Made by a program: the position numbers and the translations under genes. Shown piece after piece: positions 1-64,000 of a stretch of DNA of 64,000 nt. A model generated the notes under the pieces. It made no database searches. It had not been told where the DNA came from and worked only from the letters and a program-made list of their open reading frames with translations. This DNA comes from an uncultured Acidobacteriota bacterium (GTDB lineage Bacteria > Acidobacteriota > Vicinamibacteria > Vicinamibacterales > 2-12-FULL-66-21). The stretch's first letter is position 1, and every line of letters starts with the position of its first letter. The DNA lies in the NCBI GenBank assembly GCA_963755695.1, contig CAVWLB010000008.1:798109-862108 (forward strand), written 5' to 3'.

Positions 1-245
1 GACCCCACGCCGCCGCGTCTTTCCGCTGTTGAACTATCAGGGCGGCGCCGTGGCACAGCAGGCATCGATCGGTCACCAGCGTCTTCGCTGAACCTTCAGG
101 CAGCGCCGCAATCTCGGCAGCTTCTGCCGAGCGGACGATCGCCTGCAATCCTGCATCTGGATCGACCTTGCCGTTGACATCAGCGGTTCGACAACCCGGC
201 GCAAGCAACGCTCCGAGAACCGTCGACGCGATCGCGGCCGCAGCG

Positions 246-1409
246 TCAGCTCGCATCGATCCGCACCCGGTGAATCGAGTTGTTACCATAGCCGCCAGGG
301 TTCGGAGTCGCTTGTTCGGGCTGCGTGTGTCCCGCGGTGTCGGTGGCACGAGCGTGCACGTGATGCTCGCCGGCTAGCTGGATCGGCGCGTCCGTCTGCC
401 ATAGCCGCCACGTACCTGGGCGCGGTTCGCTTGTGAAGCGTACCGGCTGCCAGGCTCGTCCACCGTCGCTGGAGATCTCAACCCGCTCGACGGTTCCTGT
501 CCCGGTCCACGCAACCCCGGTCACGCGCGTGGTCCCGACGGATACTCGCTCGCCGTCGCGCGGCGCAGTAATCAGCGACTTTACGCGCATCAGATCGACG
601 GCGGTTCCGTCCGCGTACCGGTACCCTCGCGCCATGAAGTGGTTGTCAGACTCGATCGCGCGCGCGTGCACGTGCGTCAGCCACTTCGTCGACGCCATAC
701 CGTACCATCGCGGGACGACGAGGCGTAGCGGCCCGCCGTGCAGGAGCGGCAGCGGCCGGCCGTTCATCTCATAGGCGACCAGCGCATCGCCGAGCGCGGT
801 TTCGCGCGGAATGCTCCGGAGGAACTTCGGTGTCGCGGGCGCTGGGCCGCGATCGGCAGCTTCCATCCAGAAGTGCAGTGCCGACTCCTGCACGCCGGCG
901 CGTTCGAGCAGAGCGGCAAGCGGTACGCCGGTCCACGTCGCATTGCTCACGGCCCCGAATCCCCACTGCACGCCTGAAGTCGCCGGCAGCTCGAGACGGC
1001 CGCGACCGTTGCCGGCGCACTCGATCGTCGCGCTTCGATGCTCGGCGCGCATGCGCCGGATGTCGTCGAGCCGCAACGTGACCGGTCGTGCCACTTCGCC
1101 GTCGATCGTCAGAGTCCAAGGCGTTGACACTTCGGTCGGCAATGCAAGATGGCTGCGGACGAAGAAGAGATCGCTGCTCGTCTCGAGCGTCTTCAGCGCC
1201 CCGATTGGCGACTCCGCGTCGAGCGGCCGGGCGTTGCGGACGATCAGTCTAAGCTCCTCTGTAACGCGTTGAGCGTCGGACTGAGCCGCGGCGAATAGAA
1301 GCTCAGCGCGTGCCGCTGGCCGCAGCAGCGTGCCGGCGGCGGCCATGGCAAGCGTAAGCGCTTCGCGACGGCTGATGGATCGATCGTGCATGGGTTTGAA
1401 GTTTGCCAT
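246..1409 (-). CDS. Sulfite-oxidase-family molybdopterin oxidoreductase with N-terminal Tat signal
   Basis: 387-aa ORF. N-terminal SRREALTLAMAAAG twin-arginine motif. Conserved Moco-cysteine context IECAGNGR, plus the MNGRPLP...HGGPLRLVVP SO-family core. Confidence 0.8.
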   Translation of the reverse strand: MANFKPMHDRSISRREALTLAMAAAGTLLRPAARAELLFAAAQSDAQRVTEELRLIVRNARPLDAESPIGALKTLETSSDLFFVRSHLALPTEVSTPWTLTIDGEVARPVTLRLDDIRRMRAEHRSATIECAGNGRGRLELPATSGVQWGFGAVSNATWTGVPLAALLERAGVQESALHFWMEAADRGPAPATPKFLRSIPRETALGDALVAYEMNGRPLPLLHGGPLRLVVPRWYGMASTKWLTHVHARAIESDNHFMARGYRYADGTAVDLMRVKSLITAPRDGERVSVGTTRVTGVAWTGTGTVERVEISSDGGRAWQPVRFTSEPRPGTWRLWQTDAPIQLAGEHHVHARATDTAGHTQPEQATPNPGGYGNNSIHRVRIDAS

Positions 1410-1586
1410 GCATTCTCATTCGTCGATCAAAGAGTTTCACCGGACAAAGGAGTGCGGCAAGGATGCCGGACGGACGGAGCGCCGGCTGACGCTCATGCTT
1501 CGGGGCCCCCGGTAACAATTTCGACAGCGATACGGCTTGCGCCCGCACTACCGGATCGCGCACGATGAGGGCGATTTGGAGGTTCT

Positions 1587-1778
1587 ATGGCGAAGGCCCG
1601 GCGCACCACTCATCGCAGCAGCAAGGGCAAGAAGCTCTACGCCGTCCGTACCGTGAGCGGACGCTTCAAGGACATCCAGACGTACGAGCGCGCCCACCGC
1701 GCGGATCTGGCGAAGACGTCGAAGGCCGAGAAGCCAGCCCGCAAGAAGGCGGGACGCAAGACCGCGAAGAAGCGCTGA
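1587..1778 (+). CDS. Small, highly basic (Lys/Arg-rich) protein, function unknown
   Basis: 63-aa ORF with GGAGG 5 nt upstream of the ATG. Followed by a strong terminator. Confidence 0.45.
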   Translation: MAKARRTTHRSSKGKKLYAVRTVSGRFKDIQTYERAHRADLAKTSKAEKPARKKAGRKTAKKR

Positions 1779-1821
1779 ATCCAGTTGCGCCCAAACTTCC
1801 GGTGCCGTCTGCGAAATCGGC

Positions 1822-1846
1822 GAGGCTGAAGGCGGCGGTTTGCTAA
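1822..1846 (+). repeat. 25-nt exact copy of tRNA-Ser(GCT) positions ~15-38 (D-loop to anticodon loop)
   Basis: GAGGCTGAAGGCGGCGGTTTGCTAA is identical to 15426-15450 inside the intact tRNA-Ser. Confidence 0.7.
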
Positions 1847-1865
1847 GGCTGCTGGGATTCAGAAC

Positions 1866-1900
1866 GGCCTGAAATCATCGATTTCAGGCCCGTTTTTATT
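1866..1900 (+). terminator. Rho-independent terminator
   Basis: 11-bp perfect stem GGCCTGAAATC/GATTTCAGGCC with a 3-nt loop, followed by TTTTTATT. Confidence 0.8.
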
Positions 1901-2121
1901 GGCTTCGTGGCGTCGGCTCGCGGATGACCGCTTAGGACCTCGTTCGGGCACATTTCTGGGCACACTCCAACCCGCCAATATGTGCCTCAACCGACGCCAA
2001 AGTGTGCCTCTCGATGTCCACGCCGATCACTCGCGTCTGTTTTGGTGCGTCCGGCTTCACGGCAGAATCGTACGCCTCGCTCTTGAACCGGTTTCGTGAA
2101 GTGGCGAGGCAACGCACATCC

Positions 2122-2646
2122 TTAGTCGTCTCCGAGCCTCGGAATTCCCGCCGCGAACCAGACGCCGCCAGTGTTCCGAATCAGAAGCACCGGGCTCGGG
2201 CAGGTTGGCGGCACAGGATCCAGAGTATCGTCGATTCGAAAATCGCCGTTCGGTTCGAGCGGAACGCTGAACGTCGTGTTGTGCTCGACGAACGGAGCGG
2301 CGGCTTCACAGATCAAGGTCGCGAAGACGCTTTGATTGGCGTTCTGTCCGATGCTGTTGCTGCTGGCCAGGAGCAAACCGCTCCCCTTGACCCTGATACG
2401 CCCGTCCGTGTCGATGTCGGCTCTCAACTGGGCGATCCTCCAAGGCCCCGCGCCAGGGAGGACTCCTCTCACGACGTTCAGCTTCACGTTCGGGAACGTG
2501 CCATCCGGGTTCACTGGCCCGGCACCGTTCGAGACCGGGATGACACCAATGCCGCCGTCGAATCTCGCCAGAAAGTCACGCTCATGCGCACTGACCGGAC
2601 CAATAATCCCGAGAGCCATTAGAAATGCTGCTGCTTGTTTCATCAT
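2122..2646 (-). CDS. Secreted hypothetical protein
   Basis: 174 aa with a signal peptide (MMKQAAAFLMALGIIGPVSAHE). The overlapping plus-strand ORF is Arg-rich out-of-frame noise. Confidence 0.5.
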   Translation of the reverse strand: MMKQAAAFLMALGIIGPVSAHERDFLARFDGGIGVIPVSNGAGPVNPDGTFPNVKLNVVRGVLPGAGPWRIAQLRADIDTDGRIRVKGSGLLLASSNSIGQNANQSVFATLICEAAAPFVEHNTTFSVPLEPNGDFRIDDTLDPVPPTCPSPVLLIRNTGGVWFAAGIPRLGDD

Positions 2647-3187
2647 CTTCGTTACCGATCCCTTTCAAAATGCCACTTGACCGTATTCACCCGCTGAATG
2701 AATGTCGTTCCGAATAGCGTGCTCCCACGGTTGGCCCCACCACTCTTCCAACCCGAGCGCGGTGATGCCCGCGATGAGGGGGATCTTCCTGGTGATCTGT
2801 CGCTCGTTTGTGTTTGCAGTTCTTCATATATCAGTGCCTTCTTGCATGGGATCCTGAAGGCCTGCAGCGCGGCAACCGCCGACCCTTCCACTGCTTACTT
2901 CCAGTACCTCGTCTCGTCCCACGCGGTATAGACCAGTACTGCATCTGCCTCCTGTTCTCGAAGGTGTGTCCTCGCTGAAATGCAGGACGGCTCGAGCCCG
3001 CCGGCTGGCGACCAGCGCGGCCTGACCCTCACCAAAGCTCCGCTAATGACCCCATCGGCTCCTCTTGATAAACGCGGTTGCCGCTGCTGACGTGTCATGG
3101 CGGCCAGTGTGCCGCGGGGGCGAACTGGCGACCACCCACAGCAGTCACACAGAACTCGTACGACATCCGTAGGTCCGCAGCGGTAAG

Positions 3188-5527
3188 ATGGAAACAACCA
3201 TGAAAGCTGGCGCTCTGCGGTCATTTGGCGCGCAGCTCAAGGCACTCCGCGAGGCCGCAGGCTTCACGCAGGAGGAGCTCGCGACGATCGCGGGCCTGTC
3301 GGTTCATGCTGTGAGCGCGCTCGAGCGCGGGGAACGACGGCGTCCGCACGTTGAGACCGTGCGCGCGCTCTCCGCGGCACTCGATCTGACTGGTCCGACC
3401 CGTGACGCGCTCCTTGTGAGCGCGCGTGCGCCTGCGAAGAGCGCGCGGGTCGATGAAGTGAGCAGCGCCCCGCTGCCCCTGGCCCCCACGGTCCTACTCG
3501 GTCGCGATGCCGACCTGCAGACGTTGCGTCTCTGGCTCGCTGATCCTGACGCACGCCTCATCACACTCACGGGACCAGGAGGAGTCGGGAAGACTCGTCT
3601 GGCGCTGGAGATCGCACGTGCCGTCGCGGCAGAAGGCAGATCCCGTGTGCTGTTTGTCGGGTTGGCCGCGGTTCGGAACCCTGCGTTCGTGGCGCAGTCG
3701 ATTGCCGAGTCTCTCGGAGTCCTGGACCCCACGGCGCTGGACTTGCCGAGGCGCGCACGGCTCGCGTGCGAGGGTACGCCCACGCTCCTGGTACTCGACA
3801 ACTTCGAACAGGTACTGGCCGCGGCGCCGCTTGTTGCCGATCTCCTCACCGCGGCCGCCGCGCTCCGAGCGCTGATCACCAGCCGCGCCCCTCTACGTGT
3901 GCGAGGAGAGCGTGAGTACGCCGTCGAGCCGCTTGCGTTGGAGGTGGGCGTTGATGCGATGCCGCCTGATGATCTGGCCCGCTCTCCCGCGGTGCGACTA
4001 TTCGTGGAGCGAGTGCGGGACGTGCAACCTGACTTTCGCCTCACGTCCGCGAACGGTCCGGCCGTGACGGCGATTTGTCGCCGGCTCGATGCCCTTCCGC
4101 TCGCCCTCGAGCTTGCGGCCCCATGGATCAAGGTGCTGACGGTCGAGGAACTGCTTCGCCGACTCGCGCGCGATGTCCTGCTCCCGACCGTCGGCCCGCA
4201 CGATCTCCCCGAACGGCAACGGACGATGAATGCGACGGTCGCCTGGAGCTATCAACTGCTTGGCGCGAACGAACAACGCATGTTCCGTCGTCTCGGCGCC
4301 CTGCCAGGGCGGTTTTCGATCGAGGCCGCCGCAGCGGTTCTTGCCGGTCGTGAGGAAGCCGGCGCCTCGACCGACGAGGCGCTCCGCGCAGCGGCCAGCT
4401 TGATCGACAAGAGCCTGCTTCTGCGAGCGGAGAGTTCATTGGCGACTCGTGCGCTGTACCAGATGCTCGAAACCGTGCGCGCGTACGCCGTTCTCGAGCT
4501 CGCCGCAGCCGGCGAGCGCGACGACGCTCTGGCGGGCCTGACGCGCTATTGCACTCGCGAGGCCTCCCTCGCCGCCGAGGGGCTGGTCGGTCCGGCGCAG
4601 GCCGAATGGTTGGATCGCGTGCGTGACGACCTCGAGGGCTACCGCGGCGCGTTGACGTGGCTCATCGAGGTTGGCCGTCCCGCCGAATCGGCCGACATCG
4701 CGTGGGAGCTGATGCACTTCTGGGTGATCCGGGGGCACGCGGCCGAAGGCCTTCAGTGGTATGAACAGATTCTGAACGTGCCGTCCGTTCCGCCCGTTCC
4801 TGAATGTGAAGCGCTGGTCGGAGCAGCGATGATGTGGTACACGCAAGGAGACCTCGCGCCCGCCCACACCGCGCTCACGCGTGCGCGGGCGCTGGCTCGC
4901 GATGCGGGCAATACGCAGATGGTCGCAGAGGCCGAGCATCTTCTGGGGCACGTCGAACATGCCGTGGGCGACGCAAACGCTGCTCGCGATCTATTTACCA
5001 GCAGTCTGGAAGGATTCCGGGCGCTGGCGATCCCGTGGGGGATTGGGAATTCGCTCAACGGCATGGCGAAGGTGGCCTTGGCGATCGGCGATTCCGCCGA
5101 GGCGGAACGCCTGCTCGATGAGGCCACCTCGGTGCTTCGGCAGTGTCCGTGGCACCTGGCGCTGGTATCGTATCGTCGCGCGATGCTGGCGGTGCGGCGC
5201 GGGAACCCCGATGAGGCGATCGCGTTAGCGAGTGAAAGCCTGGCATTCTTCCGGCAACTCCATGACAGGTTCGCGGTCGTGTACGCGATGGTCCCTCTCG
5301 CCGCCGCGGCAGCACTCAAGGGCGACGACCTGTGGGCGGCGCGGATCCTGGGCGCGCGCGCCGCCGTAACCGAACGCACTGGTGCCACGGTCGTTGACAA
5401 ATGGGTGCAGGCCCTCGGACAACAGGCGGAACGGGAGGTCCGCGGACGGCTCGGCCCGGATCGGTGGGCCAGGGCATATGCGTCAGGGCGCAGCAGCTCG
5501 ATCGAGTCGTTGATTGACGGACACTGA
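3188..5527 (+). CDS. STAND-class regulator: N-terminal XRE-type HTH, NB-ARC/AAA P-loop ATPase, C-terminal TPR repeats
   Basis: 779 aa. The HTH is LREAAGFTQEELA...LERGERRRP. Walker A is LTGPGGVGKTRLA. The C-terminal ~300 aa is helical-repeat rich. Confidence 0.85.
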   Translation: METTMKAGALRSFGAQLKALREAAGFTQEELATIAGLSVHAVSALERGERRRPHVETVRALSAALDLTGPTRDALLVSARAPAKSARVDEVSSAPLPLAPTVLLGRDADLQTLRLWLADPDARLITLTGPGGVGKTRLALEIARAVAAEGRSRVLFVGLAAVRNPAFVAQSIAESLGVLDPTALDLPRRARLACEGTPTLLVLDNFEQVLAAAPLVADLLTAAAALRALITSRAPLRVRGEREYAVEPLALEVGVDAMPPDDLARSPAVRLFVERVRDVQPDFRLTSANGPAVTAICRRLDALPLALELAAPWIKVLTVEELLRRLARDVLLPTVGPHDLPERQRTMNATVAWSYQLLGANEQRMFRRLGALPGRFSIEAAAAVLAGREEAGASTDEALRAAASLIDKSLLLRAESSLATRALYQMLETVRAYAVLELAAAGERDDALAGLTRYCTREASLAAEGLVGPAQAEWLDRVRDDLEGYRGALTWLIEVGRPAESADIAWELMHFWVIRGHAAEGLQWYEQILNVPSVPPVPECEALVGAAMMWYTQGDLAPAHTALTRARALARDAGNTQMVAEAEHLLGHVEHAVGDANAARDLFTSSLEGFRALAIPWGIGNSLNGMAKVALAIGDSAEAERLLDEATSVLRQCPWHLALVSYRRAMLAVRRGNPDEAIALASESLAFFRQLHDRFAVVYAMVPLAAAAALKGDDLWAARILGARAAVTERTGATVVDKWVQALGQQAEREVRGRLGPDRWARAYASGRSSSIESLIDGH

Positions 5528-5806
5528 CAGCGAGCGCCACCTTCGACCAGATCCTAGGCCGAACCACAAGAGAAAATGAGGACCAGCACCACGCGGCAAG
5601 TGCACCCAAATTGCTCCTGTCCCCATACACTGCACAACGCGAAGATCGATTTCACTGAGGCGGCTGAAGAACAACGGATCGAAGTTTGGAGGCGGCGCCC
5701 TATTCCCACGCTCCCAGTGACGCGCCACGCCACGTGACCCGACTGAAATGCGCTCGCCAATGAATTTTGCGGAGCACAGGACGTCTTCGGTACCGGCTCC
5801 CGAGGT

Positions 5807-8353
5807 CTATTTCACTCCGACCTTCTGCTGTCCGTGAATCCGATCCACCAGTGCCTGAAACCGCGGATCGTTTCGCAGCTCCTTCAAGTCGTCGTCAGAA
5901 GTGAGTTGGCCCGCCGCGTCGAATCCGCGCGCGACGGCTTCCTCCAAATGCTGGAACGCCGCGTCGGACCGCCCGAGGATGGCCATTCCCCCGGCGTACT
6001 GATAGTGAGCCTCGATCATGGCCGTGCCTTCCGCCTGCGCGGCATTCTGCAGCAGTTTCTCGAACAGCGCTATCGCTTCGTCGGCACGGCGCGCGTGCGC
6101 CAGGGTCGTGGCAAGGTTGCCCATCATCCGGCGCGTGCCTGGAGCAGTCGGGCCCAAAGTACGCATTGCGATCTCCAGCGCCTGTCGTAGCAGCTTTTCA
6201 GATTCGTCGAGCTTTCCTTCCTGGCCCCAGGTGATGGCCAGGTTCATCATCGAGGCCACCGTATTAGGATGTTCTGGACCGTCGACTCGTCGAGCCCGGT
6301 CCAATTCTTCCTGCTGTAGGCTCTCGGCCTCTTTCAGGCGTCCCTGTAACTGAAGGGCCAGACCAACATTGGCAAGGGCGGCACGGGTGTTGCGATGGTC
6401 CGGACCCAGAACGCGCGTCGAGACCGCCAGCACTTCGTGAAAGAGAGTTTCAGCATCCGCATAACGTCCTTGTTCCTGCAGCGTGAGCGCAAGGAGGTTC
6501 TTGGACCACAGCGTTCCGGGATGATCGGGCCCCAGTGCCCGTTCCTCGAGCGCCAGAGTATCGCGACCCAGCTTTTCTGCTTCCGGAACGCGGCCCTGAT
6601 TTTTCAGGTTTGACGTCAGACTGCGCATCGACCGCAGTGTTGCCCCGTGTTCCGGACCCAGCGTGCGCTGCTGATCGGCCAGGGTACGACGGATGAAGCC
6701 CTCCGCCTCGGCGTATTTTCCCTCCTCCGTAAGCGTGTCGGTGAGATAGCTCACCGTCTTCATCGTGTCGGGGTGATCGCGACCGAGCACGCGCTGCTGC
6801 CCGTCCAGCGCCTTGCGAAGCAATCGTTCGGACTGCTCGTGGCGGCCTTCGGATTCGAGCAGGACACCCAGAAGAGCCGTGGACAGCAATGTTTCCGGCG
6901 CCTCTGGTCCCAGCACGCGCGTTTCGGTGGCCACGGCCTGTTCCAGCAAGGTGCGCGCCCGCGCATACAGTCCAAGCTGGAAATAGGTATTCCCCATGAT
7001 TTGAATCAGGCGGGCCTTGACCTGCGGGTCCTGTCCCAGACCGTGCTCGATCTCTGTCGAGGCCTTGTCGAGAATTTCACGCGCCGTGATCGCGTTGCCG
7101 CGCGACTCGCTCGGGTCTGAGACCTCGAACATGCGGGTCATGAAGTCGGCCACTCGCTTCGACGTTTCGGCTTCCCGCCGGGCGCGGTTGCGCTCGATGG
7201 TCATGCTGATCGCGAATCCGACGATGACGGCAGCGAACGCGGCGGTGAAGGCGACCGCAAGACGATTCCTGCGGACGAATTTCCTGGCGGAATAGGCAAG
7301 AGTGGGCGGCCGAGCCGTCACCAGGTCGTCCCGGAGATACCGGGCGAGGTCCGCGGCAAGATCGGAGGGCGAACTGTAGCGGCGCTCGCGTTCGCGCTCC
7401 AGGGCCTTCAAGGTAATCCAGTCGAGGTCGCCACGAAGCTGGCTTGTCAGCTTGTGGAGATCCGTTCCGCGGTGTTCCGCCGCATCGCTCGAGCCGGTGC
7501 TGACACGTGTACTAGGACGCGGCGGGTCTTCTTCACGCAATTCGCGCAGCACCTCGTGGAGCGGCCTGGTCTTCCACTGGCTCACGTCGAAAGGCGGTGA
7601 CCCGGTGAGCAGCTCGTACAGCACGACGCCCAGCGAGTAGACATCCGTGCGAGTATCCACATCGAGGGCGCCGGCTGCCTGCTCGGGGCTCATGTAGCCG
7701 AGCGTGCCCACCATGCCGCCAGCCTGAGTGAAGCCAGCCAGTGTCTCCGTGTCAACCGCGGCCTGCGTCACCTTGGCAATGCCGAAGTCGATGATCCGCG
7801 GGACAGGATGACCGTCGACCTCGGTGACCAGGATGTTCGACGGCTTGAGGTCGCGATGCATGATCGCTTTCTGGTGGGCGTGCTGCACGCCCTCGCACAC
7901 CTCGATCATCAACGCGACACGCTCGCGCGGTCCGAGTCGCTTCTCATCGCAATACGTGGTGATCGGCGGACCGGACACGAACTCCATCACGAAGTAGGGC
8001 TGCCCTTCGGCGGTGGACCCGGCGTCGAAAATCTTCGCGATGGCAGGGTGATTCATGATCGCCAGCGACTGGCGCTCCAGATCGAACCGTTGAAGCGCCT
8101 GGTCGCTGAGGCGTCCGGACTTGACGACCTTGATTGCGACCTGCCGTCTTACCGGCGACGTCTGCTCCGCCAGCCACACCGCGCCCATTCCGCCTTCGCC
8201 CAGTTTGGTGAGCAGACGGTACGGACCGATCGAACCGAGGTCGGAGTCCGCGGCGCGGGAAGGCGTGTCGGGAGAGAAGGCGGTGGCATCGGGATCGGAG
8301 GGAGTCTCGAGGCCGTGCGGATTCGAAGAAGCCCGGTTGACCGGATCGTTCAC
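5807..8353 (-). CDS. Ser/Thr protein kinase with a transmembrane segment and long C-terminal TPR array
   Basis: 848 aa. Kinase motifs GEGGMGAVWLAEQ, HRDLKPSNILV, DFGIAK. A TM helix precedes more than 10 TPR-like repeats. Confidence 0.9.
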   Translation of the reverse strand: MNDPVNRASSNPHGLETPSDPDATAFSPDTPSRAADSDLGSIGPYRLLTKLGEGGMGAVWLAEQTSPVRRQVAIKVVKSGRLSDQALQRFDLERQSLAIMNHPAIAKIFDAGSTAEGQPYFVMEFVSGPPITTYCDEKRLGPRERVALMIEVCEGVQHAHQKAIMHRDLKPSNILVTEVDGHPVPRIIDFGIAKVTQAAVDTETLAGFTQAGGMVGTLGYMSPEQAAGALDVDTRTDVYSLGVVLYELLTGSPPFDVSQWKTRPLHEVLRELREEDPPRPSTRVSTGSSDAAEHRGTDLHKLTSQLRGDLDWITLKALERERERRYSSPSDLAADLARYLRDDLVTARPPTLAYSARKFVRRNRLAVAFTAAFAAVIVGFAISMTIERNRARREAETSKRVADFMTRMFEVSDPSESRGNAITAREILDKASTEIEHGLGQDPQVKARLIQIMGNTYFQLGLYARARTLLEQAVATETRVLGPEAPETLLSTALLGVLLESEGRHEQSERLLRKALDGQQRVLGRDHPDTMKTVSYLTDTLTEEGKYAEAEGFIRRTLADQQRTLGPEHGATLRSMRSLTSNLKNQGRVPEAEKLGRDTLALEERALGPDHPGTLWSKNLLALTLQEQGRYADAETLFHEVLAVSTRVLGPDHRNTRAALANVGLALQLQGRLKEAESLQQEELDRARRVDGPEHPNTVASMMNLAITWGQEGKLDESEKLLRQALEIAMRTLGPTAPGTRRMMGNLATTLAHARRADEAIALFEKLLQNAAQAEGTAMIEAHYQYAGGMAILGRSDAAFQHLEEAVARGFDAAGQLTSDDDLKELRNDPRFQALVDRIHGQQKVGVK

Positions 8354-8564
8354 GTCAGGCCTCCAAGCACCATGAAATTGCGGACGCCAAGAATACCACC
8401 AGTCCGAAAGACACGACTTGAATGGCGCAGAGCCAGTCGGCTAGAAGTCAGCGTCTGGAGCGACAGACACCGAGAGCGAGACGACGTGACTGGCGAGAGC
8501 GTGTTGCTTGTGGAAGAGGCGGCGCGCTGACTGTCAGTTTCGGGCTCATGGCGTCGCCTCGCTA

Positions 8565-8710
8565 GGGCTACCGAAACTGAGGTTCCACGACCTCCGACAC
8601 ACAGTCGTGACACGGCTGCTCGAGGCGGGCGAACCGGACCACGTTGTCGAATCGATCACCGGCCACCGTTCGCGACGGATGTTGGCGTACTGTCGATGGA
8701 AAGAATGGGG
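8565..8710 (+). pseudogene. Tyrosine-recombinase (phage integrase) C-terminal remnant
   Basis: LRFHDLRHTVVTRLLEAGEPDHVVESITGHRS matches the integrase catalytic box II region. No N-terminal part exists in any frame. Local GC is depressed. Confidence 0.5.
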
Positions 8711-9048
8711 GCTCGGCTCCGGAGCGCCCGCCTGCTCCGTATCAACCCAAGCCACCCCGAGGTTCCATCCGAATCGGACAGCGCGCCTTGGCGATTGGTT
8801 ATCGAGCCGCACAGCCCATCGTTCGAAGGCTGGTGCGTGTCAACTCGGCCGCCGGAGCGCGGTGGTCGGCTCGGCGCTCCGCTTCGGATCGTGGAAAACG
8901 GTTCCTCCGCGGGTGGCCTACGATGCGGCGTGGGCTGGGGTTTGCCGGACGAATCTGTGATTAGCTTACGAATCTGACGGTACGAGAGCGTAAATACGCA
9001 CCAAGATCCCGCCGAATCGTCAGGCACGAGACTTGATGAAATTGCGCC

Positions 9049-9531
9049 GTGGCATACCGAGGCGACACGACGGATCCCCTCGAGAACATCATCAACAGGC
9101 AGCGATCCATCAGGAGGGTCTTCCTCGTGGTAGTCGCCATGTGGGTCGTCCCGCACATGCGTCAACTCAACTGGTCTGTGTTCAATGGCGTCTTTCCTGA
9201 CCGAGCAGCGGACGCAGCTCCCACGTTCAACACCGTTCCGATTGGCCCTGGAGTTCCGAGTACGGCCGCAGGTCCGCCTACAAAAATGAGCGCGAGCGCG
9301 CTCGAGCAGTTGCTTCGAAGCGCACCGGCGTCAAAGCGGCCGCCACAAGACGTGCGCTGCCTGCCAATCCAGGGCGGTTGGGATTACGTCTGCCTCTATC
9401 AAACTGACGTCCCCCAACCGCGCACGCAGTTGAAGATTGGCGTTCGCGTGAGCGCGTACGGGATCGTGCAGGCGTCGGAACCCCAGCCGCTGGACACTCC
9501 GCTCGTGTCTCCCCAACCCAAGGCCCGGTAA
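9049..9531 (+). CDS. Hypothetical protein with one predicted TM helix
   Basis: 160-aa ORF in a lower-GC patch next to the integrase remnant. Only weak coding signal. Confidence 0.25.
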   Translation: MAYRGDTTDPLENIINRQRSIRRVFLVVVAMWVVPHMRQLNWSVFNGVFPDRAADAAPTFNTVPIGPGVPSTAAGPPTKMSASALEQLLRSAPASKRPPQDVRCLPIQGGWDYVCLYQTDVPQPRTQLKIGVRVSAYGIVQASEPQPLDTPLVSPQPKAR

Positions 9532-9631
9532 CGAGCGTTGCAGCCGACGGCCGGTGCGCCTGTGCAGCGCTGTTGCTGAAACGCGGACGTTACGTGCTTG
9601 AACAGCAGAAAGCGATCCCAGTCTGTGAAGC

Positions 9632-11092
9632 TCACCGGCCCGCGAACGCCGCGAGCGCGGTCTCGGCGACCGGCACGCAGTCGAGCGTGTCGCGCCGTGG
9701 ATGGGCCTCCCAGAAGTCGCGGCGCAGAAAGACGGCCCGGTCCATACGATCGTACGGCGCGTTGCGGACGAAGAGGTACTCGCGTTGAAACCGCGGCGAC
9801 GACACCATCTCGAGAATCATCTTGCGGCGGCGCGCACCGATGATCTCGTCCGGGCCGGCGCCGCGGAGCAGCGCCAGGCCCGACAGGTACCCCTCGACGA
9901 TGTCGGGGCGCTGCTCGATGACCCAGCGCATGTCGGTCTTCGAGTCCTGGGGGCCGTCGGGATCGAACGTGCCGTGCCTCGCGATGTAGGGCGTGTTCAA
10001 TCCAAGCGCGTCGATGTGGACAGCATCCACGATAAACGGGAGCGCGCCTCCGTAGCTGCTGGAGATCGTCGTCGTGGGGCTCGCCACCGACGCGAGCCAC
10101 GCATAATAGGCCGCGTTGCCCGGTCGCGGACCGCCGCCTCCCTGCGCCAGCAACACGCCAAGGTCCGCCGCGAGCGCCAGCCCGACGGCGGCACTGACCT
10201 GTCTCCACCGACGGTCGCGTACGACGCGGGTCAGACCTGTCATCGCCACGAGCACCCAGGCCGGGGCCACGTGGACGAATTGGCGCCAGACGGGGAATGC
10301 GGTCGGCGGATCTCCCCCCGCGCTCGCCATGTAGACGATGTACGCGACGAAGAGCGCCAGGCACGTCAATCCACGCCGATCGCCGGCGCGCCTCACGGCG
10401 ACGGCCCCAATCGCCAGAAAGGCGACCACCACCGCGTGCGCGAGCATCCAGCCGCCGACGTACACCAGGCCGAGCCGCACGTGTCCGATGCCGCCGCCCG
10501 CGACCTTCGCGTAGTAGGTGTTGGGCGCGAGCGCGCCATATGCCACCCAACGGTGAACCGCGATCGCCATGAGCGTCAGCCCGCCGGCGATCGCCGTCGC
10601 GGCGACCCATCGCCAGCGCTCACGCCGCCAGGCGAGCGCCAGCACGTCGACACCCGCGACGAGCGCGCCCTCGGGCCGCATCGCGACGAGGAGCGGCGCG
10701 ACGATCGGCTGCCACTGCGCTGGACCGACCAGCGCAAGCGTGACGAGGCTGGTGAACGCCACGGCCTCCATGCCCGACGCCGCATAGAACGTGAATGGCA
10801 AGTACAGCGCGAGGAAGACGCCAGTCAGCACGGCAGGACGATCGTCGCGGCGCCGGAAGAGCACGGCAATCACGGTCAGCGCCGCCGCAGTCCCGAACAC
10901 CTTGGACGCGATCCGGACATCTACGCCGAGCCACGCGGCGCCGCCGAGCAGCAACGTCCACAGCAGCGATGAGTAGCCTTCGACGTGCTCGCCGGTACGA
11001 TTCCATGCGCCGAGTCCATACCCTTCCGCCAGATGGCGCGCATATCTAAACGTGATATAGGCATCATCGAGCGTCAGGCGCGACAAGAGCAC
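9632..11092 (-). CDS. GT-C-type integral-membrane glycosyltransferase (PMT/ArnT-like)
   Basis: 486 aa. N-terminal DDAYITFRYARHLAEGYG motif, 10 or more TM helices, and a soluble C-terminal domain. Confidence 0.55.
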   Translation of the reverse strand: MLLSRLTLDDAYITFRYARHLAEGYGLGAWNRTGEHVEGYSSLLWTLLLGGAAWLGVDVRIASKVFGTAAALTVIAVLFRRRDDRPAVLTGVFLALYLPFTFYAASGMEAVAFTSLVTLALVGPAQWQPIVAPLLVAMRPEGALVAGVDVLALAWRRERWRWVAATAIAGGLTLMAIAVHRWVAYGALAPNTYYAKVAGGGIGHVRLGLVYVGGWMLAHAVVVAFLAIGAVAVRRAGDRRGLTCLALFVAYIVYMASAGGDPPTAFPVWRQFVHVAPAWVLVAMTGLTRVVRDRRWRQVSAAVGLALAADLGVLLAQGGGGPRPGNAAYYAWLASVASPTTTISSSYGGALPFIVDAVHIDALGLNTPYIARHGTFDPDGPQDSKTDMRWVIEQRPDIVEGYLSGLALLRGAGPDEIIGARRRKMILEMVSSPRFQREYLFVRNAPYDRMDRAVFLRRDFWEAHPRRDTLDCVPVAETALAAFAGR

Positions 11093-11219
11093 CGTCAGCG
11101 TTGCGACGACCGCTCATCGCCGCTGCCGCAAGCAGGATCACTTCGCGTTTCGAAAAGACGGCGGCCGGGACCGGGCGCAGGTCGTCAGATGGCATGGCAG
11201 ATCCCTGCGGGAATGCACG

Positions 11220-11639
11220 TCATCGCGCTACCGGCGGTCCATACACCGCGCCGACGATCGCGCCACAGATTGTCGCCCCGACGACGTACTCGAACACTTC
11301 CGCGACGCCAAGGACGGAAGAGATCGGCTGGGTCACATAGTTCCGGACCACGACAAAGCTCACCAGCACCAAGCCAATCAACGCGCCGAAACGGAGCCCT
11401 TCGATGATTCCGCGTCCGTTCGCGTTCAGGCGAGCGTACATCGAGGCAGCAATGAAGAATCCGACCAGTTGTACGGCATAACCGATTGGCAGTCTTCGGA
11501 CGATCTCCGGGTCAGGCCTGAAGGCCGCCGCATTCGCCGCAGAAATGCTTCCAAGCATTCCGTGATGGATGAACGCACCGAAAGGGATCGAGACGAACCA
11601 TGCCGTCCCGGCGGCTGCGGCGATTCGTCGATGATTCAT
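11220..11639 (-). CDS. Small polytopic membrane protein
   Basis: 139 aa with 4 hydrophobic segments. ATGA overlap with the upstream permease fragment. Confidence 0.35.
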   Translation of the reverse strand: MNHRRIAAAAGTAWFVSIPFGAFIHHGMLGSISAANAAAFRPDPEIVRRLPIGYAVQLVGFFIAASMYARLNANGRGIIEGLRFGALIGLVLVSFVVVRNYVTQPISSVLGVAEVFEYVVGATICGAIVGAVYGPPVAR

Positions 11640-12043
11640 GATGGCTCCCCTGGCGCGTGGTCTGGTTTCCAGCGCAGCAGCCGGCGTTCCAGTCGGCCGA
11701 CGACACCACCGACGAGCAATACTCCGGCAGCGAGAACCGCCATCCCGGCGAACACTCCGGTCGTATCGAACACGCCTTCGGCCTGGGCGATCAGATACCC
11801 GATTCCTCTCGAAGCGCCAAGATATTCCCCAACTACCACTGGGACGATCGCCATGCCAATGCTGATGTGCAGACTGGAGAAAATCCAGGTCAACGCACTC
11901 GGGACGAGCACATGGCGCACCAATTGAGCCTCTGACGCGCCGAGCATCCGCGCGTTGTTGATGATTGCCGCGTCCACTTCACGAACGCCGCGATACGTAT
12001 TGAAGAAGACGACGAAGAAGACCACCGTGACGCCAAGCGCCAC
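11636..12043 (-). pseudogene. ABC-transporter permease (NitT/TauT/SsuC type) C-terminal fragment
   Basis: EAA-loop region NARMLGASEAQLVRHVLVPSA. The N-terminal half is absent and no ATPase or binding-protein partner gene is present. Confidence 0.55.
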
Positions 12044-12060
12044 CTTGGACCAGATCCCGA

Positions 12061-12255
12061 GGCCTCATCGGCACGGTTGTGAGCTGGTGGTCATCACAAT
12101 TTATTGCGAGTCTGCTCTACGACATCGAACCGCGCGACCCGGTCACACTGGTGAGTGCGGCGGTCACGCTGACGGCGGTCGGTGCGATCGCGGGTTGGCT
12201 CCCTGCCTACCGTGCGTCACGGATCGATCCGTCACAAGTACTGCGAGACATCTGA
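12061..12255 (+). pseudogene. FtsX/MacB-type permease C-terminal fragment
   Basis: LLYDIEPRDPVTLVSAAVTLTAVGAIAGWLPAYRASRIDPSQVLRDI* is the canonical FtsX C-terminus. It abuts the opposite-strand permease fragment. Confidence 0.5.
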
Positions 12256-12428
12256 GCAGGGCGACGCGCCTCGAGGATCGATCGGCTGAGGCACTCCGAG
12301 CCGCGGCAGCCGCTGCCAATCGACTCTCACAGTGAGGCACCAGCCTATTCGTCCGCTTAAGTCGCCTTGTGGCGACCGATGTAGCCATCGCCGTTCAGTA
12401 AACATATCGGCGTTAGGAGGACCTATTG

Positions 12429-12506
12429 GTGACCCAGATTCTCAGCAGTTGGAACCAGATGGTGAGCTGGCTAAGCCAACTCCATAGACTCCGACGAGCC
12501 GCATAA
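12429..12506 (+). other. sORF-A: 25-codon small ORF inside the left copy of a ~115-nt repeat
   Basis: AGGAGG 8 nt upstream of a GTG start. The ORF encodes VTQILSSWNQMVSWLSQLHRLRRAA* and has a paralogue, sORF-B. Confidence 0.35.
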
Positions 12507-12543
12507 TCAAGCGGCGCAGGAGCTTACGAATCACTTCCAGCTG
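12429..12543 (+). repeat. Direct repeat copy A (~85% identical to copy B)
   Basis: Aligns to 14008-14120. Contains an internal GAGCTGGCT/AGCCAACTC stem. A conserved ~37-nt tail ends in CACTTCCAGCTG. Confidence 0.7.
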
Positions 12544-12553
12544 GCTCGAGTAT

Positions 12554-13861
12554 CTAGGTTGCGCCGCGGGCTTTCAGGAAACCCGCGATGTCCGTAAGCG
12601 CGTGCTTCGTCGCCCACATTACGGGCGTCTCGCCGTGCGTGTCCTTCGGTGACGGATCGGCGCCGAACTCCAACAGAATCGCCGCACACTCCGTCCGATG
12701 GTCCATCGTCCGCCCGCGACTGTCCTTGTGGCACAGCTCGTGGAGCAGCGTCACTCCATCAACCGTTGGGTAATTCGGATCGAGGCCGCCGCGCGTCAGC
12801 AACTCGCGCAGCATATCGGGCCGCTCGAGCAGATAGGAGTGGCACCCGCCCGCCTGCGGATGGACTTTGAAACCGGCGTCGAGTAATCGGCGCATCAGCT
12901 TGCGCCGGCCGCAGGTCACGACGGCCGTGAACACACCCCCGCACCCGGCGAGTGCCGTCTCGGGTCGTTCGGTCACGATCCGCATGACCTCGTCGTCCTC
13001 GCCCTTCCACACCAGGTCGTACGGATCGAGGAAACCGCCATGCGCCTCGAGCAGTCTTCGGATCTCCGGTGTCTTCGCGGCATAGACGGCGTTGCCGCTG
13101 GCGTTGACGAAACCGTTGGGATCGGCGTGATGTTTCAGCAGCAGTTCGACCATCTCCCGGTCGCCACGCCCCGCCGCGGCGTGCAAGGCGGCGCCGCGCT
13201 CGGACGAATCGGCGTCGGGCCACGTCGGGTCCGCGCCGCGTTCCAGCAGCAGGCGGACGATGTCGAGACGGCCGAATTCGGCGGCGGCAGAGAGCGGGCG
13301 ACGATCGTCGGGGCGCTGCTCGGAGATGCGTGAGGGGGCGGCGTCGAGCATCGACCGCACCGCCGCCAGATCGTTCAACGCGGAAGCGACCGTCAGATCG
13401 TACGTCGCACCGCGGCCGATGAGCAGTCGAGCCAGAGGCACGTTGCCGTTGCCGGGCCACACGCGGCGGCCCGGCCGCCAGCGCCTCCACAGCAGCCACG
13501 TCAGGCCGTTGGCGTAGCAGCGCCATCTTGACAGAGGCGCCTGCCGCGGGCCGCCCCAGATCGCCAGGTCAATGGGCTGTTTATCCTGCGGCGCGTAACC
13601 CTCGAACGACCCGACCCCGGCGCCGTGAATCGCGTGAATGTCGGCGCCACGATCGAGCAGCAGCGTCACCACGTCTGCCGATCCGCCGATGACCGCGCGG
13701 TGCAGAGGATGACCGCCAGCGCGGTTGATGTCGTCGACGAGCGATGGCTGCTGATCGAGGAAGGCGCGTACGCGCGCCAGCTCGCCGGCTTCGGCGGCGT
13801 CATGGATCGGATGATCCTCGGGCACGGTCGACGGCACGAGCCGTCGCGACGGATCAATCAT
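12554..13861 (-). CDS. Ankyrin-repeat protein
   Basis: 435 aa with multiple ANK repeats (G-HPLHRAV..G..DVV.LLLDRGAD consensus recurs). Confidence 0.85.
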   Translation of the reverse strand: MIDPSRRLVPSTVPEDHPIHDAAEAGELARVRAFLDQQPSLVDDINRAGGHPLHRAVIGGSADVVTLLLDRGADIHAIHGAGVGSFEGYAPQDKQPIDLAIWGGPRQAPLSRWRCYANGLTWLLWRRWRPGRRVWPGNGNVPLARLLIGRGATYDLTVASALNDLAAVRSMLDAAPSRISEQRPDDRRPLSAAAEFGRLDIVRLLLERGADPTWPDADSSERGAALHAAAGRGDREMVELLLKHHADPNGFVNASGNAVYAAKTPEIRRLLEAHGGFLDPYDLVWKGEDDEVMRIVTERPETALAGCGGVFTAVVTCGRRKLMRRLLDAGFKVHPQAGGCHSYLLERPDMLRELLTRGGLDPNYPTVDGVTLLHELCHKDSRGRTMDHRTECAAILLEFGADPSPKDTHGETPVMWATKHALTDIAGFLKARGAT

Positions 13862-14007
13862 GTGCGCGGAATCATATTAGCTGCCGCCAGCGTGAGGGGC
13901 ACCGAGCCCGCGTCAAAGCGATCGGTCGCAACGATCCGAAAACCTCGGGCAACCGGACGCGGTTTCAGCGGATCTGCCGAACGAGCGAAGTGGTTGTCAG
14001 GAAAGAA

Positions 14008-14085
14008 GTGACTCGGATTTTCACCAGTTGGAACCAGATCGCGAGTTGGCTAAGCCAGCTCCAGGGGCTCCAAGGAGTCGCATAG
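14008..14085 (+). other. sORF-B: paralogous 25-codon small ORF in repeat copy B
   Basis: GTG start. Encodes VTRIFTSWNQIASWLSQLQGLQGVA*. Frame and stop position are conserved with sORF-A. Confidence 0.3.
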
Positions 14086-14120
14086 TAAGCGGGCAGGAGT
14101 TTACGAGTCACTTCCAGCTG
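14008..14120 (+). repeat. Direct repeat copy B
   Basis: See copy A. Confidence 0.7.
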
Positions 14121-14272
14121 CGTGGGGCTAGCTCCTTGGTGCGGGCGAGCGGCTTGCTGAACGCTGCGGCGTTTAGCGCGAGTTAATGCGTGTTAGGCTC
14201 CCTCCGTTAGGTGCGGCGATGTCAAAGGTGCGAAGACACACTCCGCGATCACACCATGGCGGCGAGGACAAC

Positions 14273-14881
14273 ATGACGACGAGTCGAATTAGTGCCGTGG
14301 CAATCGCGCTGAGTATTGCGTTCGGATTTGTTGGCGGCGCCGGCTCGACGCAGCGTTCAGCGAAAGACCAGAACCTGTCCGGCACGATCGCTTCTTCCAA
14401 ACGGATGGCGGACGGTAAAGAGTGGACGACTGCCAATCTGAACGTCAACACGTCGTCATCCTATTGTTACGACGATGCGGAACCGAACTGCCGTCGATAT
14501 GGCCGTTTGTATACGTGGGAATCGGCGCAGCGAGGATGTCAGTCGCTAGGAGATGGATGGCGGTTGCCGACCGACGACGAATGGCGTCAGATGGCGAAGC
14601 ACTATGGTGGACTTGGGAACGATTCGCCTGACAAGGGTAAAGCGGCGTACACGGCACTCCTGAGCGGAGGGACGTCAGGCTTCAATGCCGTGCTGGGTGG
14701 CAATCGCTCCATTGATGGACAGTACGACCGGCTGGAGGCACACGGAATTTACTGGACGGTATCCGAAAACGATCCGATCACCGCACCGTTCTATAACTTC
14801 GGCAAAGGCAGTCAAGCGCTCTATCGTCAGCCCCAGGGCCAGAAGCAGATGGCAGTTTCCGTGCGTTGCGTCAGGGAGTGA
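14273..14881 (+). CDS. FISUMP (Fibrobacter succinogenes major paralogous) domain protein, secreted
   Basis: GRLYTWESAQ...CQSLGDGWRLPTDDEWRQM is the TIGR02145 signature. GAGGA sits 7 nt before the ATG at 14273. An N-terminal hydrophobic signal is present. Confidence 0.75.
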   Translation: MTTSRISAVAIALSIAFGFVGGAGSTQRSAKDQNLSGTIASSKRMADGKEWTTANLNVNTSSSYCYDDAEPNCRRYGRLYTWESAQRGCQSLGDGWRLPTDDEWRQMAKHYGGLGNDSPDKGKAAYTALLSGGTSGFNAVLGGNRSIDGQYDRLEAHGIYWTVSENDPITAPFYNFGKGSQALYRQPQGQKQMAVSVRCVRE

Positions 14882-15372
14882 CCGCTCAAAATTCGGGCCC
14901 GCGAGATCCAATCGTAGTGGAACGCATTCGACGGTGAGGCCGCAATTACTCCTGCCTAGTCGCCCAGTGGTTTTCCAAAATGCCGGAATGTCGCTCGGAA
15001 GCGACTAAGACGTTCACCGTTACCGTCATCGCGCCGAAGCTTAACCACATCGCTCCAGTCGAGAACAGCGGTTCCGCATTCGCTGTCCGCCGGCCCTGTC
15101 GATGCGTGAGTTCGTGCGCCATCACGAGCTCGGCCAAGACCGCGGGCCCGCCCATCGAGATCGGTGCCAATAGTGGCGCCCAGAAAGTCCAAGGGAACTA
15201 CTGCACAATTTGCTGCACGATCCCGGAGCCGGGCGCCTGACTCGCGAGATCGCTAGCAATTTCTTCGACTCAACGTGATGACGTGAGCGCGAATCGCAAT
15301 GGGAAATTTGAGAATTCTGGCCGAATTCGCTCAGGTCTCGGACCGAAAAACCGTCGCCCCTCGATCGAGAAG

Positions 15373-15401
15373 TTTACGCAAGTGCCGATTTTACGTATAC
15401 T
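15373..15401 (+). promoter_or_regulatory. Sigma70-like promoter for tRNA-Ser
   Basis: TTTACG, 17-nt spacer, TATACT. The tRNA begins 10 nt downstream. Confidence 0.5.
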
Positions 15402-15411
15402 TGGCGTCTGC

Positions 15412-15506
15412 GGTGAGGTGGCCGAGAGGCTGAAGGCGGCGGTTTGCTAAACCGTTGTAGGGTCTTTAAAACCCTACCCAGGGTTCGAATCCCTGCCTCA
15501 CCGCCA
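15412..15506 (+). tRNA. tRNA-Ser (anticodon GCT)
   Basis: Folded by hand. Acceptor GGTGAGG/CCTCACC, 3-bp D-stem, anticodon loop UUGCUAA, long variable arm, T-loop TTCGAAT, discriminator G, encoded CCA. Confidence 0.9.
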
Positions 15507-15776
15507 TAACAAGTCCAATAATAACAATAACTTACTATTCTAAAAGCTCGGACAAATCCCTGCGTCATCGCCCGTTAAGTCGCTTCGACGGACATCCCAC
15601 CTCGCATTGACACGCAGGCTCGCAATCAGCCTCTTTCGCTCGACGATCGACATTGCCACCCACCGGTCCTGGGCGGCCCGCACATGATCCTTTGACTCAT
15701 CAATATTAGATGATACTGTCGCCCGCTGTTGAGCTGTCTCACAGGAGGACTGTGGAGCTGCCTCGCGGAGGACAAA

Positions 15777-16529
15777 ATGAACAGAGCAATATTCGGATTC
15801 TTGGTCGGAATCGCCCTGACATCCGCGCCAGCGGCGCAGGCGCAGGACAAACCGACCTCATACCTGATGGGCACCTACTACCGTTGCCCGCAGGGCGACG
15901 TTGCACGGGTCGATGCGATCTTCAAGGAGCAGGTCACGCCGCTCCTGAAGGCCGCGCAGACCGCGGGCAATATCGCAACCTTCGGGTGGGCCAAGCATGC
16001 AGAGGGTGGTGAATGGCGGCGTTTGCTGTACATCGCCGGCACGGATCTCGAGAAGCTGGCCGCCGCGCGCGACGCGCTCACCAAGTCGCTGATGGCGCCC
16101 GAGCACGTGAAGGCGTTCGAGGAGTTCGGCCGCACGTGCTCGTCGCACGACGACTACATCTGGCGGTCGAAGGCGAGTTCCCAGCCGCTCGACGCGGTGG
16201 CCCGCGTGCGTGCACCCTTCGCCATGTCCACCTACTTCGTGTGCAACGCCCACGAGGGTGAAGCCGACGAAATTGTCGTCGCCGCCTTCGCTCCGCTGCT
16301 CAACCAGCGAGTGAAGGACGGAACGATCGCCTCATGGAACTGGATCGAGCACATGTTCGGTGGACAGTACCGCCGCGCCCTGGTCCTCGACGGCAAGGAT
16401 GAGACGACGCTGCTTAAGAACTGGGCGACGTTGCAGGACGATTTCGAAAAGGCTGCACCCAACCTGGGACGCCGTTTCACGGAGGTCTGCAGCAGCCACT
16501 CCGACTATATCTGGGACCTGAGCAACTGA
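15777..16529 (+). CDS. Secreted protein made of two tandem homologous ~100-aa domains (novel Cys-containing domain)
   Basis: Signal peptide MNRAIFGFLVGIALTSAPAAQA. Domain 1 ends ...RTCSSHDDYIW and domain 2 ends ...EVCSSHSDYIW, with alignable cores. GGAGGAC RBS upstream. Confidence 0.65.
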   Translation: MNRAIFGFLVGIALTSAPAAQAQDKPTSYLMGTYYRCPQGDVARVDAIFKEQVTPLLKAAQTAGNIATFGWAKHAEGGEWRRLLYIAGTDLEKLAAARDALTKSLMAPEHVKAFEEFGRTCSSHDDYIWRSKASSQPLDAVARVRAPFAMSTYFVCNAHEGEADEIVVAAFAPLLNQRVKDGTIASWNWIEHMFGGQYRRALVLDGKDETTLLKNWATLQDDFEKAAPNLGRRFTEVCSSHSDYIWDLSN

Positions 16530-16593
16530 GCCCGGCCGGCTGAGCGCGAAATGCGTGCAGTGGTGCCCAGGTTCCGGGGAACGGCCGATAACA

Positions 16594-16902
16594 TCATTCC
16601 CCGGGACCTGTCACTACAAAGAACCCGTCGCCGCGGACCACGCGGTTAAGCGGCTGCGGTACTCGCTGGCCCCGGTGAGATCCGGCGGATGTTGCTTCGT
16701 TTGGAAGATCCGTTTTTCTTCGTCCTTCTCCGCCATCCCCGCGGAAATCATCTCGGTTGGAGCACGCGACCGAGGCGACGCCCGAATAGCGCGACCAGTA
16801 TCCGTAGAGAAAGGTGGCGAGGCCAAGGAGCATGAAGATCGCGGCCACCCCGAAGCCATACTGCCAGCCATAGACTGTGCGAGAAGGCGGCATCCCGTCC
16901 AA
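16594..16902 (-). pseudogene. Possible POT/PTR2 peptide-transporter internal fragment
   Basis: YGWQYGFGVAAIFMLLGLATFLYG resembles the POT-family TM region. Only ~35 aa of similarity. Confidence 0.2.
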
Positions 16903-16962
16903 CCAACTGGTGAGGTCAGCGTCACTGGCCGCAGCCGCGAAGGCGGGCCTCCATCGATGGTG

Positions 16963-17613
16963 TTACCGCGCCGCAGCCGGACGAACGGAGATCACCTTGT
17001 TGCGCATGTCCAACGACGAGAGGTCGGTGACGTTCTCGGAAACGACCACGCATTTGCCGGCGAAGTCAGCCTGCTCACAGAGTTCCCACGAACCGCCATG
17101 GACCTGGACGCTTTCGGCTCTGGCCCGGAAGCCGCGGAGGATCGAAGTTTCGCGATTGACTCGAAACGATTGGCCTTTGAAGTTCCGTTCGTCGTAGAGC
17201 ACCAGATACGCCCCGCCCGCGCCACCGCCGGTGACCTGCTTCCATGGCCGCACCGAAGAGATGGTCTGCAACATGCTGAGCCCGCGCAGGTCTCCCCAGT
17301 CCCGGTTCACGACCTTGCAGTCGACGAAGTTGATCTCCCCACAGACCTGCCACGTTTGCCCGGGCGCCAGCTTCAGGCTGCGCGCGGTATCGTTGAAATC
17401 CACGTTCCGCAGATCGGGCTCCTCCCTCGAGAACTCGCGCCGCTCGCCCGTAAACTTCTCTTTCGAGAATAGGGTGAGACCGGCGGTTGTTTGAGGAGGA
17501 GGCGCCTGGCCGCTCGAACTGCTTTGGCGGCCACCAGCGGCACCAGTACCGCCGCTGACGGTCAGGAAGATCGCAACGCCGGCGATCAACATCATCGAAC
17601 CCCGGGCTCTCAT
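16963..17613 (-). CDS. Secreted beta/gamma-crystallin (Greek-key) two-domain protein
   Basis: Signal peptide. Two repeats of the ...LYDERNFKGQSFRV... / ...LFSKEKFTGERREF... type with a conserved Gly/Ser pattern. Confidence 0.7.
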   Translation of the reverse strand: MRARGSMMLIAGVAIFLTVSGGTGAAGGRQSSSSGQAPPPQTTAGLTLFSKEKFTGERREFSREEPDLRNVDFNDTARSLKLAPGQTWQVCGEINFVDCKVVNRDWGDLRGLSMLQTISSVRPWKQVTGGGAGGAYLVLYDERNFKGQSFRVNRETSILRGFRARAESVQVHGGSWELCEQADFAGKCVVVSENVTDLSSLDMRNKVISVRPAAAR

Positions 17614-17830
17614 TGGCTCGCCTCCTGTTTACGAATCACGCGCTGGCACGAGCCCGAGATTGTAGTCGGCCCTGCTGTATCTTGGCCATCCCATCCCGCA
17701 CGAATGCCGAAAGCTCCGGCGAGGGGGGCTGGTGGAGGCATGTAGCGCGCACCTTAGAGGCACCCGGGGGCTCGACCGCGAGTATGATGACGGCCGCCGT
17801 CGATTGGTCATGCGGTAAAGGAGCCACGCC

Positions 17831-19195
17831 ATGAATCACAGCCGGCGTCAGTTCATCGGCCGGTGCGCTTCGGTCGTGAGCGCATCGGCGGTGTCGGGCA
17901 TGATTGATCGCATGCCGGCCACCGCCACACCGGACCAGCCGCTCGTCAACTGGGCCGGTAACTACCGCTACGGCACCCAACGTCTGACTGCTGCGACCTC
18001 TCTGGCACAGGTGCAGGAGTTCGTCAGACAACACGATCGCTTCAAGGTCCTCGGGACACGCCACTGCTTCAACGGCATTGCCGACAGCGCCGACGAGTTC
18101 CTGTCGCTGCGCGACATGAAGAAGATCGTCGAACTGAATCGCGCGGCCTCGACCGTGACGGTGGAGTCGGGCATGAGCTACGGGCAGTTGTGCCCGTATC
18201 TCGATCAGCAGGGATTCGCCCTCCACAATCTGGCCTCGCTTCCGCATATTTCAATCGCCGGCGCATGCGCGACCGCAACCCACGGCTCGGGTCCGAAGAA
18301 TGGAAACCTCTCCACTGCGGTATCGGCTCTCGAGATCGTGACTGCCAGCGGTGAGGTCCTCACGATTGGGAGGAAGAAGGATCCGGAAACGTTCCAGGCC
18401 GCTGTCGTGAATCTTGGTGCCATTGGCGTGGTCACCAAGGTGACGCTGGATGTTCAGCCGTCATTCACGATGCGGCAGGACGTCTATCTGGATCTGCCAA
18501 TGGCGCAGGTCAGAGATCATTTCGAAGAGATCATGTCCTCCGGCTACAGCGTGAGCCTGTTCACCGATTGGCAGAAGGAACGGATCAACGAAGTGTGGGT
18601 GAAGCGCCGAGTCGAGAAGGATGCGAACCTGATCGCCGCGAAGGATTTTTACGGTGCACGTCCGGCGACGACCAACGTCCACCCGATCGTCGAACTGTCG
18701 GCTGAAAATTGTACCGAGCAGATGGGCGTTCCCGGGCCGTGGTACGAGCGGCTGCCTCACTTCCGTATGGGCTTCACTCCCAGCAGCGGCAAGGAACTGC
18801 AGTCGGAATACTTCGTGCCCCGCGCCAACGCGGTCGACGCGATCGTCTCGGTCCAGCGGCTGCACGATCACGTAAGTCCGCACCTGATGATCACCGAGTT
18901 GCGCACCATCGACGCCGACGAGTTGTGGATGAGCCCGTGCTACAAGCGGCCCAGCCTCGCCATTCACTTCACCTGGAAGCAGGATTGGGAGTCAGTGAGC
19001 AAGGTGCTGCCGAGGATCGAACGGGAGCTGGCGCCCTTCGAGGTGAGGCCGCACTGGGGCAAGCTTTTTACCATCCCGTCGGCACCGCTCCAGCAGCGCT
19101 ACGAGATGTGCGCGGAGTTCAAACGGCTCGTCGCCCGGCACGATCCGCGTGGCAAGTTTCGTAACGAATTCTTGACGAAGAATCTGTACGGCTGA
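17831..19195 (+). CDS. FAD-dependent sugar-1,4-lactone oxidase family (GULO/ALO-like) oxidoreductase, Tat-exported
   Basis: SRRQFIGRCASV Tat motif. FAD_binding_4 region (LGTRHCFNGIADS) and a C-terminal ALO domain. Confidence 0.8.
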   Translation: MNHSRRQFIGRCASVVSASAVSGMIDRMPATATPDQPLVNWAGNYRYGTQRLTAATSLAQVQEFVRQHDRFKVLGTRHCFNGIADSADEFLSLRDMKKIVELNRAASTVTVESGMSYGQLCPYLDQQGFALHNLASLPHISIAGACATATHGSGPKNGNLSTAVSALEIVTASGEVLTIGRKKDPETFQAAVVNLGAIGVVTKVTLDVQPSFTMRQDVYLDLPMAQVRDHFEEIMSSGYSVSLFTDWQKERINEVWVKRRVEKDANLIAAKDFYGARPATTNVHPIVELSAENCTEQMGVPGPWYERLPHFRMGFTPSSGKELQSEYFVPRANAVDAIVSVQRLHDHVSPHLMITELRTIDADELWMSPCYKRPSLAIHFTWKQDWESVSKVLPRIERELAPFEVRPHWGKLFTIPSAPLQQRYEMCAEFKRLVARHDPRGKFRNEFLTKNLYG

Positions 19196-19212
19196 AGCGC
19201 CGTTTCACACCT

Positions 19213-20358
19213 TCATTCGCGTCCAACGCCGGCTGCCGCCGGTGCCGCTGTCAGTTTGCGAATCAGGTCGACCTCGTCCTGCTTGTAAGGCGTCCCGTCC
19301 TGTTTGAAAATTTCGTGGAACCAGATTGGCGGCTCCCGATCGACGTACGGCTTCTGCCAGGAGTCCCACGGGAGATACGTCTGGGTCTTTCCGGCAACGA
19401 ACCCCCAGTTGATCGCAGCAACCTTGTATTTCTGAGCGATCGGCAACGAGCCCTGGAAGGTGCTGCCGTTGCCGCGTGCCATGTACTCCGTGCACAGAAT
19501 CGGCCGATGGTAGCGCTGAAGCCACTTGATCCGCTTCTCGAACTCCGCGCCGTTATCGTAATTGTGGAACGAGATCACATCCGAGTTCTCGAGCTGGACC
19601 CGTTCCATCGGCGACAGCTTGTCGTCCGCCGACCAGTCGCCCTTCCAGACCCCTGAGGTCAGGGGCTGTTCGGCGCCCGCCTCCCGGGCCCATGCGAACA
19701 CCTGCGGCAGCAAACCCAGCACGAGCTCGACCTTGTTCTTTGGCTCCAGGCTTCCGTAGCTGTTGGTGTTCGTGTTGTCTGGCTCGTTCCACACATCCCA
19801 GCCGAGCACACGCGGGTCCTTTCCGAAGGCATTCACCACGCCGGTGACGTAGGTCTTCAGCCGAGGGTACTGCTTCGGGTCCTGCAGCGCCTGCGCCCCC
19901 GGGCCCTGCAGCCATCCGGAATTGTGCACGCCCGGCTTGGGCGCGTGCTGCGGTCCAAGTTTCGGATTGGGATCCCAGCATGAATCGAACAGGACGAACA
20001 GCGGCTTGATTCGGTGCCTCGCCGCAATGTCGAGAAAGCGGTCGATCCGTTCGCGATAGCCCGCTGGATTCTGCTCCCATGCCAGGTCGTGCAGGAAGAC
20101 CCGCATCGTTGTCATCCCGAGGCTTTCGGCCCAGCCAAGCTCCTTGTCGATCGTCTTCGGATCGAACGTCTCGGCCTGCCACATCTCGAGCTCGTTGATC
20201 GCGTTGGCGGGAATGTAGTTGCTGCCGACCAGCCACGGTTGCTTCGCGTACCACTCGTTGGCCTTGGTCTCTGGCCAGCGCCCCGGCGGTGTCTGCGCGG
20301 ATGCGAGCGTGAAGAGACTACAGACCAGGATGAAACCGGAGAGTCGCGCGTTCTTCAT
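19213..20358 (-). CDS. Glycoside hydrolase family 5 (mannanase/cellulase-like), secreted
   Basis: Signal peptide. Catalytic acid context VLGWDVWNEPD and nucleophile context ILCTEY. Confidence 0.8.
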   Translation of the reverse strand: MKNARLSGFILVCSLFTLASAQTPPGRWPETKANEWYAKQPWLVGSNYIPANAINELEMWQAETFDPKTIDKELGWAESLGMTTMRVFLHDLAWEQNPAGYRERIDRFLDIAARHRIKPLFVLFDSCWDPNPKLGPQHAPKPGVHNSGWLQGPGAQALQDPKQYPRLKTYVTGVVNAFGKDPRVLGWDVWNEPDNTNTNSYGSLEPKNKVELVLGLLPQVFAWAREAGAEQPLTSGVWKGDWSADDKLSPMERVQLENSDVISFHNYDNGAEFEKRIKWLQRYHRPILCTEYMARGNGSTFQGSLPIAQKYKVAAINWGFVAGKTQTYLPWDSWQKPYVDREPPIWFHEIFKQDGTPYKQDEVDLIRKLTAAPAAAGVGRE

Positions 20359-20616
20359 TGCTCCGCCTTTCCTTCGGCCGATGCCGCCTCGGTCCCGCAG
20401 TCTAGTCCAGTTGGCGGCAAATACGGTACCTCAGGCGAGGAATCTGCGACGACGACATCCGGGGTTGCGACGTTCTTCGGCACCTCTTAGTGCGGGCGGG
20501 GTCTAATTGGAGGAACGGGTGTCGCTGGCGAGCTCTTCAGGTACGCCAGCGGAGTATCTCGCCACCATCCGCAGGCGGCGTTAACATCGACTTGGGCTCT
20601 CACAGGCGGTCACCTG

Positions 20617-21189
20617 ATGACCTACGTCGATTCGGCAGTATTGAATCTCACCGAATGGTTGTGTCGGCGGTTCCAGACGTGGACCGGTCGAAGCAACGTG
20701 TGGCTCGCGTTCCAGCTCACCAACCTGAGCGTCGTCGTCTACTTCACGTGGGTCATCGGGTTGTACCTGCTGAGTGGCGACCTGGCGTTGCGCGTCTTCG
20801 TCGCGGTGTTCTGCGGCGGGGTTTTCTTCGTGCTCACGCGAACCATCTTCAAGACGTCGATCGAAGTCTCCGAGACCGAGGCCTATCAGCGGCTGGCCCG
20901 GGGACTGAGAAATCCACGCCGCATCCGCGACGCCCAGCTGCGGATCGCGTTCCTCACGCTATCGATCATCCTGTCGTATCCGCTCTGGCTGGCATACATC
21001 ACTCTGCGCGTGCGCTTCGTTCTGCTCACCGAAACGCTCATCATCCTGACGACGATGGTGCTGTATGTGCTGGCGTGCGATCCGCTGCCGCCTTGCCGCG
21101 GTAAGCTGAGAGAGTGGCTGCACGGGTTGGTGCCGACGAAGACAGCGGCACATTCAATCGGCGCCGACCGGCCGATTCACCATGGTTGA
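20617..21189 (+). CDS. Hypothetical 4-TM membrane protein
   Basis: 190-aa ORF with 4 hydrophobic helices. Confidence 0.4.
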   Translation: MTYVDSAVLNLTEWLCRRFQTWTGRSNVWLAFQLTNLSVVVYFTWVIGLYLLSGDLALRVFVAVFCGGVFFVLTRTIFKTSIEVSETEAYQRLARGLRNPRRIRDAQLRIAFLTLSIILSYPLWLAYITLRVRFVLLTETLIILTTMVLYVLACDPLPPCRGKLREWLHGLVPTKTAAHSIGADRPIHHG

Positions 21190-21264
21190 CGCGCAACGGT
21201 AGCAAACGCCGCCGAAGGCGGCATGTTGTGTCCGTTTCGAAGAGGTTGAATAACCAGAGAAACG

Positions 21265-22328
21265 ATGACGTCACGTCAAATCAGCGAGCCCATAGACCTC
21301 GAATCCAATAAAGCCGGCCCCGACGATCCGCGCTATCTCACCGCAGTCGAGAAACGTTTCAACAAGCGATTCCGCGCGCGCCCGGACTACGTATGGGTCG
21401 TCAACTCGACCGATCAGGTCGTATCGGCAGTCGAGCGGTCGGTAAAGGAAGGCCGCCGGCTCGCCGTTACGAGTGGAGGCCATTGTCTCGAGGCCTTCGT
21501 GTCGGATCCCGATGTGCGGGTGAAACATCGATCCGGTGACGTTCGCGTGGCTGCTCAGGAACCACGGAATCTGGTGCGAGCGAAACAGCAATGCCGATTC
21601 CGCGTTTGCCTCGCTGTGGACGCTCTTCGAGATCCACCGTAGGCAGTTCGGCGCGATCATCACTCGCGGCCTGAGTACAGGCCGGCGCCGTCGCCGAACG
21701 ACAGATCGATGACTACTTGGGGGCGCTCACCGAGGGAGTGAGCGCACCGAACAGCTGCGAGTTGGCGCGGATGTCCTGGCTCGAGTTTGCTCTCAACCCC
21801 TTCCCGGATCTGTTCGCTTCACCACCGGGCGGCGCAAGCGTGAAGGTCAAGGATGCGCTACTCAAGCAACGGTTCACGGACGGCCAGATTCGCGTGGCGT
21901 ACGATTACCTGACCCGCACCGACTACGACGCCATCGGTGGGATGTTGGGCATGGCGACCTACGGTGGACGAATCAATACCGTGGCGACCGATGCGACCGC
22001 CTCGGCGCAACGTGGTTCGATTCTCGACATCGCATGCACTACTGGCTGGATCGATCCTGGGGACGAGGAGAAGAACCTGAAATGGGTACGAGCGTTCTAT
22101 CGAGATCTGTTTGCAGACAGCGGCGGAGTCCCGGTGCCGGGCGAGGCATATGACGGGACATTCATCAATCATCCGGACGTCGACCTCGCCGATCCGGCGC
22201 TGAATACCTCAGGCGTGCCCTGGCAGGCGTTTTATTACCAGGCGAACTACTCGCGTCTTCAGGAAATCAAGGCGCGGTGGGATCCGCTGAACGTCTTTCG
22301 GCATTCGTTGTCCATTCGCGTCGAGTGA
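21265..22328 (+). pseudogene. BBE-like FAD-linked oxidase, internally deleted and frameshifted
   Basis: N-terminal VTSGGHCLEAF FAD-binding motif and C-terminal BBE domain (YYQANYSRLQEIKARWDPLNVFRHSLSI) are both present. About 150-200 aa of the middle are missing and the frame is broken. Confidence 0.6.
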
Positions 22329-22381
22329 CTGGATGGAGGGCGCCCGAGCGGCGGCGCTGAAGTTGCACAGCACCAGGCGCG

Positions 22382-23657
22382 ATGGTACGCCTGCGACGAC
22401 ATCACAAACTCGTCTTTTCGATCCTGATCGTGTGCGGCATCATCGCCGCGCTCCTGGCGATCGCGCAGGATCAGGAGACGCTCAAGATCGAGAGTGCCTA
22501 CACTGCGGAGGACCGGCGATTTCCCGCATATCTCGCGGCGCTTCTTGGCGCGGATGCCACCGGCGGGAACCAATACCAGGTCCTCACCAACGGCGACCAG
22601 ATCTTCCCGGCGATGCTCGAGGCGATCGACGGCGCAAAGCGGCGGATCAGCTTCGAGACCTACATCTACGACAAGGGGTCGGTCGGCGACCAGTTCACCG
22701 CCGCTCTCGAGGCCGCGGCGCAGCGCGGCGTGCAGGTCGATCTCGTCGTCGACGCGATGGGCTCGAACAAGGTGCCGTCCGAGACGGTCAAGCGTCTGCG
22801 CGATGCCGGCGCTCAAGTCGGCCAGTTCGGCAAGCCGAACTGGTACACGCTCGAAGAACTCAACTATCGCACGCACCGCAAGATCCTCGTCGTCGACGGC
22901 GCGGATCGGGTTCACCGGCGGCGTCGGCGTCGCCGATCACTGGCTCGGCCACGCGCAGGACCAGGAACACTGGCGCGACACGATGGTGCGCATCGACGGG
23001 CCGCTCGTGCGATTGATGGAGGGGGCGTTCTACGAGAACTTCGTCGAGACGCTCGGCCCGGCGACGGCGACGCTCGATCCGCCGGACGAATGGCAGCCCC
23101 CGACGCCTCGCGACAGCGCGTTCGTCCTGCGCAGCTCGCCGACCGGCGGCAGCAACGATCTGAAGCGGCTGTATCTGCTGGCGATTGGCGCGGCGCGGCG
23201 GACGCTCGACATCACCACGCCGTACTTCGTCACCGACGAATCGAGCGAGTGGTCGCTGAGGAGGCGGTGAAGCGCGGCGTCAAAATCCGCATCCTGGTCG
23301 AAGGGGACTATACCGACGCGAAGCCGGTCAAGTACGCCAGCCGCAGCACCTACGAGCAGCTGCTGGCGCGGGATCGAGATCTACGAGTACCAGCCGACGA
23401 TGATGCACACCAAGGCGATGGTGGTGGACGGCGTGTGGAGCATGTTCGGATCGGCGAACTTCGACAACCGATCGCTCGAGCTGAACGACGAGATGAACGT
23501 CGCGGTCAGCGATCGCGATCTCGCGCGCGCCTGCTCCAGGACTTCGAGCAGGATCTGAAGTCCGCGCAAGCGACTCGATCTCGACAGCTGGCGGCGGCGC
23601 TCGCTGCTCGAGAAGGCGCGCGAGCACTTCTGGAGCTACTTCGGCGAAATTTTCTAG
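22382..23657 (+). pseudogene. cls: Cardiolipin synthase/phospholipase-D family gene carrying at least 4 frame breaks
   Basis: N-terminal TM helices. HKD motif 1 is HRKILVVDG and HKD motif 2 is HTKAMVVDG. The protein can only be read by switching frame near 22895, 23240, 23370 and 23530. Confidence 0.7.
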
Positions 23658-25219
<1,562 letters not shown>

Positions 25220-25486
25220 GGCGCGGTCCACGACCCGTGGCTGGTCGGAAAGTCATTTCCGAATCGGGCTATTTCCGTTCTCGTTTTCCTCGCTCGATCT
25301 CATGCGGCGCCTGCCGGCAAGGCAAAACAACGGAAATGTACGTCACTGATTTCCTCTTTCACTACCTTTGGTAAGTTCCATCGATTCAATCAATTAGATG
25401 CGATCTTGTGGCACTGCCGTTGCAGTGGCTGGGCTCGCCTGAAACGATGGTCTCAAAACCCGTGGCACCGGGAAGGGGGGCAGCAA

Positions 25487-25711
25487 GTGGCCAAGGAAGA
25501 TCGTGGATTTGCATCGATGGATAGGGCCAAGCAGCGGGAGATTGCGAGCAAGGGCGGGAAAGCGGCGCACCAGAAGGGTACTGCGCACGAGTGGACGAGC
25601 GAGGAAGCGCGCGACGCCGGTCGCAAGGGCGGCATCGCCAGCCATCGCCGTCGCCGCGAGCAGTCTGGGAAGCACGCCCGGACAGGAGATGGCCGAGCGT
25701 GGGATTGGTGA
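25487..25711 (+). CDS. KGG-repeat general stress protein (YciG-like)
   Basis: GFASMDRAKQREIASKGGKAAH...GRKGGIASH motif pairs. G-rich RBS 6 nt upstream of a GTG start. AT-rich upstream leader. Confidence 0.6.
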   Translation: MAKEDRGFASMDRAKQREIASKGGKAAHQKGTAHEWTSEEARDAGRKGGIASHRRRREQSGKHARTGDGRAWDW

Positions 25712-25920
25712 CGCCGAGTCGCAGCATCGATCTCGACGGACAACGAGTAGCTTCGAGGGGTTGCCAGGGCCCCTCGCCTTCCCCTAATCGACTCTCGGGT
25801 GCGCCGCCGACATGCGTACGAGTGACGCGTGTCGGTGACGCGGTCCTGTCTCTCCTGACATCGACCCGCCGCTGGAACGAGCTGAGTCTTTCCCTCCGCT
25901 GTTAGACTAGGCGGGCCGTC

Positions 25921-26546
25921 ATGACCCCAGACGAATACGCCCGCGCGCCGGCGCGTGCTGATGCGCCGCGATCCGGTCCTTGCGCCCGTCATCAAGAAAC
26001 ATCGCGAGCGGTCGTTGATCGAAGCGGCCTCCCGTGGATCCCTTCTCTGCGCTCGTCCGGGCGATCATCGGTCAGCAGCTCTCGACGAAAGCCGCCGCCA
26101 CGATTCATCGACGGCTGATCGGCGTTGATGCCGGGCGGCATTGCGACGCCGCAAGCCATTGCTCGCCCTTGCCGACGCGAGCTGCGTCAGGTCGGCATGA
26201 GCCGCCAGAAGAGCGCCTACCTCCGCGATCTTGCCGCGAAGGTCGCGAGCGGCGAGCTGCCGCTCGACTCGCTCTCTGAGATGACCGACGACGAGGTGAT
26301 CGAGGCGATCACCAAGGTCAAGGGCCTCGGCCGCTGGTCGGCCGAGATGTTCCTGATGTTCCGCCTGCACCGGCCCGACGTGCTTCCCGTGGACGATCTC
26401 GGCATCGTCAACGCCATCCAGCGCCTTTACAGGCTGCGCAAGAAGCCCAGCGCCGATCGCATCCGCAAGATCGGCGAAGCTGGCGGCCGTATCGCACCGT
26501 CGCGTGCTGGTACCTGTGGCGAAGTCTGGAGAACACGCCTCAATGA
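25921..26546 (+). pseudogene. HhH-GPD DNA glycosylase (3-methyladenine glycosylase II/AlkA-like) with at least 3 frame breaks
   Basis: Pieces MTPDEYARA, RRDPVLAPVIKKH, PFSALVRAIIGQQLSTKAAATIHRRL, GLGRWSAEMFLMFRLHRPDVLPVDDLGI and VACWYLWRSL occur in different frames. Confidence 0.65.
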
Positions 26547-29500
26547 AACCACTGCCGCGGATTGCACGGATCACACGGATTGGCATGCTCGCCATTGCGA
26601 TCGCCGCGGGGTTCGTCTCCGTGCGCGCGCCAGCAGACGGACGCGCAACAGGCCGAGAAAAAGGACGAAAAGAAGTGGGACGTCGCCGCCGATCTCGGCC
26701 CGACCCAGAAGCTGGCGTTCGACACGTCCGAAGGGACGTGGATGAACGTCGACGTCAGCCCCGACGGCCGCGCAGATCGTGTTCGACCTGCTCGGCGACA
26801 TCTACGTGATGCCGATCGGCCGGCAGCGGGAGCGTCGCCGGCGACGCGGATCACCAGCGGGCCCGCCTTCGACATGCAGCCGCGATTCAGTCCCGACGGC
26901 AAGCGCATCGCCTTCTCGCAGCGATCGCGACGGCCTGTGGAACATCTGGACGATCGACGTCGACGGGAAGAACGCGAAGCAGGTCTCGCGAGAGAAGCGC
27001 TGGTTCGTCAACAGCCCGACCTGGTCGCCGACGGCGACTACATCTTCGCGCGGCGTCACTTCGTCGCGGAGCGCTCGCTCGGCGCCGGCGAGATCTGGAT
27101 GTTCCACGCGAGCGGGTCCGACGGCCTGCAGGTCACCGAGAAGAACGGCTTCCAGAAGGACGCCGGCGAGCCGGCGGTTTCGCCCGACGGCCGCTACCTC
27201 TATTACAGCAAGGACGTCACGCCGGGCCAGACGTTCGAATACAACAAGGATCCGAACGGCACGATCTACGCGATCATCCGCCGCGATCTGACGACCGGCC
27301 GCGAGCGCCGCGTCGTCAGCGTCCAGGGCGGATCGGTCACGCCGCGTCCGTCGCCCGACGGCAAGTCGCTCGCCTACGTCCGCCGCGTGCGCCTCAGAGC
27401 CAGCTGTTCGTCCGCGATCTCGAGACGCGGCCGCGACCGCGCGTTCTTCGAGCACCTCGACAAGGATCTGCAGGAAGCGTGGGCGATCCACGGCCTGTAT
27501 CCGCAGTACGCCTGGACGCCGGACGGCAAGGTCGATCGTCATCTGGGGCGAGGGAAAGATCTGGCGCGTCGACGTCGCGACCGGCGAAGGGCGCGCGATT
27601 CCGTTCACCGCGCACGTCGAGCAGACGGTCAACGACGCGGTGCGCTTCCCGCAGAAGGTCTACACGCCGGAGTTCCCGGTGAAGATGCTGCGCGACGTCG
27701 CGATCTCGCCCGACGGCAAGCGCGTCGTCTACAGCGCGCTCGGCCAGCTCTATGTCACGGCGCTCTCGCCGGCGCGGCGACGCCGAAGCGCGGTCACCAG
27801 CGGACGACCGCGTTCGAGTTCGTTCCGTCGTGGTCGGCGACGGGCAGTGGATCGTCTACACGACGTGGACCGACGCGGACTACGGCCGCGTGCGCGTCGT
27901 CAGGCCCGACGGCACCGGCGGCCGCGACGTCGTCACGCACGCCGGGCCACTACGTCGAGCCGTCGTTCTCGCCCGACGGCAAGATGGATCGTCTTCCGCC
28001 ACGCCGGCGGCGACCCGATCCGCGGCCCGTTCTACGGCGACGAGCCCGGCATCTACGTCGTGCCGACCGACGGTCGGCGGCGCCGCGGCTCGTGCGCGAG
28101 GGCGGCACCGAGCCGAGTTCGATCACACCGGCACGCGCATCTACGTCAGCGACTCGCGCAACGAGCAAGTCCGTGCTGCTCAGCGTCGGCGTCGGCGACC
28201 GGCGTCGCCGCTGCCGGGCCGCGACGAGATCGTGCACTTCCAGTCCGAGAACGCCGACGCAGATCGTGCCGTCGCCCGACGGCAAGTGGGTGGCGTTCGC
28301 AGAGCGGTGGCACGCGTACGTCGCGCCGTTCCCGCACACCGGCCGCCCGGTCGACTTGGGCCCGACGATCGAGGGCTATCCGGTCGCGCGCATCTCGCGC
28401 GACGCCGGGTTCTACCTGCACTGGTCCGGCGACAGCCGCAGGTCTACTGGTCGCTCGGGCCCGGAGCTCTTCACGCGCGATCTCGACGCACACGTTCACG
28501 TTCCTCGACAGCGGCCTCGCGAAGCCCGACGAGCCCGAGGCCAAGGGCGTCCACATCGGCTTCACCGCGAAGAGCGACGTGCCGGACGGCGTCGATCGCG
28601 CTCGTCGGCGCGCGGGTCATCACGATGGCGGCGGCCGGCCCGATCAGGACGCCGGCGTGATCGAGAACGGCACGGTCGTCGTCGAGGGCAACCGCATCAC
28701 CGCGGTCGGGCCGTCATCGTCGGTCAGTGTGCCGGCGCGGCGCGAAGCGCATCGACGTCGCAGGCAAGACGATCATGCCGGGCATCGTCGACGTGCACGG
28801 GCACGTCGGCGGCGAAGGGGACGGCATCCTCGCGCAGATCGAGCTGGCCGCTTGCGGCGAACCTCGCGTTCGGCGTGACGACGTCGCACGATCCGTCGAA
28901 CGACACCGAGACCGTGTTCACGAACGCCGAGCTGATTCGCGCCGGGCGCGAAGCTCGGGCCGCGGCTGTTCTCGACCGGCACGATCCTCTACGGCGCCGA
29001 GACGCCGTTCAAGGCGGTCGATCGAGAACTACGACGATGCGCTGTCGCACTGCGGCGGCAGAAGGCGGTGGGCGCGTTCCGCGTCAAGAGCTACAACCAG
29101 CAGCGCCGCGACGCGCGGCAGATGATCATCAAGGCCGCGCGCGAGCTGCAGATGAGGTCGTGCCCGAGGGCGGGCTCGCTGCTCTACATGAACGAGACGA
29201 TGATCCTCGACGGCCACACCGAGCGTCGAGCACTCGCTGCCGGTGCCGCAGCTCTACAAGGACGTCGTCACGCTGTTCGCGAAGAGCAAGACCGGCTACA
29301 CGCCGACGCTGATCGTCGGCTACGGCGGCCTGTCCGGCGAGTACTACTGGTATCAGCACACCAACGTCTGGGAGAACGAGCGGCTGCTGACGTTCACGCC
29401 GCGCGAGATCGTCGACGCGCGCTCGCGCCGCCGGACTGATGGCGCCGGACGACGACTTCAATCACGTGCTGATTGCCAAGGGCGCCAAGCAGGTGCTCGA

Positions 29501-29845
29501 TGCCGGCGGCTCGGTGCAGCTCGGCGCGCACGGCCAGCTGCAGGGGCTCGGCGCGCACTGGGAGCTGTGGATGCTGCAGCAGGGCGGCATGACGCAATCT
29601 GGAGGCGATCCGGTGCGCGACGATCAACGGTGCGCGCGTGCTCGGCCTCGACGGCGACATCGGGTCGCTCGAGAAAGGCAAGCTCGCCGATCTCATCGTC
29701 CTCGATCGCAATCCGCTCGAGAACATCCGCAACACGCGAGTCGATCGCGATGGTGATGCTGAACGGCCGGCTCTACGACGCGAAGACGCTCAACGAGATC
29801 GGCAACCATCCCCGCGACCGCCTGAAGTTCTGGTGGGAGCGGTGA
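26543..29845 (+). pseudogene. Protein of ~1100 aa fusing a TolB-like PD40 beta-propeller to a metal-dependent amidohydrolase. Readable only by about 10 frame switches
   Basis: Signal peptide. More than 8 PD40 blades (SPDG[KR] recurrent). The C-terminal half carries amidohydrolase motifs (IMPGIVDVHGHVGG..., ...DGHTGVEH..., DLIVLDRNPLENI). The start ATG overlaps the glycosylase stop as ATGA. Confidence 0.7.
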
Positions 29846-29854
29846 CGGCCCTCT

Positions 29855-29952
29855 GGGGTCAGACCCCGCATCCCCGGGGTCTGACCCCACAGCGCGAGCC
29901 CGGGGTCTGACCCCACCTCTCACACTCGAGCCGTTTTTCGGGGTCTGACCCC
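29855..29952. repeat. Array of four 13-bp GC-rich palindromes GGGGTC(T/A)GACCCC
   Basis: Copies at 29855, 29876, 29902 and 29940, spaced 21, 26 and 38 bp apart. Copies 2-4 share a CC(C)GGGGTCTGACCCCA(C/A)C unit. A T5 run precedes copy 4. Confidence 0.8.
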
Positions 29953-29999
29953 AACCTCTGCTCAGAATTTGGCCTGATTCGTTGCGACTTGCGTCGATT

Positions 30000-30032
30000 T
30001 TGCAATTTGTAATATGATATTACAGATTGCAA
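30000..30032. promoter_or_regulatory. AT-rich 16+1+16 inverted repeat (candidate operator) overlapping the regulator start codon
   Basis: TTGCAATTTGTAATAT g ATATTACAGATTGCAA with one mismatch. Its last base is the A of the ATG at 30032. Confidence 0.6.
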
Positions 30033-30453
30033 TGACTCTCGCCCAGAAGCTCCGGCAGCTGCGGCAGCTCGAAGGAGAGCTTCGCGGACTCGGCCGCGAG
30101 CTGACCCAGTCGGAGCTGGTCCGCGCGATCCGCACGGAGCTGGGCGAGACGCATCAGCCAGTCCTATCTCTCGCTCATCGAAAAGGGCGCGCCGCAAGCA
30201 CCTGTCGCACGAATCGCGGCAGCTGCTCGCGCGCTTCTTCAAGGTCCATCCCGGGCTATCTCGTCAGCGACCCGCCGGGATTCCACACCGAGCTCGCGTC
30301 GGAGATCGCGCTCGGTCGAAACCGCGCTCGACCGCTGGCTGGGCGACGGCGCCGCCCGCTTCGCGCACGACCCGGCGCTCGGCCGCGGCGCTCGAGCGCG
30401 TCGCGACGCACGCCGAGTCGCGGCGCTGCCTGGTGCTGCTCGGCGAAATGATG
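30032..30453 (+). CDS. XRE-family HTH transcriptional regulator (ClgR-like position ahead of pspA), apparently frameshifted
   Basis: MTLAQKLRQLRQLEGELRGLGRELTQSELVRAI...ISQSYLSLIEKG HTH. The reading frame changes near 30150. The 3' end is uncertain. Confidence 0.5.
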
Positions 30454-30510
30454 TCGATGCCGGGTCTGATCGATCGCCTGTCGGAAACGCTCGTGCCGGA
30501 GGAGCGGACA

Positions 30511-31110
30511 ATGAACTGGCCGGCGATCTTTCTCGGCTGCTTCGTCATCGGGTTCGTGCTCAGCGTGCTGTCGTTCGCGCTTCGGCGTCGATCGACGCGC
30601 ACGTGCACTTCCCGTGGGAGACATCACGTCGCATGCCGGCGCGTCTTCACAGCGCCGGCACACGGGCACCGCCGTCGGTCCGATCAACTTCGCGACGATG
30701 ACCGCGTTTCTCGCCTGGTTCGGCGGCACCGGCTACCTGCTGACGTCGCAGTTCCGCTGGCTCGTGCTGCCCGCCGTCGGACTGTCGCATCGTGCTCGGG
30801 TTGTGCGGCGCGGCCGTCGTGTTCTGGATCATGGCGCAGGTGCTGTGGTCGCCGAACGAGAACATGCAGAGCGCCGACTACCACATGGTCGGCGTGCTCG
30901 GCCGCCTGAGCCAGCCGATCCGCGAAGGCGGCATCGGCGAGCTGATCTACTCGCACGGCGGCGCGCGCAAGTCGTGCGGCGCGCGCAGCGCCGACGGACG
31001 CGCGATCGAGAAGGGCGCGGAAGTCGTGGTGACGGGCTACGAACGCGGGCATCGCCGTACGGTGCGAGCGACTGGGACGCGATCTGCGGCGGACGAGCCT
31101 GTAGGACGGG
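30511..31110 (+). pseudogene. NfeD-like (YqiJ/YuaF) membrane protein with C-terminal OB-fold, frameshifted
   Basis: TM N-terminus MNWPAIFLGCFVIGFVLSVL. C-terminus GELIYSHGGARKSCGARSADGRAIEKGAEVVVTGYERG. GGAGG RBS. Confidence 0.6.
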
Positions 31111-31142
31111 TCGGTGAGCCCTTCCGGCATGGAGGCGGAACT

Positions 31143-32617
31143 ATGGGTCTTCAGACCATGAGCGTCGGATTCTGGGTCGTTGTCGGGCTGATGGTGCTGG
31201 CCGTGGCGCTGCTCGGATCGTTCCTCGCGTCGCTCTATCGGAAGGCCGGCCCGCACGAAGCGCTGATCGTCTACGGCTTCCGCGGCACGCGCATCGTGAA
31301 AGGGCACGGCACCGTGATCTTTCCGATGGTCGAGTCGTCGCCACGAGCTGTCGCTGGAGCTGATGTCGTTCGACGTCGCGCCCGAAGCAGGACCTCTACA
31401 CCAAGCAGGGCGTGGCGGTCACGGTCGAAGCGGTCGCGCAGATCAAGGTGAAGTCCGACATGCGAGTCGATCGAGACCGCGGCCGAGCAGTTCCTGACCA
31501 AGACGCCGGAGCAGCGCGAGGGCCTGATCCGGCTGGTGATGGAAGGCCACCTGCGCGGCATCATCGGCCAGCTCACGGTCGAGCAGATCGTGAAGGAGCC
31601 GGAGATGGTCGCCGACCGCATGCGCGCCACCTGCGCCGACGACATGAACAAGATGGGCCTCGAGGTGGTCTCGTTCACGATCAAGGAAGTCCGCGACAAG
31701 AACGAGTACATCGTCAACATGGGCCGGCCCGACGTGGCGCGCATCAAGCGCGACGCCGACGTCGCCGCGGCCGAGGCCGAGCGCGACACCGCGATCAAGC
31801 GCGCCGAGGCGACGCGCGAGTCGGCGATCGCCAAGGCGCAGGCCGACCAGGAGCGCGTGCTGGCCGAGACGCTGTCGCAGGCCAAGCAGGCCGAGGCGCA
31901 GCGCGACCTCGAGATCAAGAAGGCGAAGTACGTCGAGACCGTCAAGAAGCAGCAGGCGCAGGCCGACAAGGCCTACGAGATCCAGACCAACATCATGCAG
32001 CAGCAGGTCGTCGCCGAGGCGGTGCGCGTGCAGCAGGTCGAGCGCGAGCAGCAGATCAAGGTGCAGGAAGCGGAGATCCTGCGCCGCGAGAAGGAGCTGA
32101 TCGCGACCGTGCTGAAGCAGGCCGAGATCGAGCGCCAGCGCATCGCGATGCTGGCCGAGGCCGAGAAGCAGCCGGCTGTCGATCGAGGCCGAAGGCCAGC
32201 GCTGCCGCGATCCGCGCTGCAGGGCGAGGCGGAGGCCGACATCATCTTCAAGAAGGGCGACGCCGAAGCGCGGGCGATGAACGTGAAGGCCGAGGCGTTC
32301 CAGGAGTACAACCAGGCGGCGGTCATCGACAAGCTGCTCACGTCGCTGCCGGAGATCGTCGCGGGCGCTCGCCAGCCCGCTGACCAAGGTGGACAAGATC
32401 ACGATCGTGTCCACCGGCAACGGCGACATCGACCGGCATGCACAAGATCACCGGCGACATGACCGAAATCGCGGCGCAGGTGCCGGCGCTGTTCGAGGCG
32501 CTGTCGGGCATGCCGATGGCGGACCTGCTGTCGAAGGTGAGGAAGATCGGCGACAAGGCGCCCGCCCGGAGCGGCAGGAGCGGAGCGAGCGCGGTCGCGG
32601 AGCTGCCTGGCTCGAGC
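31143..32617 (+). pseudogene. Flotillin-like SPFH/band-7 protein (YqiK/FloA-like), frameshifted
   Basis: TM N-terminus. SPFH core (GLIRLVMEGHLRGIIGQLTVEQIVKEPEMVA...). A long Ala/Glu/Gln-rich coiled coil. Multiple frame switches. Confidence 0.7.
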
Positions 32618-32639
32618 GAGGACGTAAGACAGGAGTACC

Positions 32640-33309
32640 ATGGCAGTACTCGAACGCGTCGCCACGCTGGTCCGCGCGAACCTGAACGACCTGATCGATC
32701 GCGCGGAAGATCCGGAGAAGATGATCAAGCAGGTGATCCTCGACATGGAGAACCAGCTGCTGCAGGTGAAGACGCAGGTGGCGATCTCGATGGCCGACCA
32801 GCACCTGCTGCAGAAGAAGCAGAACGGAGCACGAGGACAAGGCGGCCGAGTGGATGCGCAAGGCGGAGCTGGCCGTCGACAAGCAGCAGGACGACCTCGC
32901 GCGCGCGGCGCTCGAGCGCTACCAGAGCTTCACCAAGCTGGCCGAGAGCTTACACGCAGCAGGTCGAGGACCAGAGGCAGCAGGTCGACACGCTGCGCAA
33001 GGCGCTCGCGCAGCTCGATCAGAAGCTGGGCGAGGCGCGGGCGAAGAGCGACCTGCTGCTCGCGCAGCATCGCCGGGCGCGCGCGCTCGAAAAGGCGAAC
33101 GACGCGCAGCTCGTCGTGGGCGGACGCGGCCCGGCCGCCGGCTTCGACCGGATGGAGCGGAAGGTCCAGCGCGCGAGGCCGTCAGCCAGGCCAAGTCCGA
33201 GCTGGTCGCCGACGATGTGGATCGCCGGTTCGAGGCGATGGAGAAGGACGACGAAGTGGGCCGTCTGCTCGACGCGCTCAAGGCTCGTCGCGGCGCCTCT
33301 CCGCAGTAG
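32640..33309 (+). pseudogene. pspA: PspA/IM30 (phage-shock protein A family), frameshifted
   Basis: MAVLERVATLVRANLNDLIDRAEDPEKMIKQVILDMENQLLQVK is the PspA N-terminus. The rest is recovered in 2 other frames. Confidence 0.7.
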
Positions 33310-33360
33310 CCTGGGCGCGGCCGACGTGAGGCGAAGGGCGGACCGGAGTAAGTCCGCCTT

Positions 33361-33389
33361 TTGCCTTTGGCCGAGCCGGTCGCTATAAT
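33361..33389 (+). promoter_or_regulatory. Near-consensus sigma70 promoter for tRNA-Gln
   Basis: TTGCCT, 17-nt spacer, TATAAT. The tRNA 5' end is 20 nt downstream. Confidence 0.65.
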
Positions 33390-33408
33390 CGAAGTTTCCG
33401 CCAGCCGT

Positions 33409-33482
33409 TGGGAGGTCGTTCAACGGTAGGACACGTGGCTCTGGACCACGTTATCGGGGTTCGAATCCCTGCCTCCCAGCCA
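33409..33482 (+). tRNA. tRNA-Gln (anticodon CTG)
   Basis: U1-A72 acceptor pair and G73 discriminator, both Gln hallmarks. Anticodon loop CUCUGGA, T-loop TTCGAAT, encoded CCA. Confidence 0.85.
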
Positions 33483-33833
33483 ATCCAGCAACTAACGCCG
33501 AAACAGTCGCTTAACTCGTCGGTCTCGTAGCGAAAAGCCAGGCCAAACCGGAAAGTCTGACGGCGGATACACGTTCCCGGGCTCTGGCGCTCGCGAGCTG
33601 CCCCCGAAAGACCGGCCATCTTCCATCAGTTACCCGCAAAGACCGCGTCGTGTTGGGATCACACGTGAGACACGTTGAGACACGTAAGCCAACCCGCGGC
33701 CCGTTGTACAGCGTGATTTCAAGTTGGCCATCCGTGTGGTGTGACATTCGAATCCTTACAACAGCTTGAACGGAGCGAGCAAGCCGATGTTGAAAATCGA
33801 CGTGGCGGTGGTGATGGTCTGGCGACGCGTGAT

Positions 33834-35255
33834 TCAGCCGGCTCTGCGCGCCGCCGGCAGCCTGCCGCGCGCGACCGCCCGTACCAGCGCCTGGTGATCC
33901 GCTTCGATCTGATCGGCATAGGCGCGCGCAAACTGACGCATCGCCTCATCCACGCGCCTCGATGATCCGACATAGCCAGCAATCATCGATGCGCCGCTCG
34001 TCCGCGCATGTCCCTTGGCGAGCAGATGACCCAGGATCCGCGCGTAATCCGTCAGCGCTCCGGTTTTGAGCGTGTCGAACGGGATTGCGCCCTTCATGTC
34101 GCGGAACTGGCGGACGTAGTACGACCGGTTCTCAATCGTCGTCCACCCCAGGAGCGGATCGCTCACGGTCTGCACCGCCTGCTGGTACTCGACGACTCGC
34201 TGTCCCTGATGGGCGTGCCGCGGCACGTCACCGTGCACGTAGGGAGCCACGACCGACCGGCGCGCCTCTTTTAACTGCAGAAAGAGGACGTCCTCAGGCG
34301 TGCTGCCCTCCAGCAGTGCGACGTAGCTTCGCAGTCCGACGCTGCTGACACCGACGACTTTATGAGCGATGTCGACCAGCGTGTAGCCGCCAACAATGCG
34401 ATGCCAATGAGGCGCGAGGGTGTTCAGATAGTCGTCGATCGCAGCGGCAATCCGCTGGAACGTGGCCCCTGGAACCCGAGTGATCAGCGGCGGCTTGTCG
34501 ACGATGTGACGGGAGCCGCTCAGTTGGGTGGTGAATCGCGGCAGCGCGCGGTCGCTCGTTCGAGTGCGCGCGAGCCGCGCGGCGCGAGCGATCGTCGCGC
34601 GTAACGACTTGCCGGTCACCGTGCTGTGCAGGAGTTGAACGTCCATGCGCTGAAACGAACGCGACAGCAGCGGCTGAATCGCCAGCAGGCGCACCGATTG
34701 CCGATAGGCGGCCACGCACGACATCACGGCGTCATCGCACTGCGCATCCCGCATGCCACTCTGTCGTCCAGCCACATAGAAGCTGGTGACCAGCCGCCGC
34801 AGGTCCCATTCCCAGGGACCGGGATGCGCCTCGTCGAAGTCGTTGAGGTCCAAGACCAGGTCGCGTTCTGGCGAGGCGTAAAAGCCGAAGTTTCCGAGGT
34901 GAGCATCCCCGCAGATGACCGGGGTGATGCCTGTCGCGGGGAGGCGCGCCAAATCCTCGGCCATCACGTTGGCGCCGCCACGCAGAAATCCGTACGGTGA
35001 GGAGACCATTCGCGCGATCCGGATCGGAATGAGGGAGGCGACCCGTCCGACGTGGAGCCGCTCGATCAGGGCGATCGGATCGGGCCTGTTGTCAGCGAGC
35101 CGCCACACACCGAGCGAGGTTCGTGAGACTTTCTGCCGCAGGTGGCGACCGAGCTTGAAGCGCTTGACTCGCGAAACCGGTCGAACGCGGACGGACCGAT
35201 AGGCTCGGCTGTCGTCACCCGGCAGCGCTGAATATGTCGTCAGCTTCGTCGCCAT
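33834..35255 (-). CDS. DUF2252-family protein
   Basis: 473 aa. SPYGFLRGGANVMAEDLA...GDAHLGNFG matches the DUF2252 N-terminal signature. Confidence 0.7.
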   Translation of the reverse strand: MATKLTTYSALPGDDSRAYRSVRVRPVSRVKRFKLGRHLRQKVSRTSLGVWRLADNRPDPIALIERLHVGRVASLIPIRIARMVSSPYGFLRGGANVMAEDLARLPATGITPVICGDAHLGNFGFYASPERDLVLDLNDFDEAHPGPWEWDLRRLVTSFYVAGRQSGMRDAQCDDAVMSCVAAYRQSVRLLAIQPLLSRSFQRMDVQLLHSTVTGKSLRATIARAARLARTRTSDRALPRFTTQLSGSRHIVDKPPLITRVPGATFQRIAAAIDDYLNTLAPHWHRIVGGYTLVDIAHKVVGVSSVGLRSYVALLEGSTPEDVLFLQLKEARRSVVAPYVHGDVPRHAHQGQRVVEYQQAVQTVSDPLLGWTTIENRSYYVRQFRDMKGAIPFDTLKTGALTDYARILGHLLAKGHARTSGASMIAGYVGSSRRVDEAMRQFARAYADQIEADHQALVRAVARGRLPAARRAG

Positions 35256-35507
35256 GTCGGAGGTCTGGTCCTCCCGGGCCAGTCAGATTCGTCGCCTGGA
35301 CTGAATTCTTGCCTGAGTTGTGCGCGAATTTAGCCGATTGCCGGCCACGAAGTTCACTCCCGAGTGGCTCCCGACGGCAACGAGACCCGAAACGATCCGC
35401 TCGGCACGAGAATCCATCTTCGATCTCCTGATCCACGCCAACCGACGCTCCCTTATCGGTGGCCGCTGAGGCAGTTCAAGGTGACCGAAATGCTTACACC
35501 CAGCTGC

Positions 35508-35888
35508 CTACTTGTCAGCGATGAGCGAGAGATGCGTCGAAACACATCTCCACTGACCACCCTGCCGGACGAACACACACGATACTCGTTCGACTACGTG
35601 GAACGCTTGCCCATGGAACTTTCCTCCAGATACGCCTCGCGCGATGACGACCGCTGTGTCGCCGTAGGCGCGAACCTGCATGTCGTGGGATTCCATGACG
35701 TCGTGAGTTAGTACCCCGGACTTCACTAGACCAAGAAACATCGCCTTGTCACCGACGCTGCCGTCGGGGCCAATAATCGTCCAATCGTCGGCCATGTACC
35801 GGCCAATCGCTTCTGGATCGTTCTCGACCATCGCCCGGTCCCACTCACAGGTGACGCTCGTCAGTTCTCCTTCAACCTTCTCGCTCAA
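35508..35888 (-). CDS. NTF2-like/SnoaL-like (DUF4440-type) small protein
   Basis: 126 aa with a ketosteroid-isomerase-like pattern (DWTIIGPDG...VSTHLS). Confidence 0.55.
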   Translation of the reverse strand: MSEKVEGELTSVTCEWDRAMVENDPEAIGRYMADDWTIIGPDGSVGDKAMFLGLVKSGVLTHDVMESHDMQVRAYGDTAVVIARGVSGGKFHGQAFHVVERVSCVFVRQGGQWRCVSTHLSLIADK

Positions 35889-36879
35889 GGTCGCTCCCTC
35901 GTGTTGATGCTTCGACCGCTCTATGCCGCCGAACTAGTAGTAGGCTGACCAGTCTAAATCCGCAGTTCCCGCGAAGCTCGCAGCATAACGGGGAATCGCC
36001 TCCGCGTTGAAGGCTCGCAAATTGCTGAACGGTCGATCGTTCCAGCCATCAGTGCGGAATCTCTCGCTGAATTAGGCCGACCTGCATAACACGAGGTTCC
36101 CCCGCAGCGACCCCCGGGCTCGCGCGTCAATCCTTGGTCGGTCCGGGAATGTCGCCGAGTGCTTAGAATGCGCCGACGACACGTTCGCTATCGCACGACT
36201 CGCGGCGACGAACTGTGGCGGTTCATGCCGGTCAGGGTTTTGTTACAGGCTCTTAAGGCCGGCCGACATGAACTTCCGCTGTTCGTGGGGCCGATCGCAT
36301 TCAGGTCGGGCCAATGGGTGCTTCTCCATTCCAAGATAAACACGACGACGGATCGGAAAATCTTCAACCCTGCGACGTGACGCGATTCGGTTGAGGCGCC
36401 AGTACCTGCTGAACTGAGCCCCCCGCGGCGATTATTCCGTCACTTCGCCGGTCAGCCAGCGCAGTCCAAGTCGCATTGGACATTCTGGATGCTTACCGCG
36501 CTGTGCAGTCATGACTGAACCACCGACGGCGCCCCCGTTCTTCGTAGTGCTGTGAATGTTCCGGAGATCTCGCGCGATCCGACAGGTTACTAGGCGAGCG
36601 TGAGATTCAGGTTCTCGATGGCTTCGGCGATTCCGGCAGGGCTCTTGTAGCCGACCGTGACGCAATCGACATCATCATTTTCCGGGACCACCGAAACACG
36701 CTTGACGAGCTGATCGATAGCGTCCACTTTCTCGAACCTTGACAGCGGACCTATCCAAACTTGATTGTGCTGGGGCCAAAGACCGGACTCTCGCGGTCCA
36801 TCGAATAGACGCGAACGCCGCCGCCCCGCTCGTGATTTGGATGGGACGGCACAACCCGTAATGCGTCACCGACACACAC

Positions 36880-37241
36880 CGGTCTTGACCAGCCACTACT
36901 GGCTGCAGACCGTGCCGCAAACGCATGCGCTGGTCGCGCTGGATATCGCCGATCCAGAGCATCCACGCGAGGTTTCGAGCGTGGTATTCGGTGACGATGA
37001 GGAGCCACACTGGCTGGCGATCGATCCTTCGGGCCGGCGACTCGTCCTGAATTCCGCCGGCTGCACGAAGAGTAACCGGCTGTTCGTCATCAACTTCGAT
37101 CCCGCCAGCGGTGCTCTATCCATCGATGATCGCTTCCGTGATATCGGCAGCACACGTCCGGGAATCGATCTGACCGGCAAGACCCGGCCACACGGTTTCT
37201 CGGGCAAGCCGGTGCCACACGGGACCGTGTTCTCGAGATGA
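36880..37241 (+). pseudogene. C-terminal fragment of a 7-bladed beta-propeller lactonase-like protein
   Basis: HWLAIDPSGRRLVLNSAG...RLFVINFDPASGALSI blades. No N-terminal 200 aa present. Confidence 0.3.
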
Positions 37242-37624
37242 GCAATGCCGAGGCCAACACCCACTCGCGACACGCTGCGCGCGTGCAGGTGCAGAAGCGG
37301 TGTGATGCGGCACTTCGGCCCTATCATCGAGAACTAACTTGCGCGCCGTTCAGGAAGGACGCACTCGACGTGCGGTGCGCCTCTGAGTTCTTCTTATTTC
37401 CTGAGACCGCCTCTCTGTGCGCGAAGCCAAATTCTGGTCCTAGCAGGACTTCCTGCTGGCCCGGACCGGAAAACCGCGCGCTGAGTCAGTGTCACCGCGG
37501 CCACTACCAGCCACCACACTGTTGAACGCGAAGCACTTACGCGAACCCCCCTGGTTCCGCTCTGTAGGGCCACTCCTTGCACGTGTGTGGTGGACTCGAT
37601 TTTCTTCAGAGGTCAAGAATCTAA

Positions 37625-38716
37625 ATGAGAACAATCACTCGCATGGCAGCGTCGCTGGCGCTGCTCGTCACGTTCGCGGCCGCCGGCGCGGCGCAGTCGT
37701 CCAACGGAAACGACTCGGTCGACTACGCGCCGAAGACACAAAATCTAGCAGGCACGTTGCCGTTCGACCGCTCGTACACGCTGGACATCACATCGCCGTC
37801 AAGCCTGAATGACAAGGGCGAAAAGGCCATTGCCGGCGGAATCACCGCGAACCTGCGCGTGAACGTCGACGACTTCCCGGAGGCTTCGAACGAGGCGGCG
37901 GCAGCGGCGCTCGTGACGCTAGACGACCAGTTCATGGTGTTCACCGCTCTCGCGCAGACGCAGCAGACGACGGTCCGCCTCCATGTCACCAGCAGCACCA
38001 TTCCCGGCGATTACGTATTCACCATCCAGGCGGATGGACCGAGCGGAATTGGGTGGGGCAACGCAGGCCACACACTGACCGTCACGGTTTCAGAGCCTGT
38101 GGTGTCCGACAACACTCCACCTGTCGTCGTCATCACGTCGCCAACGGACGGACAGGCGTTCACGTTCTGCAGCACCGGGACCGTCGTACCCGTGACCATT
38201 TCAGCGACTGATCCGGAGACTCTCGTCACATCAGTCTGGGCGAGTGCTAGCAACGTCCCGTTCGCGGTGTCCTTCCCTGGTGCGTCCAACAACGTCGTGG
38301 CCAATGGCAATTTCACAGCTGCAGGAATTGGGTCTTATCCGCTCCAGGCCTGGGCACAGAGCACGGGGGGCACGGGTGAATCAGCGGTGGTCAACATCTC
38401 GGTGAACTATGCCATGTCGTGGCTGCCGCCCCTATCGCTCGGAAAAGTCATCAGCGGCGCGCTCGCCATCAAATTCTCGGCGCGCGATTGCAACGGCGCT
38501 TTCGTCGCCGACAATCGGGTAAGCGTCGAAGTATGGGAGGGTCCCGTCCGCAGATTTGTCGCGACCTTCGGAGACGGAAGTGACGCCGTCCGCATCGACG
38601 AGGTGCAGGGCCAGTACATCGCCAATTTCAAACCGGCATCGGGTGTCCATATTTACACCGTCAAGGTGTTGTTCGGTGGGTTCGAGCAGGCCTCGAAGAG
38701 TTTCACGACCAAGTAG
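37625..38716 (+). CDS. Secreted Thr/Ser/Val-rich hypothetical protein (Ig-like beta-rich)
   Basis: 363 aa with a signal peptide. No recognizable catalytic motif. Confidence 0.55.
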   Translation: MRTITRMAASLALLVTFAAAGAAQSSNGNDSVDYAPKTQNLAGTLPFDRSYTLDITSPSSLNDKGEKAIAGGITANLRVNVDDFPEASNEAAAAALVTLDDQFMVFTALAQTQQTTVRLHVTSSTIPGDYVFTIQADGPSGIGWGNAGHTLTVTVSEPVVSDNTPPVVVITSPTDGQAFTFCSTGTVVPVTISATDPETLVTSVWASASNVPFAVSFPGASNNVVANGNFTAAGIGSYPLQAWAQSTGGTGESAVVNISVNYAMSWLPPLSLGKVISGALAIKFSARDCNGAFVADNRVSVEVWEGPVRRFVATFGDGSDAVRIDEVQGQYIANFKPASGVHIYTVKVLFGGFEQASKSFTTK

Positions 38717-39084
38717 CGTTTTCCGTCGAGCGACCGCCAAGGCGCACGCGACCATCTCGAATGTAAGTGGTCGCGTGCGTTAGCGCCTTCCGAATTCTCC
38801 AGTACCGAAATCCCGCCTTTGACCACGTGCTAGCTCCCCCGCGGCTCGAATCCGGCTTCGATTCACATTCGTGGTAGAACGTCATCTAGCACAGGTACGA
38901 ATGGCGCGTTAGAGATCCGCGTCGAGTTTCCGCTTCATGCCTTCACGCTGTCGCTGGGTCGATGATTCCGAGGCGGGAGTACTCGAGTGGACGGCAGTAA
39001 ACGAACGGGACGACATAACCGCAGGGTGATTCCAGCGAACCAAGTTGTGCACCGTCACCACGTGAGAAACAGGCCCTGCTCCGA

Positions 39085-39107
39085 GTTCGAACGCCTGCCT
39101 CCCAGCC
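39085..39107 (+). repeat. Partial copy of the tRNA-Gln 3' end
   Basis: GTTCGAAcgCCTGCCTCCCAGCC versus tRNA GTTCGAAtcCCTGCCTCCCAGCC. A 14-mer is exact and the flanking TTCGAA matches. Confidence 0.55.
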
Positions 39108-39293
39108 GGCCTTCGCTCGACTTCGCCGAGCTTCGAGCTAGGACTCACTGCCTCATGTGGACCGGCCCAACGTTTCGGGGTAGCTAATCTGACGCTCCCG
39201 GACTGGCAACGCTGGGCGCTTGGCGGTTTCGCCGTTCTCTACAACCCCGTTCCACCGATTCGCATTGGCGAGAAGGCCATCTGAAAGGCCGAC

Positions 39294-40311
39294 TTGGCTT
39301 CCTGGGGGCCACTCGCTGCTCGTGCCGCATGCCGAGGAGCCCTTCAGGAACCGCAGCTCTGGACCTTGACATTCCCGGGCGGAGAGGCTCACCGCCTGAC
39401 CGACGACCTGTCCTGGTACGACCTGGGACTCGACGCCACACCCGACGGCCGCAACGCGGTGTCTATTGTCTCCACGCGCATCTCAAACATCTGGGTCGTG
39501 CCCGTCGAGGATCCGATGCAGGCGCGTCAGGTTTCGGACGGGTTGCCGGTGGCCGAGGCGGCGGAGGTCGCCGACGGCCGGATCCTGGCAGATGACTACG
39601 AGGACCAGCTTCTCGGGTCTTCGCAACTCTGGACGAGCGACCAAAACGGCAGTCAACGCACGCCGTTCACCAGCCTCCGGCACGTCAATGCGTTCATGCG
39701 GTGCGGCAACGTCGTCGTGGCTGTCGTGGACACCCCGGGGCGGCCACCGTGACTTACTTTCGCATCGACGCGGACGGTTCACATGCGGTCCCCCTGACCA
39801 CTGGCGCGTACGGGTTTCCGGCCTGCTCGGATATCGGCGATTACTTCTTTTACTTGGACCAAGACCGGATCCTCCGGGTCCCGATGCGGGCGGTCCCCCT
39901 CGCGAGGTGGGCCATAACCTGTCGGCGGCATTGGCCCATCGGAGTCTCGCCGATGGCACGCGCCTCGCGTACCTGCAACGCCTGCAGGGCCCTGGATCGT
40001 CTGAACGATGGAACGTTGCGGTCGTACGCACGGACGATGGCTCACCCGTCGCGTCGTGGCCGGTTCAGTTGCCGCGTTACCACCCGCGCAGATTCCGGTG
40101 GTCGCCGCAGGGCCTGGTCTGGCAGTTCCTGAGGTCTGACGGTGGTGCCTTCAACGTGTGGGAGCAGCCGATTGCCGGCGGCACCGCGAAGCAGCTGACC
40201 AGATTCACGTCCGGGAGGATCTTCAACTTTTACGAATCGCTCGACGGAAAGAGGCTCGTGATGACGCGCGGGAGCCTCAGCCACGACGTCGTGTTGCTGA
40301 CGTTCAAGTAG
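39294..40311 (+). pseudogene. TolB-like beta-propeller protein fragment, frameshifted (3 frames)
   Basis: Blades QLWTLTFPGGEAHRLTDD..., TYFRIDADGSHAVPLT, NVWEQPIAGGTAKQLTRFTSGRIF..DGKRLV. There is no N-terminal domain and no single frame. Confidence 0.4.
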
Positions 40312-40481
40312 CGGCGGTCGGGGTGTCTGGGACGATTTCCGCAACTGGCTCATGCGTGCGGCTTAGCGAATCAGCTGACGTTCGCGCGATTTTCTCCGCA
40401 CTTCACTCGCCTGGCTTGTGTGAGTCCAAGCGACCAGATGTGCGGAGCCGTTGCACGCTACACCCTGACCTCGACTGCTCC

Positions 40482-42956
40482 TCACGGGCGGCCCAGTTCG
40501 ACCATCACAATCGCGACGCCGAGCGCGCGCGACTCTCCAGGGCGAGGTGTCGAGTGTCCGCTCGTGATGCGGATGCGCACGTCACGGCCGCGCAGGCGCT
40601 CGGGGGAGCACGCGCTCAACGGGAACGAACGGTCCCATGCGCCTGTGTCAACAGTGCCGCTGAACAGCGTGCACTCATTCACGGCGATCGTCAGGGGCGT
40701 CTGCGGCGTCGCGAGGTTCGCGATCGCGATCCTGAGCACCGCCTGCGGATCCGGCTGTTCGCGAAGTCTCACTTCGGCATCGCCGTTCGTCCAGCGGAAC
40801 ACACGGTCGCCGAGCGGCTCGCGATCATAGAACCCGGTCAGCGTCACGTCCCAGTTGCGCGCTTCTCCCAGGATGAGGTTCAGGCGCGGCGGTCGCACGC
40901 TCGAGTGGAGCGCCGGGCGCAGCACCACTCTGTCGCCGTGGGTCGTGATCTCGTAGACGTCGATCGTGTTGATGCCGGGGCGGAACAGCGCCGGCCTTAC
41001 GAGGGCCGCCCACGCGCCCGCGGAGGGCAACGGTGCGGGAACTGACTTCGTGGTCGTCGCAATGATCCCGTTGACGGCGATCGCGAGCGGCACCGCGCTG
41101 ACCGCAGCGGCACCGCTGATGCGTCCGGCCACGAGCGCCGGGACGAAATCGTCCGTCGAATCCTCGTGACTGTAACGCCAGGCGTCGAAAAGCTCCAGCC
41201 GCAGGTCGCTCGTCGTGCCGATCGCCCCACCGGCGACCGGCTGATTGTGGAGGGCGCGGAACGGCGCAGCCTTCGGCAGCCAGACGTTGGCGTGTCCCGA
41301 CCCGTCGAAGAGCTCCGCCTTGCGGCCCGCGGCGGCGAGCACCAGCTCCCACAGTGACGCCGGCAGGTGCATCGTCTGCGTGGCGTCGGCGAAATACACT
41401 CGCTTCTCCAACGCCGGCGGCGCCTGTCCGACGGCCGACACACCGGCTGTCGCGAACGGCAGCGGTGCATGCAGCAGATCGCTGAGCGTCGCCATGACGT
41501 CGACCGCCTGCACGTTGCGGTCCGACACCTCTCGACCGGTATGATGCGGCGGCTTGATAATCAGCGGTACGGCTGCCATTTCGCCAGCTGTGGCATGGCG
41601 CAGTCCCTTCATCGGCTGCCCCGGCGTGAAGCTCACGCCATGATCGGACGTGACCACAATCAGCGCACGGTCGTAGAGCCCTTCGCGTTTGAGTTGCGCG
41701 ATCAGTTTCGACACGAGAGAGTCGACATAGCCGACCTGCAAGAGGTGACGGCGATATGTCTGAAGCGCGTACCACGGGTCCTCGGCCCACGTGCCTTTCC
41801 GGTCCAGCCCGATCATGTCGTCCGCGGTGCTGAAACGACGCCCGTCGGGAAGATAGACGTACGGCTCGTGCGGGAGCAGCACGTGGGCGAAATACAGCGT
41901 GGGCTGCGGATCGTCGGCGGTGATGCCCTCGATGAAGCGCCCGATGGGCACGCGTCGATCCTGATCGCGCGCCGTCAGCCATCGGCCGAACCAGTCGTTG
42001 CGATGGATGAAATCGCGCCAGTCGTCGGTCAGCCGCGGAAGGCCGCTCTTCATCTCCTCCGGCAGCACGATGCGGGCATAGACGACGGAGATGTCCGAGA
42101 GCATCGAGACCTGGCGCGCCCACCGCGGTTCGATCGGCTCGGGGCAGAGCCGGTCCGGACAGAGATCCGTCACCGACTCCAGCGCCTCGATCTGGTAACG
42201 CGAGCCGAACGCGGTGAACAGGTTGTGCGGATAATCGGACGTGATCGGCAACCTTCGTCGATGGGGATAGCTCCCACTCAGAAGCGCGGGAATCGCGAAC
42301 GACGTGAAGTCCGCGGTGGCCGTGGCGTTTCGGTACCAGATCGCGTCGGACGCCAGAGCGGTAAACCCGGGAAAATGACGCGCGTCGATGTCGCCATGCG
42401 CATCGAGAATTGACGGCAAGGGAAGCTGATCGAACACGACGAAGACGACCGGCGTGTCGCCTGGGACCGCAGCCGCCGCATCCGTTGAGGCATCGGTGGG
42501 GAAGACGAACCGTCGCATCGAGGGACGGAGGAGGAATACCAGCGGAAAGACGAGCGCGGCAGTTGACAGGACCGTCACGAACTGGCGGACCGGCGCGTAC
42601 TTCCAATAGACCAGACTGCCGAGCACGCCGTGAAGGAGGGACACGGCCAGCGCTTCCGGAGCGCTCACTCCCGCAACGCTCGCAACGAGCGGCAGCACGA
42701 TCAACGCGACGAAAAGCCCGACCAGCGCGATGGTCACGCCATCAGCTGCGCGCGCGGTGACGCGCCCGACGCCCCACACCAGGAGGCCCAGCAACAGCGG
42801 CACTGCGGCGGACAGCCAGAGTACCAGCAGCAGAATGTCGCCGGCGTCGGCACGGTGAGCGACGAAGAACTCGCCGTTGCGCCGTAACACGTCGTACAGA
42901 GGCTGGGCCAGCGCGAACCCCGCGAGCGTCGAGATGTGGAGCAGCCGGCGCTTCAT
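40482..42956 (-). CDS. Membrane-anchored sulfatase-superfamily transferase (LtaS/OpgB phosphoglycerol- or phosphoethanolamine-transferase-like)
   Basis: 824 aa. About 5 N-terminal TM helices. Periplasmic alkaline-phosphatase-like domain with LIVVTSDHGVSF. The antisense long ORFs are Arg-rich noise. Confidence 0.7.
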   Translation of the reverse strand: MKRRLLHISTLAGFALAQPLYDVLRRNGEFFVAHRADAGDILLLVLWLSAAVPLLLGLLVWGVGRVTARAADGVTIALVGLFVALIVLPLVASVAGVSAPEALAVSLLHGVLGSLVYWKYAPVRQFVTVLSTAALVFPLVFLLRPSMRRFVFPTDASTDAAAAVPGDTPVVFVVFDQLPLPSILDAHGDIDARHFPGFTALASDAIWYRNATATADFTSFAIPALLSGSYPHRRRLPITSDYPHNLFTAFGSRYQIEALESVTDLCPDRLCPEPIEPRWARQVSMLSDISVVYARIVLPEEMKSGLPRLTDDWRDFIHRNDWFGRWLTARDQDRRVPIGRFIEGITADDPQPTLYFAHVLLPHEPYVYLPDGRRFSTADDMIGLDRKGTWAEDPWYALQTYRRHLLQVGYVDSLVSKLIAQLKREGLYDRALIVVTSDHGVSFTPGQPMKGLRHATAGEMAAVPLIIKPPHHTGREVSDRNVQAVDVMATLSDLLHAPLPFATAGVSAVGQAPPALEKRVYFADATQTMHLPASLWELVLAAAGRKAELFDGSGHANVWLPKAAPFRALHNQPVAGGAIGTTSDLRLELFDAWRYSHEDSTDDFVPALVAGRISGAAAVSAVPLAIAVNGIIATTTKSVPAPLPSAGAWAALVRPALFRPGINTIDVYEITTHGDRVVLRPALHSSVRPPRLNLILGEARNWDVTLTGFYDREPLGDRVFRWTNGDAEVRLREQPDPQAVLRIAIANLATPQTPLTIAVNECTLFSGTVDTGAWDRSFPLSACSPERLRGRDVRIRITSGHSTPRPGESRALGVAIVMVELGRP

Positions 42957-43264
42957 GCGCGGCGCACGCCGTGATACAGCACCCGCGTACCGTCCCGGAG
43001 TGGTTTGCGAGCGACGATGCAGAAGTGCGTCGCCAACGTCGGTTCGAAGTGTGCCTGTTCGTAGTCGGTGTACTGATCGTCCTTGCTCAACAGCAGCCGG
43101 CGGACCATCGCGTCCTGCTTCGAGACGAATTCGATCACGACGCCTCCGCCAAGACCTGCAATCGAGTTCACGAACTCGACGCGTGGGATGTTGCCGGCAA
43201 TCACCACGTGATGGATGAGCGCCACGTCCATCGCGTTCGCCAACGGTCTATTCGATCGGGACAA
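42953..43264 (-). CDS. Small VOC/glyoxalase-like protein, translationally coupled to the downstream transferase
   Basis: 103 aa. ATGA overlap with the 40482..42956 gene. Confidence 0.4.
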   Translation of the reverse strand: MSRSNRPLANAMDVALIHHVVIAGNIPRVEFVNSIAGLGGGVVIEFVSKQDAMVRRLLLSKDDQYTDYEQAHFEPTLATHFCIVARKPLRDGTRVLYHGVRRA

Positions 43265-43639
43265 CGCGCCGACGCTCGATCAAGCTACGCTGCATTGGCA
43301 AGATATCTCGCATCCGTTACTGGGTACATGTGCGCGCGTGAGCGCAATGTAGATGTTGTTGGCCGGACAGCGACACAACAACGGCGTTATGAACCTGTAC
43401 CGCGCGTGTTTCAGGGCCGACGCGGATCATCTGTTCAGGATCGTGAAGGAGCTGGCTCCTTGACCGGTAAAACCGGCGTCCCCGACCAAAATACTACCCG
43501 CTATTGCCAACAATAGGTTCTGCGGTCTTCTACCGGCATCGCGGCCACCGCTGGTCCATTGAGGCTCGGTGCACTGCGAAACAGCTCTGCTCGATCGAGA
43601 TCCCATTTCTTCGAAGTCGCTGCCATTGGCGCTGCAGTC

Positions 43640-45060
43640 GATAACAGTCACAACTCGCGCATGAAGCAGGCGAGCGATGGCGGGACTTCAGGCGCAGGCG
43701 CTGCGGACGCACGCCGTCACGCCGCTGGTGCGGTTCGAAGGCCTGCCCGGTGAGTTTTCGCAGCACGACTTCGGCGAGGTGTGGGTCGCGTATCAGGACG
43801 GCACCGAAGAGAAGGTGCATTTTTTGCCTCGCGTTTGAAATACTCTCGCTGGGTCGAGGTCACGCTCGTGCCCGATGAGCGCGTCGAGACGCTCGTCCGC
43901 GCGCTGGTCGAGCATCTCGCCGCCTTCGGCGGCATTCCGTTGGTCTCCGGTCTTTGATCGGCCAAAGACGATCGCGCTCAGATGGGGACGCGATGGCGTG
44001 GTGACGGAGTGGAATCCGACGTTTGCTGGCGTGGCGCTCGATCTCGGCATCGGCGTCGATGTGTGCTGGCCGTATCGCCCGCAGAGAAAGGGAGTGTCGA
44101 GAATATGGTCGGCTGGGTCAAGGACTCGTTCTTCAAGCAGCGCCGATTCCTCGACCGCGCGCGATCTCGAGCGACAGCTGCGCGACTGGCTCACCAGGCA
44201 AATAGCGACTCCGGCGAGGGCGTGCCGCCGGCCGTCGCGCATCGTCGAGGATCGCGCGCGGCTGCGCCCGCTAAAAGTCGCACCGGCGGATCTGGCGCTG
44301 CGGATTCCGGTGAGCGTGAATCCGACCGGTGTGGTCATCCACGACGGCCATCCCTACTCGATGCCGCCAGACGCGATCGGCTTGCCGGGCACGCTGTGTC
44401 TCTATCGCGATCACCTCCGCATCATCGCCGGTCGCTTCAGTGCCGACCATGAGCGGAAATTTCAGCCGGGCGACAGTTCGATCCTGCCCGACACGCGCAG
44501 CGCGTGGCAGCCGTCTCCGGGAAACGCGCGCGGCGGTATCTGCAGCGTCAGCATCTGATCGATCTCGGAGCGGCGGCCCTCGCGTATCTGACCGAGCTAA
44601 CGCACCGGCGCCCGCCCGCAGCGCTCATCGACGACCTCTCGGCAGCCTTTCGCGCCGGCGAGCTGGCGAACGCGCTGCCGACCTACACGCATCCGGCCGT
44701 CCTATTGGTCGATGAAGTCGGCTACCTCACCTACGGCACCGACGCCGCCAACATGCTCTTTCACGTCGTCAACGAGCGCCATCGGCGGCATCGCCGATGA
44801 TCTTCACCACGAACAAATCGCTGAAGGCGTGGGGGCGCGTGCTGCACGACGAGGACCTGGCGCAGGCCATCATCGATCGCGTGCTCGAACGCGGCCGACT
44901 CCTGCGGCTCGACGGCCCCTCGGTCCGCACCCTGCACGTCAACCTTGACGACGCGATGAAAGAGGATTCAGATCAGGACGCCGATCTGGTCAGAATTTCC
45001 GGAAAAAGGCGATCAGAATTTCCGGAACCCACAATCAGGCTGCCCGGATGAGCCAGGGTC
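43640..45060 (+). mobile_element. Decayed IS21-family element (istA and istB remnants, frameshifted, N-termini missing)
   Basis: IstA pieces: VRFEGLPGEFSQHDFGEVWV, KYSRWVEV, CWPYRPQRKG...VENMVGWVKDSFF. IstB pieces: LLVDEVGYLTYGTDAANMLFHVVNERH and IFTTNKSLKAWGRVLHDEDLAQAIIDRVLERGRLLRL. Confidence 0.75.
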
Positions 45061-45069
45061 GAAAATCTC

Positions 45070-45456
45070 TCATGCCGGGCTGCTCGATGGAGCTGGGAGC
45101 AGTTCGACGCGATAGCCGAGGCTTCGGAGTTCGCGGATCATCTTGCGCGCGCGCACCTTCTTCGCCTCGGCGCTGACGGCCGGCCCGCGTTCTTCGTAGC
45201 GCACGCGCTGGTGCAGGATCTTCCAGATCAATCGACACAGCCGGTGGGTGATGGCGCCGATGGCCTGGGCATGGCCGAGGCGGGGGACGAGCCGGCGATA
45301 CACGATGGCGAAGATCGTGCCCTTGGCCTTCACGGCGGCATTGGCGGCCTGATTGAGGACGCGTCGCATCTGGCGATTGCCTTTCGGACAGCGGTGACTG
45401 GCTGGTGTGCCGGGTTTTTTCACGGCGGCGTATTTGATTGAGGCCTGGGGCCGCAA
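45070..45456 (-). mobile_element. IS110-family transposase C-terminal fragment
   Basis: GNRQMRRVLNQAANAAVKAKGTIFAIVYRRL...AIGAITHRLCRLIWKIL matches the IS110 C-terminus. No N-terminal catalytic domain. Confidence 0.5.
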
Positions 45457-45829
45457 ACCCGCATGCGTCGCGGCGCTGGTTGGCGCTGCTGTGTCGGCGT
45501 GGTTTTATGGAACGGCGGCGAGCGAGGCCAGGCTCTTTGCGTGGGGCCTCGCGTTGCAATTCTGCCAATTCGGGATGTGGTCAGTCCTCTATGTGTACAC
45601 GCCCGAGTTGTATCCGACGAGGGCGCGAGCGACGGGAGTGGGATTCGCGTCCGCTATCGGCCGGCTCGGATCGTTGCTGGGTCCATTTGCGGTCGGAGTG
45701 ATTCTTCCGCTCGCAGTGCAAGCCGGAGTGTTTGCGTTAGCCGCAGGCGCCTTCCTGCTCGCGGCGTTGATTGTGGTGCTGCTCGGCACCGAGACTCGTG
45801 GCAAGACCCTTGAGATGATTTCAGTCTGA
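45440..45829 (+). pseudogene. MFS (sugar-porter type) transporter C-terminal fragment, truncated by IS remnants
   Basis: [32 protein letters not shown]...[13 protein letters not shown]. Confidence 0.55.
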
Positions 45830-45850
45830 GGGTTCATCTGAGGTTGCGAC

Positions 45851-46686
45851 ATGGCGGAGCATAAGCCGGATTACCGACTCGCTGGGGGAGGTCGCCACGA
45901 GGCGGAAGACGATTGGTTGGGACTATTGGAGCGCATCTTCGACCCGCTCTCGCGCCGACGACGCGAACTGGTCCGGCCTGGCTGGCGGTGTCTCGAGGTC
46001 GGCGCCGGCCGGGGTATCCATGGCGGTGTGGCTCGCTGAGCAGGTTGGCGAGAGCGGCCACGTCGTGGCGACGGACATCGATCTCACCTACCTGCAGCGA
46101 CTCAATCGTCCGAACCTCGAGGTGCGCAAGCACAACATCCTCGAGGATCCTTTAGACGCGCTCGAGCCGGGCTCGTTCGACCTGGTCTGCTCGCGTTTGA
46201 TGTTGTTCTGGCTCGCCGGAAAACAGGAGTTGGCGATCCGGCGCATGGTGGAGTGCTTGCGGCCAGGAGGATGGCTCGTCGACGAGGACGGTGATTGGGG
46301 TACGATTGCTCCGGTGGATCCGGCTCATCCCTACTCTGCCCAGTACCGATCGCATCCATCGAGGGGGCGAGTGGTGGACGTCGCGCGGCTATGACCCGAT
46401 CTTTGGACGCAAGCTCCCGATCCTGTTCGAGCGTTGCGGCTTAGAGAACATCAGCCACGCGGCAACGGCCGAAGTTGTACGCGGCGATAGCCAGTGGGCG
46501 CGATGGTGGCAGGACACCCTGGAAGGCATCCGCGAGTGGGAGCGGGCTAACGGTCGACTGACTGAGTCGCAGGAAGAGGAGTACAGGCCACTCATGGCCC
46601 CCTGGACCGACGCGTCGTTCTGGTTCATGAACGCGCTTATTCACGGCTGCCAGGGCCAGCGTCCTGCACAGAATCAGCATCATTGA
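45851..46686 (+). pseudogene. Class I SAM-dependent methyltransferase, 2 frame breaks
   Basis: Motif I CLEVGAGRG followed by VVATDID. Continues in 2 further frames. Confidence 0.55.
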
Positions 46687-47004
46687 TTTTCCGCAACTCC
46701 GAGAGTGACCTCAAATGGCGGCTGGCACACGCGCGTGATTTTCGTGGTGATTCGGTTGTGTGAGCGCGTATGAGTATCGAGGGCCACGCAGGCGTTTTGT
46801 CATCCGCGCCGGCGAGAACCTGCCGAAGCGGTGACCCACGCGATGACGAACTCGCAGGAGACCATCCTTACCAGCCCCGAGTAAAGCGGAAGCGGCACGG
46901 CAAGAGCGCTCGAAACGCGGCGGCTAGAGTTTGCGCAGCTCGTTAAGTGTTCTGCCGAGTCTCATGCCGAGTTAGGCCGCACGAATAACCCAGTTGCGGA
47001 AATT
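46685..47004. repeat. ~320-bp non-coding segment bounded by imperfect inverted repeats (MITE-like)
   Basis: Left GATTTTCCGCAACTCC. Right end as reverse complement is CAATTTCCGCAACTGGGTT. A third copy, ATTTCCGCAACTGG, lies at 40335. Confidence 0.35.
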
Positions 47005-47187
47005 GTCGCGAACACCCAGCCACAACATTTTCCCTGTATTTTCAACACGTTGCGGCGCAGCGTGATTCCACTATAGAGCTCGTCCAGCGGATCGCTGGAG
47101 CTGAAACGCGATCTCCAGCCCGCCGTCGCCCTGATACGCCAGTTGGCGTTTGAGGCGATCCTTAAGACCGACCCAGGTCAAGAATCC

Positions 47188-47604
47188 TCACGACGCGTGT
47201 GCCTTCGACCGACGGAACTCGGTGACGAGCTCGCTGACGTCCGCTGGCTCCTCGAATGCGACGATCTTGCCGCTTCCGAACGTAAACACGTGCACCCACC
47301 GGAAGTCCACGAGCCTACCGCCCTTTGGGCCCTCCCGGCTGGTGCCGAGCACGACGACCTTCTCGCCTGCGGCCAGAAAGTCTTGAGGCTGGAAATCGAC
47401 GATGTCGAAAGTGTTCAACAGGAGCCCGAAGAACTCGCGGACCGCGGGAACGCCCTGACGAAGACCGGCCGTCGGTAGGTCGGGAGCGCCAGGTGTCCGC
47501 CAGGACACCCGCGGATCGAGTGGCGCGAGGATGCCGTCGAGGTCGCCGCGGCCGAAAGCGGCATAAAGGCCGCGAACGACGTCGAGATTCTGCTGCTCGC
47601 TCAT
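47188..47604 (-). CDS. SnoaL/NTF2-like small protein
   Basis: 138 aa. MSEQQNLDVVRGLYAAFGRGDLDGI is the SnoaL_2 N-terminus. Confidence 0.55.
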   Translation of the reverse strand: MSEQQNLDVVRGLYAAFGRGDLDGILAPLDPRVSWRTPGAPDLPTAGLRQGVPAVREFFGLLLNTFDIVDFQPQDFLAAGEKVVVLGTSREGPKGGRLVDFRWVHVFTFGSGKIVAFEEPADVSELVTEFRRSKAHAS

Positions 47605-47965
47605 CTTGCCTCCCTGAAGGAGCGCGAGTATACAACGCGAGCGCTAAGGTGTGGCCTGGATGAAGCACAACGTCACCAAGGCGACAACAGTTCCTCCGCT
47701 ATCCGGGTGTCCTTCAACTCGATCGAAGAATCTACGACCGAGCCACGATCCCAAACTCCTCCCGCCACGCGGGCCTCCTCCTTGCCGTCGAGCACGTGGA
47801 TGAAATTGATCGATGGCGGGGGTGGACTCGCGCGGTCGGTCCGCGGCCGTAAGCGACCTGGTCAACGTCGAGCGCGCGATGCGCCTCCAACCCGCGGCGC
47901 GTTGCTGAGCGACGTTCGGCATCGAGCGAGAGACGCAACCAGGCGCGTTGTATCGCCGGCGGTGT

Positions 47966-49960
47966 TCAAGAAGACTTTTTGGCTCCGGCCTCCACGAACA
48001 CGTACTCGTGCTGCGCATCGCGCGTGATCAGTCGGCGCTTGCCGTCCTTGTCGGCGACGACGAACTCGAACCCGTCCAGCGTCGGATCGATCGTGATGAA
48101 CGAGATCGTCCCGTCGTCGTTCTTCCTCGAGGCAACAGCGCTCTTCCACTCGCCGACATCGAAGAGCGTCGTCTGGCCGTCCTTCAGGATCGTGACCTCG
48201 CCGAGCGCACTGCTCACGTATCGTGGAGCCAGCTTCGCAACCACCGCCGAGTCGGCCGGCACTACGAGCCGCTCGCGCGCCTTGGCGATCGCCGCTTTCC
48301 GCTGCGCCGCCGCGACCCTTAGCATCTGCTCCGCCTCCGGCTTGCCGTCGAACAGCACTTCGAGCAGCCGCCTGAGGAGCGGTCCCCGGATGAGCACGCC
48401 AGAGTCGGCGTTGGTGAGAATCACGGCGCCGACGCCGTGATCGGGCAGCCAGATCATGTCGCTGTGATATCCCGCGAGGTCGCCGCCGTGATGGACCACG
48501 GGAATGCCGTACTTGGTATCGACCATCAACGCCATCCCGTAGGTGACGTTCTCGCCGACGATGACGTTGGGCTTGTACCGCGCCAGAAGTTCTCCTGCGA
48601 CACGAGACGCCGGCCGTTCGGAAGCATCCCTTTGGCGAGTTCCATCTCGACGTACTTCGCCAACTCCCGCGGGCTCGTCCAGACGCCTCCCGCCGGCCGG
48701 ACCGGCACGATGGAATAGTTCAAGTCCATGGGCGCCCGAACGACCTTTCCGTCCACGTCGTCGCCGTGGGGCTGCGCAACGTCCCCCTTCAGCGCTTTCG
48801 CGAAGTCGAACGTCGTCGTCGTCATCCCGAGCGGCTCGAACACCTTCGTCCGCATAGCTTCATCGTAGGCGGCCCCCCATTCCTTCTGCGGCACGGCCTT
48901 CGAGGCGCCGATGAAACCGGCCGCCGCCGCCATCAGGTTGCTATATTGAAAGACTTCGCCGAAACGGCTCGTGGGCTGCATCGTTCCGAGGAGTTTCAGC
49001 GCCGAGGCCGGCGTCTCGGCGCGGTACTCGAACAGCCACTCGAGATCCTGCCGCGGCATCCCGGTGCAAGCACAGATGAGATGCTGCACCTGGACCTGCT
49101 TCGTCGTCGCCTCATCTCCGAGCTTGAATGTCGGGAGAAGTTCGGTCACTGGCTGGTCCCAGTGCATCTTTCCTTCGTCTACCAACTCGGCGAGGAGGAG
49201 AGTCGTCAGCGCCTTTGTGTTCGACGCCGCGATGAAGAGCGTGTCGGCGTCGACGGCCTCGGGTTTTCCCACCTCCTTCACACCGAGGCCCCCCGCCCAG
49301 ACTGTCTTGCCACCGTCGATGAAGGCCAGCCCGACGCCGGGCGTGTCGAGCATCTTCATCCCGCTCGCCACGAATTCCTTCAGGATGGAGAGGCGTCCAT
49401 CGTCCAGCGGGTTCGCTTTCCTGCCGGCGAACGATTCACGGGTATACCCCTTGGGCCGCAGGCTTTGCAGAGCGAGATTCAACGGCGCTCCGCGTTTCTC
49501 GAACGTGGGCTCGGTTCCGTCAACGAGAACGACCGTCCACGCCTCGCCGGCTCGCGAGGCGAAAGCGGAGACGACGGCCCGTTCGTTCGGCGATGTCTCG
49601 TACTGAAAGACTTTCTGCTCATCCCAGCCCTCGCGGGCCGCGCGCGGCAAGGCGATCTTCAGGGGCCGTTTGAAGCCAGGCATGTACGCGGCCCACGCCG
49701 CCGCGACGGCCGCGTCAGCGTCGCTGCGCCTTCACGTCAACGATGGCGATGTGGGAATCCGGCTCGGGTGGGTCGAGAACTACCATCGACGGCTTTGTCG
49801 TCAACGTCCATCCGGCGGGAGCCGTGAAGGTCGTCCCAGCCGGTGTCATCCGCGGTGAATCCTCTTTCACCCGCTCGGACGGAACAGCCGGCGTCTGACC
49901 GATGCCGGGTACGACGATGAGAAGGGCCCATCCGAGCCCGATAGTGAAGCGTCGAAGCAT
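47966..49960 (-). CDS. Secreted beta-lactamase-family serine hydrolase with C-terminal extension (2 apparent frameshifts)
   Basis: Signal peptide piece at 49715-49960. S-x-x-K motif FIAASNTKALT. HGG...G region in the downstream ORF. The pieces join only by frame switches near 48535 and 49700. Confidence 0.65.
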
Positions 49961-50492
49961 GGCAACCCTCCGTTCTAAAGAGCCGCGGTTAGCATAGCGC
50001 GTCAGCGAGTTATGAGTTGCGCGCACCGACCCTTCCGGCGCTCCAAAGCAGGAAGCAGCGCTGTCGGCATCCAGCCCGTTTCGAGTTGAGTCTACTGATC
50101 TATCAGTTCGTCAGGTAGAGGCGGTCGTGTCGCTCCACGCCTTACGTGGACGATCGGCACAAGCTGGGCATCCTCGTGGACGGTGTGAAGAAGAAGATGC
50201 GATAGACGTGAGGCCTGTGATCGTAGCTCAGGACTCGGACCAGCTGATTCGGGTCGACGCTTTCGGGCGCGACAGGGCAGCGTCGAGACCGTTGAACCAG
50301 CATTCGACCGGTGAGGCGGTCATCGTACGCGCGATCTAGCATCTCCTGTACGCACTGGTACCGCGCCTGGACCGTCGTGTCGCGCCGAGCAGCATGGGCG
50401 CCAGAATGGGTTTGGCTATGGGAGGCGACGGAATGGCGGCTGAAGCGCTGGAGGTACCCCAGGTGTGGAGGTCCTCCAGCGTCAGAGCCGCC

Positions 50493-51527
50493 TCAGAAGC
50501 GGGTGCGGACGCCGATGACGAACGGGATCGTCCACCGCGCGCTGTCGTCGTTGATCTTCGCGAGGCCGGTACCAACGAGGGCATCTACCTGAGAGAGTCC
50601 CGTCACGTAGCGAAGGCCGATCTGGAAGTCGAGGTCGGCTCGATCGGCGATTGGGACGAGAATCCCGCCGTTCACGCCGAGGGTGAACGCGGCGGTGCGA
50701 TCGTAGAAATCGGTCGCGTTCAGCACCACGTTCGCCTGCGGCGCCGCGAGCAGGACGTCGATCTCGTTGATGAACGCGATGCCGAGCGTACCCTCCGCGT
50801 ACGGCGTCACGCGACCCCAGCGCTGCGCCGAGTAGCGGCGGTACCCGAAATCGAGGCCGAATGTCTTGTAGTCGTCGTACTGCCCGTACAGGTTCGAGAG
50901 CCCGATGTCGCCCATCCGCGTGAGATCGGCACCGAGCGACTGATACGTGAAGCAGGCCCGGACCTCGCTGTCTTCGTTCAGCATATAGCCGCCGCCGAAC
51001 CGGAGGTGGAACCCCGTGCCGTAGACGTCGTCGTACGTGTTCTTCGTGAAGACCACCGCCTGGTCGTTCAGAGTGCCGATCGCTCCCGAATTGATGTTCC
51101 CGCTGATGCCGTTGTCAAAGCCAAACCCGATATCGACGCTCCAGCGGTAATCGCTGGCAGGCGCGGGCTGAGCCTGCGGCCTGGGCACGGGTACGAGGGT
51201 GATGCGCAACTCCTCGATTGCGCCCTCACTGGCCGTCTCCGGCAGCACGACCGTGACTTCCGACGGCAGGAATCCCGCGAGGCTGATCCTGACGCGCCGC
51301 TTCCCGGGCGTGCCCGGCGTGATTGCGAAGCGCCCGTCAACGGCGGTGACCGTCGTCATACCCGGGAGGTCCAGCGAGATAACGGCTCCGGGTAGCGGCG
51401 CGCCCGTCGGATCGACCACGATGCCGCGTATCGTCGGCAGCCGTTGGGGCACCGCGCCCAGGGCTGTGGAGGCGAAGGCCGACAGGGAGAGTGCGAGGAG
51501 AAAGCGAGACAGGTATGCCATGCGCAT
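50493..51527 (-). CDS. Outer-membrane beta-barrel protein with N-terminal CarbopepD_reg-like domain
   Basis: Signal peptide MRMAYLSRFLLALSLSAFASTALG. IRGIVVDPTGAPLPGAVISL...VDGRFAI. Gly/Tyr-rich alternating strands. C-terminal Phe. Confidence 0.6.
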   Translation of the reverse strand: MRMAYLSRFLLALSLSAFASTALGAVPQRLPTIRGIVVDPTGAPLPGAVISLDLPGMTTVTAVDGRFAITPGTPGKRRVRISLAGFLPSEVTVVLPETASEGAIEELRITLVPVPRPQAQPAPASDYRWSVDIGFGFDNGISGNINSGAIGTLNDQAVVFTKNTYDDVYGTGFHLRFGGGYMLNEDSEVRACFTYQSLGADLTRMGDIGLSNLYGQYDDYKTFGLDFGYRRYSAQRWGRVTPYAEGTLGIAFINEIDVLLAAPQANVVLNATDFYDRTAAFTLGVNGGILVPIADRADLDFQIGLRYVTGLSQVDALVGTGLAKINDDSARWTIPFVIGVRTRF

Positions 51528-52031
51528 TGTCGAGAATCCGTTGTTCGAGAAGTTTCCGCAGGACCGCCACCATGCCGGTATACGACACCCGTGCTCCTCG
51601 GAGAGCAGGGGTTTGGAGCCATTCTGCAACCGTTTTGCTTGAGGAAGCTACTCAGGTCAATGCAGATTATTGCGCAGGCGCCGCTGCTCTAGTCGAGCTT
51701 GAGTCGAACCTTGCTGTTCCGCTGCGGTCAGCAGCGAGTCGCGAATTTCGTCCCTGGCCCCAGCCAGCTCATACGCCAAACGCGCCTCTCCCTACACCTG
51801 TAGAACGCAACCTGGGAGCCAACGGCTTGACTCGCGAGTGCCAATGCAACGTGCATCCAGGATCCGCCGGCTGACACGCGATCAGCTCGCCCAAGATCGA
51901 GCGCGCGAATTTGGGATGAGGCTGAGGATCCTGAGGGTGAGGAAACGTGAGGCCATTAACAGTATCCCCTCACACCACCCCATTCTTCAAGACTGTTTGT
52001 TGGCCCGCAGGACGGGTATCATCGCCGGCCC

Positions 52032-53813
52032 ATGTCGACAACCACGAACCGCAAAACGGCGCCCCGCGATGGGGACTCGGTGGATCATCGGCTCGCGCGT
52101 CTCCTGGACACGCCATTCCTCGCGCGGGTCGTCCCGCACCTCACGCCGGAGACGCTGCATCAGCTCATTCAGCACCGCGGACTCGATGCGTGCGTCGAGC
52201 TCGTCACGTCTGCCACGCCCGCGCAGCTCACCGCCCTACTCGACCTCGATCTGTGGCGCCACGCGCAGCCCGGACGCGACGAACAGTTCGATGTCGATCG
52301 CTTCGGCGAATGGCTCGAGGTGCTGGTGGACACCGGAGACTCGGTGGCAGCACGCACCGTCGCCGCCCTCGACAAGCCCCTGGTGATTGTCGGCCTCTCC
52401 CGTTACCTACGTGTATTCGACCCGGGCACGTTCGAACCGACAGAATCGAGTGATGACGAGCCGATGGATCGCAACGATAAGATGAACAGCGAGACGAGCG
52501 GTGACGTGCTCGAGTGTGAAGTGGGCGGCTATCTGGTGCGGGCGCGGAGAACCGATGCGTGGGATGCGATCATCACGCTCCTCATCACGCTCGATCTCGA
52601 GCACAACCACTACTTTCACGCGGTGATGCAGGGATGCCGCCGCCTGTCCAACTCCAGGCCGGAGATCGACGGCCTCGACGATCTGCTGATGGCACCGGAG
52701 CAGCACCTCCAGGACGTCGCGATCGAACGGGAGCGACGGCGATCGCGGCACGGCTACGCAACCCCGGCCGACGCGCGCGCCTTCCTGCAGATGGCGCGGC
52801 AGCCGCAACACACGCCAAATGCATCGGCGTGGGCGTCGAGATCCGCGTCGGCGCCGCCGGCCCCGATCGCGATCAACCCCATCGCCACGGCCTATTTTCG
52901 CGCGGCCGAGGAACAAGCGGACCCCACACCAGAAGGCACGTCTGCAGCTGCGCCGGAACGTGCGCCACACCACGACGCGACAGACGTCTCCGCGCGCGGG
53001 GACGACGACAGCCCTGCATCGATCGACGCGGTCATCGAACTGCTGGCCGAGGCTGGGGTGATGCCGGACCGGCCGCGGGCGCTGCTCGAAGCCGCAGACG
53101 AGGAACCACGAGCCGCGAGAATCCCGCTCCTGAGGCGGCTGATGAAGTTCGTGCTGCACCATGACGAGACCGCGTACGTCACGCGGATTCGTGAGCTTGC
53201 GTTCCTCGCCAATACGCTGGTCGCGGGATCCTCTGTTCAGTCGCGGCCGTTCACACCCCAGGAAGCGTCCGATGCGGCTGCGTGCATCTGCAACCTGGGT
53301 CTCGAATGCTGGCCCGCGCGCTGGCCGGGCGCGACCTCGCATGGTGCCTCGTCGCCGCGAGAACTCGACACGGCCATGCCTCCAGACGCGTTCCTCGTGG
53401 ATCACGACCTCGTGACGGCGTTCGAAGGGGGCTGGTCGGTGCTGTACCAGGACGTGAGCCTGTTCGTGGCGGATCAGCTCATGTCGACGTTGGCCGATCT
53501 TCATTGTGTCGATGCCGACACTCGCCACGGACTCCGCGCGCTGCGGCGCAAGCTCGAGAAGCAGCGCGAGGCCGGCACACCGTGGCTCGCGCGCGACGCC
53601 GCCGACGTGCTCGCGATGCTCGACGTGACCGCCTGGATCAGCGTGCTCGGATTGCTGGACGAATGTCCCATCCTGCCCGCGGCGCTGACAGCCATTCTCG
53701 AGCGGCGCACGACGTCCGTCAGCCCGACCGCGTTCGAGTTCATCTCGACGACCGCCCAGATGGGCGACATTCGCTTATTCATGAGGACGCTCCCCGACGT
53801 GTTGTCTCGCTGA
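52032..53813 (+). CDS. Large uncharacterized cytoplasmic protein with an acidic, low-complexity centre
   Basis: 593-aa intact ORF with no TM helix and no motif I can name. Confidence 0.55.
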   Translation: MSTTTNRKTAPRDGDSVDHRLARLLDTPFLARVVPHLTPETLHQLIQHRGLDACVELVTSATPAQLTALLDLDLWRHAQPGRDEQFDVDRFGEWLEVLVDTGDSVAARTVAALDKPLVIVGLSRYLRVFDPGTFEPTESSDDEPMDRNDKMNSETSGDVLECEVGGYLVRARRTDAWDAIITLLITLDLEHNHYFHAVMQGCRRLSNSRPEIDGLDDLLMAPEQHLQDVAIERERRRSRHGYATPADARAFLQMARQPQHTPNASAWASRSASAPPAPIAINPIATAYFRAAEEQADPTPEGTSAAAPERAPHHDATDVSARGDDDSPASIDAVIELLAEAGVMPDRPRALLEAADEEPRAARIPLLRRLMKFVLHHDETAYVTRIRELAFLANTLVAGSSVQSRPFTPQEASDAAACICNLGLECWPARWPGATSHGASSPRELDTAMPPDAFLVDHDLVTAFEGGWSVLYQDVSLFVADQLMSTLADLHCVDADTRHGLRALRRKLEKQREAGTPWLARDAADVLAMLDVTAWISVLGLLDECPILPAALTAILERRTTSVSPTAFEFISTTAQMGDIRLFMRTLPDVLSR

Positions 53814-54019
53814 GCGCGCGCTCGGACCGCAAAGTTGACGAAGATGCGTGCACGATCCGCGTGTGCACCAAACCGGTGTGTGCATGTCCAAAATCCGTAT
53901 GCATTCTTCGGACAGGGACGGCCGGCCAAGATTAGCTGTCTTGCCGTAAAGTGATTGCCATTGCCAGCGGTTCGGTACGGCGTGAAGCGGCGCTGAGCGA
54001 ACCTTCTTTGGAGGTCAGC

Positions 54020-54587
54020 ATGGTCAGCGTGGGTCTCGGGCGTCGCGCGTTCGTGGAAGCGCTCGTCGCGTTTCCGTTCGGAGCGGTCGCTCTATCGGCC
54101 CAGACGTCGAGGCAGCCCGTTGTGAAGGTAGCCGCCGGATCTGGGCGAGCGAACGACATCATCAAGCTGCTGGGCGGCGACCGATTCACTCAAGGTCGCG
54201 ACCCAGGACAGCGGTGGCACGCTCTTCATGACCGAGCAGCCGATCGAGCGCCGTGGGTCCGGTCCACCTAAGCACTACCACGAAGAGCAAGACGAGTGGT
54301 TCTATTGCCTTGCCGGAGAATACGTCGTCGAAATCGGCGATCAGCGGTTTCGGCCGGGTCCTGGCGATTCGGTTCTCGGCCCTCGACGCGTTCCGCACGC
54401 GTTTGTCTCTGACGGTGCGGGGCCGGGACGAATCCTCATCGGATTCACGCCCGCCGGGCGCATCGAGCAGTTCTTTCGTGACCTCGAAAAGCGGGGGGAG
54501 TACTTCGGCAATGGCTCGCCGGAGGACAAGGAGCTGGTGCACCGGCTGTATGGCATCGTGAATGTTGGACCGCCGCTGAAACTGTGA
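54020..54587 (+). CDS. Tat-signal cupin-domain protein (one apparent frameshift near 54185)
   Basis: GRRAFVEALVAFPFGA signal. Cupin core KHYHEEQDEWFYCLAGEY...VPHAF. Confidence 0.5.
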
Positions 54588-54746
54588 GCGACATCGACAC
54601 GTCGAGCAAGAAGATGGTTACCCGTCTGTTCCCCGTAGATTCTGTGCCGCAGTATTACTTGGCCTGCAGAAATCGGCGCCTGCTGCTGCATCGCGAAACC
54701 GGCCACCGATCGCGTGAGAACCAAGACCAGGATCTCATGAACCTGC

Positions 54747-55361
54747 TCACTTCTTCGGGGTGTCCAGCCGGCCCGCACTCTCGGAGTGCCCGAGGTGTGC
54801 GCAGTCTTTCTGCTGCTCCGGCGTGATCGGTGTCGGCGTTTCACCGGCCGGCACGGAATTGCATCGCATCGTCTGCTCGAACCCCGGCGCCGAGAAGACG
54901 AACGTCAACGCGATCGGAGTCGCGCCGATGTTCTTCCCACTTATCCAGGTGTTCGCGGGGATGAACACCAGCCCTCCCGCATGGAGATCGCGCTCCTGAT
55001 CGCCGAGCCACACGTGGGCCGTTCCACCTTGGATCAGCAGGATTTCATCCTGAACCAGATGTCGGTGCTTCGGTAGTGTCGCTCCCGGAGCGAGCAGTTC
55101 TGTGCCGGCCACCAGATGCTGAGAGCCGTTGTTCTTCGGGCTCACCTTGAGGATGAATTGAGACGAGGCGGGTGAACTGCTGTCGGTGTGAATGCGGCGA
55201 GTCCGCAGCTCCCCTTCATCACTGTCGAGCATGAGAGGCCGAGCGGTGGTATCCGAACTCGGAGCTCCAGCGGATTGATCTGCCTGCGAGACCGCTGTGC
55301 CGACCAGGCCCGCCATGATTGCGAACGCTGTCCCGACAGCCGAAACGGTTCTAGAGTGCAC
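54747..55361 (-). CDS. Secreted cupin-domain protein
   Basis: Signal peptide. Cupin HxH...E pattern (PKHRHLVQDEILLIQGG). Confidence 0.55.
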   Translation of the reverse strand: MHSRTVSAVGTAFAIMAGLVGTAVSQADQSAGAPSSDTTARPLMLDSDEGELRTRRIHTDSSSPASSQFILKVSPKNNGSQHLVAGTELLAPGATLPKHRHLVQDEILLIQGGTAHVWLGDQERDLHAGGLVFIPANTWISGKNIGATPIALTFVFSAPGFEQTMRCNSVPAGETPTPITPEQQKDCAHLGHSESAGRLDTPKK

Positions 55362-55572
55362 ACATCACCTCGAGGTGCAGTGTACTCGTCATTGGCAGGG
55401 CGGAAGCGCGGCCCGTTCACGATGGGGCTACCACCGTACCCTGCAGCGCCGCACCAGATTTGTTGGGGCGCTGCACGATGACGGCTCGCCTGATCGCGGA
55501 GTCGTCTAACGGATCGACTGCGTAAAGGATCCGAGAACGAAGTCCTCAGATCCCCATACTCTGAACGCAGCC

Positions 55573-56964
55573 CTACACAGTTGCGGCCGCCGGCCGAATG
55601 TTCTGATTCACGCGAAACAGGTTGGTCGGATCGTACTTGTTCTTGATCGCCACCAGCCGCCCGTAGTTGTCGCGGAACGAGGCCTGAACACGCTCCTGCC
55701 CTTCGTCCATCATGAAGTTCACGTATGCGCCGCCGGCGGAATAGGGATGCAGGGCGTCGAAATAATCCTTACACCACGTCGTGATCGTGTCGGCGTTCGC
55801 TGGGTCGGGATCCACGCCGACGATCACTTCCGCCCAATTCGCGTCACGATAGCTGAACGCCGTATCCGCGACCCGCACGCGGTGCGCCGCGCCATCGATC
55901 GGATACAGGTGCATCGTCGAATGCAGCGTTGGCAGCGCCGCGCCGTGCTGCGCGTGACGCTCGATGGCCGCGTCGCTCAGTTCCTTGATGAAGTCGGCCC
56001 GCCAGTACCACTGGAGACCGGGCGGATACAGACCGTCGAACAGGCTGTTGACGGCAGGCACGGGCATCTCCGCCTGGAAATCGAGTACCGGTCTGCCGAC
56101 GGCGCGCATCGGTTTCGTCCCCGCGTCGGCGCGCGCGGCCGGACCCGTACATGCCCACATCACGCCGCACACCTTCTTGAGATGCACGTGTTCCGGGAAC
56201 ATCGGCGCGGGCGGAATCGTGAGGAAGGCGAAGAAGCCGTTGACGTACTCGGGCGCGTTGAGGATGAACTCGCGGTAGGCCTTCATGACGTCGGCGGTTT
56301 GATCGAGTGGCCAGAATGTTGGTCCCGCGTACATCGTCCGTACTGGGTGGGCGCGGAATTCGAACGACGTCACTACGCCGAAATTGCCGCCGCCGCCGCG
56401 CAGCGCCCAGAACAGATCGGTGTTGGTCCTTTCGTCCGCAGTGACAACGGTCCCATCGGCAAGCACGACGTCGACTGACAGCAGGTTATCGATCGTGAGC
56501 CCGTATTGACGCGTGAGATAGCCGATGCCGCCGCCGAGAGTCAGGCCGGCAACGCCGGTTGTGGAGATGAAGCCACTAGGCACTGTGAGGCCGAACGGAT
56601 GCGTGGCGTGGTCGACGTCACCCCAGACGCTGCCCGCGGCGACGCGGACGGTGCGTTCCGCCGGATCGACGCGGACACCCCTCATCGGCGACAGGTCGAT
56701 GACGACTCCGCCGTCACACGTGCCCAGGCCACCGCCATTGTGGCCGCCGCCGCGAATCGCTGTCAGCGCGCCGTTGGTACGAGCATAGTCGACGGCGGCA
56801 ACCACATCCGCCACATCGACGCAGCGCACAATGAGGGCGGGGCGCTTGTCGATCATCCGGTTGTAAACCATCCGAGCGGACTCGTACGCCTCGTCGCCTG
56901 GCTGGACGAGGGCACCTCGCACGCTCGAACGGAGTTGCTCGATTTGAATCGCTGCCATGGCCAT
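55573..56964 (-). CDS. FAD-linked oxidase, BBE-like (intact)
   Basis: 463 aa. FAD-binding IRGGGHNGGGLGT and GGGGNFGVVTSFEF. C-terminal BBE motif YVNF...NYGRLVAIKNKYDPTNLFRVNQNI. Confidence 0.85.
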   Translation of the reverse strand: MAMAAIQIEQLRSSVRGALVQPGDEAYESARMVYNRMIDKRPALIVRCVDVADVVAAVDYARTNGALTAIRGGGHNGGGLGTCDGGVVIDLSPMRGVRVDPAERTVRVAAGSVWGDVDHATHPFGLTVPSGFISTTGVAGLTLGGGIGYLTRQYGLTIDNLLSVDVVLADGTVVTADERTNTDLFWALRGGGGNFGVVTSFEFRAHPVRTMYAGPTFWPLDQTADVMKAYREFILNAPEYVNGFFAFLTIPPAPMFPEHVHLKKVCGVMWACTGPAARADAGTKPMRAVGRPVLDFQAEMPVPAVNSLFDGLYPPGLQWYWRADFIKELSDAAIERHAQHGAALPTLHSTMHLYPIDGAAHRVRVADTAFSYRDANWAEVIVGVDPDPANADTITTWCKDYFDALHPYSAGGAYVNFMMDEGQERVQASFRDNYGRLVAIKNKYDPTNLFRVNQNIRPAAATV

Positions 56965-56971
56965 GCTCCTC

Positions 56972-57463
56972 TTACCGCCCGGTCAGCGGCTTCTGCGGGT
57001 TGTCGGTGGCATTGACATAGTAGATGTCGAACGGCCCTTCGAGATTGACCTGAACGACCGTGGGAATCGTCGTCCACGCGAAGTGGTGCATGTTCGGGGG
57101 GAGCGACACGAAGCCGCCGGCCTCGAGCGTCTCGCTCGCGCCGCGGTCCAGCGTCTCTCCCATGCCGACGTGAAAAGTTCCTGACAGCACGGTTACACGT
57201 TCGGCCATGCTGTGCCAGTGCGGCGGGATGCTGTAGTTGGCTGGAAAGCGCAGCCGCAGAGTGCTTGGCCCTCTTTCAGCCGGGTTCCCTTCAAGGACGG
57301 CAATCTCCGCCCCCGCCGGAAAGACAGGTGGAGCGGGCCCCCACTGTACCTTGTCGGCGGGTACCAGGAGGTGCGCGGATTGCGTCAGAACGGGCGCAAC
57401 TGCGAAGGCCAGGCTGAGGCTGATGGACGCGAGTACGAGGGTGGAACAACGATTGATGCTCAT
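56972..57463 (-). CDS. Secreted cupin-domain protein
   Basis: 163 aa with a signal peptide. Cupin His pattern (PPHWHSMAERVTVLSGTFHVG). Confidence 0.55.
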   Translation of the reverse strand: MSINRCSTLVLASISLSLAFAVAPVLTQSAHLLVPADKVQWGPAPPVFPAGAEIAVLEGNPAERGPSTLRLRFPANYSIPPHWHSMAERVTVLSGTFHVGMGETLDRGASETLEAGGFVSLPPNMHHFAWTTIPTVVQVNLEGPFDIYYVNATDNPQKPLTGR

Positions 57464-57592
57464 AAGCTTCCTTTCTGGTTCAACAGCCTATGAGGACGAC
57501 CGTTCCCGAAACGTTCGCGAAAGCGTTCTTCCGCAATTGCACGTCCTGTAAGCCTTTCGGCACCGCCCGTCGCTGGTGGTCCGATCGGACCA

Positions 57593-60500
57593 CTAGGTGG
57601 CACTCGCGATCGAGGACGCGAGAATCCGCCGCTCCAGCGCACGGCTGTGCTGGGCACGGGCGAGCGCCAGCGCATGCTGCAGCGTGGCTTCTCGCTCCGA
57701 CAGCTGATCCAAGCCACTCTTCTGAAGATAGAGCGCCGGCAGCCACCATAGATCGCCTCGCTCGAGCGCCATCGCGATCGCCGCATTCACGATCGATGCG
57801 GCGCGATCGCGCAGGCCCAGGCGGCTGTACGTCTCGCCGAGTAAGGACAAGTAGTATGGGCGCCGCGCCTGCGCACGCTGCCGATCGAGTCGATCGAGCG
57901 CCGATTCGATGATCTCGATGCCTTCCGCCGGCCGTTCGTGCCCGCGTGCCCAGCCAATCAGCACCTGCGCCCAGTCACCGTAATACGCGAATCCGTATCG
58001 AGCACAGCGATCGACCACCGCTTCCGAGCACGCGAGCACTCGACGGGTGTCGAGACGCATCTGATGAAGGAGTCCCGCATACGCGAGCGCGAGGGTCTCA
58101 CTGTACAAGTGGTCGAGTCGCCGGGAGAGCGCGATCGCCTCGTCGGCGCACGCGATCGCGGTACTCTCGTGTCCGAGGAGCCACAACCCGTGTGCGTGCC
58201 AGGCGTTCGCGAACACGCCGAGGTCGGATCCGAGCGCAGAGCGCTGCGGATGACGCTCGTCATAAGCTGCGAGCGCGGCCTCGAAGTGTTGCTTCGACGC
58301 GTCCAGGTCGCCAACACTCAAAAGCGTGCCGCCCATTGCGTGGTGTGCCTCACAGCGGCACGATGGGTCGACGAGGCTGCGCTCTAGCGCCTGCTGCGAG
58401 ACCTCGCGCGTGCCTTTCAAGTTGCCGAGCATATATCGCAGCGTAAACGCCACCCATAGCCAGCGCACCGGGACCTGTCCGCGGCCGTCGACCGCCGATA
58501 GCGTGAACACGCGATCGAGGTTCTGCTCGACTTCCGGTGCGGCGTAGCCGCGGCCGGAGTTCAACGCCACCGAAAGGCCCGATCGCAGCGCAAGCTCTCG
58601 CTCGTCGCGATCGCGACCCCCCGGCAGCATCTCCAGGAGCGACAGTGCGTGCATCGAACAGCGGATCGCTTCCTCGTGCGCCGACAGGCGCGCGGCCGAC
58701 GCGACCGCACGTTCGAGAAACTGAACCGCGCGCGCTGGCTGACCTCCGCGATCGAGGTGCACGGCAATTGACGCACTCACGTCGTCCAGCCGATCAGCAA
58801 AGAGGAGCTCCATCGCCTGCGCGATCCGGCGGTGAATCAGACGCCGGCGCGCCGGGCCGATGCCTGCGTAGGCGACTTCGCGAATGCGATCGTGGCTGAA
58901 ATCCCATCCTTCATGGGACTGCACACGGACAATCTGGCGGCGCCACAGTTCGTCGAGCGCGCGCACGAGGCCGTCTTCTTCGAGGTCGCTCGCATGCGCC
59001 AGAATGTCAAAGCGGAAATCCCGCCCCACGGCTGCGGCCACCTCAGCCACTGCCCGCGCGTCTTCCGAGAGCAGGGCCAGTCGTGCGGCGACGATGGACT
59101 GTACGCGCGGGGGCGCGTCTCCCGACGGACCGGGCTGTTTCGCGAACTCCATCCGTCCACGCTCGACGATGAATAGCGGATGACCTTCGGTATCCCGGAA
59201 TGTGCGCGCCAGCGCGGTCTCGTCCAGCGGATGCTCGGCAACTTCGCCCGCCAGTAGCCCCGTCGCTGTCCGATCGAGGGGGCCGAGGGTGATCGCGATC
59301 ATCCGGGTGTCGCGCTCCAGATGACGGAGCAACCGCACGAGCGGGGGGTTGTCCTGTTCCTCCTCGGCGCGCACCGTTGCGACGATCAAGCAGCGCGTGG
59401 ACGACGAGCGAAGGAAATAGTGGAGCCATTCGAGGGTGTCGCCATCGGCCCACTGCAGATCGTCGATGACGAGAACAACCGGAGCCGCCGCCGCGACTGC
59501 CCGCGCGAGCGCGTCGAAGAAGGGGAGTCGCTGCCAGCTCTCGAGATGCCGGTCCGGGGCAGGAACGTCGGGACGTACGGCCAGGAGGTCGGGACAGAGC
59601 CTCGCGACATCGGTCATCGATGCAAGGTCGAGCCGCATCACTGCCGGCCGGAGTGCCTCGCTTTTCAACCACGCAGCAATCGGGGCGTACGCCAGCCGCC
59701 CTTCGCCGGCGTAGCATCGGGCACTGACCGCGTTGATGCCATTGACACGCGACCAGTGCATCAGTTCTTCCGCGAGCCTGGTCTTGCCGATGCCTGCCTC
59801 ACCGCGGATCACGAACAACCGCCGTCCCGTGGCGGCCGTGCGCCACGCGTCAAGCAAAGCATTCCATTCCGGTTGCCGGCCCACGAGCGGATACACTGCC
59901 GTGCGCGGCGGCGCAGGCGTTGCGGGTGCCGCAGCGTCGAGATCGAGGATTTCGCGGTAAGTGATTCGCGTGGCCGCGCTCGGCTGAACGCCGAGTTCTT
60001 TTTTCAACAGCGCGGCGCACTGCTGGTAGAGATGCAGGGCGGTGGCACGCTCGCCGCGGCGGGCGTGACAGCGCATGAGCGTGCACCAAGCCTGTTCGTC
60101 AAGCGGATCGAGCCGCAGCAGCTGGTGCGCACGCTCGATGGCATCGGCGAAACTGCGATCCTGCTCGAGGCCGGCGACCAGCCGGACCAAGACCTGCTGT
60201 GCACGCTGATGAAGCCGTTCACGATCGGCGCTGATCCACTCGCCCGCACAGTCAGGGAGGAGAGATCCGCCTGTACAAGACAGCTGCCTCCTGCAGCGCG
60301 GCTCGGTTCCCCTGCAGGCCGCGATCGGCCGCGGCCTCGAAAGCGATCACGTCCACGATCGCGCCGGATTCACCACGCCACGCAATGGTGCGCGAGCCCA
60401 CATCGATCAAGGTCTCCACGCCGGGCCAGCCTTCGCGCAGATGATGCAGTTCGCGCCGTAGATTGGTCAGTGCCTGAACGTCACTCGATTCCGGCCACAG

Positions 60501-60668
60501 CGAGCCGCTGACCCGCTGCCGCGGGAGTGGACCGCTGCGAGCGTGAAGGACGAGGAAGGCGATGAGCTGCTGCTGTCGCGCGCTCGGCGCATGCGGAGAA
60601 GGCCGCCCATCCGTGAGTAAACGGAACCCCCCGAGCAGGTCGATGCGCAGCGAGGGGGAACCGGCCAC
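57593..60668 (-). CDS. SARP/AfsR-family regulator: OmpR-type winged helix, BTAD, NB-ARC ATPase, TPR (one apparent frameshift near 60200)
   Basis: N-terminal LRIDLLGGFRLLTDGRP...LW (60252-60668 ORF). BTAD continues in the 865-aa ORF (LDPLDEQAWCTLMRCHARRGERATALHLYQQC...). Walker A GEAGIGKTRLAEE. C-terminal TPRs. Confidence 0.8.
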
Positions 60669-60847
60669 GTTTCAAGGTTACACGTGAAGCGCTGCCGGCC
60701 ACTTGCTGAAGTGGAAATACATGCCGCCTCCAACCAACAGTGCGGCATCAGCCGGCCCCCGATGAGTTCGAAATTTCGACGAGGCAGGACGGCAAAATGA
60801 AATCATGAAACAAAGAGGGGAGATTTTGCTCAAGCAGGGGGGAAGCA

Positions 60848-62127
60848 TCAGGCTTCCTCAGCCAGACTGACCCTGTCGTTCATCAGCAACCAGTAGGCGA
60901 GCGCGCCGGCGATGAGGATGAATCCGCAGACGATGAAAGCGGAAGCAAACGACCCGGTCCTGTGCGCAATGGCACCGGTCAGCCACGGCGCGATGATGCC
61001 GGCCACATTCCCGCCAAAATTCTGAATGCCGGATACGGTGCCCACGAGACGCTTCGTGCAGCACGCCTGCGTGATGCTCCAGGTATTGGGTGCGGCGAGA
61101 CCGAGACCACAGAGGGAGGTCACCAATAGCCAGACCGCCGTTGCGTTGTCGTGGACGAGCCCGGCGGGCACGATGGCGAGCGCGATCGCGAAGCCGATCG
61201 CAATGAACGTCTTTCGCACGCGCAGCTCACGAAAGCCGGCGGCAATCAGTCGATCGGTGGCGACGCCGGACAGCCACGATCACGAGAGACATCACCAGGA
61301 ACGGCACGGACGCGTGAAATGCCATTTGCGCAGGCGTGAAGTGACGTTCCAGCCGGAGATAGCCGGGCAGCCAATAGACAAACACGAACCAGACGTAGTC
61401 GAACGCAAAGAAGCCGAGGAACGTCCCGAGGACCGTGGGGTGGCGAAGGAGGCCGAAGCTCGAGGCAAACGAAAAGCGATTCGAAACGCTTGCCGCGCCG
61501 CGGCTCGCACCCGAAGGTTCCCAACGCCGCAAGACGATCAGCCAGGGCACGATCCACAGCAACGGCGCGAGGCCGGCGATGACGAAGAACATCCGCCAGC
61601 CATAGAGCGCAATCAGTCCAACGCCCGCGGCGTTCACCAGCGCCTGTCCAAGCCGGACGCCGATCAGATAGCTGGAATTCACGAGCCCACGCTGAGTGTC
61701 GAGGAACCAATTGGCAACGGTGCGCGCGCTCGCCGGAAACGCGACCGACTGGCCAACGCCCATCGTGACTCGGAAGAACATGATCGCAGCGATGTCACGA
61801 AACGTGCCGGTCAGCGCACAGGCAATCGACCACAGCGCGAAGCCACAGGCGTAGGCGCGACGAACGCCGAAACGGTCCACAATCCAGCCCGACGGCACCT
61901 GCATGAAGCAGTAGCACCACGAAAAGGCCGACAAGCATCAGGCCCATCGTTTCGGTATTGATTGCGAGGTCTCGAATCATGAATGGAGCGGCGACCGAGA
62001 GGGTGCCGCGCTGCGCATAGCAGAACGTCATTCCGCTCACTAGCAGTGCGACCAGGCCCCAGCGCCCGGTGGCGCTCCGGACGTCGTCGGCGTCCTGCAC
62101 GGCAGCGATGCCGCCGCTGGTTGGCAT
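60848..62127 (-). pseudogene. MFS transporter (anion:cation symporter-like), 2 frame breaks
   Basis: N-terminal, middle and C-terminal thirds lie in 3 different frames (61795-62157, 61227-61934, 60848-61219). All three show MFS TM patterns. Confidence 0.6.
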
Positions 62128-62593
62128 CACGAGGTCCCTGTGTCGAAGGCGCAGCATCCTATCACGCGGACGTTGATGAATAGCGGCGATATACGCCCGC
62201 CCATCGGCGGCGAACCGTTCATGTAAACTACGCGCTTCCCGACAATGGCCGAGCGCGCGGCATGTCCGCCTATGATTGACGCAACCGGCCGCGATCTGGA
62301 TCGCGAACCTGATTCGCTACAAGCGTGAAGGCTTCAAGCCGGACCGGGACCTCATCGTCGCGCTCACGGCTGACGAAGAGGGTGGTGGTACGATCGCGAC
62401 CACATCCGCTTTCACGGACGCGACGAGCGCCTGAAGGTGCAGTCATTCTATGAGGTCAGACGTTCCTGTACGAGCTGGTGAAGCGTCTGACATCGAGTCA
62501 GTAGGAGTTGCGCGTCACGCTGAAGGCGCATGAGGCACAATTTGCCCGGTGGTTTGTGCCTCTGTCATCAGGTCACGCACAGAGGGTAAGGCA

Positions 62594-64000
62594 ATGAGCG
62601 AGCAAGAAGAAGATTTCGCCGCGATGTTCGAGGCGTCCGTCAAGGCGCGCCAGTTCGATCGGGGCCAGACCATCGAGGGCACCATCGTCGGCGTTCGGCG
62701 CCGAAGTGGCCTTCGTCGACGTCGGCGGCAAAGGCGAGGCCGAGATCGACCTCGCGGAACTGAAGGACGCCGACGGCAACGTCGAGGTGTCGGTCGGCGA
62801 CCGCATCCAGGCGATGGTCGTCTCGACCAGCGGCGGCATCGTGCTCTCGCGCAAGGGCGTGCGCAACGCCGCCACGCAGCGCGAGCTCGAGGACGCGTTC
62901 CAGGCCGGACTCGCCGTGGAAGGCAAGGTGGAGAAAGCCGTGAAGGGCGGCTACGAGGTGCGCCTCGCCCGCGAGCGCGCGTTCTGTCCGCTCTCGCAGA
63001 TCGACATCGTCCGCACCGCGGACCCGGCGGTGCACGAAGGGCAGGTCTACGCGTTCCGCATCATCGAGTACAAGGACGGCGGGAAGAACATCGTCGTCTC
63101 CCGGCGCAAGCACCTCGAGGAGCAGCAGCGCGCCAGCGCCGCGGAGGTGCGCAAGTCGATCGTGCCCGGCGCGGTGCTCACCGGACGGGTCGCATCGGTG
63201 CTGGAGTTCGGTGCCTTCGTGGACCTTGGCGGCGGCATCCAGGGCCTGCTCCATGTGTCCGAAATGGGCTGGTCGCGCGTCACCAATCCCAATGAGATCG
63301 TCGCGGCCGGTGACCAGATCACCGTGAAGGTGCTGCGTGTGGACGACGCCACGCAGAAGATCTCGCTCGGGCTGAAGCAGCTCCTGGACGATCCGTGGAC
63401 CACGGTGGCCACCACCTACGAGGTGGGCCAGGTGCGCACGGGCCGCGTCACGCGCGTGGCGGACTTCGGCGCGTTCGTGGAGCTGGAGCCGGGCATCGAA
63501 GGGTTGGCGCACGCCTCTACGTTTGCTCCGACGGGTCGCACCGGAGGGTGGGCGAAGTCGGTGGCCGTGGGCTTGACCGGCGCGTTCGAGATCCTGAGCA
63601 TCGACACCGCGCAGAAGCGCATCGGCGTCGCGCTCGTGGACGAAGGGTCTTCGCGGGCGGCGGGAGCCACGTCGCCACAGGGCGCGATCGTGCCCGGTGC
63701 GATCGTGACCGGCAAGGTGGAGCGTCACGAGAAGTTCGGCGTGTTCGTGTTCCTGTCGCCGGGGCGCACCGGCTTGATGCCGTTCGCCGAAACGGGCGTG
63801 GATCGCGACATGGACATGCTGAAGGCGTTCCCGATCGGCAGCGAGGTGGAGGTCGTGGTGCTCGAGGTCGATCCGACGGGCCGCCGCATTCGCCTCAGCA
63901 AGAAGGCGGTGGCGGAGCAGCGGGAGCAGGCGGAACTGCGCGACTACGCCGCGAGGCCGGATGCTGCGCCCACTGACCTCGCTGGGATCGCTGGCCGACA
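62594..64000 (+). CDS. rpsA: 30S ribosomal protein S1 (multi-S1-domain), 5' portion, with one apparent frameshift near 62690
   Basis: MSEQEEDFAAMFEAS...TIEGTIV then AEVAFVDVGGKGEAEIDL... in the +1 frame. Repeated S1 domains follow. AGAGGG RBS. Continues past the window end. Confidence 0.75.

What the first reader, a model, noticed from the sequence alone, without database searches (positions are those of the whole stretch)
33361..39107. tRNA-Gln(CTG) with near-consensus promoter, followed by a 5.6-kb island-like segment ending in a partial copy of the tRNA 3' end
tRNA-Gln (U1-A72, G73) has a TTGCCT-17-TATAAT promoter. At 39085-39107 a 23-nt imperfect copy of its T-arm/acceptor 3' end recurs (14-mer exact). 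This is the classic attL/attR signature of integration at a tRNA 3' end. The intervening segment is interspersed with AT-richer non-coding stretches. It carries a DUF2252 protein, an NTF2-like protein, a lactonase-propeller fragment and a secreted Thr/Ser-rich protein. No integrase is present, so the segment may be an old, stabilised insertion. The gene just beyond the partial copy (39294-40311) is an N-terminally truncated, frameshifted propeller fragment.
Basis: seen in the sequence. Interest (0 to 1): 0.65.

Follow-up and report, generated by a model that had tools for sequence, protein, structure and literature searches.

The report
Decayed integrase-less island at tRNA-Gln
A 5.6-kb stretch next to a glutamine tRNA gene in an uncultured soil Acidobacterium is the worn-down remnant of a mobile element that once inserted into the end of that tRNA gene; this is a common kind of genomic scar.

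Summary
tRNA-Gln(CTG) lies at 33409-33482 behind a TTGCCT-17-TATAAT promoter-like site. Its 3' end recurs as a direct repeat at 39080-39107 (24/28, 14-mer exact); shuffled sequence gives no such match, and the copy is not a second tRNA.

The integration reading is supported by three comparisons with 80 metagenomic contigs carrying the same tRNA.
1. The 34 nt right of the copy (39109-39142) match, in the same register, the sequence directly following the intact tRNA in three relatives. This is an empty-site-like junction.
2. About 100 nt left of the copy match the inner flank of equivalent partial copies in two other contigs, so the element's right arm is shared.
3. About 10 relatives have a tyrosine integrase gene abutting this tRNA, and 16 carry partial tRNA 3'-end copies.

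The window's segment has no integrase or remnant of one. It is 58% coding and contains a 5'-truncated gene, so it is decayed and probably mosaic. The gene beyond the copy lacks residues 1-372 of 715. Its frameshifts are probably sequencing errors, because gltX, flotillin and PspA are frameshifted too. Composition is only weakly deviant. This is an ordinary member of a known kind, of low interest.

The parts
33361..33389 (+). Sigma-70-type promoter-like site TTGCCT-17-TATAAT, 19 nt upstream of the tRNA
   Evidence: 10/12 matches; 0.1 expected. The TATAAT and the downstream 25 nt are 93-97% conserved in about 13 relatives.
33409..33482 (+). tRNA-Gln(CTG), intact, with encoded CCA. It forms the attL side of the insertion.
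33454..33481 (+). Repeat copy 1: T-arm and acceptor 3' strand of the tRNA. It contains the 14-nt exact core CCTGCCTCCCAGCC (33468-33481).
33483..39079 (.). Inserted segment of 5597 nt. It is 58% coding, GC 0.609, has no integrase, and is probably a mosaic of element remnants.
   Evidence: No relative shares this content downstream of the tRNA.
33834..35255 (-). DUF2252 protein gene (cargo)
   Evidence: Pfam PF10009, E=7e-127. 72.8% nt identity over 1166 nt to DUF2252 genes on Caballeronia megaplasmids.
35508..35888 (-). DUF4440/SnoaL-like (NTF2-fold) protein gene (cargo)
36876..37241 (+). 5'-truncated gene remnant: the C-terminal 121 aa of a conserved protein family of at least 274 aa with no Pfam match. 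An internal breakpoint lies at about 36878.
   Evidence: Five other contigs keep the upstream coding sequence that the window lacks.
37625..38716 (+). 363-aa ORF, Ig-like (weak Big_7 hit) with a hydrophobic N-terminus (cargo)
38987..39079 (+). Element-side right arm (P-arm-like). It includes GTGGACGGCAGTAAACGA (38987-39004) and CACCACGTGAGAAACAGGC (39056-39074), both shared with L091 and L102.
39080..39107 (+). Repeat copy 2 (attR): a partial, non-functional copy of the tRNA 3' end, 24/28 identical
39108..39142 (+). Native-type 3' flank of tRNA-Gln (B' side). 39109-39142 match the sequence directly after the intact tRNA in L107, L139 and L142 at 88-91%, in the same register.
39287..40311 (+). 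3' part (residues 373-715) of a 715-aa winged-helix/PD40 propeller regulator gene. It is 5'-truncated and has about 3 frameshifts, which are probably sequencing errors.

Best explanation
The segment 33483-39079 is the decayed remnant of one or more integrative elements. A tyrosine recombinase inserted them by site-specific recombination into the 3' end of tRNA-Gln(CTG).

The element carried its own copy of the tRNA 3' end. Integration therefore rebuilt a working tRNA (attL, 33409-33482). The original 3' end and its native downstream flank were pushed 5.6 kb away (attR, 39080-39107, followed by 39108-39142). Strand exchange would have occurred inside the 14-nt identical core CCTGCCTCCCAGCC.

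The integrase gene sits directly 3' of this tRNA, on the opposite strand, in relatives. Here it has since been lost, and internal deletions or rearrangements left gene fragments and 42% non-coding DNA. The segment can no longer move on its own. It now simply carries a few accessory genes (DUF2252, DUF4440, an Ig-like ORF).

Shown: the repeat, both flank homologies, integrases and partial copies at the same tRNA in relatives, absence of an integrase here, and the truncated gene. Inferred: the recombination event itself, the crossover position, the loss of the integrase by deletion, and the element's donor.
For: 1. The repeat is real and non-random and is not a tRNA.
2. Outer flank: window 39109-39142 matches positions +2..+34 after the intact tRNA-Gln in L142 and L107 (91%) and L139 (88%), with related flanks in L088, L123, L161, L156 and L098. 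All start at the same nucleotide after ...CCAGCC.
3. Thirty-three of 80 relatives share the upstream context gltX-KGG protein-tRNA-Gln. At that orthologous site the downstream side varies. It is the native flank in L139 and L142. It is an integrase-bearing element in L086, L135 and L143. It is an islet bounded by a partial tRNA copy in L084, L094, L108, L133, L138 and L158.
4. Inner flank: window 38920-39079 aligns with the DNA just left of the partial copies in L091 (z=12.6) and L102 (z=7.9). Seven other partial copies score at null level.
5. PF00589 integrases abut the tRNA in L106 and L086. Local phmmer hits to integrase queries mark similar ORFs next to the tRNA in L096, L132, L135, L143, L145, L148, L157 and L162, and right after internal partial copies in L094 and L133.
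6. Islets in relatives carry typical accessory cargo: RES toxin with a Schlafen-like helicase, beta-lactamase with ParD, an ECF sigma factor.
7. Decay: no integrase remnant, 58% coding, and a gene truncated at 36878.
8. PspA-tRNA-Gln is conserved in L109, which has a different sequence after the tRNA.
Against: - No relative has both of the window's flanks (PspA-tRNA joined directly to 39108 onward), so the empty site is reconstructed from two sets of contigs.
- The native flank belongs to a repeated ~120-150-nt structured family in relatives and matches for only 34 nt.
- The element's left end (33483 onward) has no detectable similarity to the left ends in L091, L102 or integrase-bearing relatives.
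- GC3 of the cargo genes is host-like.
- The closest relative with DNA, L204 (91% nt), carries the 36931-37234 homologue in a different context that leads to the homologue of window 51961. The window's 37.2-51.9 kb is absent there. The att copy therefore does not separate a foreign block from a stable core.
- The DNA right of the copy also has a truncated gene and IS21/IS110 fragments.
Confidence: 0.8

Rival explanations
1. Composite origin. The segment is not one element but what is left of two or more elements that integrated in tandem at the tRNA (accretion). Deletions then removed the internal att site(s) and the integrase(s). Only the right arm and attR belong to the family seen in L091 and L102. 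This is a variant of the best explanation, not an alternative to integration.
For: The right arm is shared with L091 and L102, but the left end is not. An internal breakpoint truncates a gene at 36878. Tandem arrays with two or three partial copies exist in L084, L102, L118 and L158. A JGI contig with a 94%-identical fragment gene appears to share the middle gene order (128 aa on the minus strand, the fragment, then 357 aa) with different left neighbours (no DNA available).
Against: No internal att copy remains in the window. The JGI gene order could not be checked at sequence level.
Confidence: 0.45
2. A still-mobilisable non-autonomous cassette (CIME-like). The segment keeps usable attL and attR sites. 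It can be excised or transferred when a related integrase or element is supplied in trans or integrates next to it.
For: All three segments bounded by this class of right arm (window, L091, L102) lack an integrase and carry unrelated cargo. The 14-nt core is intact, and the arm motif GTGGACGGNAGTRAAYGA is conserved.
Against: There are only three examples. attR differs from the tRNA at 4 of 28 positions. The left arm is not conserved. There are no circular-junction or empty-site reads, no intact integrase in the 64-kb window (only a C-terminal fragment at about 8565-8685), and no match in viral contigs.
Confidence: 0.12
3. Non-integrative origin. The partial copy is a leftover of a local duplication or rearrangement of the tRNA-Gln region, or part of a repeat element that happens to carry a tRNA-like end. 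The DNA between the copies is ordinary variable chromosome.
For: The flank after the copy belongs to a repeated structured family in relatives. The whole 33-52 kb region is rearranged between close relatives. The cargo's codon composition is host-like.
Against: Repeat units in relatives (L123, L139, L142, L088) do not carry the tRNA core. The inner flank of the copy is homologous to the inner flanks of partial copies at independent loci, which a local duplication would not produce. Integrases occupy the same site in relatives.
Confidence: 0.06
4. Assembly artefact. The contig is error-prone (many frameshifts), and the segment could be a chimeric join.
For: Frameshifts occur in gltX, flotillin, PspA and the PD40 fragment.
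Against: A 28-nt imperfect repeat is too short to cause a misjoin in a long-read assembly. The junction sequences on both sides have independent homologues in other contigs. The indel errors are local, not structural.
Confidence: 0.03

Closest known systems
tRNA-linked genomic islands and integrative elements inserted by tyrosine integrases at the 3' end of a tRNA gene (for example the Klebsiella asparagine tDNA hot spots, PMC4891358)
   Same: An intact tRNA lies at one end and a direct repeat of its 3' part at the other. The native flank is displaced. Accessory cargo is present. The same tRNA is occupied by different elements in different genomes, and integrases lie next to the tRNA in relatives.
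   Different: There is no integrase, excisionase or transfer gene here. The segment is only 5.6 kb, 42% non-coding and has an internal truncated gene. The host is an uncultured Vicinamibacterales-like Acidobacterium, where such islands are little described.
[quoted passage not shown]
   Same: It is bounded by att sites, lacks integration and transfer genes, and sits at the 3' end of a tRNA gene where tandem accretion is seen in relatives.
   Different: Descent from an ICE or IME is not shown, because no conjugation or mobilisation gene remnants are present. attR has diverged at 4 of 28 positions. Mobilisation is untested.
Defective prophage remnant at a tRNA
   Same: It shares the same att architecture.
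   Different: No phage-like gene is present. The segment has no DNA match in 50,697 phage records, and no attP-like match in IMG/VR apart from a phage-encoded tRNA-Gln gene.

Membership tests
tRNA-integrated genomic island (tyrosine-recombinase type) | Intact tRNA gene at one boundary | tested here: met
   tRNA-Gln(CTG) at 33409-33482.
tRNA-integrated genomic island (tyrosine-recombinase type) | Direct repeat of the tRNA 3' part at the other boundary | tested here: met
   39080-39107 is 24/28 identical with a 14-nt exact core; shuffles give 0 matches.
tRNA-integrated genomic island (tyrosine-recombinase type) | Integrase gene inside the element, usually next to the tRNA | tested here: not met
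   No PF00589 hit among the segment's ORFs. tblastn with 13 integrases from relatives finds only the tRNA overlap.
tRNA-integrated genomic island (tyrosine-recombinase type) | Absent from the orthologous site in relatives (empty site) | tested here: inconclusive
   L107, L139 and L142 join the tRNA directly to the sequence found after the window's copy (34 nt, 88-91%). They have a different upstream context from the window. No contig has both of the window's flanks.
tRNA-integrated genomic island (tyrosine-recombinase type) | Composition differs from the host genome | tested here: inconclusive
   GC is 0.609 against 0.643, in the lowest 2% of windows, but GC3 of the genes is host-like.
tRNA-integrated genomic island (tyrosine-recombinase type) | Element ends (arms) shared with other copies of the element family | tested here: met
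   Met for the right arm only: z=12.6 (L091) and 7.9 (L102). The left end is not shared.
CIME (cis-mobilizable element) | attL and attR retained | tested here: met
   Both are present. attR has diverged at 4 of 28 positions, but the 14-nt core is identical.
CIME (cis-mobilizable element) | No integration or transfer genes | tested here: met
CIME (cis-mobilizable element) | Derived from an ICE or IME, and mobilisable after accretion with an incoming element | not testable with these tools
   No conjugation or relaxase remnants were seen. Tandem arrays exist in relatives, but mobility needs experiments or read-level data.
Second (pseudo-)tRNA gene | tRNA-like sequence or fold extending beyond the 3' 28 nt | tested here: not met
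   ARAGORN and Rfam at E<=1 find nothing at 39030-39107. The T-stem cannot pair. The upstream 46 nt align with element arms, not with the tRNA.
Prophage remnant | Phage structural or replication genes, or similarity to phage genomes | tested here: not met

The most novel reading that the evidence does not exclude
Three segments are bounded by the same conserved ~100-nt right arm plus tRNA-Gln core: the window's 5.6 kb, L091's 2.3 kb and L102's 2.7 kb. All three lack an integrase and carry unrelated cargo. They could be members of a family of non-autonomous cargo cassettes. Such cassettes would be moved in trans by the integrases that target tRNA-Gln in Vicinamibacterales, instead of being independent decay products. 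The ~100-nt mini-inserts flanked by 20-21-nt tRNA-end repeats in nine relatives would then be the minimal form.
Probability: 0.12. Interest if true: 0.5.

Novelty: new member of a known kind. Interest (0 to 1): 0.22.

Why it matters
This is a textbook signature of horizontal gene flow, found here in a poorly studied, uncultured soil lineage (Vicinamibacterales-like Acidobacteriota). Its practical value is limited. It marks tRNA-Gln(CTG) as an integration hot spot in this clade, gives the att core and one arm motif for finding active elements and their integrases, and flags 33-52 kb of this contig as accessory, rearranged DNA. It does not open a new question.

Tried and rejected
- Genome-collection scan with the flotillin fragment. 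Flotillin is too conserved, so 79 of the 80 loci were Terriglobales and none had the tRNA. Only L042 (Vicinamibacterales) was syntenic, over window 22403-33294. Its synteny ends at the PspA stop with no tRNA-Gln, so it gives no empty site.
- Exact look-ups of the window's DUF2252 and sulfatase-like proteins found nothing on record.
- Homologues of the downstream sulfatase-like gene. The 96% relative has no DNA available, and the 63% relative (L081) shares no synteny.
- Metagenome scan for the attR core plus flank junction gave 0 hits.
- Viral-contig scans found only a phage-borne tRNA-Gln in a tRNA array. The right-arm motif gave no hit.
- Plasmid and phage DNA searches with the whole segment matched only the DUF2252 gene (Caballeronia megaplasmids, 72.8%) and no phage.
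- Left-end comparison with relatives showed no significant similarity.
- I briefly suspected that the 364-nt fragment 36879-37242 was a discrete mobile module, because every contig's homology starts at 36879. I rejected this. The other contigs share the upstream coding sequence with each other, and only the window lacks it.
- I rejected reading the frameshifts as pseudogenisation, because essential gltX is frameshifted too.


Full report
**What is in the window**

ARAGORN and Rfam place an intact tRNA-Gln(CTG) at 33409-33482. Its sequence, TGGGAGG...CCTCCCAGCCA, gives U1-A72, G73 and an encoded CCA. A promoter-like site, TTGCCT-17-TATAAT, lies at 33361-33389, where shuffles predict 0.1 sites.

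The repeat finder reports 33454-33481 against 39080-39107 as a 28-nt direct repeat, 24/28 identical, with CCTGCCTCCCAGCC exact. The 23-mer with up to 3 mismatches occurs only in the tRNA, in the copy, and in the similar T-arm of tRNA-Ser. None of 100 shuffles gave a match. Neither Rfam at E<=1 nor ARAGORN finds anything tRNA-like at 39030-39107, and the copy's T-stem cannot pair.

**Content of the segment**

| Coordinates | Strand | Content |
|---|---|---|
| 33834-35255 | - | DUF2252 |
| 35508-35888 | - | DUF4440/SnoaL-like |
| 36876-37241 | + | gene fragment, C-terminal 121 aa |
| 37625-38716 | + | 363-aa ORF, weak Big_7 hit |

- The fragment matches only the C-terminal 121 residues of a conserved family of at least 274 aa that has no Pfam match. 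Five other contigs keep the upstream coding sequence that the window lacks, so there is a breakpoint at about 36878.
- No integrase is present. Pfam is negative, and tblastn with 13 integrases from relatives hits only the tRNA overlap.
- Coding density is 58%.
- GC is 0.609 against 0.643 for the rest of the window, in the lowest 2% of equal-sized windows. GC3 of the genes is 0.76-0.78, as in other genes of the window. The dip comes mainly from the non-coding DNA (GC 0.589), although the DUF4440 gene (0.575) and the Ig-like ORF (0.611) are also below average.
- The DUF2252 gene is 72.8% identical in DNA to genes on Caballeronia megaplasmids. That is high for a cross-phylum comparison.

**Who the host is, and data quality**

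The only syntenic genome contig is a Vicinamibacterales MAG (L042), about 80% nt identical over window 22403-33294. In L042 flotillin (495 aa) and PspA (220 aa) are intact. In the window both are split by frameshifts, as is the essential gltX. The assembly therefore carries indel errors, and frameshifts here are not evidence of pseudogenes.

**Comparative evidence**

A metagenome scan with a 53-nt stretch of the tRNA returned 80 loci.

1. Thirty-three have gltX and a KGG-repeat protein directly upstream of the tRNA. Only L109 has PspA-tRNA as in the window. None shares any downstream content with the window.
2. Sixteen loci carry one to three extra partial copies of the tRNA 3' end, all in direct orientation, about 0.1 to 5.9 kb downstream. 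None is a full tRNA. They fall into classes by how far the identity extends. One class has 44 nt, starting in the anticodon loop; another has about 21 nt; another about 18 nt. A further class, in L091 and L102, shares the window's variant T-arm TCCGAGTTCGAAC.
3. Tyrosine integrases lie directly 3' of the tRNA, on the opposite strand. PF00589 was confirmed for L106 and L086. Local phmmer hits to integrase queries mark similar ORFs in L096, L132, L135, L143, L145, L148, L157 and L162, and right after internal partial copies in L094 and L133.
4. The islets bounded by partial copies carry accessory genes: a Schlafen-like helicase with a RES toxin, a beta-lactamase with ParD, and an ECF sigma factor.

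The tRNA is thus a genuine integration hot spot in this clade.

**The two flanks of the window's copy**

*Right of the copy.* 39109-39142 (GCCTTCGCTCGACTTCGCCGAGCTTCGAGCTAGG) matches positions +2 to +34 after the intact tRNA in L142 and L107 (91%) and L139 (88%). L088, L123, L161, L156 and L098 have related versions. All begin at the same nucleotide after ...CCAGCC. L139 and L142 have the common gltX-KGG upstream context. At that orthologous site they represent the unoccupied state, while other contigs with the same upstream context carry integrases or islets.

*Left of the copy.* 38920-39079 aligns with the DNA just inside the equivalent copies of L091 (z=12.6) and L102 (z=7.9). Seven other partial copies score at the null level. 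The shared blocks are GTGGACGGCAGTAAACGA and CACCACGTGAGAAACAGGC.

This is the pattern expected of attR: element arm, then core, then native flank. The T-loop differences lie on the element side, so the exchange would fall within the 14-nt identical core. That last point is inferred.

**Limits**

- No contig has both of the window's flanks, and a scan for the attR junction found nothing.
- The native flank belongs to a repeated, hairpin-rich family of ~120-150-nt units in relatives. Those units do not carry the tRNA core.
- The left end, from 33483 on, resembles no other element.
- The DNA beyond the copy is not stable core either. 39287-40332 is the 3' 1046 nt of a 715-aa Trans_reg_C/PD40 regulator gene, 92% nt identical to L206, with residues 1-372 missing. 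IS21 and IS110 transposase fragments lie at 43875-44558 and 45070-45456.
- A 91%-identical relative (L204) links its homologue of the fragment gene to the homologue of window 51961 through 9 kb of unrelated genes.

The segment is best seen as one decayed, probably composite unit within a larger tRNA-linked plasticity zone.

**Verdict**

This is an old, integrase-less remnant of site-specific integration at the 3' end of tRNA-Gln. It works like the tRNA-linked genomic islands of better-known bacteria (PMC4891358). It meets the descriptive definition of a CIME, with att sites kept and integration and transfer genes lost (PMC5704250). Descent from a conjugative element and any mobility are untested.

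It is a new member of a known kind and of low interest. The least ordinary possibility is that the three integrase-less segments sharing this right arm are trans-mobilised cassettes. The data do not exclude this, but it rests on three examples.

Noticed in passing
window 23721-25219 (gltX), 30792-32500 (flotillin), 32640-33309 (PspA): Conserved housekeeping genes are broken by several frameshifts each, while their L042 orthologues are intact. The contig looks like an unpolished, indel-prone assembly, so apparent pseudogenes in this window need caution.
   Followed up: partly
window 15412-15506 and 15507-~22300: In relatives L126 and L138, tRNA-Ser(GCT) lies about 80-110 nt upstream of gltX. 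In the window, 8.2 kb separates them. About 6.8 kb of that is low-GC (0.60-0.62) DNA with accessory-looking genes (beta/gamma-crystallin, FAD/ALO oxidase, GH5 cellulase, BBE). This may be a second tRNA-linked insertion. No partial tRNA-Ser copy and no integrase were found.
   Followed up: partly
window ~8565-8685 (ORF 8490-8957, + strand): An isolated C-terminal fragment of a tyrosine recombinase (PF00589 profile positions 122-162, E=3e-8; motif RFHDLRHT...GH) lies 25 kb from the tRNA-Gln island.
   Followed up: partly
window 43875-44558 (+) and 45070-45456 (-): Fragments of an IS21-family and an IS110-family transposase (NCBIfam E about 1e-6, C-terminal parts only) lie in the region beyond the att copy. 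They mark further decay and rearrangement.
   Followed up: partly
window 37242-51960 versus L204 318-9420: A relative about 91% identical in DNA (JGI Ga0491451_0000162) matches window 36931-37234 and 51961-52915. Between these it has 9 kb of unrelated genes (abhydrolase, MacB-like permease, PadR, AHSA1, serine dehydratase) in place of the window's 14.7 kb.
   Followed up: partly
window 25712-33408; relatives L083-L161: In 33 of 80 relatives, tRNA-Gln follows gltX and a KGG-repeat stress protein within about 250 nt. In the window, a 7.7-kb block (HhH-GPD glycosylase-like ... flotillin, PspA) lies between them. L042 has the block but no tRNA after PspA.
   Followed up: partly
L084, L097, L108, L119, L120, L124, L137, L151, L158 (about +95 to +127 nt after the tRNA): Nine relatives have a ~95-125-nt GC-rich, hairpin-containing insert directly after tRNA-Gln that ends in a 20-21-nt copy of the tRNA 3' end (CGAATCCCTGCCTCCCAGCCA). 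These could be miniature att-bounded scars or mini-elements.
   Followed up: partly
L088, L107, L123, L139, L142 (first 100-600 nt after the tRNA): The native flank of tRNA-Gln consists of ~120-150-nt structured repeat units (GCCTTCGCTCG...GCGAAGGC), present in tandem and in inverted orientation, with compensatory changes in a TTCG-loop hairpin. It looks like a REP-like family.
   Followed up: partly
L086 5190-6661, L096, L106 210-1564 (minus strand): The open reading frames of the integrases next to tRNA-Gln continue about 60-100 codons past the catalytic domain and run into the last ~27-58 nt of the tRNA gene on the opposite strand.
   Followed up: no
L133, about +2249 nt after tRNA-Gln: A partial copy of a tRNA-Ser-type 3' end (GTTCGAATCCCTGCCTCACCGCC) lies downstream of tRNA-Gln next to an integrase-like fragment, without a full tRNA-Ser. 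This hints at elements with related att cores for two different tRNAs.
   Followed up: no
window 33655-33690: A short tandem repeat, GAGACACGT-T-GAGACACGT, lies about 180 nt after the tRNA. Several relatives have analogous two-copy 8-10-nt repeats with an 11-12-nt period about 90-110 nt after the tRNA (for example GAGTGACATTTTTGAGTGACA in L138 and CTTGACAAAAACTTGACA in L086). These may be arm-type binding sites. This was not tested.
   Followed up: no
L082 (IMGVR_UViG_3300005805_000113): A viral contig carries an array of 18 tRNA genes. One is a tRNA-Gln(CTG) identical to the window's except in the anticodon stem.
   Followed up: no
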